Positions 1 through 56,549 are shown, counted from the first letter of the stretch. The stretch is DNA of 56,549 nucleotides from a virus (IMGVR_UViG_3300032265_000524:1-56549), one strand, 5' to 3'. Notes: generated by a model not told the origin, from the letters alone. Made by a program: numbers and translations.

Positions 1-138
1 ACACCAATTTATGAACACTTGATGAACAGTCGTGGTGGTTATAATGCCTTGCGTATAGCGCAAGAGGTCAAGGAAGATCCTAAAGCACAAAAATATCTCA
101 AAGAGAGTTTATTAGCGATAATAAACAAACTCCAATAA
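1..138 (+). CDS. gp21: C-terminal end of prohead protease (T4 gp21-like), 5'-truncated by the window
   Basis: Frame 1 is open from base 1 (TPIYEHLMNSRGGYNALRIAQEVKEDPKAQKYLKESLLAIINKLQ*) to TAA at 136-138. It lies directly upstream of scaffold and capsid genes, as in the T4 21-22-23 order. The catalytic region is outside the window. Confidence 0.65.
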   Translation, partial: TPIYEHLMNSRGGYNALRIAQEVKEDPKAQKYLKESLLAIINKLQ

Positions 139-151
139 TAAGGAGAATCAC

Positions 152-1246
152 ATGTTGGATGCGTTAAAACAATTATTTGAAAACAATGTGATTTCAGAAG
201 AGATCAAAGAGTCAATCGAAGCAGCTTGGGATTCAAAAATCAATGAAGCCCGTGAAGAAGTTGCACATCAATTACGCGAAGAATTTGCTCAAAAATATGA
301 GCACGATAAAGGTGTAATGGTCGAAGCTATCGATAAGATGGTGACAGATCAATTATCATCGGAAATCGTTGAATTTGCTGAAGATCGTAAGGCACTAGCT
401 GAAATGAAAGTTAAGCTAGCTCAAGAAAAGAAGAAGACAGCGGCAGTAATGAAGGAATTCGTTACACGTCAACTAGCTTCAGAAGTTACTGAGTTGCACG
501 AAGATCAAGTAGTTATGGCTACTAAATTTGGTAAGTTAGAACAATTCGTTGTAGAAGCTCTTGCTCAAGAAATTACAGAATTTTACAAAGATAAACAAGA
601 TTTGGCAGAAACCAAAGTACGTTTGATCCGTGAAGGAAAAGACCAACTAGCTAAGGTAAAAGCCCAATTTGTACAGCGTGCCGCAGAGAAAGTCGAGCAA
701 GTTGTTAGTGAAGGACTACGTTCTGAACTACACAGCTTGAAAGAAGACATCGATGCTGCTCGTCGTAACGACTTTGGACGTAAACTATTTGAAGCATTCG
801 CTAGCGAATATCAAACTAGTTACCTAAGCGAAAAGTCCGAGACTGCAAAATTACTCAAGGTTATAGACCTGAAAGAGTTAGCTGTATCAGAAGCTCAACA
901 AGCTGCTGAAGAAGCTGCCGCTCTACTAGAAAGTAAGGAAGCAGAAATTGCGTCTTTGAAAGAAGCGCAAGAAAGAAAAACAATCATGAACGAGTTACTT
1001 GCTCCGTTAAATTCAGAGCAACGTGAAATCATGGGTGAGTTAATGGAGAGCGTAAAGACTACTAAACTTAACGAAAGTTTTGAAAAGTACCTTCCAGCTG
1101 TAATTGCTGGTAATGCTCCGCAGAAGAAACAGGCACTATTAGAGGCTAAAGAAATAACCGGAAATAAGATTTCCAACACCAAACATAGCAGCGAAGCCGA
1201 AGGCAATATCATTGATATTCGTCGTCTAGCTGGACTAAAATTCTAA
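152..1246 (+). CDS. gp22: prohead core scaffold protein (T4 gp22-like)
   Basis: 364 aa, Glu/Lys/Ala-rich coiled-coil character, AAGGAG RBS, immediately upstream of the major capsid gene. Confidence 0.8.
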   Translation: MLDALKQLFENNVISEEIKESIEAAWDSKINEAREEVAHQLREEFAQKYEHDKGVMVEAIDKMVTDQLSSEIVEFAEDRKALAEMKVKLAQEKKKTAAVMKEFVTRQLASEVTELHEDQVVMATKFGKLEQFVVEALAQEITEFYKDKQDLAETKVRLIREGKDQLAKVKAQFVQRAAEKVEQVVSEGLRSELHSLKEDIDAARRNDFGRKLFEAFASEYQTSYLSEKSETAKLLKVIDLKELAVSEAQQAAEEAAALLESKEAEIASLKEAQERKTIMNELLAPLNSEQREIMGELMESVKTTKLNESFEKYLPAVIAGNAPQKKQALLEAKEITGNKISNTKHSSEAEGNIIDIRRLAGLKF

Positions 1247-1258
1247 GGAGAATATTAA

Positions 1259-2428
1259 ATGTCAGAACTATTAAACGGACGTTGGGCAGAAACTAAGGAA
1301 GCCCTATTAGAAGGCTTGCAAGGCACAAAAAAATCAGTAATGGGTGTAACACTTGAAAATACTCGTAAGTATTTGATGGAAAGTCCAACTGCTGGTGCTA
1401 CTTCTGCTGGTAACGTTGCAACATTAAACCGCGTGATTCTTCCAGTAATCCGTCGCGTCATGCCAACTGTTATTGCTAACGAGTTGCTAGGCGTACAACC
1501 AATGACTGGCCCTGTAGGTCAAATTCACACTCTACGTGTTCGTTACGCAGATAACTTTACTGGATCTGGTAGCCCAAGTACAGTAGCAGGTGAAGAGGCT
1601 CTATCACCATTCAAGATTGCTGAAGGTTACTCAGGTAACTCAACAGGCAAAGCTGGTGCAACAGCTTCATTTGAAGGCCAACCTGGTAACAGACTAAGCA
1701 TTCAAATCTTGAAACAAACAGTTGAAGCTAAGACACGTAAATTGTCAGCTCGCTGGACATTTGAATCTGCACAAGATGCTCAAGCCCAACAAGGTATTGA
1801 TATCGAAGCAGAAGTAATGGCTGCATTAGCTCAAGAAATTACAGCTGAAATCGACCAAGAAATCTTAGCTTCATTGCTATCATTGGCTGGTTCTTCAATT
1901 GAAACTTTTGACCAAGCAGCAGTTTCAGGAACAGCAACATTCGTAGGTGATGAGCATGCTGCTCTAGCAGTTCAAATCAACCGCGTTGCTAACTTGATCG
2001 CTCAACGTACACGTCGTGGCGCTGGTAACTGGGCTGTTGTAAGTCCATTTGCTTTAACAATTCTACAATCTGCTACTACTAGCGCATTTGCTCGTACAAC
2101 AGAAGGTACTTTTGAAGCTCCTACTAACACCAAGTTCGTTGGTACATTAAACAATGCAATGAAAGTTTATGTTAACTCATATGCTTCAGATGCAACTGAT
2201 GTATTGATCGGTTACAAAGGTGCTAGCGAAAGCGATGCAGCAGCGTTCTATTGCCCATACATTCCATTGATGAGCAGTGGCGTTGTTTTAGATCCAACAA
2301 CATTCGAACCAGTCGTATCATTCATGACACGTTATGGCTATGTTGAATTGTCAAATACAGCTTCATCTCTAGGTAACGCAGCTGACTACCTAGGTCGTGT
2401 AGCTATTGCAAACGTTAAATTCAGTTAA
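1259..2428 (+). CDS. gp23: major capsid protein (T4 gp23 family)
   Basis: gp23 motifs LPVIRRVMP..IA..L.GVQPMTGP.GQI, VEAKTRKLSARWTFE.AQD, EITAEIDQEI, FYCPYIPL, TRYG; AAGGAG RBS; followed by a terminator. Confidence 0.95.
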   Translation: MSELLNGRWAETKEALLEGLQGTKKSVMGVTLENTRKYLMESPTAGATSAGNVATLNRVILPVIRRVMPTVIANELLGVQPMTGPVGQIHTLRVRYADNFTGSGSPSTVAGEEALSPFKIAEGYSGNSTGKAGATASFEGQPGNRLSIQILKQTVEAKTRKLSARWTFESAQDAQAQQGIDIEAEVMAALAQEITAEIDQEILASLLSLAGSSIETFDQAAVSGTATFVGDEHAALAVQINRVANLIAQRTRRGAGNWAVVSPFALTILQSATTSAFARTTEGTFEAPTNTKFVGTLNNAMKVYVNSYASDATDVLIGYKGASESDAAAFYCPYIPLMSSGVVLDPTTFEPVVSFMTRYGYVELSNTASSLGNAADYLGRVAIANVKFS

Positions 2429-2453
2429 TCTGTTTTTAATAATGACACATGCG

Positions 2454-2478
2454 AAAGGGCTCTTAGGAGCCCTTTTTC
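2454..2478 (+). terminator. rho-independent terminator after the capsid gene
   Basis: aaagggctc-ttag-gagcccttt stem-loop ending in a T run. Confidence 0.85.
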
Positions 2479-2487
2479 ATTGTGTGC

Positions 2488-2493
2488 TAAATA
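2488..2493 (+). promoter_or_regulatory. T4-like late promoter box (TAAATA)
   Basis: gcTAAATAc just after the terminator. The same hexamer recurs in most intergenic gaps; the T4 gp55 consensus is TATAAATA. Confidence 0.65.
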
Positions 2494-2502
2494 CAAAGTA
2501 TG

Positions 2503-2560
2503 GCTCACAATGGTGTGAGTTTTATGCGGAAATCCAACCGCGTATCGGCCTAGAACGCCG
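2503..2560 (+). ncRNA. candidate structured 5' leader RNA (three hairpins)
   Basis: Consecutive stems gctcaca/tgtgagt (2503-2520), tatgcgg/ccgcgta (2523-2544) and cggc/gccg (2546-2560), between the late box and the AAGGAG RBS. Confidence 0.5.
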
Positions 2561-2583
2561 TGTTTTCTATAAGGAGAAACAAA

Positions 2584-3642
2584 ATGGGACGTCCTTTAAA
2601 TAAGAAATATTTTGGTAATCGTAACTTAGGCGCTACAGGTACAGATACTTCAGCAGATGCTGGTATTGGTGGTCAGGCAGTTGGCAGCGTAGCATTAGGC
2701 GGTACTAATAACTCAACAGGTTTTACCAACGGTTCAACTTCACAAGCAACATTTTCAGCTCCAACTATTGCCAACGGTGTAACAGCTACTGGTACAGTAG
2801 TAACTTATGCAGCTGGCGCATTGACTAATGCAACAACATATACAACAGCAAGCGGTACAAAAGCAGCCGCAAACATTACAAGTAAAACTGTTACTGTAAA
2901 ATCAACAAGTGGTTCTGGTACTGGTGCTACATTCAGTATTACAACAACTGGTGGCGCAGCTTCATACAGTCTTGGTTCTAACGTAACTGTTACTTTAGTG
3001 GCCGCAGGTTCTGGTTATGCAACAACTAACACTATCACTATCGATGGTGCTGACATGGGCGGTGTAACTTCAACAAACGATTTTACATTTACTCTAGCAA
3101 CATTTGTTGCCACAAGTGGTACAATTTCAAGTATCACTATTACTAACAAGGGTTCTGGTTATACATCAGCACCAACATTGACATTAACAACAGGCACAAA
3201 AGGTACATTAACTGTAACTCCAGCACTAGCACCTGATACTGGTAACGTTGGCAGCTCAACATATCGTGAAAATGCTATTATTGCGTATGCATATATCAGC
3301 GGCTCACTACGTGAAGTTGATATTGTTGAACAAATTTCAAGTAAGCGTTACAAAGTCAGCTATGGTGGAAACAACTACATTGCACGTATCCGTTATGATG
3401 CAGTTGCTGATGGAACATACGGTTACACAGCAGCCCAAGGTTACGAATTAAATATCGTTGCCCTTGACAGTGCCGGTGGTTCTTATCTAGTTCGCAAGCT
3501 ATATGGTCGTACATGTACATTAAATCCAGTGGCTATTTCACGTTTAAGTGCTTCAGCAGGCTCAGCAATTTCCGCTGGTGTTCAAACCAAATGGTCATTT
3601 GCTTCAGCAACAACTGGTGTTGTACAAATCGAAAACGCTTAA
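2584..3642 (+). CDS. virion structural protein (possible head decoration/fibre), Thr/Gly-rich
   Basis: ATG 2584 follows aaggagaaacaaa and is preferred over the track start at 2560. N-terminus MGRPLNKKYFG; GSGY beta-repeats (LVAAGSGYAT, ITNKGSGYTSAPT). Confidence 0.7.
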   Translation: MGRPLNKKYFGNRNLGATGTDTSADAGIGGQAVGSVALGGTNNSTGFTNGSTSQATFSAPTIANGVTATGTVVTYAAGALTNATTYTTASGTKAAANITSKTVTVKSTSGSGTGATFSITTTGGAASYSLGSNVTVTLVAAGSGYATTNTITIDGADMGGVTSTNDFTFTLATFVATSGTISSITITNKGSGYTSAPTLTLTTGTKGTLTVTPALAPDTGNVGSSTYRENAIIAYAYISGSLREVDIVEQISSKRYKVSYGGNNYIARIRYDAVADGTYGYTAAQGYELNIVALDSAGGSYLVRKLYGRTCTLNPVAISRLSASAGSAISAGVQTKWSFASATTGVVQIENA

Positions 3643-3650
3643 TTAGGCAT

Positions 3651-3666
3651 GGGGGCTCCGGCCCCC
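3651..3666 (+). other. stable GC hairpin with UNCG tetraloop, no U-tract
   Basis: gggggc-tccg-gccccc in the 3643-3683 gap; could act in mRNA stabilisation, processing or weak termination. Confidence 0.55.
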
Positions 3667-3683
3667 TAACTTAAGGATAAAGA

Positions 3684-4895
3684 ATGTCAAGAGTACTTAA
3701 AGTCAGTGAAGGCAATTATCGAGTAACGGTCCAGAACGGTGGTGATATCACCTTGGATGCAACTCCGGCAGGTACTATTACAGTCATTGGTAACCTAAAT
3801 GTAACAGGTTCAACAACTACGGTATCGTCAACTAACACAAATTTAGCTGATAATATTTTACTACTCAATCAAGGTCAAACTGGTAATGGTATTAGTAGCA
3901 CAGCTGGCTATACTTCAGGTATTGAAGTAGCACGTGGTAACTATTCAAATGCTCAGTGGTTATTTAATGAAACACTATCTCACTGGGATTCAACACCGTT
4001 ATCTTTAACAGCAACAGCAACAGCCAGTACTGGAAATTTAATAACATTAAGTTCAGTATTAACATTATCACCAGGTGCTACAGTTGTGTTTAGCGGTGCT
4101 GTGTTTGGTAATGTGCAATCAAGTCAAACATATTTTATTTTATCAGTAAGCGGTAATCAAGTTACTATCAGTACACAATACGGTGGAAGTGTATTTGCAC
4201 TTGCTAGTGCTACTGGTTCTATGACAGCAACAATTACAGGTCGTCCATCATTAGGTGCATGGCAAGGCCGCACAAAAGATCTAGTATTAACTGGAGTTGT
4301 AGCAGCGTCTATTGGTACTACAGCAGGTAGTGACCTTGCATTTGACATGCAGAACGCAGGCAGTCATGTGGTAGTAGTTAATGCTCCTACTTATGAAACT
4401 ACAATTACAAATCCACAAACACTAGTTACAAAACTGTTTGTTCAAAACTATGTCGGTGCTTCAGCATTAAATCCTGGGCAAGCAGACGTTACAACTATCT
4501 ACTATAGTCCAAATAATGCAGTAACTATTAATAGTCGAGCAACAGCAACTAGCAGTAGTATACAATTTTTTATCAATGAAGTAGCAAGGGCACAGATTAC
4601 TAATTCTGGTCTAACTGTTGATAACGTAAACACTTATCAAAACACTATACAAAATACAGCAGCAAATCGTAATCTTGTACTAACATCAGTAAATACTAAC
4701 GTTGAAATTAACGGCATTCTTAACTTAGATGACACTAGCACTAGTCCAACACTAGCCAGCGGCACTAGCAAGATTTATTCAAAAGCCGGACTTGGTCCTA
4801 CAGCTGGTAAGACTGGATTATATTTTACAAATCAAGTGTCAAGTGATGAACTTGTATCTAAGAATAGATCATTACTGTTTAGTATTTTATTTTAA
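3684..4895 (+). CDS. virion structural/fibre protein
   Basis: 403 aa. GNLNVTGSTTTVSSTNTNLADNILLLN and SGIEVARG motifs typical of phage fibre proteins; one inserted ~80-aa beta module (~4000-4240). Confidence 0.7.
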   Translation: MSRVLKVSEGNYRVTVQNGGDITLDATPAGTITVIGNLNVTGSTTTVSSTNTNLADNILLLNQGQTGNGISSTAGYTSGIEVARGNYSNAQWLFNETLSHWDSTPLSLTATATASTGNLITLSSVLTLSPGATVVFSGAVFGNVQSSQTYFILSVSGNQVTISTQYGGSVFALASATGSMTATITGRPSLGAWQGRTKDLVLTGVVAASIGTTAGSDLAFDMQNAGSHVVVVNAPTYETTITNPQTLVTKLFVQNYVGASALNPGQADVTTIYYSPNNAVTINSRATATSSSIQFFINEVARAQITNSGLTVDNVNTYQNTIQNTAANRNLVLTSVNTNVEINGILNLDDTSTSPTLASGTSKIYSKAGLGPTAGKTGLYFTNQVSSDELVSKNRSLLFSILF

Positions 4896-4904
4896 GGAAT
4901 AACA

Positions 4905-5243
4905 ATGGCAATCCAAAATCAAGCAATTGGAACAGGCAACACTACAATTTTCACCAGTAGCAACTCTAATGGTGATGCTATCACTACGGTCATAGTTTGT
5001 AATACTGTTGTATTTGATCCAGCAAATCCTTTAACCGGATTATCATATCTATACCTATATGCAGTACCAAGCGGTGCAACTGTTGGACTAAGTTCACAAT
5101 TAATTGTTAACAAACTACCAATACCTGCAGGCGAAACAGTTAGTTTTGATCAAGAAAAAATGGTATTGGCCAATGGTGATAAACTAGTGGCAAAAAGCGA
5201 CACAACAAACTTAACAGCAACAGTAAGTAACTTACCAGTATAA
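4905..5243 (+). CDS. small virion structural protein (~110-aa beta-sandwich family)
   Basis: AITTVIVCN...IPAGETVSF..EKMVL..GD pattern, shared loosely with 11253, 36704 and 37787. Confidence 0.65.
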   Translation: MAIQNQAIGTGNTTIFTSSNSNGDAITTVIVCNTVVFDPANPLTGLSYLYLYAVPSGATVGLSSQLIVNKLPIPAGETVSFDQEKMVLANGDKLVAKSDTTNLTATVSNLPV

Positions 5244-5995
5244 TGAGATACCTTAGACAACAACAATTAAATCGTAGAGCGATTTTTGACAGTCGTATGT
5301 ATGTAGATATGACTGACAGTATTGTTATGAACACTACCAACAATATGTTAATGCCAAGCGGCACTACAGCTCAACGTCCAGTCAGCCCAGTAGTTGGCAT
5401 GATGCGCTACAATACTGATTCTAATGAAGTTGAGATTTACGAAGGTTCAAGTGCAACATGGCGCAATGTTCGCTATAAAGAATCAGGACAGATAACACAA
5501 CAGACTCTAGGTAATCTTGATGGCTATACAGCCTACTACGGTCCGTTAAATCCAGCTCCACCAGCAAGTAATAAAATTGCCAACGGTGCTACTTGGTCAG
5601 GTTCTAATATATTTGTTTATATTGAAAATGTTCCGCAGCTTTATACATCAAACTATACTCTAACTCAAAATCCAGTAGCAACAGTAGCAACAACAACTAC
5701 AGTGAGTAGCGGAACTACACTAACATTTGGTATTAGTGGAAGTCAAGCAACAAAAGTGATTCCTCAGGGATCTATAGTTACAGGTAGTGCAAGTCTTCAA
5801 GCTAACACAGTAGTAACAGTGAACAGTGACTACACTATAGCACTAAGCAAATCAATTACTGGCACGATTAGTAGCGGTACAACATTAACATTCACTGCGG
5901 TATCAGGCTGGTATATAACATTTAATGTTGACTCAATTGAATATATTGGATTGGTAGGTAAACCAGTAACAGCATTGATCGGTTTTGATCAATAA
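5243..5995 (+). CDS. virion structural protein
   Basis: PSGTTAQRP.SP..GMMRYNTD..E.Y motif common in T4-like fibre/baseplate proteins; TAATG coupling to the upstream gene. Confidence 0.7.
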   Translation: MRYLRQQQLNRRAIFDSRMYVDMTDSIVMNTTNNMLMPSGTTAQRPVSPVVGMMRYNTDSNEVEIYEGSSATWRNVRYKESGQITQQTLGNLDGYTAYYGPLNPAPPASNKIANGATWSGSNIFVYIENVPQLYTSNYTLTQNPVATVATTTTVSSGTTLTFGISGSQATKVIPQGSIVTGSASLQANTVVTVNSDYTIALSKSITGTISSGTTLTFTAVSGWYITFNVDSIEYIGLVGKPVTALIGFDQ

Positions 5996-6005
5996 GGAGT
6001 AGCAG

Positions 6006-9000
6006 ATGTCAGCTGCAATGGGGCGAATCAGCGGCAACTTACTAGCTAACAATCTCACACGCAACGGTGTTGATTTAAAGTTTAGTAACACTGGTATCAG
6101 CGATACCGTATTATATCTCGGTGGCGCAAATAATCGTAAAATTGGTATTGGTAGCGAAAGCCCACTCAGCGAACTTTATGTTTATAATGCCAGCGGTAGT
6201 AATGTCAACAGTACAAATTTCTTAGTAGATACCCTTTCAACATTCCAAAATAACTGGACTGTTACAGCCAACACAATTTCATATCCTCTCGGTACTCTTA
6301 ATATTGTACCAAGCCCAGCCGCTGCTACAGTAACAGATATTAGCAGTACCAATAGCACCATTGTCAATACAGGTAATGCACTTTATAATGTAAGTGAACC
6401 TAGTGCAAATCCAGATTATGGCAGTGTGGCATTCACGGGCACAAATTCATTATCAATAGTTTCTGCTGATGCTCTAAGTTTAGGGGTTGTTGCATACACT
6501 GTTGAAGGATGGTTCTATTATGGTGCAGTTCCGACTGGCGGATTTTTATTCGGTAAGTGGGATGATACTTTAGGGTTAGAGTATGGATTAAGAGTTACTT
6601 CTGCTGTGCAGATGACTTGGTATAATAAAAACTCTAGTAATGGCAATGGAGTAACTATTGCATTTAATAGTCCACCGGCTAACGCATGGCATCACTTTGC
6701 CGCAGTTCGTTCAGGTAATACCGTTACTGTTTTCATTGATGGTGTTAGTACTGCAACTGCAACCTACGGCGGAACACAAAAAGTTAACTCCGGGGCGCCA
6801 TTTACGATTGGCGGTCGTAACAGTAATACTAACAATATAACCGCTTATATTACCTACGTTCGTGTAGTTCCCGGAAAAGCATTATACACTGCAAATTTTA
6901 CACCACCATTGCAACCTACAGCAGTCAGTGGAACCACTTTTTTGCTTCAAGCAAAAGGTCCTACAGGGATTGTTTCGTCAACTGGCATACAAGGCGGCGA
7001 TGTTGCTATCTACGGTCCTACAAATACAATTCAAAGCGGTGGTGCCGCAACCTATCCGTCGTCAACACCTGATCAAGATTTAAATTTTAGTCCTATAGGA
7101 ACATTTACCGCAACTTTAACAAATCCTTCAGGCAACTTAATTACCCTAAGTCAAAATACAAATACAATAGTAGCTGGATATCCTATTATATTCTCAGGTA
7201 CTGCATTTGGCAATATTGTATTAGGATACAAATATTATGTTTACGAAGTAGTAGATACTAGTCATATAACAATTACTGATCAGATTGGCGGCGGCGTATT
7301 TACAGTTAGTAGTGACGCTGGCACTATGACAGCTAAAGTATACGGGGTCATGTCACTAACAGCACCTAGTAGTACAATCTATGGCAGCATGCACTCTACT
7401 GGCGACATTACTCTAGACGGTAATATTGCATTGGGTATTGTCAGTCTGAACGGTATCAACAGTAGTTTAATTCCACCGGCATGGCACTATGTTGCTACTG
7501 GCAGCGCACAGTTCAGCGGCAGCAATAGTTTATCAATTGCAACTAATACAGCATTTGGATTTGCACTTAATGACTTCACACTCGAAGGATGGTATTATCA
7601 TACCTCTGGTAGTTCAAATCATCGACTATTTGATTTTAGAACAACTGAACCTAATGTAGCACCAATGCTAGGCGTTGGTAGTAGCAATCAAATTTACTAT
7701 TTTGTAAACGGCCTTAACAGAATTATTGGGTCTACACTTGCACTAAACACATGGACTCACATTGCTCTAGTAAGGGCAAGCGGTATAACCAAATTGTATG
7801 TTAACGGAACACAATCCGGTTCAGCGTACACAGATGTAAACAATTACGGCACTACAAATCCCCTACGTATTGGTACAGATTATCAAGGCTCTAACGGATA
7901 CGTTGGTTCAATGGCCAGTGTACGAGTTGTTAGCGGTACTGCTGTATACACTGGATCATTTACTCCGTCAACGGTTCCGTTAACCGCAATTACAAATACA
8001 CAATTATTATTACTAGCCACAGTTGATCAAGCAATAACTACCGATAGCAGTACAAATAATCTTGCAGTAACTAATAATAGTTCAGTAACGTATAATGCAA
8101 TAACACCATTTACGGGCACTAACAATGTTATTACCAGTGTTCAAACATACCAAATAGGTAATAGTAGTACCTTATGGAGAAATACATATTTTGGAACAAC
8201 CTACGGAAGTTATAATGTAAGTAATGTGTCTGTTAATGGTTCTACAAATACTATTTCAAATACAGCACCCAATACTGACCTAACATTAAAAGCCAACGGT
8301 ACTGGTGGACTGTTTGTAGTCGATTTAAGATTTAGTCAAAATGATATTAAAAATATCAAAGCTAATCCAGCAAATGATGCAGAAAGCAGTATTACCCTAG
8401 TTCCAAACGGCACTGGAATTTTTAGTATTACTGGTACGAATGCAGTTCAATTAGCCTACGGTAACGATTACAATCCTTTTACAATTTCAGCTCCAGCAAG
8501 TGTAGCAGGAAACTCAGCATCATGGCCGTACAATATACCTACTCTTAACGGTGCAGTCGGCTCTTGGTCAGGCACAGGTACTAGCATAGATGGAGTTACT
8601 CTGTATGTAACATCATATCAAAAAGCTGCTGCCTTTTATAGTGACAGCGGCCATTTTATCCCTTACACTGTTCCAGTAGGTCTAGCAAACAGCCCAGGTA
8701 CATTTAGTTATATCAGCAAGACAGGCCGCACTCTATCTCAAAACGGTGAAATTCGCTTAAACAGTAAGTATAATATCTATGAAGGTTATCAGCCCAGCGG
8801 ACTAGTTAGTTTTACTAACCTATGGGATACCAGTAGAACAACCTATGTTACTCCTGAACTGACCCCGGGGCTTGCAGATAATACTCTGAGATTTACAGCA
8901 GGCGGCAATTTAATAGCTAGTGTAGATACTAGCAAAATGTATGTGAGTGCATTAGCTACTGGTAAGGTAGGATCTTTTGGAATTCCATCAGTTACCTTTA

Positions 9001-9386
9001 CTGATAATAAATTAGCAATTGGCACTGCGAACGTTACATTTAGTCCGGCAAGCGGTAATGTTAATCTTAATACAGGCGCATCCTCGCAGTTGGTACTTAG
9101 TGGTAGTACTATTCCTAACACATTAAACACTGCATTTAGTGTTGGTGCTACAGGAACAGGTTATGTTAAGTTCACTGGCAAAGGCGGTATAGTAATTCCC
9201 TACGGTGACGATTCGGCACGCCCTGTTAATCCAGAACAGGGTACAGCACGATACAGCACAACAGCAACCGCAGGAGAAATTTTCTCTGCTACTAACGGGT
9301 GGATACCTATTTCAGGTATTAGCCCTGTGCTTAGTTCAGACCAAGTCTATGAAGTTATGGAGTTTTGGTCTCTAGTTTTGGGCTGA
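6006..9386 (+). CDS. fibre/baseplate-associated protein with two LamG/concanavalin A-like lectin domains
   Basis: 1126 aa. LamG signatures YTVEGWFY...WHHFAAVRSGNTVTVFIDG (~6420-6950) and DFTLEGWYY...WTHIALVRASGITKLYVNG (~7500-8020). N- and C-termini are paralogous to 9560..11248. Confidence 0.8.
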   Translation: MSAAMGRISGNLLANNLTRNGVDLKFSNTGISDTVLYLGGANNRKIGIGSESPLSELYVYNASGSNVNSTNFLVDTLSTFQNNWTVTANTISYPLGTLNIVPSPAAATVTDISSTNSTIVNTGNALYNVSEPSANPDYGSVAFTGTNSLSIVSADALSLGVVAYTVEGWFYYGAVPTGGFLFGKWDDTLGLEYGLRVTSAVQMTWYNKNSSNGNGVTIAFNSPPANAWHHFAAVRSGNTVTVFIDGVSTATATYGGTQKVNSGAPFTIGGRNSNTNNITAYITYVRVVPGKALYTANFTPPLQPTAVSGTTFLLQAKGPTGIVSSTGIQGGDVAIYGPTNTIQSGGAATYPSSTPDQDLNFSPIGTFTATLTNPSGNLITLSQNTNTIVAGYPIIFSGTAFGNIVLGYKYYVYEVVDTSHITITDQIGGGVFTVSSDAGTMTAKVYGVMSLTAPSSTIYGSMHSTGDITLDGNIALGIVSLNGINSSLIPPAWHYVATGSAQFSGSNSLSIATNTAFGFALNDFTLEGWYYHTSGSSNHRLFDFRTTEPNVAPMLGVGSSNQIYYFVNGLNRIIGSTLALNTWTHIALVRASGITKLYVNGTQSGSAYTDVNNYGTTNPLRIGTDYQGSNGYVGSMASVRVVSGTAVYTGSFTPSTVPLTAITNTQLLLLATVDQAITTDSSTNNLAVTNNSSVTYNAITPFTGTNNVITSVQTYQIGNSSTLWRNTYFGTTYGSYNVSNVSVNGSTNTISNTAPNTDLTLKANGTGGLFVVDLRFSQNDIKNIKANPANDAESSITLVPNGTGIFSITGTNAVQLAYGNDYNPFTISAPASVAGNSASWPYNIPTLNGAVGSWSGTGTSIDGVTLYVTSYQKAAAFYSDSGHFIPYTVPVGLANSPGTFSYISKTGRTLSQNGEIRLNSKYNIYEGYQPSGLVSFTNLWDTSRTTYVTPELTPGLADNTLRFTAGGNLIASVDTSKMYVSALATGKVGSFGIPSVTFTDNKLAIGTANVTFSPASGNVNLNTGASSQLVLSGSTIPNTLNTAFSVGATGTGYVKFTGKGGIVIPYGDDSARPVNPEQGTARYSTTATAGEIFSATNGWIPISGISPVLSSDQVYEVMEFWSLVLG

Positions 9387-9401
9387 TAAACAAGCCCAAA
9401 A
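9376..9401. terminator. hairpin overlapping the stop codon, possible terminator
   Basis: ttttgggct-gataaaca-agcccaaaa perfect 9-bp stem. Confidence 0.4.
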
Positions 9402-9413
9402 ATTCAAAACAGC

Positions 9414-9419
9414 TAAATA
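9414..9419 (+). promoter_or_regulatory. late promoter box (TAAATA)
   Basis: gcTAAATAc, the same context as 2488. Confidence 0.65.
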
Positions 9420-9427
9420 CTAGTACT

Positions 9428-9546
9428 GCAAAAACTGACCAAGTTCTTGCGATATTCAACAGTGGTAAACCCGCTAAGAGCCCTTAGGGATGAGGAAGAC
9501 AGGTAACTCTAGATTCCAAATGTGGTTAACCGTGAAACACGGGGTC
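9428..9546 (+). ncRNA. candidate structured leader RNA
   Basis: Long gap (173 nt) with stems gcaaaaact/agttcttgc (9428-9450, one mismatch), agtgg/ccgct (9461-9475) and ccgtg-aaa-cacgg (9530-9542). Confidence 0.4.
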
Positions 9547-9559
9547 TATTGGAGAGCGC

Positions 9560-11248
9560 ATGGCTGCTGTTGGTCGAATTACAGGTCCGCTCTTAAAGAA
9601 TAACCTCACACGTAATGGTGTGCCGTTAGCCTTTGAGACGAACTTACTTTATCTTGATGTTGTCAACTCTCGCGTTGGTATCAACACTGCTTCTCCTACG
9701 AATGACCTTACCGTAAACGGTACAACCCGCACAACAAATTTAACAGTTCCTGGTACAAGTACACTAGGCACTATCAGCTTTTCAAGTAATAATCTTACCA
9801 GCACTAACTCAATATTAAATCTAAGTGCCAACGGCGGAACTAGTCCTGTAGTCTATCAAACTACACTTCAAGTTGGACAAATTCAGTTATCTAATAATAC
9901 TATCAGTACATTAGGTACTCAAACATTAATTAATATTGCAGCTTCTGGTACTGGTAATATTAATCTAAACGGACCTACTACAGTTAATGGTAGCCTACAC
10001 GTAACAGGAAATATTACTGCTGACGGTAATATTCAACTTGGTGCAACATTTACTATCTTGGCGTCAGGTAATTACGGTGAATACACAATCACAGTGGCCA
10101 GCGCCGCAGGTATTAATGTAGGTTATTATGTTACAGGTACAGGTATTGGAGTTGGCGCAGTTGTTACTGTTATTAACGGTAACGTACTAACTCTTAGTCA
10201 GTCAAATACATCAGCAATTAGTAATCTAGTAACAGTACAGGCAAACGTAACAGTTAGTTTTACCGGCGAAGTTGCTAGTAACCTAATACCACTGACTACC
10301 AACAGATACGATATTGGTGGTTCAAATGCGTTATGGCGTTATCTGTATGCTGAAACAATCAATGCAGGTGTAGCAAATATTGGAAATGTTACAATCAGCG
10401 GTAACACTATTACTACCAGTGTGCCTAACAGTGACTTTACACTACAAACAAACGGAACAGGCGGAGTAGTTCTAGGTAATTTGAAGATTACAGGCAGTAC
10501 AATTACCGATACAGTTGCAGATACAAATATTACGCTAACTCCGCAGGGATTAGGTACTGTTGTAATTAACAGTACAACAAGTTTACAAATTCCATCAGGT
10601 ACAGATCTACAACGTCCAGCTAGTCCTGTGGCTGGCCAAATTCGTTATAATACTGATCGATCACGCTATGAAGGCTATACTAGCGGACAATGGTTACAGC
10701 TAGGCGGCGTTATCAGCAATGACGGAGCAACTCGCATTACACCTGAGCTAACTCCAGGTACAGCTGATAACACAATAAGATTTTATAATAATAATGCAAT
10801 AACAGTTACTATTGATAATACTAAACTGTATACTCCAACTATACAAACAAGTAATTTACAGGTAACCAACTCAACAATTTCTAGCTTGTCGGCTGGAACA
10901 GATATTAATATTACTACAACTGGTACCGGTGGTGTAGTATTAGGTAATTTAAGGTACTATCAAAACAGCCTTACAAATATTCAATCAGGCGGCGTTACAC
11001 TCTTTAGCCAAACAGGTACAGGTTATGTAAAACTTGCAGGTACTAACGGAGTAGTTTTACCAGTAGGTAATTCGACTACTGATAGACCGGTTGTATATGA
11101 AATAGGTATGATTCGATTTAACACCGATTCGCAGTATGTGGAAGTTTGGAACGGTACAGCATGGACATCAGTTGCAGGTACTAGCGCAGGTGTTACTGCG
11201 GCAACAGCACAAGACATCGGCATCGCAATAGCGATATCATTAGGATAA
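9560..11248 (+). CDS. fibre/baseplate-associated structural protein, paralog of 6006..9386
   Basis: GRITGPLLKNNLTRNG vs GRISGNLLANNLTRNG; ITPELTPGTADNTIRF vs VTPELTPGLADNTLRF; NGTGGV.L repeats; two RP...G.IR(Y/F)NTD motifs. Confidence 0.75.
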   Translation: MAAVGRITGPLLKNNLTRNGVPLAFETNLLYLDVVNSRVGINTASPTNDLTVNGTTRTTNLTVPGTSTLGTISFSSNNLTSTNSILNLSANGGTSPVVYQTTLQVGQIQLSNNTISTLGTQTLINIAASGTGNINLNGPTTVNGSLHVTGNITADGNIQLGATFTILASGNYGEYTITVASAAGINVGYYVTGTGIGVGAVVTVINGNVLTLSQSNTSAISNLVTVQANVTVSFTGEVASNLIPLTTNRYDIGGSNALWRYLYAETINAGVANIGNVTISGNTITTSVPNSDFTLQTNGTGGVVLGNLKITGSTITDTVADTNITLTPQGLGTVVINSTTSLQIPSGTDLQRPASPVAGQIRYNTDRSRYEGYTSGQWLQLGGVISNDGATRITPELTPGTADNTIRFYNNNAITVTIDNTKLYTPTIQTSNLQVTNSTISSLSAGTDINITTTGTGGVVLGNLRYYQNSLTNIQSGGVTLFSQTGTGYVKLAGTNGVVLPVGNSTTDRPVVYEIGMIRFNTDSQYVEVWNGTAWTSVAGTSAGVTAATAQDIGIAIAISLG

Positions 11249-11252
11249 GACA

Positions 11253-11840
11253 ATGGCAACAACATTTGGTAACGCTTTATTTCCGTCAATCGGACCAACA
11301 GCAACAGTAACTACAACTGCTACTTCAAGTACATCTAGTGGAATAGTATTAACCAGCATTGTTGGATTAATTCCAGGAATGCCTATTACATTCTCAGGTG
11401 TAACAGCATTTGGTGGCATTACACTAAATCAGCAATACTATATCACTGCTATTAACTCAACAAATAGTTCAGTAACAGTGAGCATACAGTCTGGTGGTAG
11501 TAATATTACAACAGTAACAGGAACAGGTTCATTAACAGCCACTATCGTTGGCGCAACAACAATTATATCATCGGCAGCTAATGCAAGAATTACTGTTGTG
11601 GGTTTAACTTTAACAAACACAACTCCTAATCTTGTACAGGCAACAGTATATTTGATAGATGGAACTAGCAATAATAAGGCAGCTAGCTATGCGTATGGCA
11701 TTACTATTCCAGCTAATCAAAGTTTAAAATTAATCAACGGCGGCGAAAAACTAGTATTAGGACCAAGTATGTCAGTCAATGTTACTAGTTCAATAGCAAG
11801 CAGTATCGACTGCGTTGGCAGTTACGTAACGATACAATAA
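11253..11840 (+). CDS. small structural protein with an inserted beta module
   Basis: TVVGLTLTN...IPANQSL...GEKLVL core plus an ~80-aa insert (GMPITFSG..FGGI..QQYYI). Confidence 0.65.
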   Translation: MATTFGNALFPSIGPTATVTTTATSSTSSGIVLTSIVGLIPGMPITFSGVTAFGGITLNQQYYITAINSTNSSVTVSIQSGGSNITTVTGTGSLTATIVGATTIISSAANARITVVGLTLTNTTPNLVQATVYLIDGTSNNKAASYAYGITIPANQSLKLINGGEKLVLGPSMSVNVTSSIASSIDCVGSYVTIQ

Positions 11841-11853
11841 CAAGGAATAGATC

Positions 11854-12246
11854 ATGGCAGGTACTCCATTTTACGCAGGCGAATTTAATCAACAAGATAA
11901 TTTAGGAACAGGTAATCCTAGATTTTTCTACGCCTTACGCAGAACACAAGACGGCGGTCTTTATTTTGATAAAATTGATCAGTTGACCAGTAACGAAGGT
12001 ATTAGCATTAACGTAGCAGGCCCGGCTGAAAATAACTTTGAAGCATTTGAGTGGGGTGTTGATTTCTTTGACGGACGTTTAGCATCCGATCACAGCCGCC
12101 CATATCCAAATTTAAACTTTGATCAATATCGATGGGATCAAAGAAATATGTATTATTACATTAATAGTGCCGGAGTATTAGTAGCTAGAGTAAATCAGAC
12201 TTATAACTACAATACCGCAACAACAACATACAATTACGTTAGTTAA
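11854..12246 (+). CDS. hypothetical protein, probably virion-associated
   Basis: 130-aa ORF with aaggaa RBS in the structural operon; aromatic-rich. Confidence 0.6.
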   Translation: MAGTPFYAGEFNQQDNLGTGNPRFFYALRRTQDGGLYFDKIDQLTSNEGISINVAGPAENNFEAFEWGVDFFDGRLASDHSRPYPNLNFDQYRWDQRNMYYYINSAGVLVARVNQTYNYNTATTTYNYVS

Positions 12247-12268
12247 TTTTACTAAAAATCTATATTGA

Positions 12269-12274
12269 TAAGTA
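12269..12274 (+). promoter_or_regulatory. variant late promoter box (TAAGTA)
   Basis: One mismatch to TAAATA, at an equivalent position upstream of a structural gene. Confidence 0.4.
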
Positions 12275-12296
12275 ACTAATAAGACAGGAATTTAAT

Positions 12297-15200
12297 ATGC
12301 CAGAGTTTAGAATAAGTAGTTTACGATACAGTTATAAAGGTGCTTGGCAAGCAAGTACCTCTTACACCACTGATAATATTGTTACCTATCAAGGTAATAC
12401 GTATGTTTGTCAAGCTGTTCATACTTCAACTTCAAGTTTCAACACAGACCTAAACACTGTTGTTGTTATCAGCGGCCTTAACTACAACATCTGGTTGCTG
12501 TTAGTACCTGGACATATTTGGCAGAAAAATTGGACACCTAGCACTTATTATTTTACTAATAATATTGTTTTATATCACGGTGCTCTTTACACCTGTACAA
12601 CTCAGCATACCAGTACTTCGTCGTTTGATGTAACTAAGTTTAGCATACTTGCTACCTTGGCAAACTGGAATAATGTTTGGACTACCGGCACAATTTATGC
12701 AATTGGCGATGTAGTCAAGTACGGTGGTATTGTTTATAGTTGCGCAACAGCACATACCTCGGCTGCCACAGCAGTACTAGGCCTCGAAGCTAATATTGCC
12801 AACTGGATTGTTGTTGATAACGGTATTCAATATACTGGTGCATGGACCGCTAGTAGACGTTACAAGGCTAATGATCTTGTAAAATTAAATGCTGACGTTT
12901 ATATTTGTTCAACATACCATACATCAACTTCAACATTTGATCCAACTAAGTTTACACTATATCTACCAGGCGAGCAATATAGCAACACATGGGATGCCGC
13001 GGTAGTATATCAACCAGGTGATGTAGTTAAATACGGCGGTTATGATTACGTAGGTGTTACAAATAACAACACTAATAATGTTCCATCGACTGATGCAACA
13101 GATTGGACACTGCTAACGCAGGGTTATGAATTTATGAATGACTGGTCATCATCGGTCAATTATAAAGTTGGTGATGTTGTAAGAAGAAGCGGTCAATTAG
13201 TTGTTGCAACTGTTGACCATTCAGGGCAAGATCCTGTAGCCTACGGTGTTACTACAACATACACAGCTTCCGGTAGTTCAGGTACAACATTAAAAGTAGC
13301 AGTTACAACTGGTATCACACCGGGAATGTATATTCAAGGTGTTGGTTTCAATGCAGGACAAACTGTTCTAAGAGTTGTAAGTTTTGGAACGCTACTAATC
13401 AGTGCGGCACCAAACGCAACACCAGTTGATGGCCAAACAATTTCCTTCCAAGGTATCAATCCTTTATTTTGGTCAGTCTCTGTACCAGGTACTGCTTGGA
13501 AAAATCGTTGGGCTGTAGGTACATCATACGCCATCGGCGATATCGCAGTTTGGCAAAATGCAACATATCGTTGCACACGTAGTCATGCGGCACTAAGCGG
13601 TAATAGACCAGATTTAGACACTACAAACACATACTGGGTTACTCTAGTACTACACGCAAGACACAATGCCGGTAATACTACAGGCGATTTAACCTATGCT
13701 GACTACAACGCTCAACAACAAATTGTAAACGTTGCGTTACCTATTGGTCCAGAAGGACAAGAACTAAGAGCTAGTGTACAGGCAGATGGTTCTATTGTAC
13801 CTAAATGGAATCAGATTAATCAATCAACTAACGTATTTTATGTTGCTACTACTGGTATAGACAACTATGTAACTAACGGTACGACCCAAGATACCCCATT
13901 TAAAACTATCAAGTATGCTTGTGATTTTATAGGTAAAGGCGCATTTAATCGTAATGCAACTTCCTTATTAACACTTAATAAAGAATGGATTGCACAAGAA
14001 GTCTATAACTTCATGGTGTATCAGTCAGCTAACAACATATATCCGTTTACTTCTAGCTATATCACCGATCCCGTTAAGACTCCACGTGATATACGACTAA
14101 TTGTTGATGCAGTTATTAACGATTTAGGACGCGGAGGTAATAGTCAGAGTATTGCCGCTGCTAAATCTTATTTTAATCAAGAAAATCAGGATCTATGGTA
14201 TAATACTGCGGTTGGTCTTGATTCAACTTATTATATTCCTGCATTAAATTATTTAAAAACTCTGTTAGACAGTGCTGTAAATCAATCAGCCCCAGCAAGT
14301 AATTACCAAACACTGAACGGAGTATCACAAAAGGTCAATCAAACAGTTGGACAAACTAACTCCGAAGCTGGTGCAGTTGCTACTGTAGATACACTAGTTG
14401 GTTATGTTATAACAGCAATTACAAATGCTACTGGTAATAACTTGCCAGTACCTAATACTGGATTATCATGCACAGTATTTGTTAAGACCGGCACATATCC
14501 AGAAACATTACCGATTGTTGTTCCAGAAACATGCGCTATTGTCGGCGACGAACTACGCGGTACTGTTGTGCAACCTAAATTAATTATTAATACAACAATA
14601 TCAGCATCTGCTAGCGGAACTAATAAATTTACAGCAGCATCAACTGCCGGCATGTATGATCGTTGCCCGGTACAGTTTGTAACTAGCAACCCAGACACTC
14701 CATTAAATATAGTTCCATTTGAAATTGTAGCAACAGCATTTACTGGATTTGTTACAGGAACAACATTAACAGTTACAGAAGTCACTAAAGGTACACTACA
14801 ATCTGGATTTACTCTAGTAGCCCCGGGATTAGTAATTGGTACAAAACTTACCGGACAACTAAGCAGTACAGAAACAGCTAATGCACCTAACGGCAAGGGA
14901 ACATACAGTCTAAGCGGAGATATGCAAAATTTAGCGCAAACTGTGTTTACTGGCGGTACAATGACCGCAGGTCAAACATACTATGTAATTGGTGCTACAT
15001 TAACATCAACAACATTCCAAGTCAGTGCCACACCAGGCGGCGCCGCTGTGCAACTAGTAGGCGGCACTGGTCTAATGCAAGTATTTGGTGGTGATGCTAT
15101 TCAAGATATGTTCCGTATGCGTAATGCAACTGGCCTGCGTAATATGACATTTGTAGGCAAGCTAGGAACCTTAACAGCAGCCAACACATTTGGAACACAA

Positions 15201-18200
15201 CGTCCAACTGGTGGTTCGTATGTTGCTCTAGATCCAGGTACTGGTCCTAACGATACAAATGCATGGATTATTCGTCGATCACCATATATTCAAAACGTAA
15301 CAACATTTGGTATTGGTTGTACAGGATTTAAAATTGACGGTAGTTTACACAACGGTGGTAATAAGTCAATGGTGTCTAATGACTTTACACAAATTATTCA
15401 AGACGGTATTGGTGTTTGGTGTATAGGAACAGGTGCATTAACTGAGTGTATCTCTGTGTTCTCATACTATTCATATTGCGCCTACTATGCTGAAGCAGGC
15501 GGTAAGATACGTGCTGCCAATGGTAACTCATCATACGGAGTATATGGAGCCATTGCTGAAGGATATGATACTACAGAAAGTCCTATTACGGGTAAGGTTT
15601 ATAACCGATTCTTTGGTGCTACTGCCACTGTTCAAAGTGCGTTTGGTGCCAATGCTAATCTATTGAGCATTACATATCAAAACTCAGGACAACAATATAC
15701 TCAAGCAACTACTAACTTGATCAAATATAGTGGAAACTATCTTGGACAGTTTAGCAGCCAGCAATGGAAAGATACTAACGATATTCCAACATTATCAAGT
15801 CCTAAATTATTATTACAGATTAATCAAACAAGCCCTGACGGAAATGTTAATGCTTGGACTGCATCAAGTTTTGATTCTAGTATCGGTATTGCACAAACAG
15901 TGACAATTCCAACAACTGGCGGATCATATGCAGCAGTAGGTGTTGTTAATATAGCAAGTTCCGGAGTCGGCGCATTGTTCAATGTGTCAGTGAGTGCTAC
16001 TGCATTTACTGTAACATTAAACTTTGCTGGTGCACCTAACGCAGGATATTCTATAGGCGACACTTTTAAAATTCTTGGTAGCTCAGTAGGTGGCTTAGAT
16101 AACGTACACGATATTATTATCACAGTGAGTACCTTGACTGCAAGTGCCAGTTCAATTGCAACATTTACATACGGTGGCGCAGTGCCTAGCGGCGCCGCAA
16201 TGAATTATGTTCTTAGTCAATACATCTATCAAGGAACAAGTCCAACTGTTAATCTAACAGCTACATTTGGTTCATCATACGTATCTGGAATTACATATAA
16301 TTTTGCAGCCAATACAGTTACACCATTCTCAACAGGTGGCGGATTTACTCCAATAACATATGGAGTTGTAAATCAAAATAACGGTTGGTTTAGAATTTGG
16401 TTTGCAGCATACGACCCATCAGCTGCACAAACAACATTGAAATTCACAATCTACCCAAGTGCTGTAAATAGCCAGACTACTAAGTTATACGGTTCACAAC
16501 TAGAAAGAAATACCACTTCGCTAGGATTTTATCTAACAACAAATGATAATACGTTTACTGCATTTGCAGACTATATTATCACAGGTGCTGGTAATTCAGT
16601 TCAGACAGTGGGTGAAGAATTGAGAACTAACGGGGTATTCCAAACACGTCAAACTGATCCAGGTACTGGAGTTGGCGGTCAAGGATATCTAACAGCCAGT
16701 AACGATGCGCAAGCTGGTACAGTACAGTATGTAACATTGTCACAAGCAGATAGTAATCAACCAACTAACTATGTTGGTATGCGTGTGTTTATTAACTCTG
16801 GCACAGGTGCTGGACAATATGGATATATTTCAAACTACAATGTAACAACAAAAAATGCGTATGTCTTGAAAGAGTCATTTACAAACTTACAAGTCACGGC
16901 TACCAGTAGTTTAAATAATTATCTAACATTGGCCGCTGGATCAAGTTTAGGTCAACTATATGTAGGACAGCCAATACAATTCATTCCAACATATTATACA
17001 ACTACAGTAACAGCATCTAGTCAAACAACCATAGCAATTACATCAAGTCAAGGTGGCAGCGGAGGCGGCTCCGGTCAACCAAACTGTTTCTATACATCAA
17101 ATACTGCTCAACTTACTGTTGGTATGCCTGTACAGTTTACCGGTAATACTTTTGGTGGTGTTATTACAAACTATCAATATTATGTATCAGCAATAGTTGA
17201 CAGTAATAATTTCCAGGTAGCAGTAACACTGGCACTAGTTCCAATTAGTCTAAGCACAGTAGCTAGTGGTAGCATGGGCATGGCAATTCCAGGCGGAACT
17301 AATTATCTAACTGCTACATCAACAGCAAACATGACACCATGTATGCCAGTACAGTTTACTGGTTCAACTCTTGGCGGTGGCAATATTACTAACGGTACTA
17401 TCTACTATGTACAAGATGTAATTGATAGCACTACATTTAGTATAGCGAATGCGTTAACAGTGATTTCAGTCTCAACTACAGATCAACCATCTGGCCTGTT
17501 AACTACTGCAAGCACTACTAACCTGCTGGCATTAACTCCAATTATCTTTACTGGTACAGTAATTGGCGGACTAGTATCTGGTCAGAAATATTACATTTCT
17601 GTTATTTCAAGTAACGGAACACAATTTAGTCTTTGCTCGTCATTAAGAATAACAACAGCAACCGCTACCAACGGTACTAATAGTCGAATATCTGTTGCAT
17701 CAACCGCAGGTATGGTGGTTGGTAACCCTATTAGATTTATTGGAAATACGTTTGGCGGTATTACAGCTACTCAAGTATACTATGTTGCTGGTGTGTTTAC
17801 TGGAGCAATTACAATCGCCACTACGCCAGGTGGCGGTGCGTTCCCTGTACAAAACGGTGCAGGAGCATTAATTGTTAACACTTCTGGTACTGCTGTAACA
17901 TTAACAGCAAACACCGGTGGAGCAATGATAGGAACAACAACTAGTGCTAAGATTGCGTTGTCTTACACAACAGGTGCAATGAACACCATCTACTCAACAA
18001 GTTTATTTGGTGGTGTAATAGCTGGTCAAACATATTATATTCTTAATATTGTACCAGGTACTCCAAACAATATTCAAATATCAACAACTCCATCAGGCGG
18101 CGCTCTACCAGTTAATTTAAATGCAGGTACTGGAAATATGCAATTTGGTTGGGTAGGTTGGGACCATGTTAATCCAGGAACTCCTGCAGTGGCTAGTTTA

Positions 18201-20282
18201 GATATTACCAGCGTATACTTTATTGAACCAAGGTTAACATACAGTCTTCCTGCATTCAGTCAACAAGTAGGTAACGCTGTGGTATTAGCTTCTGGAACAT
18301 ATTCCGGTATTGCCTATAGCAACTACATGTGGATGGCCATTGCTAATGCTGGTAATAGTGTTAGCGTAACTACAGACGGAACAACATGGACATCTCAAAT
18401 ATTACCAATTGCAGGCACTTGGTCTAGTATTGCAGGCGGTAATAAAACTTGGGTTATTTTACAAACCGGTTCACAACAGGCGTTATATTCAAACAATAAT
18501 GGAGCAGTCTTTCAAATATCAAATCTTCCATCATTGAATACTTGGTCGTCTGTACAGTACGGTAACAACTTTTATGTAGCACTAGCCGCTGGTACAAATG
18601 CAAGTGCATGGTCAAAAGACTACGGACAATCATGGTCTGGGATATCATTACCACAGACCGGGGCATGGTCTAACATTGCCTACGGCGCAGGTACGTTTGT
18701 TACGCTAGCACAATCATCGACTACATACGGTTATATTGCAACTCAAGGTACATCAACAATTACAGGTTGGTCTATTGGTACATTACCAATTGGTAACAAC
18801 TGGACAAGTATCTGTTACGGCGGCGGTAAATTTGTAGCAATTTCAAATCCAGCAGGATCGCCAATATACAGCTTTGATGGTATTACATGGAATATAAGTC
18901 CGTTTAGTTTCTCAGCTGATAAAATTACATATGGCCAAGGAGTGTTTGTGGCAGTAAGTGCATCAACAGGTGCAGCATATACCAGTGAAGACGGTATCAT
19001 CTGGACTACACAGACTATAGCGGCTAGCGGGTATCAAGGATTAGCATTTGGATATACTGCGTCAACTGCGGCATCACCATATAATGGTGTATTTGTAAGT
19101 ATTTCTGGTGATGCTAGTTCATCATCACAAATATTTGCAGGATGTCGTGCTAAAGGTCGAGGTGTTATATTCTCGGGAGTCATGTCAAGCGTCAATATGT
19201 TTGAACCTGGTTCAAACTATGCTGCTGGTACTGGCGCAGGCAGTGCATCTTTAACAATATTTGACCCTAACGTTACAATATTATCGGCACCTGTTCCAAG
19301 ATTAGGTAGTATGACATTATCAGGGCCGACATTTGCTAATAGAGGTTTAGGTTATAATACTAACACTACAACAATTTACATTAACGGTTCAGGATATGCT
19401 GATAACTATCAGACAGGTCTTAACTTATATGTTAGCAACTTGTCATTAGCAGTTAGACCAGGTGATGATTTAACAATTACTGGCGATCCAAACATTTATA
19501 AAGTAACAAGCTGTTTAATTTTAAATGGTACGGTGGCACCAAATATCACAGCATTACTAACCGTGAGCCCGGGAATACTAACATCATTAGCAACTGCTAA
19601 TGGTACCAACTTTATTATCAGAGAGAAATATAGTCAGTGTCGTATGACCAACCATGATTTCCTAAATATTGGATATGGAGATCAATACCAGTCTAACTAC
19701 CCAGGAGTACCGTTATCAACGAGCCTAGGCGTTACTGGAGTTGCAGCTGGAAATCAAACAGTTGAAATCAACTACGGACGTATCTTCTTTTCGTCCACTG
19801 ACCAAGACGGTAACTTCAAAGTTGGTAATTTGTTTGCTGTTCAACAGGCAACTGGTACTGTTACGATTAGTGCATCACAGTTTAATCTAAGCGGATTGAC
19901 AAAATTGACACTACAAGGTGTTGCAATTGGTTCAAGTCAGATCGTTATTACACAATTTAGTACAGATGCAACATTCGTAGCTAACTCAGATGCGATTGTT
20001 CCTACACAAAAGGCTATTAGAAGCTATCTAAGTGCTCGTTTGAGTCAGGGTGGTTCTAACACAAGTACTGGACAAGTTACATCAGGTGACGTAATTATTG
20101 GTGGACCTAATGTAATTGATAACAGTATTAGACAAATATCAGGACCAAAAGCAAACTTAGCAAGCATTAAGTTCCAATCTAAAGCTAATTTCAACGGTAA
20201 CAACGGATTTGGTCAACTAGACGGAAACGCATTTGCGTTTGATTTCTTCATTAAGAACGGTTCTCAACGAGGCAGTTTCTAA
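12297..20282 (+). CDS. giant fibre/appendage protein (2661 aa): CBM5/12-like repeats, split pectin-lyase-like beta-helix, beta-propeller-like repeats
   Basis: N-terminal W....Y..GD.V.Y.G..Y.C...H repeats; VKTGTYPETLP...GDELRGT and SPYIQNVT...ANGNSSYG beta-helix motifs; W..I.YG.G.FV..S.DG..W blades; C-terminal HDFL.IG...STDQDGNF.VG. Confidence 0.8.
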   Translation: MPEFRISSLRYSYKGAWQASTSYTTDNIVTYQGNTYVCQAVHTSTSSFNTDLNTVVVISGLNYNIWLLLVPGHIWQKNWTPSTYYFTNNIVLYHGALYTCTTQHTSTSSFDVTKFSILATLANWNNVWTTGTIYAIGDVVKYGGIVYSCATAHTSAATAVLGLEANIANWIVVDNGIQYTGAWTASRRYKANDLVKLNADVYICSTYHTSTSTFDPTKFTLYLPGEQYSNTWDAAVVYQPGDVVKYGGYDYVGVTNNNTNNVPSTDATDWTLLTQGYEFMNDWSSSVNYKVGDVVRRSGQLVVATVDHSGQDPVAYGVTTTYTASGSSGTTLKVAVTTGITPGMYIQGVGFNAGQTVLRVVSFGTLLISAAPNATPVDGQTISFQGINPLFWSVSVPGTAWKNRWAVGTSYAIGDIAVWQNATYRCTRSHAALSGNRPDLDTTNTYWVTLVLHARHNAGNTTGDLTYADYNAQQQIVNVALPIGPEGQELRASVQADGSIVPKWNQINQSTNVFYVATTGIDNYVTNGTTQDTPFKTIKYACDFIGKGAFNRNATSLLTLNKEWIAQEVYNFMVYQSANNIYPFTSSYITDPVKTPRDIRLIVDAVINDLGRGGNSQSIAAAKSYFNQENQDLWYNTAVGLDSTYYIPALNYLKTLLDSAVNQSAPASNYQTLNGVSQKVNQTVGQTNSEAGAVATVDTLVGYVITAITNATGNNLPVPNTGLSCTVFVKTGTYPETLPIVVPETCAIVGDELRGTVVQPKLIINTTISASASGTNKFTAASTAGMYDRCPVQFVTSNPDTPLNIVPFEIVATAFTGFVTGTTLTVTEVTKGTLQSGFTLVAPGLVIGTKLTGQLSSTETANAPNGKGTYSLSGDMQNLAQTVFTGGTMTAGQTYYVIGATLTSTTFQVSATPGGAAVQLVGGTGLMQVFGGDAIQDMFRMRNATGLRNMTFVGKLGTLTAANTFGTQRPTGGSYVALDPGTGPNDTNAWIIRRSPYIQNVTTFGIGCTGFKIDGSLHNGGNKSMVSNDFTQIIQDGIGVWCIGTGALTECISVFSYYSYCAYYAEAGGKIRAANGNSSYGVYGAIAEGYDTTESPITGKVYNRFFGATATVQSAFGANANLLSITYQNSGQQYTQATTNLIKYSGNYLGQFSSQQWKDTNDIPTLSSPKLLLQINQTSPDGNVNAWTASSFDSSIGIAQTVTIPTTGGSYAAVGVVNIASSGVGALFNVSVSATAFTVTLNFAGAPNAGYSIGDTFKILGSSVGGLDNVHDIIITVSTLTASASSIATFTYGGAVPSGAAMNYVLSQYIYQGTSPTVNLTATFGSSYVSGITYNFAANTVTPFSTGGGFTPITYGVVNQNNGWFRIWFAAYDPSAAQTTLKFTIYPSAVNSQTTKLYGSQLERNTTSLGFYLTTNDNTFTAFADYIITGAGNSVQTVGEELRTNGVFQTRQTDPGTGVGGQGYLTASNDAQAGTVQYVTLSQADSNQPTNYVGMRVFINSGTGAGQYGYISNYNVTTKNAYVLKESFTNLQVTATSSLNNYLTLAAGSSLGQLYVGQPIQFIPTYYTTTVTASSQTTIAITSSQGGSGGGSGQPNCFYTSNTAQLTVGMPVQFTGNTFGGVITNYQYYVSAIVDSNNFQVAVTLALVPISLSTVASGSMGMAIPGGTNYLTATSTANMTPCMPVQFTGSTLGGGNITNGTIYYVQDVIDSTTFSIANALTVISVSTTDQPSGLLTTASTTNLLALTPIIFTGTVIGGLVSGQKYYISVISSNGTQFSLCSSLRITTATATNGTNSRISVASTAGMVVGNPIRFIGNTFGGITATQVYYVAGVFTGAITIATTPGGGAFPVQNGAGALIVNTSGTAVTLTANTGGAMIGTTTSAKIALSYTTGAMNTIYSTSLFGGVIAGQTYYILNIVPGTPNNIQISTTPSGGALPVNLNAGTGNMQFGWVGWDHVNPGTPAVASLDITSVYFIEPRLTYSLPAFSQQVGNAVVLASGTYSGIAYSNYMWMAIANAGNSVSVTTDGTTWTSQILPIAGTWSSIAGGNKTWVILQTGSQQALYSNNNGAVFQISNLPSLNTWSSVQYGNNFYVALAAGTNASAWSKDYGQSWSGISLPQTGAWSNIAYGAGTFVTLAQSSTTYGYIATQGTSTITGWSIGTLPIGNNWTSICYGGGKFVAISNPAGSPIYSFDGITWNISPFSFSADKITYGQGVFVAVSASTGAAYTSEDGIIWTTQTIAASGYQGLAFGYTASTAASPYNGVFVSISGDASSSSQIFAGCRAKGRGVIFSGVMSSVNMFEPGSNYAAGTGAGSASLTIFDPNVTILSAPVPRLGSMTLSGPTFANRGLGYNTNTTTIYINGSGYADNYQTGLNLYVSNLSLAVRPGDDLTITGDPNIYKVTSCLILNGTVAPNITALLTVSPGILTSLATANGTNFIIREKYSQCRMTNHDFLNIGYGDQYQSNYPGVPLSTSLGVTGVAAGNQTVEINYGRIFFSSTDQDGNFKVGNLFAVQQATGTVTISASQFNLSGLTKLTLQGVAIGSSQIVITQFSTDATFVANSDAIVPTQKAIRSYLSARLSQGGSNTSTGQVTSGDVIIGGPNVIDNSIRQISGPKANLASIKFQSKANFNGNNGFGQLDGNAFAFDFFIKNGSQRGSF
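19797..19858 (+). repeat. 62-bp dispersed repeat, copy 1 (copy 2 at 36262-36323)
   Basis: actgaccaagacggtaacttcaaagttggtaatttgtttgctgttcaacaggcaactggtac; 59/62 identical to copy 2. Confidence 0.85.
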
Positions 20283-20310
20283 GTGGAAAAAGCAAAAACC
20301 AAGCAGAGCA

Positions 20311-20316
20311 TAAATA
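20311..20316 (+). promoter_or_regulatory. late promoter box (TAAATA)
   Basis: caTAAATAtaat, 25 nt upstream of the 5446-aa gene. Confidence 0.65.
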
Positions 20317-20340
20317 TAATATCAAGAGGAATGTAATAAA

Positions 20341-23300
20341 ATGGCTGAATTTTATTTAGGTAGAATTAAATTTGTATACCAAGGTAACTGGACAACAGGT
20401 ACATCATACGTAGTTGACGACGTAGTCACTGTAAGCGGAAAAACATACATCTGCGTAGTGAGTCACCAAGCATCTACACTGTTTGTAACTGATCTTAACT
20501 TTGCACCTTCAAAGTGGAGTTTAGTATCAGATGGCCAAAGTTGGAAAAATACTTGGACAACATCAACATACTATAATGCAGGCGACTTAGTAAAGTATTA
20601 TGGTATAGTCTACCAATGTAATGCAGCACACTTCTCTAGCCCATCGGCAAGTGCTTCATCGGTTGCTGTAACATCAGCTAGTGGTGTCAACGGTTTAGCT
20701 ACCCTAACATTTAGCGCACAGTCAAGTGCTCCGTTTGCAGTTGGACAAACTATTACAGTTACCGGCATGCAGCCAAGCGGTTATAATGCTACAGCAGTTG
20801 TTACATCGTGCTCAACAACACAAGTTTCATATGCAAATAGCACAACAGGTGCTGCTACAGTTAACGGTTATGTAAATGCAGTTGGCGGTCTAGAATCTAA
20901 TCAAGCTAATTGGGACACATTTGCAAATGCATTCAACTGGAGAAACAGTTGGGCTGTATCAACATACTATCATGTGGGCGATATTGTTAGTTACGGTGGT
21001 TATGTTTACTACTGTACTACTTCACATAATTCAGCAGCTACAACAACACTAGGTCTTGAAAATAATTCCTCAAATTGGCAAGTGTTTAATGCCGGTATTA
21101 CCTATCTAGGTGCATGGAGTTCAGGTGTACGCTATCGCACAAATGACATTGTTAAACAAGGTGCAGATCTATGGATTTGCGTAAGCCCACACACATCTGG
21201 TGTAGCAATTGATGCCACTGGTACATACTTCCAAACATTCTTAAATGGCCTTGAATTTTTAAATTCGTGGACAAATTCAACTGCATATATCGCAGGTGAT
21301 ATTGTTACCTATGGCGGTTATTCATATGTAGCAACACAAAACAATACTAATCAAATTCCAAGCACAGCTACTTCTTATTGGGTAGTGTACACAACAGGAT
21401 TTAACTTTGTAGGTGATTGGAATAATTCAACATCATACAAAACTGGTAACGTTGTAAGACAATCCGGTTATACATATCTAGCTACTACCGATAGTGCTCC
21501 TATTACACAAACTGTAACGGCAGCTAATACATCAAGTAATAATGCATTTACAGTAACATCTACAACTGGTATCGTGCCAGGTATGAGTGTTAACTTTAGC
21601 TATACACCAGTAAGTGTTACAGCAACAGCAACAACAGCAACAGGTAGCTACATTCTGTTAAGTTCAACAGCCGGCCTGGCAACTGGCATGCCTGTTACAT
21701 TTAGTGGTAGCGGTCTAGTAGGTTCTGGTATCACTAACGGTCAACTGTACTATATTACAGCAATCGCTGGCGCACAAATTGTTGTTAGCTTAAACTTCCA
21801 AGGTTCTCCAATTACATTAACAAGTACAAGTTCAGGTACACGTACTGGTACTGCTGGCGGATATCAAGGCGGCGTATTAGGTACAGCTACATATTATGTA
21901 CAAAGTGTTCCAAGTTCAACAACATTTACTGTTGCTACAACACAAACAGGAACAGCATTAGCCCTGGTAGCTGCTTCTGGCATTATGACTGCTACCGTAG
22001 CAGTACAACCACCAAATGCTTCATACTGGGCAAGATTAAATAACGGTTTCCAATGGACTAACTATCCACAGACATTTGCAGCACCAACAGTTACAACAGT
22101 AACCGGTTCAGGCAGTTCTGCAACATTTTCAGTTATTGCATCAGGAACGGTTTATACAGTTACACTAACTGGCGGCGGCAGCGGATATGCAACAGGTAAT
22201 GTACTTAAGATTGCAGGTACACAAGTTGGCGGACTTAGCCCAGCTAATGATATCTTAATTACAGTTGGTACAACAACTGGTGTTATTACAGCAGGTAACT
22301 TTACATTCACTGGTTTTTCATCAACATGGCAAGCCGGTCAGTCATACAGCCTAGGTGATGTTACATTCTGGGGTGCTAGCAGTTATACTTGTGTACAGTC
22401 ACATGTATCTGCAACAGCTAATCGCCCAGATAGCGATACAACAGCAACATTTTGGAATCTACTTGCTTCAGGTGCTGAGGTTGCAACGCTAACCACACAG
22501 GGCGATACATTCTACTACGGTCCTAACGGTCCTACAAGATTACCTATTGGTACTAACGGTCAAATACTGCGTACAACAAACGGTTATCCAACATGGTCAA
22601 CTTATGGCTTAATTAATAATTTAGTTTATGTTGGTCCTCTAGGTACAGATGCACCGGCTCCAGGATTTGGTCTAAGTATAGACACTCCATGGCAAACTAT
22701 TCGTTATGCTTGCCAACAAATTGAAGCTGGATATCAAAACCCACAGGCTCAGATGCTATTGCAAATGAACAAACAGTTCATGATGCAAGAAGTTGCAAAC
22801 TATGTAACCTATACATACAAAGCATCAGTTACAGGTACAAGCACAGGAGCATTCCTAACATCTAACACTGCTGGTTTAACACTAGGTCAGCCAATTAGAT
22901 TTGCTGATGCACAAAGTTTCTTGGTAACAGGCGTTGCTGTGAGTACAACAACAACTTACTATGTAAAAGCAATTACAAATAATACTAGCTTTACAGTTTC
23001 ATTAACACTTAACGGTGCTGCTCTAAACGCAACTGGTACTGGTACTACAACAGTTAGTTATTATACATCACTAACAAGTGAAATAGCACGTGATGCTGGT
23101 ATTGTTATTGATGCATTTATATTTGATCTAGGCCATGGTGGTACAACTAAGACCACTGCCGCAGCTCTAGCATACTTTACTACTGCCGGTAACTCATTTA
23201 TTAATACAGCAGTACAGGCTCAAGCTAATGTGTTCATTGGCGCACAAAATTATCTAGCAACATTAGTTAGTCTTGTACTAGCCAACACAGCTCCAGGCAG

Positions 23301-26300
23301 TAATTATCAAACATTGAACAGCATTTCAGTAGGTAATCGCGCGATCCAGCAGATCAATGCCAACTATACAGCTGAAGCCAATACAACATCACAGGTACAA
23401 GGTTATATCTCAATTATTACTACAGGCCTAGCAGCCGGTGCTTCTACTGCTATTCCTACAGTGATTAATCCGCAGACAACTATCAGCATTAAGACTGGTA
23501 CATTTAACGAAGTATTACCAGTTAACGTGCCAAGTTTCACAGCATTAGTTGGAGACGAACTACGTTCGACTGTAGTTCAACCAATGGCTGCTGATCCTCA
23601 GTTAGCTACAGTTATTCCTAAGAATTCTGCAGCACTAACACGTATCCAATCATTAATACCAAACTTGATGAGTAATACAACAATTACTCCAACATCTGGT
23701 AACACAACTAGTCAAGTAACTTCACTACCGGCCGCAAGTGCAGGTAGCACAACAGCTATCACAAACTTAAAGGCAGCATACAACACATTGTATGATATTG
23801 TAGCAAGTGGTACTAGCAATACTCCGGTAACTATAATGCCAAGCCCAACAGGTTGGGCTGCTGGGTCATTAACCAACATTGCTTATGCATGTTCAGGTAA
23901 TGCTACTGGTTCAACAGCTGGTTATGCCAACGGTGTTGCACAAATTAAACAAAACTACGCATTCTTAGTTGGTGAGACATTAGGTTGGTTACAAACCACA
24001 TACCCATCAATTTGGTCAGCAGAAGGTCCAACAAATACAGTTAGTGGATATAGAGATATTTCACACATTTTAGATTCTATCGTTTACGATATGACCTATG
24101 GTGGTAATTCAATGAGCGAAAGAGCTGGTAGTTCTTATTACTCATTCTATGCTCTAAATATTCTTGCTAGCGAAAAAGCACCGTTCATTCAAGCAATTCA
24201 ACGTTTACAAACAGTTATTGCTAGTGTTATAACAACAACTTCAGTATCACCTACAAACACTACAGTTGCACAAGTAACTAGTGGTAGTGCAGGTAGTACT
24301 AATGCAGCAACTTACGCTCAAGCATTATTAACTATGGTAATTGATTGGATCAGCAATGGTTCAGCAGATGCAGTAGTAATGCCTTACACTGGTTGGATTA
24401 GCTCTGACCTACAAGCAGCGGTTGCCGCAGTTAACGCACAAATCGCAAACAACAATATCCAATTAGATACACTAGGTTGGGTAACAAAGTATTATCAAAA
24501 TGTACCATTAAGTCAATCACTTACACAACGTGATGCTGGCCTAACCGCAACATATCTAGCATACGACATGGCATTTGGTAGTAACTTTAATGCTATCCAA
24601 TGCGGTCGTGCTTATTGCCGTACTAACACTAGCGATATTGCTCTACGCACTACTGCTGAGTTAGCACCAACACTTGGCGCAATCAACTTCCAATACTACA
24701 AAGTTAAACAGATTGCTGCATCAGGTGCAACAGCACAGATTCAAACAACTATCGATGACATCAATGCATTCTTAGTTGGCGGTGTTGCTCCTCCAGTAAT
24801 TACATGGCCACAACCTGCATTACCTTCTGGTATTACATATCCAGCAGTTGCAGGCTCAAATGTAACAGGTACTGGTACTAGTGCAACATTTAACATTACA
24901 CGTTACAATAACGGTAATGGTACAATTACAACTACTAATGGTACTATTGTAAATGCAGGCGGTAGTGGTTACTCAGTTGGTAATACAATTAAGATTCTTG
25001 GTACACAAATTGGTGGTGCATCACCAAGCAACGATCTAGTATTACGAGTTTCGCAAGCTAATGCTGGCGCAATCGTAGCAGTAACAGAATCAACAGTACA
25101 TGGTGCATTAAGATTATTAGAATCTAACCGTGCATTTATTCTAGCTGAAATTATTGCTTACATTAATGCTAACTATTCAAGCATTACAACAGATCCTAAC
25201 TACACAGTTGCAAAAACACAACGTGACATGGGTTATGTTTTAGACGCTATCCACTACGATTTACTATACGGTGGTAACTGGCAATCACAAGATGCTGGTA
25301 TGGCCTACTACTCAGCATTGTACGGCTCACAAATTACCAGTGGGTTTGGTACAGCATTTGTAGCAACTCTTGGATATGCAAGTACTATTGCACAAAGCAT
25401 TATTACAAACACCGCAGTTGGCAGCCCGTTGCAAGTTACAGTATCACAAGTACTAGCAGGTGCTACACAAACAACTGGTAATTCAGGTATTGCTACAACA
25501 GCAGGTGCATTGTTTACAATCGTAACTAACATTGTTACTAGCGGTTTAACAAACGGCGTTCCAACAAAGACAGTTACAACTATTGCAGGTACTAATACAT
25601 TTACAACTAGTGCAGCGCACGGTCTAAGTATTGGTGACATTGTTATTCCACAAACAACAAGCAACGGTCTAGTATCAACTGTAATTGGTTCTGGTACACA
25701 ATATTTTGTTGCTAGCATACCAGCTAACAATCAATTTACATTATCAGCTAGTTACAATGGCACAACGCTAACATCATTTACAAACGGTACAGGATTAACT
25801 ATTGCTGTTCAAACTATTAATATGCCATACATTGCATGGACAGGTACAACTAATCTTGCAGCCTTCCAAGCAGTTAGTTCAGCTCTAGTAGCTAACTATC
25901 AATCACAAGTAGTAACATTTATTAATACAAACTACTCAGCATTGACATATAACTCAACCTACGCACAACGCGATACTGTTAAAGTTACTCGTGCTGCGAT
26001 GTATGATATGTTGTTAGGTAGTAATTTTGCAAGTATTACAGCAGGTCGTGCTTATAATAGAACACAAGATTATCTAGTTCAAGGCTATGAAAAAACAGCA
26101 ACTGTCGCTGCACTAAATTATCTAATAACATTAGTAGCAAGTACACTAAGCCCATATACCGCCCAAGCTACTTCAGCTACAGGCAGTATTAGTTTAATAA
26201 TTAACTATCTATCATCTGCTAGCAACACAGTAAAACCAGAAGTTAACGGTACTGTAACTTATAACAATAACGTTAATCTGATCAAAGGTGCTGAAATTTT

Positions 26301-29300
26301 ACGTGCTAACATTCCATTCTTAGCAAGTGAAGCAGTTGCTTACTATGCAGCCAACTATGGCGGTACAGTATCAACATTAGCAGCCAGCGGTAATTTAATT
26401 ACAACTAGTGGTAATCATAACTTAAATGTAAATGATCCAGTAAAATTCTCAGGAACAGCAGCCGGTGGTATTGCTATCAATACAATCTATTATGTTGCTA
26501 GTACTCCAAGTAATACAACATTTACAATCACAACTGTTGAGGGATACCTAAATACTAATACTGGTACAACATATCCAGTAGTAACACTTTCAAGTGTTGG
26601 CAGCCCAACATTAACAGTTGCCTACTATCACGATGCAACTCAAACTAGAAGTGATATATCATACTTCTTAAATGCAATCGTGTATGACTTACAATATACA
26701 GGTAACTATAGAAGCTTAAGAGCAGCACAAGTATTATACAACGCTGTAAACGGCTCACAATTAAGCAACATGTGGTTAGTACGTAATGGTTGCGGTGTAA
26801 GAAACATGACCTTAACTGGCCTAAACGGCACGTTAACAGTTGCAAACGCCTATGGAACAAAACGTCCAACAGCAGGTGCGTACACATCATTAGATCCAGG
26901 ATTTGGTCCTTATGACTCAAATGCTTGGGTGTCAAGCCGTTCTACTTATGTACAGAACGTTACTTTGTTTGGTAATGGTTGTACAGGTCTTAAGATCGAC
27001 GGAGCACTACACGCAGGCGGTAACCGTTCTATTGTTGCTAACGACTACACAACAATTATGTCCGACGGTATTGGTGCATGGTGTACAGGTAGCAACGCCT
27101 TGACAGAACTTGTTTCAGTATTCTGTTACTACAGTTACTCTGGTTACTTAGCAGAGCTAGGTGGTAAGATTCGTGCTACTAATGGTAACAGTTCATATGG
27201 TACATACGGTGTTATAGCTGAAGGTGTTGACTCATACGAAGTACCATTGTACGCTAACCTAAATAATCAAGCTAACGGTGCTTATATCACTAACGTTCTA
27301 ACAGACAGTGTAACTCAAGTTCTACGTATGGAATATGAAAACGCTGGTCAAAATTACTCTAACGTACAATACACTATCGGTGGTACAGGCTATAACACTG
27401 TAACAGTTGGTAATGAATTCCGTGACGGTGCAGTATTTGAATCACGTTTAATTGATCTTAATGACGGTAACGGTGTGGGTGGCGCAAACTATCTAGCACA
27501 GGCTAACATTGGTCAAGGCGGCAATACATATAGTATTACAATCGCAGGTACTGACTTACAATTAGCCACAGCATATATTGGTGAACGCATCGTTCTAACA
27601 GCAGGTTCCGGTGTTGGACAAAGTGCATTTATCGTTGCATTTAACAACGGTAGTAAAACAATGCTAGTAGCAAAAGAAGGATTTACAAGTTTAACTGTAA
27701 ACTCTGCAAGTGCAACAACTAATGCCTTTACACTAGCAAGTGGTAATACTAATACATTGTACGCAAATATGCCAATTTGGTTTACTGGTACAGCAATCGG
27801 TGGAGCAAATATCTCTGTAGCTAACCCAGCAACAACCCCAGGTAGTATTCCGTTCTATGTAATTGGTACATCATTAACTCTTAATGGTACAACTTTCCAA
27901 GTTGCGGCATCGAGCGGTAGTACAACTCCAGTGGTATTAAATAATGATTCAGGTACTATGACTGTAGTAGCTGCAGGTTGGGATCATGTAATTCCAGGTA
28001 AGGCAATTGCTTCTGCACTTGACTTAACTAGCCAATATATTATTGAACCAAGACTAACATATTCAGCTCCGGGATACACAGCAACAGCAAGAACATTACC
28101 AAGCTCGCAAGAGTGGACTGCGGTAACATACGCAGCAGGATACTATGTTGCAGTTTCAGGTACTCCATTGGGTTCAAATACAGCAGCTTATTCATCAGAC
28201 GGTAAAAACTGGTCATTAAGTGGTCAATTACCAACATCACAAAACTGGCAATCAGTCACCTACGGAGGCGGCCAAGGTGCAGTAGCAACAGCAGTTGTTG
28301 GTGGCTTAGGCGGTGTAGGTTGTATATTATCATGTACATTAGGTACAGGACTTGCTTCACAACAAGTTGCATCAGTAACAGTAGTTGCTGGCGGTACAGG
28401 CTATTTGACTGCTCCAAGTATTGTGTTTACAAGTGCTAGCGGCACAGGTGCTGTAGCAACATGTACAGTGTTAAATGGTGTAGTTCAAACTGTAACAGTT
28501 ACTTCACCAGGTAGTAGCTATGCTACAGTTCCTACTGTAGTAGCCGCAACAGACAGATTGACCAGTATCATTGTTAACCGTGCAGGTCAAGATTACTGTA
28601 TTGCTCCAAACGTCACAGTTTCAGGTGGTGGTTCAAGTAGTCAAGCCACAGCTCTTGCATCAGTAAGTAACAACGGTCTTTCAACAATTACATTGTTAAC
28701 TGTAGGTTCAGGATACACTAGTACACCTACTGTGACTATCACAGATACTAATGCTAAATTTATTGCAACAGCCAACGGTGTTATCAACACAGCATATCAA
28801 TCACCAACTAATTTATCTGGTACTTGGACATCAGGTGGATCATTACCAGCTACAAGTTTCGTAGCAGTAACCTACGGTACAATTAGTTCAACACCAACAT
28901 GGGTAGCAGTAGGTGGTACAAATTCAGCAGCAAGTTCATCAGATGGATTAAGCTGGATTAGTAAAGTTATTCCTACACTAGCGTTAGGTTCATACGTAAG
29001 CGTGGCATACGGTGCAGGTTATTTTGTAGCAATTTCAAACAGTACAGCAACAGCCTACTCATTAAATGGTAATACATGGACAGTAGGTGGTGCATTACCA
29101 AGCGCACAAAATTGGAATAGTGTAACATTTGGTAACGGACGTTTTGTAGCTGTTTCAGGTACAGGTACAGCAACTGCCTACAGTATTGACTTTGGTCTAA
29201 CATGGACATCATTTGGTGCAGGTCTTCCAAGTGTACAAAACTGGAAAGCTGTTACATACGGCCAAGGAACATTCTTGGCAATCAGTGATGACGTAACTGC

Positions 29301-32300
29301 TCCATTATCTGTATCAAGCGTAAGTCGAGTTGGTGCAGCATCAATTTCAACTGTATCGCGTGTTGGTACAGCGGCTGTAAGCACAGTTGCACGTGTGGGC
29401 AATGCTCCAACATCGACATATCAACGCTATGGTACATTTAACTTCTACTCAACAGCACGTTCAGGTTCAACAGTAACAGTTAATACTGGTACTGCTGTTC
29501 AAACTTCACTAGCTACCGCAGTAGTAACAACAAGTATTGTTGGTTTATCAGGACAGTTTACTATTGCTGTTAGCTCAACATCTGGCATTTACAAAGGCAT
29601 GTTGGTAACCGGTACAGGTATTGGTGCTGGCGCAACAGTTTCAAACTCATGGGACGGATCATCTTCAGTATTATTAACTGTAGCTAACAGTTCAAACCCA
29701 AGTGGTACAGGTACATTTGGTAACAATGCTGTGACAGTTGGTAGTACCGCAGGTATTACTGTAGGTACAAACGTAGCTGGTACAAACGTAAGTGGCACAG
29801 TTTCAGCAGTATACACTTCACCAGGTAACGTGGTAATACTAAGTGCTACTAACGGTGGTACACCAAGTGGTACAGGTACATTCTATACAACTGTCGCACA
29901 CGGATTAACAGTAGGCGGCGTAACAACAACTGCTACAGGTACAATTAATACTAACTATGTAACTGTTGGCAGTGTAGCAGGTCTAATGGTTGGCATGAGT
30001 GTATCAGCAGGTACTGGTTTTGTAATTGGTTCTACAATTACAGCGATCAACGGTTCTACACTAACACTGAGTAGTGCGTTAACAACAAGCCCATCAAGTG
30101 GCTCAGTAACATTTACCTATAACGTAACTGTCGCTAACAGCACAAGTGGCCTAGACACAACCAACGTAGCTATTACTGTAACAACTACATCAGCATTTAC
30201 CTACACACTAGGTAGCGGTACTGTTGCTACAACATATACAACAACTGGTCTAATTACTCCAAGCACAATTACAGCATTTGTAACAACTACAAGTGCTGGG
30301 TTATGGAATACTATAAGCACAACAAGTACAACAGGTACTATTGTTAATAATGTAATCCCAACAGCAATCACCGTAGCAAACACTTCTGGTGTTTACACTG
30401 GTATGGCAGTTAATGATCTATACGGTTCAGCAACACTAACACCAAGTGCTACAAACGCAAGTGGCAACGTAATCACTGTTCCAAGTACAGCAACACTAGT
30501 ACCAGGACAGCCAGTGCAATTTACCAGTACACCTGCAACAAGTATAATAAACGGTAGTGCTAATAGTTCACAAAGTATTTCAATTACCGGCGGGGTACTA
30601 ACAGGTACAGTTGGAACATTGACCTACGCAGCACAGGCTACAATACCTTTTGTTCCAAACGAAACTATTACAATTACTGGTGCAAATCCTCCAACACTAA
30701 ATGCAAACTGGGTAGTTCAATCTGCTACTAAGACTAGTGTGACATTTGCTACAGCATTAAGCAGTGCCGCAGTAACACCAACATTAACTGGTGCTGCCGT
30801 AGGTACACCTGGTGTATTTACAGTAAGTTCTACAACTGGTCTAGTAGTAGGCGAGGCAATTACATTTACAAACGTAATTCAAACTCCGACACTAACAGCA
30901 ACAACTAATGCTTCATTCACCACAACTGGCTCAGGTATTAGTGGATCAACACTGACTATTGGAACTATTACAGGTGGTACAGTAGTTATAGGTGCTGTTA
31001 TTTCAGGCGGAACTATTCCAGCTGGTACATATATTACTGCTAACCTAGCCGGTGGTAGTACTAACGGCTCTACATGGAGTATTAGTAACTGGATTGGGAC
31101 TTCAATACCTACACAAACTACACAGGCAATTAACGGTGCAGTAAACTTAATCACATTGACTAATACTACAGGTATTGTAATTGGTGAGTCATTTATTCCA
31201 ACCACAACTAACGGTGGATTAACTGGTTTATCAACTTACTATGTAACTGAAGTTATTAGTGCATCTAATCAAATTGCAGTCAGCACGAGTTATCTAGGTA
31301 CAGCTAATCAGACATTAACTACTACAACAGGTCGTACAGATGCTACAACATTTGGCAGTATATTTGGCGGCCTGACATCAGGTACAACTTACTATATTGC
31401 AACATTACCAGTTAGCCCAGTAAACAGCATGACTCTAAGTACAAGTGCTTCATTAACACCGACATTTAACGTAACAACTGGTGCTAACGGTTCATGGACT
31501 AGTTCAGCTGGTGCTGTCCTAGCGGCAGGTACTATTGCAACTGGTGCAAACGTTGTTCCATTGGCAAGCACTTCAGGTCTAGTAACTGGTCAATCAGTTT
31601 ACTTTAGTGCTCCAACAACTGCTAGCGGTACAGTGATATCAACTAATTCAACCGGCAACTTAATACAGGTTAATAATACAACCAGTTTGGCAATCGGTAA
31701 GAGTATTACATTTAATGGAACACTAGCCGGTACTAATTTAACAGTTGGTCAACAGTATTTTGTGTTGACAATTCCAACTCCGGGAGCCAACGGTACAATT
31801 ACTGTTGCTAACACACCGGGCGGCACAGCAGTAGTAGTTAATACTATAGCATCATTTGGTACGCCTCCAGGATTTACATCAAGCTATGCAATTTCAGGCA
31901 GCGCATTGAACACCTATAGTTCAGGTACACCAACAGTTGCTGGTTCTGTAGGTAGCAATATTGCTATCAACACACAGGGACTTGGATATGGTGTTGGACA
32001 ACCAGTAACATTTGGCAGTGCGTTTGGTAACGTCACTACAAGTACAACTTACTTTATTCAAAGTTTGAATACAGCAGGTATCAATGGATACATTGCTCCG
32101 GGTACTGCTACATCGTTTACAGGTAGTATTTCAGGTACAACATTGACAGTAACCAGTGTGCCAACAGGTTCTGGTATTACAACAGGTATGGTATTAAGTG
32201 GTGGTACTATTGGTACTAGCGTATATATTGTATCTAACGTATCAGGAACTGGTACAAGTGCTTCAAGTTCATGGACAATTAATACCACAGTATCACAGAC

Positions 32301-35300
32301 ATCAACAACAATTACAGCAACACCAGTGTTACTAACAGTAACCACTGTTGGTAGTGGTACAGTAACTCCTGGTATGTATCTAAGTGGTGGTTCAGTAACT
32401 GCTAATACTATAATTGTTGCTAACAGTTCAGGTAGTGGTGGTACTGGTACATACTTTGTAAACATTAATCAATCTAGAGATAGTGCAGGTACTCCTGGTA
32501 GCTATAATGCAACTGCGATCAGCATTACCACAAGCCAAGGTGGCGGCGGCGCATTAACAGTAGGCCAAGGCGGTACAGGAACTGCTACTATCGCAGGTGC
32601 TGTACAACTAGCATCTATAAACGGACTAGTATCAGGCTCAACAATTACATTTGGTGGCTCAACAGGCGCAAGTGGTATTTCAACAGGTACTACACAGTAC
32701 TACATTGTTGATGTTATTGGTTCAGGTATTCCTGGTGTAATCACAATTTCGTCAACATTTAATGGCGCATATACAAGTATTACAGGTGCTTCATTATCAA
32801 GTGCTACATTTACAGCTGGTGCTCCAGTTCAAATTAGTGTAGCATCAACAGGCTCCTTGGCTACACAAACTATTGCAGTTACATCTACTAGTGGTAATAA
32901 TATTACTACAACTAGTTCAGTAACTGGATTAGGTATTACAGCAGGGCAACCAGTAACATTTGCATCAAGTTTAGGTAACATTATTGCTGGTACAGTTTAC
33001 TATGTATTGACTGCTAGTGGTACAACAATGACTATCAGTCAACAGTCAGGTGGCAGTACATTTGCTGTTGGTACAGGCGGTAGCAATACAGCAAATATAC
33101 AAGGTACTGTACAGCTGGCATCTACAACTGGTCTAACAGTAGGTCAGCCAGTAACATTCAGTGCAGCTTCAATTCCAGGAACTGTAACCGCTACAAATGC
33201 TACAGGTAACTTAATTACTGTTGGCAATACAGCAGCATTGGTAATTGGTCAGGCAATATCGTTTAGCGGTACACTAACAGGCACAGGTATAACAAGCGGA
33301 GTTACATACTACATATTGACTATTCCAACACCAGGTGCTGGTGGTACAATTACAGTCAGCCTTGCATATGGCGGATCAGTTCTACCAGTGTTAACTAATG
33401 CTTCAGTAACAGCTAGTTACTCAGCAGGTGGTCCAGGCTATGTAACACCTAATGCTACTGCTACAAGTTCATCTGGTAATACTGTAACATTGTCAAGTGT
33501 AACAGGCGTATCAATTGGCCAACCAATAACATTTACTGGGGCAGGTCTAGTAGGTAGTTTAATTGTAGGAGGTCAAACATACTACATCCTAAGTATAGCA
33601 AGTACTAATATTACTATAGGCCTCACACAGGGTGGCTCAGCTGTGACATTGGGTAATGCTAGTTCAGGTACACTAACTGCTACAATTGGTGGTAATTTAT
33701 TTGGTAACTTGAATGCTAGTTTATTCTACTATATTACAACAATTTCTGGTAATACTTTAGCAATTAGCCAAACACAAGGTGGCACACCATATGTGCATAT
33801 CTTGGCACAAGGTCTGGCTTCAGGTACAGCAGGTGGTACAGCATTTGGTAATATGCTATCAGGAATTCCATACTATATCACAAGTATAACTGGTAACAAT
33901 CTTACAATTAGTACAACATTTGGCGGAACAACATTTGTTCCAGGTAATGCAGCTGGCGCAGCAACAACTTCTACAGGTGGCCTAACAAATACTGGTATAA
34001 CTCCGAGTACTATTTACTTTGTATTAGCAGTTGCTTCAACAACAACATTTACAGTATGTGCAACACAATATGGTACACTAGCAGTTCCGCTAGTAACAAC
34101 TAACCTAGGAGCTACTTCAGTACTATCGGGAGGTTATTTACCAGCAAACACTACGGTATTCAGCGTTAACTATCAAACAAATACTGTAACATTAAGTGCT
34201 AATCCTATTGCACCAATGTCAACTATATCAATATTCTTCCTACCAATTGTAACAATCGGTAGTACACTAGCAGTTGACGGTACATTTACAATTAATCCTG
34301 TAAGTGCAACAGTGTTTAGTTTAACGACAACAGGTGCTAACGTTGCAGCTGGCACAGCGATCGCTACTGGTCTAGCTACATTTGTAACACCAACATCAAC
34401 TGTTGTTACAAGCGTACCGCACGGATACCTAACAGGTTATACTGTTAATCTTTCAGGTGTTGTAACAAGCGGTCCTACTGGATTTGACCAAACTGGTGTG
34501 TCAATTAACGTAATTAACAGTACATCGTTTACATTTACCAACACAGGTTATGCTTCTTTAGTAGCTACAAGTGCTACAACAGGCACTGTAACTCCAAATA
34601 CACCGTCAGCATTTGCTACAATCACAACTAGTGCTCCACACTACTTTACAACAGGATTGTCAGTAACTGTTTCAGGTGTTTCAACAACTGGCTTTAACGC
34701 CAGCGGAGTAACTGTAACTGTAACTGGTGCTAACACATTTACGTACAGTAATTCAGGTATAAGTGTAGCAACAACAGCAGTTACCGGCGCTTCGGCAAGT
34801 TCAACAAGCAATATTGCTACATTAACAACACAAACAGTACACGGATTGTCAACTGGTAACACAGTAACAATCGTTGGTACAGGTGTTACTGGATTTGACA
34901 TTGCCAATGTAACTATTACAGTTACAAGCACTGTAGCATTTACCTACGCAGATGCAGGTTCAAGTATTGGTGCTACATCAACAACTGGTTTTGTCTACTT
35001 GCCAAGTAACGTGGCAGCAACAAGCCCAGACGGTTTAAACTGGACTTCACGCACATTGCCAAGCGCATCAAGCTGGCGTGCCGTGGCATTTGGTAATCCA
35101 AATAGCAATCCACTATTTGTTGTAGTGTCTGACACACCGGGTACATTTGCAGCCAGTGTGCGTACAGGTGCTACATCACAAGGTCGTGCAAAAGTAATCA
35201 GCGGCGCAATCAGCGAAGTACGTATGATTGAGCCAGGTTCAGGATATCCAAAAGGCACAATTTCAGCAACCTATGCTCCTGTGGTAATGACAGTTAACAG

Positions 35301-36681
35301 TTCAAGTACTACTAACATTACTGTAGCCGCAACAATTACTGGCGTAGTAGCAAATCAACCAGTTACATTTGCAAGCACAGTTGGAACATTGGCAGCTAAT
35401 ACAACATATTATGTTGTTACTGCTAGCGGTACAACACTGACAGTTTCAAACGTAGTTGGCGGTTCTGCACTGTCAGTAGGTACTACAACTAGTTTAAGTG
35501 TATCAGCAACTACACAAAGTATAGTGGTTGTTGACAATACTGAAAACTTAGTGGCAAATCAACCAGTTGAGTTCCAAGGAACACTAACAGGATCTGGTTT
35601 GTTAACAAATACTCAATACTATCCAATTACAGGTAGTATCTCAAGTACAAGTTTTGCAGTGACACTAACTAGTGGAACATTGGCTCCAGTTGGATTGTCA
35701 GCAGCTACATTAAGTGCTACTTACACAGCAGGTCCAATCTTTACTATCACAGACGTTAATAAGACTAGAGCAGCAAGTATCAGAGTTAGAACTGGTAACG
35801 GTGTATTAGGTAACCCAACCTTTACTAACCGTGGTAATAACAATACCACTTCAAGTGCTACTGTAACTGGCGATGGTTTCTCAGATATCTATCAACCAGC
35901 TAACTTTATCAACGTTAATAATATGTTCTCAATCCCAACACCGGGTGCAAACGTAACATTTGCAAGTGTACCAGGCGTATACTACAAACTAGTTACAATT
36001 TCAAACATTCTTGGTGTCGCTGGTAATTATACTGCTACATGGCAGATTAATCCTTCATTGACAACATACTTGGCCCCGGCACACAATGATTTGATTACAA
36101 CAAGATTGAAATACAGTCAAACACGTTTAACAGGTCATGACTTCTTGTACATTGGTACTGGTAACTTTACGCAAACTAACTATCCAAATGTTAATATTGC
36201 TAATGCTATCCAAGCAAATCAACAGTTGTTTAGCGGTGGCGGACGAGTGTTCTTTACAAGTACTGACCAAGATGGTAACTTCAACGTTGGTAACTTGTTT
36301 GCTGTTCAACAGGCAACTGGTACAGCTACAATTAACGCTAGTGCATTTAACTTGTCAGGACTACAATCCTTACAGTTAGGTAACTTAACAGTTGGTACAG
36401 GATCTGCGGTTATTACTAGCTTCAGCTCAGACCCATATTTTACTGCTAACAGTGACAATATTTTACCAACACAGAAAGCTATTAAGACCTTCATCACATC
36501 ACAAATTGGTGGCGGACAATCTAGTTTGAACGTAAATACACTGACAGCTGGTGTTGTGTTTATTGCGGGTAACGTGATAACTACAACAACTGGTGGACAG
36601 ATCCAGGTAAAAGCAAAGATGAACTTTGTAGGCGGTATCGACGGTGCAGCAGTAGCAATGCCGTTCTTTATGCAAAGATAA
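20341..36681 (+). CDS. giant fibre/appendage protein (5446 aa), paralog of 12297..20282 with large nested insertions
   Basis: Uninterrupted 16.3-kb ORF with the same domain order as the 2661-aa protein, expanded by helical RD..YD..GGN repeats and many beta modules. Confidence 0.8.
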   Translation: MAEFYLGRIKFVYQGNWTTGTSYVVDDVVTVSGKTYICVVSHQASTLFVTDLNFAPSKWSLVSDGQSWKNTWTTSTYYNAGDLVKYYGIVYQCNAAHFSSPSASASSVAVTSASGVNGLATLTFSAQSSAPFAVGQTITVTGMQPSGYNATAVVTSCSTTQVSYANSTTGAATVNGYVNAVGGLESNQANWDTFANAFNWRNSWAVSTYYHVGDIVSYGGYVYYCTTSHNSAATTTLGLENNSSNWQVFNAGITYLGAWSSGVRYRTNDIVKQGADLWICVSPHTSGVAIDATGTYFQTFLNGLEFLNSWTNSTAYIAGDIVTYGGYSYVATQNNTNQIPSTATSYWVVYTTGFNFVGDWNNSTSYKTGNVVRQSGYTYLATTDSAPITQTVTAANTSSNNAFTVTSTTGIVPGMSVNFSYTPVSVTATATTATGSYILLSSTAGLATGMPVTFSGSGLVGSGITNGQLYYITAIAGAQIVVSLNFQGSPITLTSTSSGTRTGTAGGYQGGVLGTATYYVQSVPSSTTFTVATTQTGTALALVAASGIMTATVAVQPPNASYWARLNNGFQWTNYPQTFAAPTVTTVTGSGSSATFSVIASGTVYTVTLTGGGSGYATGNVLKIAGTQVGGLSPANDILITVGTTTGVITAGNFTFTGFSSTWQAGQSYSLGDVTFWGASSYTCVQSHVSATANRPDSDTTATFWNLLASGAEVATLTTQGDTFYYGPNGPTRLPIGTNGQILRTTNGYPTWSTYGLINNLVYVGPLGTDAPAPGFGLSIDTPWQTIRYACQQIEAGYQNPQAQMLLQMNKQFMMQEVANYVTYTYKASVTGTSTGAFLTSNTAGLTLGQPIRFADAQSFLVTGVAVSTTTTYYVKAITNNTSFTVSLTLNGAALNATGTGTTTVSYYTSLTSEIARDAGIVIDAFIFDLGHGGTTKTTAAALAYFTTAGNSFINTAVQAQANVFIGAQNYLATLVSLVLANTAPGSNYQTLNSISVGNRAIQQINANYTAEANTTSQVQGYISIITTGLAAGASTAIPTVINPQTTISIKTGTFNEVLPVNVPSFTALVGDELRSTVVQPMAADPQLATVIPKNSAALTRIQSLIPNLMSNTTITPTSGNTTSQVTSLPAASAGSTTAITNLKAAYNTLYDIVASGTSNTPVTIMPSPTGWAAGSLTNIAYACSGNATGSTAGYANGVAQIKQNYAFLVGETLGWLQTTYPSIWSAEGPTNTVSGYRDISHILDSIVYDMTYGGNSMSERAGSSYYSFYALNILASEKAPFIQAIQRLQTVIASVITTTSVSPTNTTVAQVTSGSAGSTNAATYAQALLTMVIDWISNGSADAVVMPYTGWISSDLQAAVAAVNAQIANNNIQLDTLGWVTKYYQNVPLSQSLTQRDAGLTATYLAYDMAFGSNFNAIQCGRAYCRTNTSDIALRTTAELAPTLGAINFQYYKVKQIAASGATAQIQTTIDDINAFLVGGVAPPVITWPQPALPSGITYPAVAGSNVTGTGTSATFNITRYNNGNGTITTTNGTIVNAGGSGYSVGNTIKILGTQIGGASPSNDLVLRVSQANAGAIVAVTESTVHGALRLLESNRAFILAEIIAYINANYSSITTDPNYTVAKTQRDMGYVLDAIHYDLLYGGNWQSQDAGMAYYSALYGSQITSGFGTAFVATLGYASTIAQSIITNTAVGSPLQVTVSQVLAGATQTTGNSGIATTAGALFTIVTNIVTSGLTNGVPTKTVTTIAGTNTFTTSAAHGLSIGDIVIPQTTSNGLVSTVIGSGTQYFVASIPANNQFTLSASYNGTTLTSFTNGTGLTIAVQTINMPYIAWTGTTNLAAFQAVSSALVANYQSQVVTFINTNYSALTYNSTYAQRDTVKVTRAAMYDMLLGSNFASITAGRAYNRTQDYLVQGYEKTATVAALNYLITLVASTLSPYTAQATSATGSISLIINYLSSASNTVKPEVNGTVTYNNNVNLIKGAEILRANIPFLASEAVAYYAANYGGTVSTLAASGNLITTSGNHNLNVNDPVKFSGTAAGGIAINTIYYVASTPSNTTFTITTVEGYLNTNTGTTYPVVTLSSVGSPTLTVAYYHDATQTRSDISYFLNAIVYDLQYTGNYRSLRAAQVLYNAVNGSQLSNMWLVRNGCGVRNMTLTGLNGTLTVANAYGTKRPTAGAYTSLDPGFGPYDSNAWVSSRSTYVQNVTLFGNGCTGLKIDGALHAGGNRSIVANDYTTIMSDGIGAWCTGSNALTELVSVFCYYSYSGYLAELGGKIRATNGNSSYGTYGVIAEGVDSYEVPLYANLNNQANGAYITNVLTDSVTQVLRMEYENAGQNYSNVQYTIGGTGYNTVTVGNEFRDGAVFESRLIDLNDGNGVGGANYLAQANIGQGGNTYSITIAGTDLQLATAYIGERIVLTAGSGVGQSAFIVAFNNGSKTMLVAKEGFTSLTVNSASATTNAFTLASGNTNTLYANMPIWFTGTAIGGANISVANPATTPGSIPFYVIGTSLTLNGTTFQVAASSGSTTPVVLNNDSGTMTVVAAGWDHVIPGKAIASALDLTSQYIIEPRLTYSAPGYTATARTLPSSQEWTAVTYAAGYYVAVSGTPLGSNTAAYSSDGKNWSLSGQLPTSQNWQSVTYGGGQGAVATAVVGGLGGVGCILSCTLGTGLASQQVASVTVVAGGTGYLTAPSIVFTSASGTGAVATCTVLNGVVQTVTVTSPGSSYATVPTVVAATDRLTSIIVNRAGQDYCIAPNVTVSGGGSSSQATALASVSNNGLSTITLLTVGSGYTSTPTVTITDTNAKFIATANGVINTAYQSPTNLSGTWTSGGSLPATSFVAVTYGTISSTPTWVAVGGTNSAASSSDGLSWISKVIPTLALGSYVSVAYGAGYFVAISNSTATAYSLNGNTWTVGGALPSAQNWNSVTFGNGRFVAVSGTGTATAYSIDFGLTWTSFGAGLPSVQNWKAVTYGQGTFLAISDDVTAPLSVSSVSRVGAASISTVSRVGTAAVSTVARVGNAPTSTYQRYGTFNFYSTARSGSTVTVNTGTAVQTSLATAVVTTSIVGLSGQFTIAVSSTSGIYKGMLVTGTGIGAGATVSNSWDGSSSVLLTVANSSNPSGTGTFGNNAVTVGSTAGITVGTNVAGTNVSGTVSAVYTSPGNVVILSATNGGTPSGTGTFYTTVAHGLTVGGVTTTATGTINTNYVTVGSVAGLMVGMSVSAGTGFVIGSTITAINGSTLTLSSALTTSPSSGSVTFTYNVTVANSTSGLDTTNVAITVTTTSAFTYTLGSGTVATTYTTTGLITPSTITAFVTTTSAGLWNTISTTSTTGTIVNNVIPTAITVANTSGVYTGMAVNDLYGSATLTPSATNASGNVITVPSTATLVPGQPVQFTSTPATSIINGSANSSQSISITGGVLTGTVGTLTYAAQATIPFVPNETITITGANPPTLNANWVVQSATKTSVTFATALSSAAVTPTLTGAAVGTPGVFTVSSTTGLVVGEAITFTNVIQTPTLTATTNASFTTTGSGISGSTLTIGTITGGTVVIGAVISGGTIPAGTYITANLAGGSTNGSTWSISNWIGTSIPTQTTQAINGAVNLITLTNTTGIVIGESFIPTTTNGGLTGLSTYYVTEVISASNQIAVSTSYLGTANQTLTTTTGRTDATTFGSIFGGLTSGTTYYIATLPVSPVNSMTLSTSASLTPTFNVTTGANGSWTSSAGAVLAAGTIATGANVVPLASTSGLVTGQSVYFSAPTTASGTVISTNSTGNLIQVNNTTSLAIGKSITFNGTLAGTNLTVGQQYFVLTIPTPGANGTITVANTPGGTAVVVNTIASFGTPPGFTSSYAISGSALNTYSSGTPTVAGSVGSNIAINTQGLGYGVGQPVTFGSAFGNVTTSTTYFIQSLNTAGINGYIAPGTATSFTGSISGTTLTVTSVPTGSGITTGMVLSGGTIGTSVYIVSNVSGTGTSASSSWTINTTVSQTSTTITATPVLLTVTTVGSGTVTPGMYLSGGSVTANTIIVANSSGSGGTGTYFVNINQSRDSAGTPGSYNATAISITTSQGGGGALTVGQGGTGTATIAGAVQLASINGLVSGSTITFGGSTGASGISTGTTQYYIVDVIGSGIPGVITISSTFNGAYTSITGASLSSATFTAGAPVQISVASTGSLATQTIAVTSTSGNNITTTSSVTGLGITAGQPVTFASSLGNIIAGTVYYVLTASGTTMTISQQSGGSTFAVGTGGSNTANIQGTVQLASTTGLTVGQPVTFSAASIPGTVTATNATGNLITVGNTAALVIGQAISFSGTLTGTGITSGVTYYILTIPTPGAGGTITVSLAYGGSVLPVLTNASVTASYSAGGPGYVTPNATATSSSGNTVTLSSVTGVSIGQPITFTGAGLVGSLIVGGQTYYILSIASTNITIGLTQGGSAVTLGNASSGTLTATIGGNLFGNLNASLFYYITTISGNTLAISQTQGGTPYVHILAQGLASGTAGGTAFGNMLSGIPYYITSITGNNLTISTTFGGTTFVPGNAAGAATTSTGGLTNTGITPSTIYFVLAVASTTTFTVCATQYGTLAVPLVTTNLGATSVLSGGYLPANTTVFSVNYQTNTVTLSANPIAPMSTISIFFLPIVTIGSTLAVDGTFTINPVSATVFSLTTTGANVAAGTAIATGLATFVTPTSTVVTSVPHGYLTGYTVNLSGVVTSGPTGFDQTGVSINVINSTSFTFTNTGYASLVATSATTGTVTPNTPSAFATITTSAPHYFTTGLSVTVSGVSTTGFNASGVTVTVTGANTFTYSNSGISVATTAVTGASASSTSNIATLTTQTVHGLSTGNTVTIVGTGVTGFDIANVTITVTSTVAFTYADAGSSIGATSTTGFVYLPSNVAATSPDGLNWTSRTLPSASSWRAVAFGNPNSNPLFVVVSDTPGTFAASVRTGATSQGRAKVISGAISEVRMIEPGSGYPKGTISATYAPVVMTVNSSSTTNITVAATITGVVANQPVTFASTVGTLAANTTYYVVTASGTTLTVSNVVGGSALSVGTTTSLSVSATTQSIVVVDNTENLVANQPVEFQGTLTGSGLLTNTQYYPITGSISSTSFAVTLTSGTLAPVGLSAATLSATYTAGPIFTITDVNKTRAASIRVRTGNGVLGNPTFTNRGNNNTTSSATVTGDGFSDIYQPANFINVNNMFSIPTPGANVTFASVPGVYYKLVTISNILGVAGNYTATWQINPSLTTYLAPAHNDLITTRLKYSQTRLTGHDFLYIGTGNFTQTNYPNVNIANAIQANQQLFSGGGRVFFTSTDQDGNFNVGNLFAVQQATGTATINASAFNLSGLQSLQLGNLTVGTGSAVITSFSSDPYFTANSDNILPTQKAIKTFITSQIGGGQSSLNVNTLTAGVVFIAGNVITTTTGGQIQVKAKMNFVGGIDGAAVAMPFFMQR
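36262..36323 (+). repeat. 62-bp dispersed repeat, copy 2
   Basis: actgaccaagatggtaacttcaacgttggtaacttgtttgctgttcaacaggcaactggtac. Confidence 0.85.
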
Positions 36682-36703
36682 AAATTAAAAAGGAAGAAAT
36701 AAC

Positions 36704-37033
36704 ATGGCAACAGGAAGATTAGGCAACACTCAATTAGTAGCAAGTACACTAACTAGCGTTTACGCAGTTACAGCTGGCTACTACTCAGTGTTCAACGTTT
36801 CGATTACTAATACAGGAACTAGCAGTACAACATTTAGTATAGCTTTAAGCACCGCTACTGTCGCAGGTAACGTGTTGGCTAGCGAATATATTGAATCTGG
36901 CACAACCTTGATCGGTAATGGTGTATTTGAACGTACAGGTTTAGTATGTGGTGCAAACATGAACGTATGGGTTACAACACCAGGTTCTGCTATAAACGTT
37001 ACAGTTTATGGTATTGAAACATCAACATCATAA
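36704..37033 (+). CDS. small structural protein (109 aa), paralog of 37787..38116
   Basis: MATGRLG...EYIE....L..N.V.ERTG...YGIE; identical length to the paralog. Confidence 0.75.
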   Translation: MATGRLGNTQLVASTLTSVYAVTAGYYSVFNVSITNTGTSSTTFSIALSTATVAGNVLASEYIESGTTLIGNGVFERTGLVCGANMNVWVTTPGSAINVTVYGIETSTS

Positions 37034-37037
37034 TAGA

Positions 37038-37043
37038 TAAATA
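37038..37043 (+). promoter_or_regulatory. late promoter box (TAAATA)
   Basis: gaTAAATAtaag upstream of 37063. Confidence 0.6.
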
Positions 37044-37062
37044 TAAGAACTAGGAAAAAAAC

Positions 37063-37722
37063 ATGGCTCGTTATAATACCGCAACCCAGTCGCAAGTAAT
37101 TAATACTACTGCAACCGTAGGAGCACCGTATCAAGGGGTGTTCACTAAATTTACTGGCACCCCACCGTACACAGTGACTCTACCAAACCCAGTACTATAT
37201 CCAGGTCAACAGCAACAGTTTTATAACGCTACAACTGGCGTGGTAACATTGCAAGCTGGTGGTACTGCTACATTTGTTGGTATTGGTGTCGGTACTGCTT
37301 CAACAACGCCAACTGGCCAAGGTGCTCCAGGCGGTACAACGTTTACCATGGAACCTAATTCATCTATTAGAATTGTATCTGATGGTACTAACTATGTTAT
37401 TATTGGCAGTGTTGGCGGTCCTAAAACAGCTACAGAATTAACAACCACCAGCACAACTGCACTAACTCCGTCAGGATTCAACGTAACAATATTCCCAACG
37501 GGTGCTGGTATAACAACCATTAATAGCGGTACAACAGGCGCAATGGATAACATCATTATTGGTGCTAACTGTGCTGTTGCTGCGACATTTACCTGTGCTA
37601 CGATCGTAGCTCAACCTACTACATTAACGCAGGTTGCTAACAAGTGCTATGTTGACAGAATCGCTAGAAAAGTTACAGCAGCCCAATTCTTTATATCAAG
37701 TTCTAGCGGATTTGGGGTCTAA
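37063..37722 (+). CDS. short tail-fibre-like protein
   Basis: YTVTLP.P....G motif reminiscent of T4 gp34-type repeats; C-terminal ANKCYVD resembles the fibre ATK.YVD motif. Confidence 0.6.
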   Translation: MARYNTATQSQVINTTATVGAPYQGVFTKFTGTPPYTVTLPNPVLYPGQQQQFYNATTGVVTLQAGGTATFVGIGVGTASTTPTGQGAPGGTTFTMEPNSSIRIVSDGTNYVIIGSVGGPKTATELTTTSTTALTPSGFNVTIFPTGAGITTINSGTTGAMDNIIIGANCAVAATFTCATIVAQPTTLTQVANKCYVDRIARKVTAAQFFISSSSGFGV

Positions 37723-37753
37723 CATAAAAATATTGAGTAATGCATAAAAAGCA

Positions 37754-37759
37754 TAAATA
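37754..37759 (+). promoter_or_regulatory. late promoter box (TAAATA)
   Basis: gcaTAAATAac upstream of 37787. Confidence 0.6.
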
Positions 37760-37786
37760 ACATAAGAGAACACGGAGAATCAATAC

Positions 37787-38116
37787 ATGGCAACAGGAAG
37801 ATTAGGAAGTTCTGACTTAGCGGCAGCAACTTACACAACACTATATACTGTACCGGCAAATACCTATACAGCAATTTCTGTTAACTTTGTTAACAGAGCA
37901 AACACTCAAGTAAGCATCAGAATGTCGATAAGTGCTACGGCCAACGTTGGCTCTCCAATTGCATCTGAATGGATTGAGTATAACACCGTACTAACCGGTA
38001 ACCAAGTTCTAGAAAGAACAGGTATCATTGCAGATACAGGTGCTAACATTGTAGTATGGGCTAGTTCAGCACTAGTAACAGCTTATGCTTTTGGCATTGA
38101 ATCATCTACTACGTAA
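37787..38116 (+). CDS. small structural protein (109 aa), paralog of 36704..37033
   Basis: MATGRLG...EWIE...L..N.VLERTG...FGIE. Confidence 0.75.
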   Translation: MATGRLGSSDLAAATYTTLYTVPANTYTAISVNFVNRANTQVSIRMSISATANVGSPIASEWIEYNTVLTGNQVLERTGIIADTGANIVVWASSALVTAYAFGIESSTT

Positions 38117-38134
38117 TAAGTTAAAGGAAAAACT

Positions 38135-38455
38135 ATGGGACGCAATATTACAACAACTGGAGCACAAACTGGAACTACTAGATATATTTCTAGCACATAT
38201 TCAGCATTGGCCAACGATAGAATTATCTGCACAGCAGGTGGTTTTACAATCACATTGCCAGCAACTGCAAACTTGATCGACGGCGATACAATTCAAATTG
38301 TCGACATTCAAGGTAACTTTGGTGGTTCGCCTGTTACTGTTAACAGTAACGGTGCAGCAATTCAAGGAACAGTACAAAACGTATCATTGAACGTTAATAA
38401 TACTACAGTAACTATCGTATATGCTCCATCATACGGTTGGTATATCACAAGATAA
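38135..38455 (+). CDS. single gp34-like fibre repeat protein
   Basis: GGFTITLPA.....GDTIQIVD..G.F....VTV..NG..I.G....L.......IVY....GW pattern. Confidence 0.65.
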   Translation: MGRNITTTGAQTGTTRYISSTYSALANDRIICTAGGFTITLPATANLIDGDTIQIVDIQGNFGGSPVTVNSNGAAIQGTVQNVSLNVNNTTVTIVYAPSYGWYITR

Positions 38456-38483
38456 TACAGAACAGATTAAAGGGCGAAATTAA

Positions 38484-39278
38484 ATGGCTACAGTTGGACT
38501 TGGACAATTATTGGTTAACAGCACGAGTTCCGCGGCTCAACAATACAAACAAAACGTATTTGCGATCTATAACGGCTCGGTTAACCCACAGAACGGTGGA
38601 ACATGTTGCTGCTTTATAGTACCCTCTGGTGTTGGTGCATCATGGGTAACGTTTGAGCTGTTCGGTGGTGGTGGTGACGGCCCTGGTGGCTGCTGCTGTA
38701 TGGGTGCCTATAATGGTCCCGGTGGCGGCGCCTACGTTAAAAAGACTTTGCAAACAACAGCTGGTTGTGCCTACATTCTATGTGCAGGCTCATCAGGTTG
38801 CTGTCAAGTCAACTGTTGCGGCACTTGCGGATTCCCTAGTTTCGTAGTATGTGCTGGTAACTCAACAACTGCTGCTTGTGCTACAGGCGGAGCAGGTGGT
38901 TGTGGTCTATGCTGGCACGGTGGTTTCAATAACTGTACTGGTGTTTGCGTAGCAATGTTTACATCAGGATGTTCTAGCAGTTTAGGTGACTTTATTGTTC
39001 CATCTATGCAGAGCACACAAAAAGATTCAAACTATTGTACACAGTATAGCTATACATGGCAAGCTGGTACACCAAAATTAAGTAATAATAGCTGTCATAC
39101 ATTTGATATTTGTACCATTGGTATGGCACACTCAGGCTGTATGATGGTCGGTAGTTACACACCTGTTACACCATGTTCAGGTCCAGGTAGTCCTGGAATT
39201 GCTGGTGAAGGCTGCGGAGGCGGCTGCTGTTGGGGTAGCTGGGGCATGGGCGGCATGGTTGTAGTAACTTGGGGTTAA
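38484..39278 (+). CDS. Cys/Gly-rich adhesin-like protein A
   Basis: VP.G...VTFELFGGGG.G and terminal G.GG.V.VTW glycine-rich-domain signature; 28 Cys in 264 aa by my count, two CCC triplets. Confidence 0.7.
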   Translation: MATVGLGQLLVNSTSSAAQQYKQNVFAIYNGSVNPQNGGTCCCFIVPSGVGASWVTFELFGGGGDGPGGCCCMGAYNGPGGGAYVKKTLQTTAGCAYILCAGSSGCCQVNCCGTCGFPSFVVCAGNSTTAACATGGAGGCGLCWHGGFNNCTGVCVAMFTSGCSSSLGDFIVPSMQSTQKDSNYCTQYSYTWQAGTPKLSNNSCHTFDICTIGMAHSGCMMVGSYTPVTPCSGPGSPGIAGEGCGGGCCWGSWGMGGMVVVTWG

Positions 39279-39296
39279 TAAAAGGAATTAATAAAA

Positions 39297-40013
39297 ATGA
39301 CAAGTAAAAATTTAGCATTAGGAAGTTTAAGTCCAGAGGACGCACAAGCGGCAGCAGAAGCGCATGTTGGTGAAGCTGCGACATCTGAGAGATTTGAACG
39401 TATTACATTTGAATTTGAATACGCTGTACCTGACGAGTACCTAAGTCAGTCAATGTCTAAAGGCTTAAAGGCCAAGTGGACATACAGTGGTCCTAAAACA
39501 CTTTATGTATTTGTTAAACAAGATACACATAAATTAGAGGGAAAATTTCACTATCACGAAGGCGATGACGGTCATCTAATCCCAACACCTCCAGGTGAAG
39601 TTAAAATTGCTATTGATCCAACTAAAGAACCATTAGTTGCTAGTATCATTTATAATGACTTAGACTACGGTACATTGCCTCATACAGAGGAGCCTTTACC
39701 AAACGGTAAAACATATGGTGCTCCAATTCCTACACCTCCAGATCACTGCTATGAAGTAGAAGAAATTGAATGGGATCCAGTAGCTGAGAAATTTAAAACT
39801 CCAACAGTACTAAAAGTCCCACATATGACATGGGACGGAATTAAAGCGTCTCGTAATAATATGCTAAAGTGGTCAGATATGAAAGTACGTACTTGTAACC
39901 CTGCTGAAGTCAAAGCATGGGAAGATTTCCGTAAAGAATTAAGAGATTTACCAAAAGTATGGAAGGATATCGATGCTTGGAAAGTACAACTCCCAGAACA
40001 ACCAAGTGCTTAA
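39297..40013 (+). CDS. tail fibre assembly chaperone-like protein 1
   Basis: C-terminal W..IK..RN.ML..SD...W..FRKELRDLP motif of phage tail assembly chaperones; acidic/Pro-rich N-domain. Confidence 0.7.
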   Translation: MTSKNLALGSLSPEDAQAAAEAHVGEAATSERFERITFEFEYAVPDEYLSQSMSKGLKAKWTYSGPKTLYVFVKQDTHKLEGKFHYHEGDDGHLIPTPPGEVKIAIDPTKEPLVASIIYNDLDYGTLPHTEEPLPNGKTYGAPIPTPPDHCYEVEEIEWDPVAEKFKTPTVLKVPHMTWDGIKASRNNMLKWSDMKVRTCNPAEVKAWEDFRKELRDLPKVWKDIDAWKVQLPEQPSA

Positions 40014-40027
40014 TAGGGTATAACTAA

Positions 40028-40813
40028 ATGGCAACAATCAACTTATCAGTTTTATTTCCAGATACTCGATATTCTACCACTTCATCAGGCTTAACTAATA
40101 CCTATTCAACTTTTAACGTTTACAACACTAGTTTAAACTCAGCGTGTAACGGTGGACAATGTTGTTTATGGACAGTACCAGCAGGCGTATGCTGGGCTAA
40201 GTTTGAAGTATGGGGTGGTGGTGGATCGGGTGGTGGCGCATGCTGCTGTGAACAACCTTGCTACCCGGGTGGATCAGGTAGCTATGCTAGAAGAACAATT
40301 CCTGTAACTCCGGGTAATTCATTTACAATCTGCGCTGGCGGTAATGGAAGTTGCCAAGGGCCATGCTGCGGACAAACTGGATATGACACCTGGGTACAGA
40401 GCAACGGTACAACACAGGTACAACTCAATCTATGTGCATCAGGCGGTTACTGGGGATCAACAGGATGTTTCTTTGGATTTGGATCATGCTGTTCATGCTC
40501 AGCATGCCAATACGGTGCATATTGTGGCGCAGACTTTGGTGTTTGCGGATCACGCGGTGGAACTCGTTTAAGTAATTGCGGCTATGACTCATATGCGTAT
40601 GTACCAGGGCCAACATACATCGGTGCTGGTATACAAATTACTATGGACTTCTGTCAAGCGTTGTCAGGTAATCAAATGATGACATCATTCAATTGTGGAT
40701 CAGCTTATGCTGTATTCCCAGGAGGCGGCATGTCGGGCGCAAGCGTACAGGGTGGTAACTGTTGTTGCGGTGGTATGGGTGCCGGTGGACTTGTTACTGT
40801 AACATATAGATAA
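40028..40813 (+). CDS. Cys/Gly-rich adhesin-like protein B
   Basis: NGGQCCLWTVP...FEVWGGGGSGGGACCC...GAGGLVTVTY; 26 Cys in 261 aa. Confidence 0.7.
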   Translation: MATINLSVLFPDTRYSTTSSGLTNTYSTFNVYNTSLNSACNGGQCCLWTVPAGVCWAKFEVWGGGGSGGGACCCEQPCYPGGSGSYARRTIPVTPGNSFTICAGGNGSCQGPCCGQTGYDTWVQSNGTTQVQLNLCASGGYWGSTGCFFGFGSCCSCSACQYGAYCGADFGVCGSRGGTRLSNCGYDSYAYVPGPTYIGAGIQITMDFCQALSGNQMMTSFNCGSAYAVFPGGGMSGASVQGGNCCCGGMGAGGLVTVTYR

Positions 40814-40826
40814 GGGCAGAATATAA

Positions 40827-41579
40827 ATGGCAACAGTAAATTTATCAAATTTAGTATATACAATTCCAGCAGTACAGGGTAATAATTATCCAAGAGAATT
40901 TTTAGTATACAACACATCGACAGGTGCATTAAACAACGGCGGCCAGTGCTGTGCGTGGACAGTTCCAGCTAATGCTAGCTGGGTAACTTTTGAAATCTGG
41001 GGTGGTGGTGGTGGCGGTGCAGGTTCATGCTGCTGTCAGTCAGGATCAGGTGCTGGTGCTGGTGCTTATGCTGTTCAAACAGTCAGTTTAACTACATACA
41101 CAGGTTGCCTATACACAATTTGTGCTGCTAGTTCAACATGTATTACACCTGGTACAGGCGGCTACGGCGGCAGCACAACATGGGTCCAAGGCCCAGGTCT
41201 AAGCAACTTCTGTGCAACAGGTGGAACATATGGTTGTACACAGTGTTTTATGTTCCAAAACTGCTATATTTGTAATATTGCACACGGATCACACTGTATG
41301 TCGGCTTTCTATGGCGCAAGCTATGGTATTGCGGGCACAGGCGGCAGTAACATCAACGTACAGAACTGCTATCAGTTTGGACAACAGTTTTCTTCACTTG
41401 CTCCAGCTACAGCTTCAGGACCACAAATTGGTCCATCAGGTTGCGTAAACGGTGGTTGCTCATGTATGCCATGCGCATTCTTTCCAGGCGGTGGCGGATT
41501 ATCTGCACAAAGTCAAAACAACAACTGCTGGTGCGGCCAATGGGGCGCAGGTGGTTTAGTTTCAGTAACATGGGGTTAA
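40827..41579 (+). CDS. Cys/Gly-rich adhesin-like protein C
   Basis: NGGQCCAWTVP...FEIWGGGGGGAGSCCC...GAGGLVSVTW; 21 Cys in 250 aa. Confidence 0.7.
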   Translation: MATVNLSNLVYTIPAVQGNNYPREFLVYNTSTGALNNGGQCCAWTVPANASWVTFEIWGGGGGGAGSCCCQSGSGAGAGAYAVQTVSLTTYTGCLYTICAASSTCITPGTGGYGGSTTWVQGPGLSNFCATGGTYGCTQCFMFQNCYICNIAHGSHCMSAFYGASYGIAGTGGSNINVQNCYQFGQQFSSLAPATASGPQIGPSGCVNGGCSCMPCAFFPGGGGLSAQSQNNNCWCGQWGAGGLVSVTWG

Positions 41580-41584
41580 TTTAA

Positions 41585-42523
41585 ATGGCTGACATGAATA
41601 ACGTAACAACAATTACAGTACCTTTCACATATGACATGCCAGACGACTATCTAGCGCAGACAAATTCGCTAGGTAAAAAAGGTGTGTATACCTATGTAGG
41701 TCCTGATACACTATATATTTTCGTTGATCAGGTAACTGGTAAATGGGACAGACGTGCTCCTCTGCATGACGGACACGACGGTAGTGAAGTTCCAGTACCA
41801 TTACATCAAGTTCGCGTAGACATCGACTGTGCTAAAGATCCATTACTAGCTGTACTAGTTGGCGGCATGCCATCAGAGCATATTCCCCCAACCAGTGAAC
41901 AACCAACAATACAAGAAACACTACCAGACGGTTCAATTTACGAGCGTCACAAACAACCAGATCCACATCATACGTATGAAATTAATGACATGGTATTTGA
42001 TTTTACTGCTAAGGAATTTCCTAAACCATATCCGTGGAAACAACCACATATGACTTGGGCAGGTATTCGCATGTGGCGTAACAGTTTACTATATCATAGT
42101 GATCATGCTGCTCTAGCAGATGATACCCCAGAAGAAGTTCAAGCACAATGGAATGAGTATCGTCAAAAACTTAAAGATATTCCAAATGTACACGGTGGCG
42201 TAAACTTTAAAACTCAAATTGATACCAGTGCAGCAGCACCGATTAATACACAAGGTCAATATGTAATACAAGTAGTAGATGCCAGTGGTATTCAAGTAGG
42301 AATGGATGTATCAACAACACTACACGATGTAACTCAAGTTTTTCAAAACTTTATTACCAATGTAGTTGCTGTAGATACTGCAAAGAAACAAGTTACATTA
42401 AGTATTCCTGTAGTTGAAGTTGTAACTGCTATCAATGCAGGTGTCACATTCCACGCAGAACCAAATACTGCACCTTGGAAAATACGTGGTCTTCAAAATC
42501 CAGACGGCGAAGGCGATCATTAA
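41585..42523 (+). CDS. tail fibre assembly chaperone-like protein 2 with an inserted beta module
   Basis: Paralog of 39297 (PDDYLAQ, Y.GP.TLY.FV, PHMTW.GI...RN.LL..SD, YRQKLKDIP). Confidence 0.7.
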   Translation: MADMNNVTTITVPFTYDMPDDYLAQTNSLGKKGVYTYVGPDTLYIFVDQVTGKWDRRAPLHDGHDGSEVPVPLHQVRVDIDCAKDPLLAVLVGGMPSEHIPPTSEQPTIQETLPDGSIYERHKQPDPHHTYEINDMVFDFTAKEFPKPYPWKQPHMTWAGIRMWRNSLLYHSDHAALADDTPEEVQAQWNEYRQKLKDIPNVHGGVNFKTQIDTSAAAPINTQGQYVIQVVDASGIQVGMDVSTTLHDVTQVFQNFITNVVAVDTAKKQVTLSIPVVEVVTAINAGVTFHAEPNTAPWKIRGLQNPDGEGDH

Positions 42524-42537
42524 GATTATAATACCGT

Positions 42538-42565
42538 AAAAAAAGGGCATTAACTGCCCTTTTTT
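42538..42565. terminator. bidirectional rho-independent terminator
   Basis: aaaaaaagggca-ttaac-tgccctttttt between convergent genes, with an A run on the left and a T run on the right. Confidence 0.9.
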
Positions 42566-42577
42566 ATTGACTAAATT

Positions 42578-44398
42578 TTAGTCTTCAAAGTTAGAAACTG
42601 TAATCAGTTTGCCTAGCTCTGGCAAGTACAAGTATTCAATATCTGATTCTTTAAGTGTCCAGATAGCGTCATCTAATGTTTCTACTAACGGCTCTCCACC
42701 TAAATTGAAACTAGTGTTAAACAAGATCGGAACTCCAGTGCGATCATAGAACGCTTTAATTAGATCATAATAGTGAGGATTCTGTTCTCTAGTAACTGTT
42801 TGTATACGGCAAGTGCCGTCAACGTGAATGATACTTGGAATCTTTTCTTCAATACCAGGCTGGCAGTTAACAGCATACATCATGTAAGGACTATCTTCCA
42901 TACCACGCAAATCAAACCACTCATGCACATGATCTTGTAGTATACTACCTGCAAATGGTCGGAAATATTCACGATGTTTAACTTCATTTACATAATCTTT
43001 ACCATCTTCGTATGTAGGATTAAACAGCACTGAACGATTGCCCAATGCACGTGGACCGTTTTCTGAACGTCCTTGGAATAGAGTAACAATCTTCTTATCC
43101 ATAAACAAATCAACGATATCTTCGTGGGTAGCATCTTTAATTTCTACATCTTTATACTTACTAAGGATAGCATTAACATCCTCTACCGTATAATTATATT
43201 CAAACCCTAGATATAATCCGTCTTTGTTATATGGAATTTCTGTTTCAGGATCGGAATTTTTCCACTGCATTAAGGCAGCACCGATAGCAGTGCCAGCATC
43301 ATTTGATATTGGCTCTACATAAATTTCAATACCTTCATCTTTTAATGCTTCTAAGTAGTGATAGTTAGCAACACAATTTAAACCATAACCGCCTGAAATA
43401 ACAACTTTCTTTTTACCTGTCATTTCAACCGCCTTACGGATTAGTCGCACAACCTGTTCTTGTGTTTGCGTTTGGCAAGCATAGGCTAGGTCTCTACGAT
43501 TTTGTAACAGTGTAACATCATCACCTTCACTACCATTTTCCATTAGTTCGTTAAACAACATATGATTTACCACTGCACCGTTTGGATATGTTGGAACAAT
43601 AATATTTCTATTGGCTAATGGAGCAATACCAGTATCGTCAAAAAGTGGCGGAATATTATCATTTGGCTTTCCATATGGAAATAGTCCCATGGTCTTGCCA
43701 GCTTCGATTGAATCCCAACCGCAATACCGAGTTACTGCTTCGTATACTTTAGTGACACCAGCACGATCTGTGATTAAACATTCATGTGTTCCACGTTCAT
43801 CAAACATTGAACTATCAAAGTTTTCAATTAGTACACCCGGACTAGGTCCACGTACACCTACGTGCTTGTACAGTGTAGTAAATGTATTAGGATATTCACA
43901 GTCATAAATTGACTCAGTTTCCCAACCAGTTACCTGCTCTCCAGACATATTTAATGGTAAGAATGTACCAGCACCGTCTACAATTAGTGCAACTGCTGAA
44001 TCAAATCCTGAACGATAAAAAGCACAAGCCGCATGTAGTTTATGATGTACATGACTCATATCAATAACCTGCGGGTGTTTCCAAATGTTCATTTTGCGAG
44101 CAATCAAGCCCATCTTACGAGCAAGCCCAGTGTATACATCGTCACCAGTAAAGTCAACTTTGCCAGCAGTATCCTGTAGTCGTTGTGTATGTGCAATTAC
44201 CAAATAGTCTAGTCTATCTGTATATTCTTTAATCTTCATCATGGCAGCGTATGGACCGCCATCATATTTGTGTCTGCTTAGCCGTTCTTCTTCAATACTA
44301 AAAACAATTTTACCGTTCTTGAGTAAGCACACACTGGCATTGTGCCCGCGGGCGATTGCCGCGATCCATATATCTCTACGTCCGTAATCTAATTCCAT
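42578..44398 (-). CDS. O-carbamoyltransferase, NodU/CmcH/TobZ family
   Basis: EEERLSR.K, HHKLHA, VDGAG, GKTMGL, SGG..LNC, NDAGTAIGAA, GRSE.GPRALGNRS, K.RE.FRPFA, HVDGT.RIQTV and NTSFN motifs (Kae1-like plus YrdC-like domains). Confidence 0.92.
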   Translation of the reverse strand: MELDYGRRDIWIAAIARGHNASVCLLKNGKIVFSIEEERLSRHKYDGGPYAAMMKIKEYTDRLDYLVIAHTQRLQDTAGKVDFTGDDVYTGLARKMGLIARKMNIWKHPQVIDMSHVHHKLHAACAFYRSGFDSAVALIVDGAGTFLPLNMSGEQVTGWETESIYDCEYPNTFTTLYKHVGVRGPSPGVLIENFDSSMFDERGTHECLITDRAGVTKVYEAVTRYCGWDSIEAGKTMGLFPYGKPNDNIPPLFDDTGIAPLANRNIIVPTYPNGAVVNHMLFNELMENGSEGDDVTLLQNRRDLAYACQTQTQEQVVRLIRKAVEMTGKKKVVISGGYGLNCVANYHYLEALKDEGIEIYVEPISNDAGTAIGAALMQWKNSDPETEIPYNKDGLYLGFEYNYTVEDVNAILSKYKDVEIKDATHEDIVDLFMDKKIVTLFQGRSENGPRALGNRSVLFNPTYEDGKDYVNEVKHREYFRPFAGSILQDHVHEWFDLRGMEDSPYMMYAVNCQPGIEEKIPSIIHVDGTCRIQTVTREQNPHYYDLIKAFYDRTGVPILFNTSFNLGGEPLVETLDDAIWTLKESDIEYLYLPELGKLITVSNFED

Positions 44399-44407
44399 AG
44401 TTTTTCC

Positions 44408-45319
44408 TTAAAATCCACGCGGCCTAGTCGGCCATTCAAAATCTTTTATATCTGATCTAGCTATTGCATATTCGCAAGCACGTTTATCTACATTTAATTT
44501 TACATGAATTGTATCGATAAAGTCAACCACTTTATGTGCAGTCAGCATGGTTTCATCAGATATCTTTAGCCGTTTCTTTAGTTCATGTTCTATCCAAAGT
44601 ACATGCTGTCTTGGGCTAGGATGAAAATCATAAAATTGTACACGCTGTGGTATATCATAAAATAGATATGTCAGCTGAGGATATCCGTTGCACAACTCCT
44701 CAAGCGGCATTAACCAGTGATCAGCATGATCTCCCCAAATAGGTTTTTCATATACTTGCAATTCTGGCACCATTTTCCAGGCAAGTTTTTCTGTAGTCTC
44801 GCCTGCTTTTTGAACAAACTCAGTAGTTTCACCGTAGGTTTTATCATTGCGTAGGTCGCTACCTAACATTCTAATGTCGCCGATACTAGTCATGTACCAT
44901 TCACACCCTGTTGATTTTAACAAGCCCTGTGTTAGTGATATGTTATTTAGAGTGTGCATTATAAATGCAGGTTCAAAAAAGAATGTATCAATCCATTTCT
45001 TATCGTACAGTTTTTCATTAAGGTATCCAAATACACTACCCATGGTTTTCCAACCACGTGGACGACCTAGTATTTCTTCTTGATGCCACCAATCATTACG
45101 TATGTGGCTAGACCACTGTACTATTACTACATCGTTCTCGCAAAATTTATACTTCATGTTGGCTTCAGCAACACGTTCAGCAATAGCACGATTTCCCAAT
45201 CCGGACATGCCCCAGTTTTGTACTTCTGCGAATTCGATGCCTAAGAAATTTGCCCAAGTAGGCCATGCATAGCTAGTATAGCTACAACCAAATGCAAATA
45301 ATCTGCGAGGTTGTTTCAT
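44408..45319 (-). CDS. SGNH/GDSL-like protein (putative acyl esterase/transferase)
   Basis: LFAFGCSYT (block I Ser), GLGN, IVQWS, C-terminal DFHPS (Asp-x-His). Confidence 0.6.
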   Translation of the reverse strand: MKQPRRLFAFGCSYTSYAWPTWANFLGIEFAEVQNWGMSGLGNRAIAERVAEANMKYKFCENDVVIVQWSSHIRNDWWHQEEILGRPRGWKTMGSVFGYLNEKLYDKKWIDTFFFEPAFIMHTLNNISLTQGLLKSTGCEWYMTSIGDIRMLGSDLRNDKTYGETTEFVQKAGETTEKLAWKMVPELQVYEKPIWGDHADHWLMPLEELCNGYPQLTYLFYDIPQRVQFYDFHPSPRQHVLWIEHELKKRLKISDETMLTAHKVVDFIDTIHVKLNVDKRACEYAIARSDIKDFEWPTRPRGF

Positions 45320-46209
45320 TATATTCCTTTGTAATCAAGTGGATGCCACTTTTGTATCAATTCTACTTCAAAATTTTCTAATTTTGAATTACGATGTTTT
45401 ACTTCTTCTACGAGACCTAGTAAATCGCTATAAGGTGTATCATTTATTGGTAAATCTAGTTTTGGTTTAATCACACGGTTAATATATGATATATGCTGTC
45501 TGGGACTAGGATGCATATCTCTGAGAGATTTACCATCATCAGATTCAAATGCCCAACTTAGCATATCTTGTTTCCAAGCGTGTGGTCCTATAGGGTCTAA
45601 CCAATGCTCAGCATACTTACCCCAAATAGCATCTTTATAAAACAAAAATTTCTCGTACTCGGGATCTTCCCAAATAGTGTAATCTGGATTTTCTAAAGTT
45701 AATGCATCTCCATAACTGTCGTTTAGAATATCATTACCTAGCTTAGGCAAATCTGACATGCTGGTCATTAACCAAGTGCATCCAGTTGATTCTAACAGCC
45801 CCTGAGTAGCAACAATATTGTTTAAAGTATGCATAAAGAAAGACTGCCCATCGAAGAATTGTGCAATCCATTTTTGATCATATACCGGCTGATTAATATA
45901 GTTAAACATACTTCCGCCAGTTTTCCAACCCCCTTGCCAAGCGAGAGGATCTTTTTTCATATAGTTGAGTCTACGGCGTCCAGTATGATAATCATTACGT
46001 AGATAGCTAGACCATTGTACAATGATTATATCGTCAGAAGTAAATTTGTTTATAGCGTGACATTGGGCAACCCTCTCGGAGATTGCCCTATTTCCTATGC
46101 CCGGATAACCCCAGTTTTCAAACTGGTTAAACTCTGATCCTAAAAAGTCTGCCCATGTAGGCCAAGTATATTGTGTAAAACTACATCCAAATGCAAACAG
46201 ACGTTTCAT
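45319..46209 (-). CDS. SGNH/GDSL-like protein, tandem paralog of 44408..45319
   Basis: LFAFGCSFT, WPTWA, GIGNRAI.ERVA, IVQWSS..RND, GWKT.GS, DMHPSPRQH; 1-nt overlap coupling. Confidence 0.6.
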   Translation of the reverse strand: MKRLFAFGCSFTQYTWPTWADFLGSEFNQFENWGYPGIGNRAISERVAQCHAINKFTSDDIIIVQWSSYLRNDYHTGRRRLNYMKKDPLAWQGGWKTGGSMFNYINQPVYDQKWIAQFFDGQSFFMHTLNNIVATQGLLESTGCTWLMTSMSDLPKLGNDILNDSYGDALTLENPDYTIWEDPEYEKFLFYKDAIWGKYAEHWLDPIGPHAWKQDMLSWAFESDDGKSLRDMHPSPRQHISYINRVIKPKLDLPINDTPYSDLLGLVEEVKHRNSKLENFEVELIQKWHPLDYKGI

Positions 46210-46210
46210 G

Positions 46211-47212
46211 TTAACAGGTTTTACAAGTCTCAGGTGCTTTGGTTATTGCAACTGTTGACGGTGCAGAAGTATTACGATATTTTGCTGACTGTTTTAGTAC
46301 ACTTTCAATGATAGCATCTTCAATCTTATCATTCATAGTCATGATGCCATCGTTGCCTCGGTCAGCTACTTCATCCATAGTGATACGTATTGGGCTATAG
46401 CGTCTGCGACCCTCACCTAGATCCATGACTACAAAGGTGTCTTCTTCTGGGTATGAAACATTTATACCAAAGGTTGACCCCATTATAACGCTGGCTGGTT
46501 TATGGAATGCATAGGCCAAATGCTGTCCTACACTGTCGCATCCTAAGAAATAATCCGACTGTGCAATAATTGAAGCCCATTGACGTAGGCTAACATTTTG
46601 TGGAATTGCAACTAACTCTTTACAGCCATGCGCACTGAAATCAATACCAATTTCGCTCATAATAATGACTGCAAATTTCTTTTGTAGTTTCTTAACAATG
46701 CTGACTACATGATCGGCTTCAAAACTACGACCTGATGGATCAAAAATAATACCATCTTTGGCAGTAATGCCCCGACCAAACGGTTGGAAAACAATTACTC
46801 GATCTTTTTTAGTTTTGTCTTTAACTTCTTTAATGACGCTAACACCTGAAAACATCTCTTCGTTAGATAGTTTAATAAATGGGCGTTGTAGTTCGCGGAT
46901 ACCTTTGTTGTTAATTGCAATATCGTATGCCTGTGCAATTGAGCATTTTTGATTATAGTATTCCCAAACACGATATGGTTCTGGACTGACTAGATCTAAG
47001 TTGATTAATTTGTCTTCAAACAGATTTTTGTGCCAGTGATCGTAGGCACGTTCATGAAGAATTGGATGTCCTTTATAAAAGTCTGTACCACCTTCGCAGA
47101 CGATGATAAAGTCTTTACCATTTTCTTCTGCATATTTTTCTAGTGCTGGGATAGAACAAATAACTCTACCGGCACCACCGTTAATAAAGAATGCTTTTCC
47201 TCGTTGGCTCAT
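46211..47212 (-). CDS. GT-B glycosyltransferase, GT9 (heptosyltransferase)-like
   Basis: N-terminal GGAGRVICSIPAL and C-terminal FLGCDSVGQHLAYAF match the GT9 GD.....PAL and DSG..HLA motifs; ends in CKTC. Confidence 0.7.
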   Translation of the reverse strand: MSQRGKAFFINGGAGRVICSIPALEKYAEENGKDFIIVCEGGTDFYKGHPILHERAYDHWHKNLFEDKLINLDLVSPEPYRVWEYYNQKCSIAQAYDIAINNKGIRELQRPFIKLSNEEMFSGVSVIKEVKDKTKKDRVIVFQPFGRGITAKDGIIFDPSGRSFEADHVVSIVKKLQKKFAVIIMSEIGIDFSAHGCKELVAIPQNVSLRQWASIIAQSDYFLGCDSVGQHLAYAFHKPASVIMGSTFGINVSYPEEDTFVVMDLGEGRRRYSPIRITMDEVADRGNDGIMTMNDKIEDAIIESVLKQSAKYRNTSAPSTVAITKAPETCKTC

Positions 47213-47237
47213 TTAAAAATCCTTATAATTTTAGACT

Positions 47238-47266
47238 ATGATAACATAATCTACTGCACTTGTCAA
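47238..47266 (-). promoter_or_regulatory. sigma70-type promoter of the enzyme cassette
   Basis: Minus strand TTGACA-17 nt-TATCAT with an extended -10 TG, followed by an aagga RBS before ATG 47212. Confidence 0.8.
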
Positions 47267-47712
47267 ATTAATTCTACCAAATCTAGTATGGTTTGGAGTT
47301 TTGTTTTGATTATTTTGTTTGTAAAACTGTTACGTAACCCTTGGTGTAATGGTTTTGGCGCAGAATCTAGTTTTGCCCAGCACCACCCCATGTGCTCAGT
47401 GCTTAATTCTGGAATAAATTCCTCGTTAATTACACAGAGGTATGTATGGAAATTGAATACTTTATCGTTTGAAACGAATGTTTCTAAAGGTATTGATTTG
47501 ATTACTTTGGGATTGAAACCAATTTCTTCATTGATTTCTCTTTGGAGACCTTGGTAAGCTGTTTCACCTTGTATGTTAGTACCGCCTACAAGGCCCCAAG
47601 TTCCTAGATGTTTGCCATTACTTTTTTGTAACAGTAAGAATCTACGTGTTGATTTAGCGTAAAATAACGCACCACTGCAAATAATCCGATCTGTTATAGC
47701 TCTAGCTTCCAT
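47263..47712 (-). CDS. Nudix hydrolase
   Basis: Nudix box GTNIQGETAYQGLQREINEEIGF (Gx5Ex7REUxEExGU). Confidence 0.88.
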   Translation of the reverse strand: MEARAITDRIICSGALFYAKSTRRFLLLQKSNGKHLGTWGLVGGTNIQGETAYQGLQREINEEIGFNPKVIKSIPLETFVSNDKVFNFHTYLCVINEEFIPELSTEHMGWCWAKLDSAPKPLHQGLRNSFTNKIIKTKLQTILDLVELI

Positions 47713-49196
47713 GAACCCGCTTTATATTCACCTTCAAACGATTTTGCCCAGTGTACACCGTTCCACACATACTGGACCCCAGTGTATATATTCGTTTGAT
47801 AGATGATGCGGCTGGATTCTTGGCTACTATTAAAGATTACGTGCCAGGCACCGGCGTGCCATTCTATGATATCATTAGCATTTGCGGCAAAAGTGCCCCA
47901 GGCTGCTGTTCCTGGATGAGTAACGTTACCTGAATCTATGTAAGTTCTATTTGTGCTTCCTGCAATGTCATCAACAATAAGGAAACGATCTCCGTCAACT
48001 ACAGCACTCATACCGTGTCCTGGATAGATTTTAGTAGGATCAATAATGGCATCAAATGTGCCCGGACTTCTTGAACGATACTGTGTACCAGTACCGTAGC
48101 CTAGCATTGGATATACGATGCCTTGGCTGTCAACGTTGGTATTAGTTGGGGTAGTATCTTGATCCCAACTGATCTGGAGCATAGTAGGATCTAGACTTGA
48201 AACGGCGATAGTACCGATTACATAAGTGCCATTTGATTGTACTAGTAATATTTTACTAACACCTGCGATGTATTTTCCATGACCACTATATTGTTGGAAT
48301 AATTCTTCCCAATTGACTGTAGTACCTTGACGAGTAGGAATATCTAATGTAGGTTCCGGCGGAACTACACTTTCACTATTTGGCATTAAAAATGCCTGAC
48401 TATTATAAACCTGTATTTGATAGTTGTCTACTGTAACTATCTGAGTACTTAATGTTGCACCTAGACTTGGTGAGTTGTCGGTTAACGGCATACCTAATCC
48501 GTCAATGTATGTGCTAGTATCTGCGGCAAAGTTGTCGTGTATGTTAGTAATGATACTAGTAATAACACCGAGATGTTTAACTTTAACAGGTGGACTAATC
48601 CATATTGGCGCGGTTAAGGTTATATTAGCAATGTCAATAGGATCAGTTGTGCCAACCGGAACTTGCCTACTTGACCAACTCATAGATGCGATACTTAGAA
48701 CACTGAGACTAGTCCAGTCAACATAGTTGTCTGTAGTTTGTATTTCCATTGTAGGATTAAACAACACTAGGATCTGTTCTAAAATTTGTAATTTTTGTTC
48801 TGTACTTGCTGACCAAATATCCACCTTCATAGTTAGCTTAAATGGTGTTGGCATTAGTCTTTCAACTGTGTAGTTACGCCCCTGACCTTGTGTATAGGTA
48901 TGTGTTCCGGTATCAATATCACGTTCTCGGAATTGTAGCTTATCGTAATGTGTAGAATCTGCTAATCGAGAACTATCTAATTCTAACCCGGAAATGTACA
49001 CAGCAATCTTTGGAACTGGTGCAATGCCATTTTCACTGTTTTGATTAATGACAGATGCTGCCTGTCTATCAGGATCACCGTACTGCACAGGTACACGGTG
49101 TAGTGTTCCATCACCGTACTTGACTACAAAGTTACTAAACACACGTATAGTCTGTACTAGATATCGTCTTATCTGCCCATCATAAAAAAATTGCAT
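47694..49196 (-). CDS. gp15: tail terminator/sheath stabilizer (T4 gp15-like) with C-terminal extension
   Basis: FFYDGQIRRY..Q....FS.F, VP..YG, P.PF.L, QKLQILEQIL..FNP motifs. Confidence 0.75.
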   Translation of the reverse strand: MQFFYDGQIRRYLVQTIRVFSNFVVKYGDGTLHRVPVQYGDPDRQAASVINQNSENGIAPVPKIAVYISGLELDSSRLADSTHYDKLQFRERDIDTGTHTYTQGQGRNYTVERLMPTPFKLTMKVDIWSASTEQKLQILEQILVLFNPTMEIQTTDNYVDWTSLSVLSIASMSWSSRQVPVGTTDPIDIANITLTAPIWISPPVKVKHLGVITSIITNIHDNFAADTSTYIDGLGMPLTDNSPSLGATLSTQIVTVDNYQIQVYNSQAFLMPNSESVVPPEPTLDIPTRQGTTVNWEELFQQYSGHGKYIAGVSKILLVQSNGTYVIGTIAVSSLDPTMLQISWDQDTTPTNTNVDSQGIVYPMLGYGTGTQYRSRSPGTFDAIIDPTKIYPGHGMSAVVDGDRFLIVDDIAGSTNRTYIDSGNVTHPGTAAWGTFAANANDIIEWHAGAWHVIFNSSQESSRIIYQTNIYTGVQYVWNGVHWAKSFEGEYKAGSWKLEL

Positions 49197-50662
49197 TAGA
49201 AATCCGCCTTAGGTCTAAGAGCAGTTGACAAGCTCTGTTTAATAGATTCTCTGTTTTTGTATAATCCAACCTTCCACTGGCCATCGTACGGTATAGTTTG
49301 CTGTACTTGCACACCTAAACTATTAGGAATTGTAGGAAGTGTTATTTGTAGGTATGTGTTGCTTCCACTAGTATAACTAGATATCAGTGTTTGAGTCGGA
49401 TAGTCAGCAACTGTATAACTAATTTCAGTGGTATCTAGTTTGAATCCGATATATGGAACTGTTAGATATGCTACATCGTATACCTGTTTGGTTTGTATCA
49501 CATAAACACCGTTGGACAGCATGACGTATGTCTGTATAGCCGCATCATTATAGATGTAGCTGTTATCATTATTAATGAAACTTGTTTTTTGTGTTTGACG
49601 AGTATCAGTATTGGTCATGTTCATGCGTACTGCATCTTCAACTTTTATCCATCTACTACCATCAAATCTAAAAAGTCTGTTAGGCAAAAAATCTGTGCGT
49701 AAAAAGAAATCATCAGTTTGTGCATTTGCGGGAAACTGTATACCAAATCCAAAATCATAACCGTTTTGCGGATAACCATCACCGACAAGATATCCAGTAT
49801 AACCTGTACGCACTGGAACACCTGCTGTAGATGATGCATTAATATTGCTAACATTACTGGCATTTAATCCTGTTTGATTAACTGTTTCTAAAACAGGCTT
49901 GCCGTTACTTGGATCAACTGCTAGAGTATAAAATTGTCTAGTTTCAAATCCGCTCTTAGCGGCATCTGCTTCACCTTGTTGTATTACAGCATCGTTGACT
50001 GTGTACAATGCTGCCAAGTTACTCATGATATTACCAAGCGTATTACCTTGCGGGTCTGGATCTCCGTTGGCATCGGTAGCAACTTGTTTTAGGATGTCAG
50101 CAAACTGTTGTGAGTTAGTGATCTTAGTACATTTTAATCTGTATAGATGTGGATACCACGTGGCACTAAATCCTTCACTAGCACGACCTACATCTGTAAT
50201 TTGATAGTAACGAGGTAATCCAATATCCCAATCAGCAAGGGCAAAATTATCACGCAGATGTGGCAATTCAAACACATCGCCGCTCATTGGTTTGCGACCA
50301 ATACTAGCAATAATATCGTTGATATGAACGGTCATGTAGATCGTATCATTATCAAGAAACAGACCAAACTGACTTAAATTAAAATCAATATTTGCTACGT
50401 TGTAATGCCCACGTATTCTATAGATACTAGGATCGTATTTTCTATCACGGTTTTCTAGTAACAACAAATCTTGTATATTTGTAGGACTATCTGTGGCATA
50501 ATGAGGCTGATCAGCAGTAGCATTTGCAGAAGCAGTATTTGATCCTATATATTTGTGAAAATATAGGTCTGTTCCACCCACAGTAAAAGCTTCGGATATT
50601 ACTTTATCCATAAACTTATAGTCGTTACCGTGTTCCGGTTTGTATAGTGATAATCTTGGCAT
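49196..50662 (-). CDS. gp14: neck/head-closure protein (T4 gp14-like), extended
   Basis: LSQFGLFL..D, RKP..GD..ELPHL, YPHLYRLKC motifs; lies between gp13-like and gp15-like genes. Confidence 0.65.
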   Translation of the reverse strand: MPRLSLYKPEHGNDYKFMDKVISEAFTVGGTDLYFHKYIGSNTASANATADQPHYATDSPTNIQDLLLLENRDRKYDPSIYRIRGHYNVANIDFNLSQFGLFLDNDTIYMTVHINDIIASIGRKPMSGDVFELPHLRDNFALADWDIGLPRYYQITDVGRASEGFSATWYPHLYRLKCTKITNSQQFADILKQVATDANGDPDPQGNTLGNIMSNLAALYTVNDAVIQQGEADAAKSGFETRQFYTLAVDPSNGKPVLETVNQTGLNASNVSNINASSTAGVPVRTGYTGYLVGDGYPQNGYDFGFGIQFPANAQTDDFFLRTDFLPNRLFRFDGSRWIKVEDAVRMNMTNTDTRQTQKTSFINNDNSYIYNDAAIQTYVMLSNGVYVIQTKQVYDVAYLTVPYIGFKLDTTEISYTVADYPTQTLISSYTSGSNTYLQITLPTIPNSLGVQVQQTIPYDGQWKVGLYKNRESIKQSLSTALRPKADF

Positions 50663-50666
50663 ATGA

Positions 50667-50686
50667 TATTTATCGCTAGCTAAATA
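50667..50686. promoter_or_regulatory. back-to-back late promoter boxes driving gp14 (-) and gp13 (+)
   Basis: TATTTA at 50667-50672 and TAAATA at 50681-50686 in a 42-nt divergent gap. Confidence 0.7.
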
Positions 50687-50704
50687 TAGTATCGAGGATT
50701 TAAA

Positions 50705-51478
50705 ATGGCCGAAGAAACCAACTCAACAAAAGAACGCAATGCGGTATTTGAGTATGTAAAAGACATGCTAGGCGATGGCATGGTTGAAGTAGAGCTTGAT
50801 CCTAAGCACTATGAAACTGCATTAGATCGCGCAATTAACCGATTCCGTCAGCGTAGCTCAAATGCTGTTGAAGAAAGCTATATGTTTCTTGAGCTAATTC
50901 AGGATCAAAACGAGTATCGCTTACCTGATGAAGTTATTGAAGTCCGCGAAGTTTTCCGTAGAGCTATTGGTTCACGTAGTGGTTTAGGTGCAGGCGGAAC
51001 ATTGTTCGAGCCATTCAACTTGGCGTACACAAACACCTACTTGTTATCCGGTACCATGATGGGAGGTCTAGCAACATACGAAATGTTTGCTGGATACCAA
51101 AAATTAGTTGGTAAAATGTTTGGTAGCTATATTGAATATAAATGGAAACAACAAAGCCATTTATTAACAATACTGCAACGTCCATTTGCACAAGGCGAAC
51201 AGGTACTAATTCGCACTTATAACTACCGTCCAGATTATGTAATCTTAACAGATATCTATGCAAAACAATGGCTTCGTGACTATACTCTAGCAACTTGTAA
51301 AGCTATGTTAGGCGAAGCACGTAGTAAATTTGGATCTATCGCTGGCCCTGGCGGCGGCGGTATTACATTAAACGGCACTGCACTACAAGCGGCAGGCAAA
51401 GAAGAGATTGCTAATTTGGAAAAAGAAATTGATAACCTAATTCCAGGTGGCATTCCTTATACATTCGTACTTGGCTAA
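50705..51478 (+). CDS. gp13: neck protein (T4 gp13-like)
   Basis: LG..MVEVEL, WLRDYTLA..K..LG..RSKF..I.GPGG..TLNG motifs. Confidence 0.85.
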   Translation: MAEETNSTKERNAVFEYVKDMLGDGMVEVELDPKHYETALDRAINRFRQRSSNAVEESYMFLELIQDQNEYRLPDEVIEVREVFRRAIGSRSGLGAGGTLFEPFNLAYTNTYLLSGTMMGGLATYEMFAGYQKLVGKMFGSYIEYKWKQQSHLLTILQRPFAQGEQVLIRTYNYRPDYVILTDIYAKQWLRDYTLATCKAMLGEARSKFGSIAGPGGGGITLNGTALQAAGKEEIANLEKEIDNLIPGGIPYTFVLG

Positions 51479-51485
51479 AAAACTC

Positions 51486-51514
51486 TTGACCTTGTAATAA
51501 AACTGTTATATACT
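51486..51514 (+). promoter_or_regulatory. sigma70-type promoter of dNMP kinase
   Basis: TTGACC-17 nt-TATACT followed by an AGGAG RBS. Confidence 0.8.
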
Positions 51515-51536
51515 GTAGTATCTTTAGGAGAGCTAC

Positions 51537-52232
51537 ATGATTATTGGAGTATGCGGTTTTATTGGTTCGGGCAAAGATACTATTGCCGACTATCTTACAA
51601 ATTTCCACGGTTTTCGACGCGAGTCCTTCGCTAACACACTGAAAGATTCAGTGTCCGCAGTGTTCGGTTGGGACCGTACTATGCTAGAAGGACGTACAGC
51701 AAGTGCCCGAGAATGGCGTGAGCAAGTTGATCCATGGTGGGCAGAACGCCTAAACATGCCTAATCTAACTCCACGCTGGGTCCTACAGTACTGGGGAACT
51801 GAAGTTTGTCGCAAAGGGTTCCATGATGATATTTGGATTGCCGCTCTAGAAAACAAACTACGCAACAGCAAAGACGATATTGTTATAAGTGACTGTCGTT
51901 TTCCTAACGAAATTAAATCAATTAGAGCCGCAGGTGGTATCGTAATCCGTGTAAAACGTGGCGAAGATCCTGTTTGGTATCGCGATGCTTGTGATGTCAA
52001 TGCTGGTGATAAGTGCTTAAATTATTCAAGAGCTAAATCACGCTTAGATGAACTAGGAGTACATGCTTCAGAAACAGCGTGGTGTGGAACTAAGTTTGAT
52101 GCTACACTTGATAATAACAGTAGTATAGATGATCTATATGCTGAAGTTAAAGATCTGGTACAAGATCACCTTGTTTCCAGCGGACACCTTCCTGGTGTAG
52201 AGTTCGCTGACAGTTTGCACATACCGTCTTAA
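51537..52232 (+). CDS. gp1: deoxynucleoside monophosphate kinase (T4 gp1-like)
   Basis: P-loop GFIGSGKDT, FA..LK, TPRWVLQYWGTE, ISDCRFPNE, H.SE motifs. Confidence 0.9.
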   Translation: MIIGVCGFIGSGKDTIADYLTNFHGFRRESFANTLKDSVSAVFGWDRTMLEGRTASAREWREQVDPWWAERLNMPNLTPRWVLQYWGTEVCRKGFHDDIWIAALENKLRNSKDDIVISDCRFPNEIKSIRAAGGIVIRVKRGEDPVWYRDACDVNAGDKCLNYSRAKSRLDELGVHASETAWCGTKFDATLDNNSSIDDLYAEVKDLVQDHLVSSGHLPGVEFADSLHIPS

Positions 52233-52476
52233 GATTAGTATGACGGCAGTTATTTAAATCGCCGTCTACATGAAATACATTAAACACTGTTCTGTGTTGT
52301 GATCGAAAACCGCATTTATCACATGCGGTTTTCATTTTGTATCCTGCTGTTTGCCAACGTGGTACTACACTAATACCCTTTAGGCAGGCCTCGCACTTAC
52401 GTCTATAATAAGCGCGACCATTTTTGTAGTAGTTTAAGGCTGCCGGACGCTGTCCGCAGGAGCATAAAGGTCTCAT
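52147..52476 (-). CDS. small zinc-finger HNH-like protein
   Basis: CSC, CEAC, CDKC, CANC pairs and HVDGDLNN...NL..VCANC. Confidence 0.7.
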   Translation of the reverse strand: MRPLCSCGQRPAALNYYKNGRAYYRRKCEACLKGISVVPRWQTAGYKMKTACDKCGFRSQHRTVFNVFHVDGDLNNCRHTNLKTVCANCQRTLHQEGVRWKQGDLVPDL

Positions 52477-52481
52477 ACAAA

Positions 52482-52487
52482 TATTTA
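52482..52487 (-). promoter_or_regulatory. late promoter box 5 nt upstream of the HNH-like ATG
   Basis: Minus strand TAAATA-tttgt-ATG, no RBS. Confidence 0.55.
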
Positions 52488-52489
52488 AG

Positions 52490-52511
52490 CCTTTTTCACC
52501 CCTTTTTCACC
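52490..52511. repeat. perfect 11-bp tandem direct repeat
   Basis: cctttttcacc x2 between divergent late boxes. Confidence 0.8.
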
Positions 52512-52543
52512 TAGTATTACAGGTATAAAAACTCCAAATGCCA

Positions 52544-52549
52544 TAAATA
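52544..52549 (+). promoter_or_regulatory. late promoter box for the sheath/tube operon
   Basis: caTAAATAc upstream of the GGAG RBS and ATG 52582. Confidence 0.65.
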
Positions 52550-52581
52550 CAAATAGAATTGTATTCATTGGAGATTACAGG

Positions 52582-55500
52582 ATGGCCACATTAAATTCAC
52601 CAGGCGTAGCAGTCACAGTCGTAGACGAATCGTTCTATGTACCCGCTGCACCAGGAACCGTACCCCTTATCGTTGTTGCTACAGCGCAAGACAAATTAAA
52701 CGCTGCCGGCACCGGAACAGCTACAGCTACTAAAAAAGCTAAAGCTGGACAAGTTCAGCTAGTTACAAGTCAGAAAGATATTGGAGACCTTTTTGGTACT
52801 CCTTTCTTTGAAACTGATGCAAGCAATAATCCAATCCATGCGGGAGAGCGCAACGAATATGGACTACAGGCTGCTTATAGTTTGTTAGGTGTTTCAAATC
52901 GTGCTTATGTTGTACGTGCAGATATAGACCTAGGACAACTTAAAGCATCCGGTGCTATCCCAGCAGGTGCTCCACTAGATGGTCAGCTATGGTTAGATAC
53001 AAGTCAAACAGCATTTGGTGTATTTGAATGGAATGGTAATCCAGCAACTACAAAAGGCGGTCAATCATTTGAAGTTCAAAGCACATACGTAATTACAGAT
53101 CCACTAAAGGTAGTCAGCTACCCTAGTAATACACAACCACTAGCAAGTATCGGTACTCAAGGTGACTATGCTATAGTTTCTGTTACTAATCTCAACAGAC
53201 TATGGATGAAAAAATATCAAACAAGCACAGCCGCTGGTACATGGGTAGAAGTAGGTACAGGCGCTTGGGCAGCAAGTTGGCCAACACTAACAGGAACTAT
53301 TAACAATAGTAGTATTACATTGTTATCAGGCGATACAATTACAATCAACGGTACACAAATTACAGGTGTACTAACACTAACAGCTTTGATCACAGCGATC
53401 AACTCTAACTCAACAATTAACACATCGGGAATTACCGCAGCGAATATTAATGGATTCTTGAATTTATATTCAACTGGGGTATCTATTGTTATTGGCGGCT
53501 CGGGAATTCCAACTAAGGTAGGCGTTGCAACTGGCACATATCTAGCACCTAAGCTAAGTATTGCACCTCATACACAAATTCCTACATACGGTAGCGTAGA
53601 TAATCCAAGTTCAGCTAATGGATATCCAACAGGTAGCTTGTGGGTAAAAACAACCCAACCAAATCAAGGTGCTAACTGGTTTATTAAAAAATATTCAGCG
53701 GCAACAGCCAAGTGGACTACACTAACAACTAACCTATATGCAACTAATCAGGCAGCACTAGCTGGACTTGACCCACTAGGTGGCGGTATTAATCTAGCAA
53801 AAGGACAGTTGTATATCAAGTATGATGATGCAGAAACAGCCGATGTATTGTTAGCTAACTTTAAGGTATATGAGCGTCTAGGTGCAGGCAAGACCGATAT
53901 TAAATCAATAAACATTACAACCGGTACACTCACAGCTGGATCAAATTCATTCACAATTTCAGAAAGCGTGAATGGTAGTAGTTCGCTTACATCAGCAACA
54001 ACAGTTACATTTACAGCTAGTGCTGTTGGATATGATGCAACAGCATTACTAGCAGCACTAACAGCAGCTCTTCCAGCAAGTACAAACATTGTAACAAGTA
54101 TTAACACAACCACAAACGCTATTACAATCACACATGCACAGGGTGGTGATATTAGATTAGTTGACGGTACAAATACTCCAATTGCTAAACTATTCTCAAT
54201 AGCAAGTACTACCAACTTCTATGCTGATCCAACAAGCAACGGCAGCGATGGTAAATTTATTGCCACACAGTGGGCAGCAACAATCGGTGGTATAAGTCCA
54301 GTGATTCCAAGTGCAAGCGCACCAACAACTGTACCTGCAGATGGTACATTATGGTATGATTCAACATTAACTGATGTTGATCTTATGATTCATAATGGTA
54401 CACAGTGGGTCGGTTATCTAAACTACTCACAAATTGCATATGGCGGTCCAGCAACAACTGATGCTAACGGTCCTATCGTTAGCGGCACGATGCCAACAGT
54501 TAATAGTACTGGCGGTCCTTTAGCCAACGGTGATATTTGGGTCGATTCTAATATCACAGTGTTAGAAGGTTACCCAGTAATTTTTAGATATAACTACAAT
54601 ACGAAAACATGGGTATTGATTGATAACAGTGATCAAACTAGTGCTTCCGGTGTAGTATTTGCAGATGCACGTTGGGGTGCAACTGGTACACAAGCAGCGG
54701 CACAGTCAAGCGGCACAGGTACACCAGACAGCATCCAAGCACTGCTAACCAGCAACTTTGTTGATTTTGATTGCCCAGATCCTGCACTATATCCAAAAGG
54801 TATGTTGCTATGGAATACACGTCGTTCAGGATTCAACGTTAAGCAATATAAAGTTGGTTATGTCAATGTACTACAGCGCAATGCAATGTATCCACACACA
54901 ATGGGTGTGCTAGTTCCAGAGCTAATGACAAATTATTATCCAGATCGTTGGGTTACAGCGTCTGCTAACCAACCAGACGGTTCAGGTTCATTTGGTCATA
55001 TTGCACAACGTCAGGTTGTATTGCAAGCTCTTAAAGCAACGCTTCAAAGTAATCAACAGATCCGTGACACTGAATCACGTGTGTTTAACCTAATGGCTTG
55101 CCCAGGATATCCAGAAGTTATTCCTGATCTTGTAACATTAAACTATGACCGTGGTATTTCAGCATTTGTTGTTGGCGATACACCAGCACGTTTAACACCA
55201 GATGCAACAACATTAAGTAACTGGGGTAACAACGTTAACAAGGCGCTGTATGACAGTCAACAAGGTCTTGTAACAACTGATCCATACCTAGGTGTTTACT
55301 ACCCATGGGGTTATTCAACAGATAATCTAGGTAACGCGATTGCTGTACCTCCAAGCCATATGATGTTACGTACAATCGCTCTAAGCGACAACGTTTCTTA
55401 TCCATGGTTTGCTCCAGCAGGCACACGCCGTGGTGGTATTACAAATGCATCAGCAGTTGGTTATGTAGATTTCCAAGGCGAATTTAAATCAGTAGCATTG

Positions 55501-55941
55501 AACAGCGGTCAGCGCGATACATTGGCTAGCATTCATGTTAACCCGATTACATATCTATCTGGCACAGGCTTGGTAGCGTATGGCCAATATACACGTCAAC
55601 TAACAGCAAGCTCATTAGATCGTATCAACGTAGCACGTCTAGTAATTTACCTACGTGGCTTGTTTAATCAGTTGGCAAAACCATATGTGTTTGAACCAAA
55701 TGATAAGATCACACGTGACGAGTTAAAAGGACATGCAGACAGCTTACTATTAGAACTAGTAGGACAACGTGCTCTATATGACTACTTGACAGTATGTGAT
55801 ACAAGTAATAATACACCTGCACGTATTGATCGCAGTGAACTATGGTTAGACGTAGCAATTGAACCAGTAAAAGCAGCGGAATTTATTTACATTCCAATTC
55901 GCTTAGAAAATACTGGCGCAATCAAAGGTCTAGCAAAATAA
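52582..55941 (+). CDS. gp18: contractile tail sheath protein (T4 gp18-like), enlarged
   Basis: L.SPGV.V...DES, YYPW, VPPS, PWFAPAG..RG, NPI, LDRINVARL, FEPND..TR, NNTP..IDR.EL, IEP.KA.EFI motifs. Confidence 0.93.
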   Translation: MATLNSPGVAVTVVDESFYVPAAPGTVPLIVVATAQDKLNAAGTGTATATKKAKAGQVQLVTSQKDIGDLFGTPFFETDASNNPIHAGERNEYGLQAAYSLLGVSNRAYVVRADIDLGQLKASGAIPAGAPLDGQLWLDTSQTAFGVFEWNGNPATTKGGQSFEVQSTYVITDPLKVVSYPSNTQPLASIGTQGDYAIVSVTNLNRLWMKKYQTSTAAGTWVEVGTGAWAASWPTLTGTINNSSITLLSGDTITINGTQITGVLTLTALITAINSNSTINTSGITAANINGFLNLYSTGVSIVIGGSGIPTKVGVATGTYLAPKLSIAPHTQIPTYGSVDNPSSANGYPTGSLWVKTTQPNQGANWFIKKYSAATAKWTTLTTNLYATNQAALAGLDPLGGGINLAKGQLYIKYDDAETADVLLANFKVYERLGAGKTDIKSINITTGTLTAGSNSFTISESVNGSSSLTSATTVTFTASAVGYDATALLAALTAALPASTNIVTSINTTTNAITITHAQGGDIRLVDGTNTPIAKLFSIASTTNFYADPTSNGSDGKFIATQWAATIGGISPVIPSASAPTTVPADGTLWYDSTLTDVDLMIHNGTQWVGYLNYSQIAYGGPATTDANGPIVSGTMPTVNSTGGPLANGDIWVDSNITVLEGYPVIFRYNYNTKTWVLIDNSDQTSASGVVFADARWGATGTQAAAQSSGTGTPDSIQALLTSNFVDFDCPDPALYPKGMLLWNTRRSGFNVKQYKVGYVNVLQRNAMYPHTMGVLVPELMTNYYPDRWVTASANQPDGSGSFGHIAQRQVVLQALKATLQSNQQIRDTESRVFNLMACPGYPEVIPDLVTLNYDRGISAFVVGDTPARLTPDATTLSNWGNNVNKALYDSQQGLVTTDPYLGVYYPWGYSTDNLGNAIAVPPSHMMLRTIALSDNVSYPWFAPAGTRRGGITNASAVGYVDFQGEFKSVALNSGQRDTLASIHVNPITYLSGTGLVAYGQYTRQLTASSLDRINVARLVIYLRGLFNQLAKPYVFEPNDKITRDELKGHADSLLLELVGQRALYDYLTVCDTSNNTPARIDRSELWLDVAIEPVKAAEFIYIPIRLENTGAIKGLAK

Positions 55942-55955
55942 TCGGAGCATAACAA

Positions 55956-56549
55956 ATGGCAATTTCATCATTAAGTAAATTTACAGTTCCACTAGCATCA
56001 GACCAGAGTGCTGCTTCGCAAGGTATGTTAATGCCTAAGCTCAAGTATCGCTTTAGAGTGATGTTTGAGAACTTTGGCGTATCAACACCAACAACTGAGT
56101 TAACTAAGCAAGTACAAGACGCTGCTCGTCCCAACATGCAGTTTGCAGATCAGAAACTTGAGATTTACAACTCAACAATTCACTATGCAGGCCGTCCAAC
56201 ATGGCAAACTATGAAAGTCACATTACGTGATGATGTAACAGGTGCTGTGTCTAAGCTATGCGGCGAACAACTACAGAAACAGTTTGATTTCTTTGAACAA
56301 GCATCAGCTGCTTCAGGTGGTGATTATAAGTTTAGTATGCGTATTGAAATCCTAGACGGCGGTAATGGAACATTAACACCAAACGTACTAGAAACTTGGG
56401 AATGTTACGGTTGCTATGTTACACAGATCAACTATGGTGACATCAAGTATTCAGAGCAAACACCAGTAATGGTTGAGTTAACAATTCAACCAGATAACTG
56501 TTTACAAGTTACAGGTGGTGCTGCGGCTCCAACACAACGTACTATCGGT
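55956..56549 (+). CDS. gp19: tail tube protein (T4 gp19-like), 3'-truncated by the window
   Basis: Not in the ORF track. ATG 55956 after ggag is open to the window end: MAISSLSKFTVPLASDQ...LMPKLKYRFRV...YAGRPTWQTMKVTLRDD...ETWECYGC; directly after the sheath gene. Confidence 0.88.
   Translation, partial: MAISSLSKFTVPLASDQSAASQGMLMPKLKYRFRVMFENFGVSTPTTELTKQVQDAARPNMQFADQKLEIYNSTIHYAGRPTWQTMKVTLRDDVTGAVSKLCGEQLQKQFDFFEQASAASGGDYKFSMRIEILDGGNGTLTPNVLETWECYGCYVTQINYGDIKYSEQTPVMVELTIQPDNCLQVTGGAAAPTQRTIG

Follow-up and report, generated by a model that had tools for sequence, protein, structure and literature searches.

A putative recursively nested stalk of FCCH-like barrels in a blade loop of a jumbo phage fibre protein

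The fibre gene and its interrupted blade

The window analyzed here (the whole stretch of DNA, 56,549 nt) is a fragment of an uncultured Rak2-like jumbo myophage. According to the ORF list and its translation, an open reading frame on the plus strand (20341-36681) runs without internal stop and encodes a tail-fibre-type protein of 5,446 aa (P0001). The profile phrog_9851 ('tail fiber protein') matches both its N-terminal part (E 7.5e-85) and its C-terminal part (E 3.6e-42). The surrounding genes include those for the major head protein, tail sheath, tail tube, sheath stabiliser and head-tail adaptor. With conserved profile matches at both ends and a location in this virion gene module, P0001 belongs to phrog_9851. 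Its N terminus contains six CBM_5_12 stretches (Pfam), and a paralogue of 2,661 aa is encoded beside it.

A blade-like repeat, W..V.YG.G.FVAV...S.DG..W, occurs about seven times in P0001. In a Pfam search of P0001 the blades matched no family; their identity to the blades of P0006, for which a match to PF03736 (EPTP-like) is precomputed, is 41%. In the last blade of P0001, 1,900 aa separate the two halves. The repeat is interrupted after ...WKAVTYGQGTFLAISDD (aa 2967-2984), and its first half (NWKAVTYGQGTFLAISDD) together with a VTAP linker covers aa 2967-2988 (29239-29304, plus strand, as are all features below). It restarts 1,900 aa downstream of the break at SNVAATSPDGLNWT (aa 4889, nt 35005), where the second half (SNVAATSPDGLNWTSRTLPSASS) covers aa 4889-4911 (35005-35073).

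For comparison of the insertion site, the flanks in P0001 were projected onto 80 related loci. The blade halves were adjacent in 69 of these (projected gap -6 to -2 aa), while in nine the loop between them contained different inserts (309-1,023 aa). The 1,900-aa insert was present in two loci, both from one 90%-identity clade. In the neighbouring 2,661-aa paralogue, the blades are uninterrupted. Given the unbroken blade in 69 of 80 relatives and in this paralogue, the 1,900-aa segment is a true insertion into a blade loop, in agreement with the original prediction that the propeller-like repeats break and resume about 1900 aa later.

Opening strands and barrel remainders of the insert

The insert opens with five tandem units of 11 aa (R1-R5, pattern xSTxxRxG; aa 2989-3043, 29305-29469), proposed here to be outgoing first strands (b0) of five barrels. 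The Arg-x-Gly motifs (aa 2996, 3007, 3018, 3029 and 3040) are spaced by exactly 11 residues; none of 2,000 protein shuffles had even three R.G at this spacing. Only seven Arg occur in the 1,900-aa insert, five of them in these units, and apart from these the insert is almost charge-free. Units 1-3 have 6-7 of 11 residues in common, and units 4 and 5 agree with the other units at 2-6 of 11 positions; at the DNA level, no 33-nt repeat was detected at R1-R5 by Tandem Repeats Finder. All five units are retained, with Arg and Gly invariant, in seven of seven clade sequences (~90% identical overall). Five tandem 11-aa strands had been predicted at this position, with an end at nt 29466; the last unit ends at nt 29469. 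Each unit consists of seven strand residues and an R-x-G-x turn, for which a local beta-meander is also conceivable.

The units are followed by a segment X (aa 3044-3180, 29470-29880), delineated from sequence only, which comprises a b1-like hairpin piece and two ~55-aa beta modules with an SGTGTF end. It had no Pfam or PHROG family match, and an AlphaFold2 model of R3-R5, X and the following barrel from a shallow alignment was uninformative (pLDDT 33.7).

The remaining chain includes five barrel remainders. The first, Di1, starts with b1 and an HGL loop (FYTTVAHGLTVG; aa 3181-3192, 29881-29916), which can be aligned to the family profile and to b1 in the four other remainders. It is interrupted by a 66-aa module (aa 3193-3258, 29917-30114), a gap in the family rows, and continues with b2-b5 (aa 3259-3308, 30115-30264; family profile positions 32-82, i-E-value 2.5e-4). 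In Di2, b1 (TAFVTTTSAGL; aa 3309-3321, 30265-30303), recognized by similarity in the b1 alignment, is separated from b2-b5 (aa 4634-4685, 34240-34395; weak profile match at positions 44-75 and alignment with the other copies) by 1,312 aa (aa 3322-4633, 30304-34239). This cargo consists of many small Thr/Ser/Gly-rich beta modules, to which Pfam and PHROG searches assigned no family; in nine relatives, the inserts without a stalk at this blade loop are filled with modules of a similar kind. Both inner splits are thus located in the HGL (b1-b2) loop, and the alignment supports the earlier proposal that two inner remainders are themselves split. Three uninterrupted remainders with b1-b5 follow: (i) Dc1 (aa 4686-4752, 34396-34596; seed profile E 2.1e-24; AlphaFold2 four-strand core with pLDDT 92-95); (ii) Dc2 (aa 4753-4820, 34597-34800; E 4.2e-25; core pLDDT 84-92); and (iii) Dc3 (aa 4821-4888, 34801-35004; E 4e-25).

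All five remainders can be aligned with each other and with Pfam E1_FCCH (PF16190). This family matched the insert piece with 30.5 bits, a narrow margin over the gathering cut-off of 29.5 (E 3.8e-07), and the best stretch was aa 4760-4801 in Dc2 (profile positions 7-50 of 70). The model of Dc3 with its flanks (model residues 139-221) superimposed on the FCCH domain of human UBA1 (residues 215-295) with Z 9.6 and an rmsd of 2.1 A over 77 aligned residues. Further matches of the Dc3 model were the mouse FCCH NMR structure 2v31 (Z 7.2), the endosialidase barrels of phi92 (4hiz, residues 255-338; Z 9.4) and K1F (3ju4, residues 423-505; Z 8.7), and tail-tube proteins of T1 and FCWL1 (Z 7.3-7.5); every E-value of the Foldseek matches exceeded 0.001. 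Judged by these models, the remainders have an FCCH-like fold. FCCH is described in PMC13576161 as a six-stranded closed antiparallel barrel found on the outside of tail tubes, and copies with b1-b5 would therefore be one strand short.

A profile search for the barrel family retrieved 116 unrelated proteins. In their 229 copies, the residues before b1 follow the pattern h-S-T-(R/V)-A-R-S-(S/G)-N, with Arg at position -3 in 44% and R or K at positions -9 to -3 in 70%. Both b0 and b5 are included in the consensus derived from 122 copies that are terminal or single (TSIATASRARSSN-VATITT...FTYANTG..TADTGGAVT), and the first and the last strand are both present in stand-alone proteins of one domain, e.g. 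P0063 (90 aa). Every copy in P0017 has VSTVARNGS right before b1 and G-x-V-x-F-x-P after b4, a wording nearly identical to that of R3 and of the junctions in the P0001 insert. R1-R5 fit the consensus of the pre-b1 strand. As the R-rich strand directly precedes b1 throughout the family and single-domain members possess first and last strand, R1-R5 are homologues of the missing b0 strands. A tandem run of such orphan strands was found in none of the 116 family proteins.

Strong matches to a b0 matrix were followed by a barrel in 154 of 169 cases within the family. Among 5,436 windows of P0001, R3, R2 and R1 ranked 2, 3 and 5, with R4 and R5 outside the top 25, and the best shuffles came up to the scores observed for single windows (mean of the top window 10.0, maximum 16.9). 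None of the five remainders is directly preceded by an R-type strand; instead, each follows the last strand of the previous copy. The prediction that the closing remainders lack their first strand thus held for the R-type strand, but not without reservation for the last copy, since the Dc2-Dc3 junction (VTGASASSTSN) resembles a weak first strand (b0 matrix score 7.7).

Predicted strand pairing and alternative readings

Five R units and five remainders without b0 are thus located between the halves of one blade. We consider it probable that the insert forms an out-and-back, recursively nested stalk carrying branches, i.e. a single-chain side arm on the propeller-like domain of a virion fibre. 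From the blade loop the chain would run outwards in five successive strands of 11 residues, pass through X as a small tip, and return as five FCCH-like barrels in the order Di1, Di2, Dc1, Dc2 and Dc3. Each returning barrel would contribute b1-b5 of the six-stranded fold and take up b0 from the outgoing strands, paired in bracket order (R5-Di1, R4-Di2, R3-Dc1, R2-Dc2 and R1-Dc3). Every barrel would be seated in its proximal neighbour, within the b0-b1 hairpin, and the outermost one in the blade loop. With the HGL-loop inserts of the two distal barrels (66 and 1,312 aa) as side branches, the arm would expose small beta modules amounting to ~1,500 aa, which presumably bind to the host surface.

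There is perhaps an even chance that the 11-residue strands are threaded one each into the five barrels like a zipper, giving a stiff double-limbed rod whose loops are sockets for large binding modules. Such a rod would measure roughly 15-18 nm (an estimate from 5 x 11 residues in extended form) and would be extended whenever a 33-nt strand unit and a ~200-nt remainder unit were duplicated as a pair. The original prediction had each module inserted into the previous one; this describes the topology, which could equally have evolved by paired tandem duplications of strand unit and remainder unit.

Pairing was modelled for R1-R3 (aa 2983-3025) and Dc1-Dc3 (aa 4668-4890) as separate chains, together with three controls. 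The complex reached ipSAE values of 0.44, 0.52 and 0.50, compared with 0.00 for the best of the three controls, and values up to 0.60 were obtained in the calibration for 7 of 80 solved complexes as well as for both mismatched pairs that passed. Of the 80 solved complexes, 58 reached the mark of the tool, as did 2 of 110 mismatched pairs; according to the tool, a grade of 'weak support' is wrong in the majority of cases if the guess was not already likely. Contacts agreed between runs to at least 91%, the partner had a pLDDT of 70-76, and the barrels had a pLDDT of 83-85 with the R peptide versus 62 and 53 with unrelated partners. The models thus weakly support a physical completion of the barrels by the R units.

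AlphaFold2 predicted confident four-strand cores for Dc1-Dc3 alone (block means 84-95; model mean pLDDT 75.2). Its values for the junction strands were low (48-57, 50 and 34-50); therefore, the three barrels are not confidently complete on their own. Only Dc3 was closed in cis, with the Dc2-Dc3 junction (model residues 150-153) as first strand, and it is this six-strand version that matches UBA1 FCCH. Scoring of the junctions with sub-profiles did not discriminate between b0 and b5. Among 120 permutations, the bracket mapping ranked 11 by BLOSUM and 30 by identity; R1-R3 are alike, as are Dc1-Dc3. Taken together, the site in the blade loop, the b0 homology and the matching numbers of strands and remainders speak for the predicted out-and-back nesting, while completion of the barrels by the R units, for which last-in-first-out order is the predicted one, draws weak support from the complex models (ipSAE ~0.50 versus 0.00) and is opposed by the cis closure of Dc3.

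This cis closure would be expected for an ordinary head-to-tail array of five barrels, in which each junction strand is the first strand of the next copy, the 11-aa units fold locally (beta-meander or small sheet) or act as spacer, and the 5:5 balance is a coincidence. Such an array would also suit the family profile, which places the junctions before Dc2 and Dc3 on b0 columns, the rhythm of 7+4 residues with Gly in the turn, which is appropriate for hairpins, and the weakness of the complex score. Moreover, some family arrays have one junction strand per copy, of the R type in P0007 and of the GGGTAT type in P0009 and P0093, so that copies without separate b0 and b5 are normal. We nevertheless regard this arrangement as unlikely. 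Di1 is preceded only by GGTPSGTGTF, with no candidate first strand, and the junctions ahead of Dc1 and Dc2, which contain proline, were not built as first strands by AlphaFold2. The pattern G-h-x-h-x-P occurs in four of the five elements after b4; it is also that of the last strand in P0017 and P0025, in which an R-type b0 of its own comes next. Furthermore, the R units match the b0 wording of the family and number exactly five, the complex scored 0.50 against 0.00 for the controls, and a simple array leaves unexplained why the insert begins and ends at one and the same blade loop.

Oligomers are common among phage fibres, and the R units might complete barrels of a neighbouring chain, which would cross-brace the arm between subunits. 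Complex prediction with separate chains cannot tell such trans pairing from cis pairing, but nothing in the sequence demands it, and a single chain fully accounts for the 5:5 balance and for entry and exit at a common loop; we consider strand exchange highly improbable. Least probable of all appears a flexible tether, with the R units as an extended unstructured linker derived from duplicated first strands and the barrels as five-stranded variants in no need of a sixth strand. The AlphaFold2 cores are confident without any R strand and the family includes copies with fewer flanking strands, as such a tether would allow; yet the invariant Arg and Gly of all five units in the clade, the confidence and reproducibility of the modelled R partner, and five unpaired Arg in an otherwise almost charge-free insert argue against it.

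Nesting depth among homologs did not vary. The stalk carriers among the 80 related loci (two) and the clade sequences (seven of seven) all have five strands and five remainders; no other carrier was found in a metagenome scan or among proteins of 119-2,000 aa, and none of these sets contained a relative with a different depth. The lack of relatives differing by whole levels lowers the support for the nested stalk but does not contradict its architecture.

Comparison with known nested and barrel domains

Recursion six levels deep is already known for Si3, an insertion in the beta' subunit (RpoC2) of cyanobacterial RNA polymerase: eight domains in a six-level recursive arrangement are reported for Prochlorococcus (PMC13114784), and crystallography describes a 150 A arm whose domains SBHM-2 to -5 combine distant chain parts (PMC10895346). 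As proposed for the P0001 insert, one small beta domain is inserted into itself several levels deep in a host loop, with first parts in series and closing parts in reverse order, resulting in an elongated arm. The two differ in domain family (SBHM/HABAS in Si3, FCCH-like by Pfam and fold in P0001) and in host (trigger loop versus propeller-like blade of a virion fibre). No SBHM/HABAS family was detected in P0001 by Pfam at E <= 0.01, and no RNA polymerase chain was among the fold matches listed. Unlike in Si3, the opening part in P0001 is a single 11-aa strand within a strict tandem array; the pairing is solved for Si3 and weakly predicted for P0001. If true, the split in P0001 (1 strand + 5 strands) would be the most asymmetric known for a self-nested domain.

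The FCCH domain of E1 enzymes (PF16190) and the decoration barrels of siphophage tail tubes share fold and sequence family with the P0001 barrels. FCCH is an inserted domain as well, and its two ends lie next to each other, as seen in Uba1 structures. Known FCCH copies are contiguous, whereas in P0001 the first strand would be 137 to about 1,800 residues away from the rest, with five copies stacked.

The endosialidase tailspikes of K1F and phi92 resemble P0001 in being phage adsorption proteins with an FCCH-like barrel alongside a beta-propeller, into which the barrel is reportedly inserted. They have one barrel, no recursion and a sialidase propeller; P0001 had no match to a sialidase family in Pfam. 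The K1F barrel is described as holding a sialic-acid binding site (bioRxiv 10.1101/2025.10.06.680778).

Our literature search did not find recursive nesting of this kind described for phage fibres. If true, the zipper-like stalk would be a way for phage fibres to lengthen side arms and a natural template for rigid single-chain display scaffolds. Also comparable are tandem FCCH-like arrays of phage minor tail, baseplate and fibre proteins (e.g. P0007, P0008, P0013 and P0017), members of the same family with 2-6 copies and 31-46% identity. In contrast to the P0001 stalk, they carry the first strand directly before b1. In another family member, P0082, one barrel copy is located inside another.

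The interrupted blade and its insertion socket

The window, for which the record completeness was estimated at 15%, carries a myophage virion module with genes for a major head protein, tail sheath, tail tube, sheath stabiliser, head-tail adaptor, and baseplate-wedge-like proteins. The tail sheath matched phrog_10581 (E = 4.8e-224), and 17 records of Rak2/GAP32/CBB-type jumbo phages showed weak DNA similarity to its gene, at 66-77% over 4-11% of the length. The giant protein (20341..36681, + strand; 5,446 aa) has an N terminus of six CBM_5_12 stretches and matches phrog_9851, 'tail fiber protein', in its N- and C-terminal parts. From aa ~2590 to ~4960 it contains about seven blade-like repeats (W..V.YG.G.FVAV...S.DG..W), which we call propeller-like from their sequence and which are 41% identical to those of P0006, a protein of 6,212 aa with a precomputed EPTP-type family. 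The sixth blade reads NWKAVTYGQGTFLAISDD and resumes as SNVAATSPDGLNWTS only after 1,900 residues (29305-35004, aa 2989-4888).

Relatives were collected with the C-terminal domain of the giant protein (236 in IMG/VR, best 80 kept), and both blade flanks were projected onto them. Among these best 80 of 236, the blade was uninterrupted in 69, and the 1,900-aa insert was present in two, both from the same clade at ~90% identity. The blade is likewise contiguous in a paralogue of 2,661 aa (12297-20282, + strand), in agreement with the original prediction that an insert of about 1,900 aa breaks it. This paralogue shares the N-terminal CBM_5_12 repeats, the phrog_9851 match, and the propeller-like blades, and is without large blade inserts. 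Different inserts, 309-1,023 aa long, occupied exactly the same blade loop in nine of the 80 relatives, namely L048 (aa 2397-3171), L062 and L064 (aa 2386-3168), L067 (aa 2854-3171), L065, L066, L068, and L070 (L065: aa 2058-3084), and L082 (aa 2612-3186). These inserts are built of small Thr/Ser/Gly-rich modules resembling those of the giant protein; the 11-aa units and FCCH-like copies that make up its stalk were absent from all nine. Because nine relatives hold other inserts at this position, the blade loop is, as judged from the alignments, a recurrent insertion socket, with the stalk restricted to the clade of the giant protein among the best 80 of 236 relatives. DNA and protein searches of the 1,900-aa insert against 50,697 phage records gave no match, the low-complexity filter probably masking the Thr/Ser-rich sequence. 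The second of the propeller-like blades likewise has an insert, of ~165 aa (~28288-28785, aa ~2650-2815), whose three 'GSGY...P.V' repeats weakly match phrog_460 (head closure Hc2; aa 2737-2810).

The 11-aa units and the first strand of the FCCH-like family

The insert opens with five tandem 11-aa units, R1 to R5 (nt 29305-29469, aa 2989-3043, + strand), which read LSVSSVSRVGA, ASISTVSRVGT, AAVSTVARVGN, APTSTYQRYGT, and FNFYSTARSGS. The R-x-G motifs are spaced by exactly 11 residues throughout (three R.G at this spacing in 0 of 2,000 shuffles), and the Arg and Gly of all five units are invariant in 7/7 clade sequences, so this part of the original prediction stands. The whole insert holds 7 Arg, 3 Lys, 10 Asp, and 4 Glu, and five of its seven Arg are located in R1-R5. 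Since a 33-nt repeat was not detectable in the DNA encoding them, the units appear to be old copies.

FCCH is an inserted domain in E1 enzymes. It is described as a six-stranded closed antiparallel barrel (PMC13576161). Pfam E1_FCCH scored 30.5 bits in the insert (cut-off 29.5), and a full HMMER scan with aa 4625-4888 retrieved 116 proteins at E ≤ 0.001, many with phage minor-tail or baseplate-like termini. The seed profile located 336 barrel stretches, present in all 116 proteins, 232 of them near full length. Upstream sequence was long enough in 229 copies, and in these the strand b1 is preceded by the consensus h-S-T-(R/V)-A-R-S-(S/G)-N; Arg occupies -3 in 44% of them, and 70% carry R or K between -9 and -3. 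Derived from 122 terminal or single copies, the consensus TSIATASRARSSN VATITTAAAHGLSTGDSVTISGV...FTYANTGSDEASTADTGGAVT holds four core strands between a first (b0) and a last (b5) strand; b0 and b5 also occur together in stand-alone one-barrel proteins, e.g. P0063 (90 aa). Both copies in P0017 have VSTVARNGS immediately ahead of b1 and A-x-G-x-V-x-F-x-P past b4, wording that nearly equals R3 (VSTVARVGN) and the junctions of the giant protein (TTGTVTP, TTGLITP, TTGFVYLP). Because the R units share the wording of the family's pre-b1 strand and single-domain members possess both b0 and b5, R1-R5 are homologues of the family's first strand. A b0 matrix derived from other proteins placed R3, R2, and R1 at ranks 2, 3, and 5 of 5,436 windows; R4 and R5 lay outside the top 25, and the scores of single windows in general were of a size that shuffles can reach. 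The top match in the entire giant protein was RAASIRVRTGN (score 13.9) in the C-terminal region (~35758-35800, aa 5136-5153), after which no barrel was detected.

Nesting by one level was observed elsewhere in the family: in P0082, an unrelated minor-tail-type protein, aa 392-520 comprise a b0-b1 pair (KQRSSNVATITT), then a whole second barrel, and then the remainder of the first. In the insert, four of the five barrel copies have Asp at the same position of the b2-b3 loop (G-F/L-D or V-D-G), which is Asn in 173 and Asp in 37 of 229 family copies. An Arg-Asp pairing between outgoing and returning limbs is possible; across the family, copies with Arg at -3 had Asp at this position in 21 of 100 cases and copies without it in 16 of 129, a weak association.

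Five barrels without an R-type first strand in front

Alignment resolved five barrel copies in the insert. Three closing copies are contiguous (Dc1, aa 4686-4752; Dc2, aa 4753-4820; Dc3, aa 4821-4888; + strand). As had been proposed, the two inner copies (also + strand) are themselves split, both just past the HGL loop: Di1 (aa 3181-3192 and 3259-3308) by a 66-aa module and Di2 (aa 3309-3321 and 4634-4685) by 1,312 aa. All five hold the other five strands and none is preceded by an R-type strand, as anticipated for the closing remainders. A family profile built solely from other proteins matched the second half of Di1 at positions 32-82, and Dc1-Dc3 at E 4e-12 to 1.6e-19. A contiguous and complete sixth barrel lies between the N-terminal CBM_5_12 repeats (20656-20886, aa 106-182; profile positions 3-78, E = 1.4e-10), an example of the undivided form within the same protein.

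At the sequence level, no PDB chain matched the closing copies at E ≤ 10. AlphaFold2 modelled Dc1-Dc3 from the 116-row alignment with a mean pLDDT of 75.2, and the model of Dc3 with its flanks superposed on (i) human UBA1 FCCH 215-295 (Z 9.6, rmsd 2.1 Å, 77 residues); (ii) the phi92 and K1F endosialidase barrels (Z 9.4 and 8.7); and (iii) the T1 and FCWL1 tail-tube protein barrels (Z 7.3-7.5). Foldseek E-values for the barrel model were all above 0.001. For R3-R5, the tip segment X (aa 3044-3180), and Di1 (aa 3011-3325), five ~90%-identical rows yielded a mean pLDDT of 33.7, which is unusable. A MAFFT enriched alignment of this region was discarded as wrong: GGTPSGTG was aligned with the family first strand and the inserted module with b2.

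A proposed nested arm versus an ordinary barrel array

The two ends of the family domain are adjacent. If b0 is directed up while b1 and b5 point down, one copy inserted into the b0-b1 hairpin of a second would enter and exit at its own base. Repeated insertion would then produce an outgoing limb of b0 strands only and a returning limb of b1-b5 sets. The chain order in the sequence, i.e. R1-R5, tip X, Di1, Di2, Dc1, Dc2, Dc3, and then the blade, matches this expectation, with the proposed pairs R5-Di1, R4-Di2, R3-Dc1, R2-Dc2, and R1-Dc3. An extended stretch of 11 residues per level is estimated to equal about the height of a small barrel, and the HGL-loop inserts (66 and 1,312 aa) would make the arm branched by protruding laterally from its two distal barrels. 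We regard this nested out-and-back arm as the best explanation and as somewhat likely to be correct; it draws mainly on homology and counting, and weakly on structure prediction. The rival reading is a normal array of barrels with a locally folded 11-aa repeat in front.

ESMFold2 was used to predict the complex of R1-R3 (aa 2983-3025) with Dc1-Dc3 (aa 4668-4890), whose own junction strands were kept so that they could compete for the first-strand slot. The pair as a whole reached ipSAE values of 0.44, 0.52, and 0.50 versus 0.00 for the best of three controls, with a contact agreement between runs of at least 91% and a partner pLDDT of 70-76. In the calibration, 58 of 80 solved complexes reached the mark, as did 2 of 110 mismatches; scores of 0.60 or below comprised only 7 of the 80 solved complexes and both mismatches that passed. 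The verdict of the tool was 'weak support'. The branched-arm reading of the original prediction held for first-strand homology and the 5:5 counts and less well for the pairing itself. Barrel pLDDT was 83-85 with the R peptide versus 62 and 53 with unrelated partners, not a controlled measure, which fits completion of the fold. When AlphaFold2 was given the barrels alone, four strands per copy were confident and every junction was of low confidence, but Dc3 received a first strand in cis from the Dc2-Dc3 junction. Some arrays of the FCCH-like family also have just one junction strand for each copy. Given these arrays and the cis-closed Dc3, we consider the ordinary array unlikely rather than negligible. 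Scoring the junctions with sub-profiles as first or last strand brought no discrimination (ranks 330-3,019 and 444-952 of 5,436 windows). In a permutation test of similarity between R units and barrels, the mapping implied by the nested arm ranked 11 and 30 of 120, so similarity patterns agree only weakly with it or with the grouping of R1-R3 with Dc1-Dc3.

The comparison of nesting depth across homologues, proposed earlier, yielded no relative of another depth among the best 80 of 236 C-terminal relatives (2/80 with a stalk). A metagenome scan gave 595 pattern matches and no relative, and proteins of 119-2,000 aa (479 candidates) gave no match at E ≤ 10; a viral-contig scan with blade and R query found 2 loci of the same clade. 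Matches to 'R.G' near 'HGL' in L031, L043, L059, and others proved to be unrelated helical or other regions.

The closest known system is described for the Si3 insertion of cyanobacterial RNA polymerase, in which one small beta domain recurs within its own copies (eight domains, six levels; PMC13114784) and which was solved as a 150 Å arm with SBHM-2 to -5 discontinuous (PMC10895346). In contrast, the nested family here would be FCCH-like, the host a propeller-like blade of a fibre, and large branches would sit on distal levels; the split would be extreme, one 11-aa strand versus five strands, and the outgoing limb is therefore a visible tandem repeat. FCCH-like barrels are already known on phage tails, also beside the propeller in endosialidases, and a sugar-binding site is reported in a related endosialidase barrel (bioRxiv 10.1101/2025.10.06.680778). 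Our literature search found no paper that describes a self-nested barrel stalk in a phage fibre. Given the CBM-bearing fibre, the sugar-binding endosialidase barrel, and the variable cargo at the same socket, display of host-binding modules is a natural guess for the role of the arm.

If the pairing is real, a single chain would, without oligomerising, extend a long, stiff, and branched arm out of a loop, by reuse of a barrel already known as 'insertable', and would illustrate an extreme one-versus-five-strand split. The published recursion would then also apply to virus particles and to another, unrelated domain family, and there would be an explanation of how the giant fibres of jumbo phages can gain or swap host-binding modules at a fixed socket. 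Other giant virion proteins that lack annotation could be parsed by the sequence rule that orphan first strands and strand-less barrels are equal in number, and the architecture suggests a design for rigid single-chain scaffolds.

Directly downstream of the giant fibre gene, five successive genes of 238-312 aa (38484-42523, + strand) match phrog_4205 and phrog_9740 in alternation, the last with a weak 'tail fiber assembly' match. They are followed by a Nol-like carbamoyltransferase gene (606 aa; phrog_1601, E = 9.1e-171), which lies on the opposite strand (42578-44398, - strand) within the virion module.
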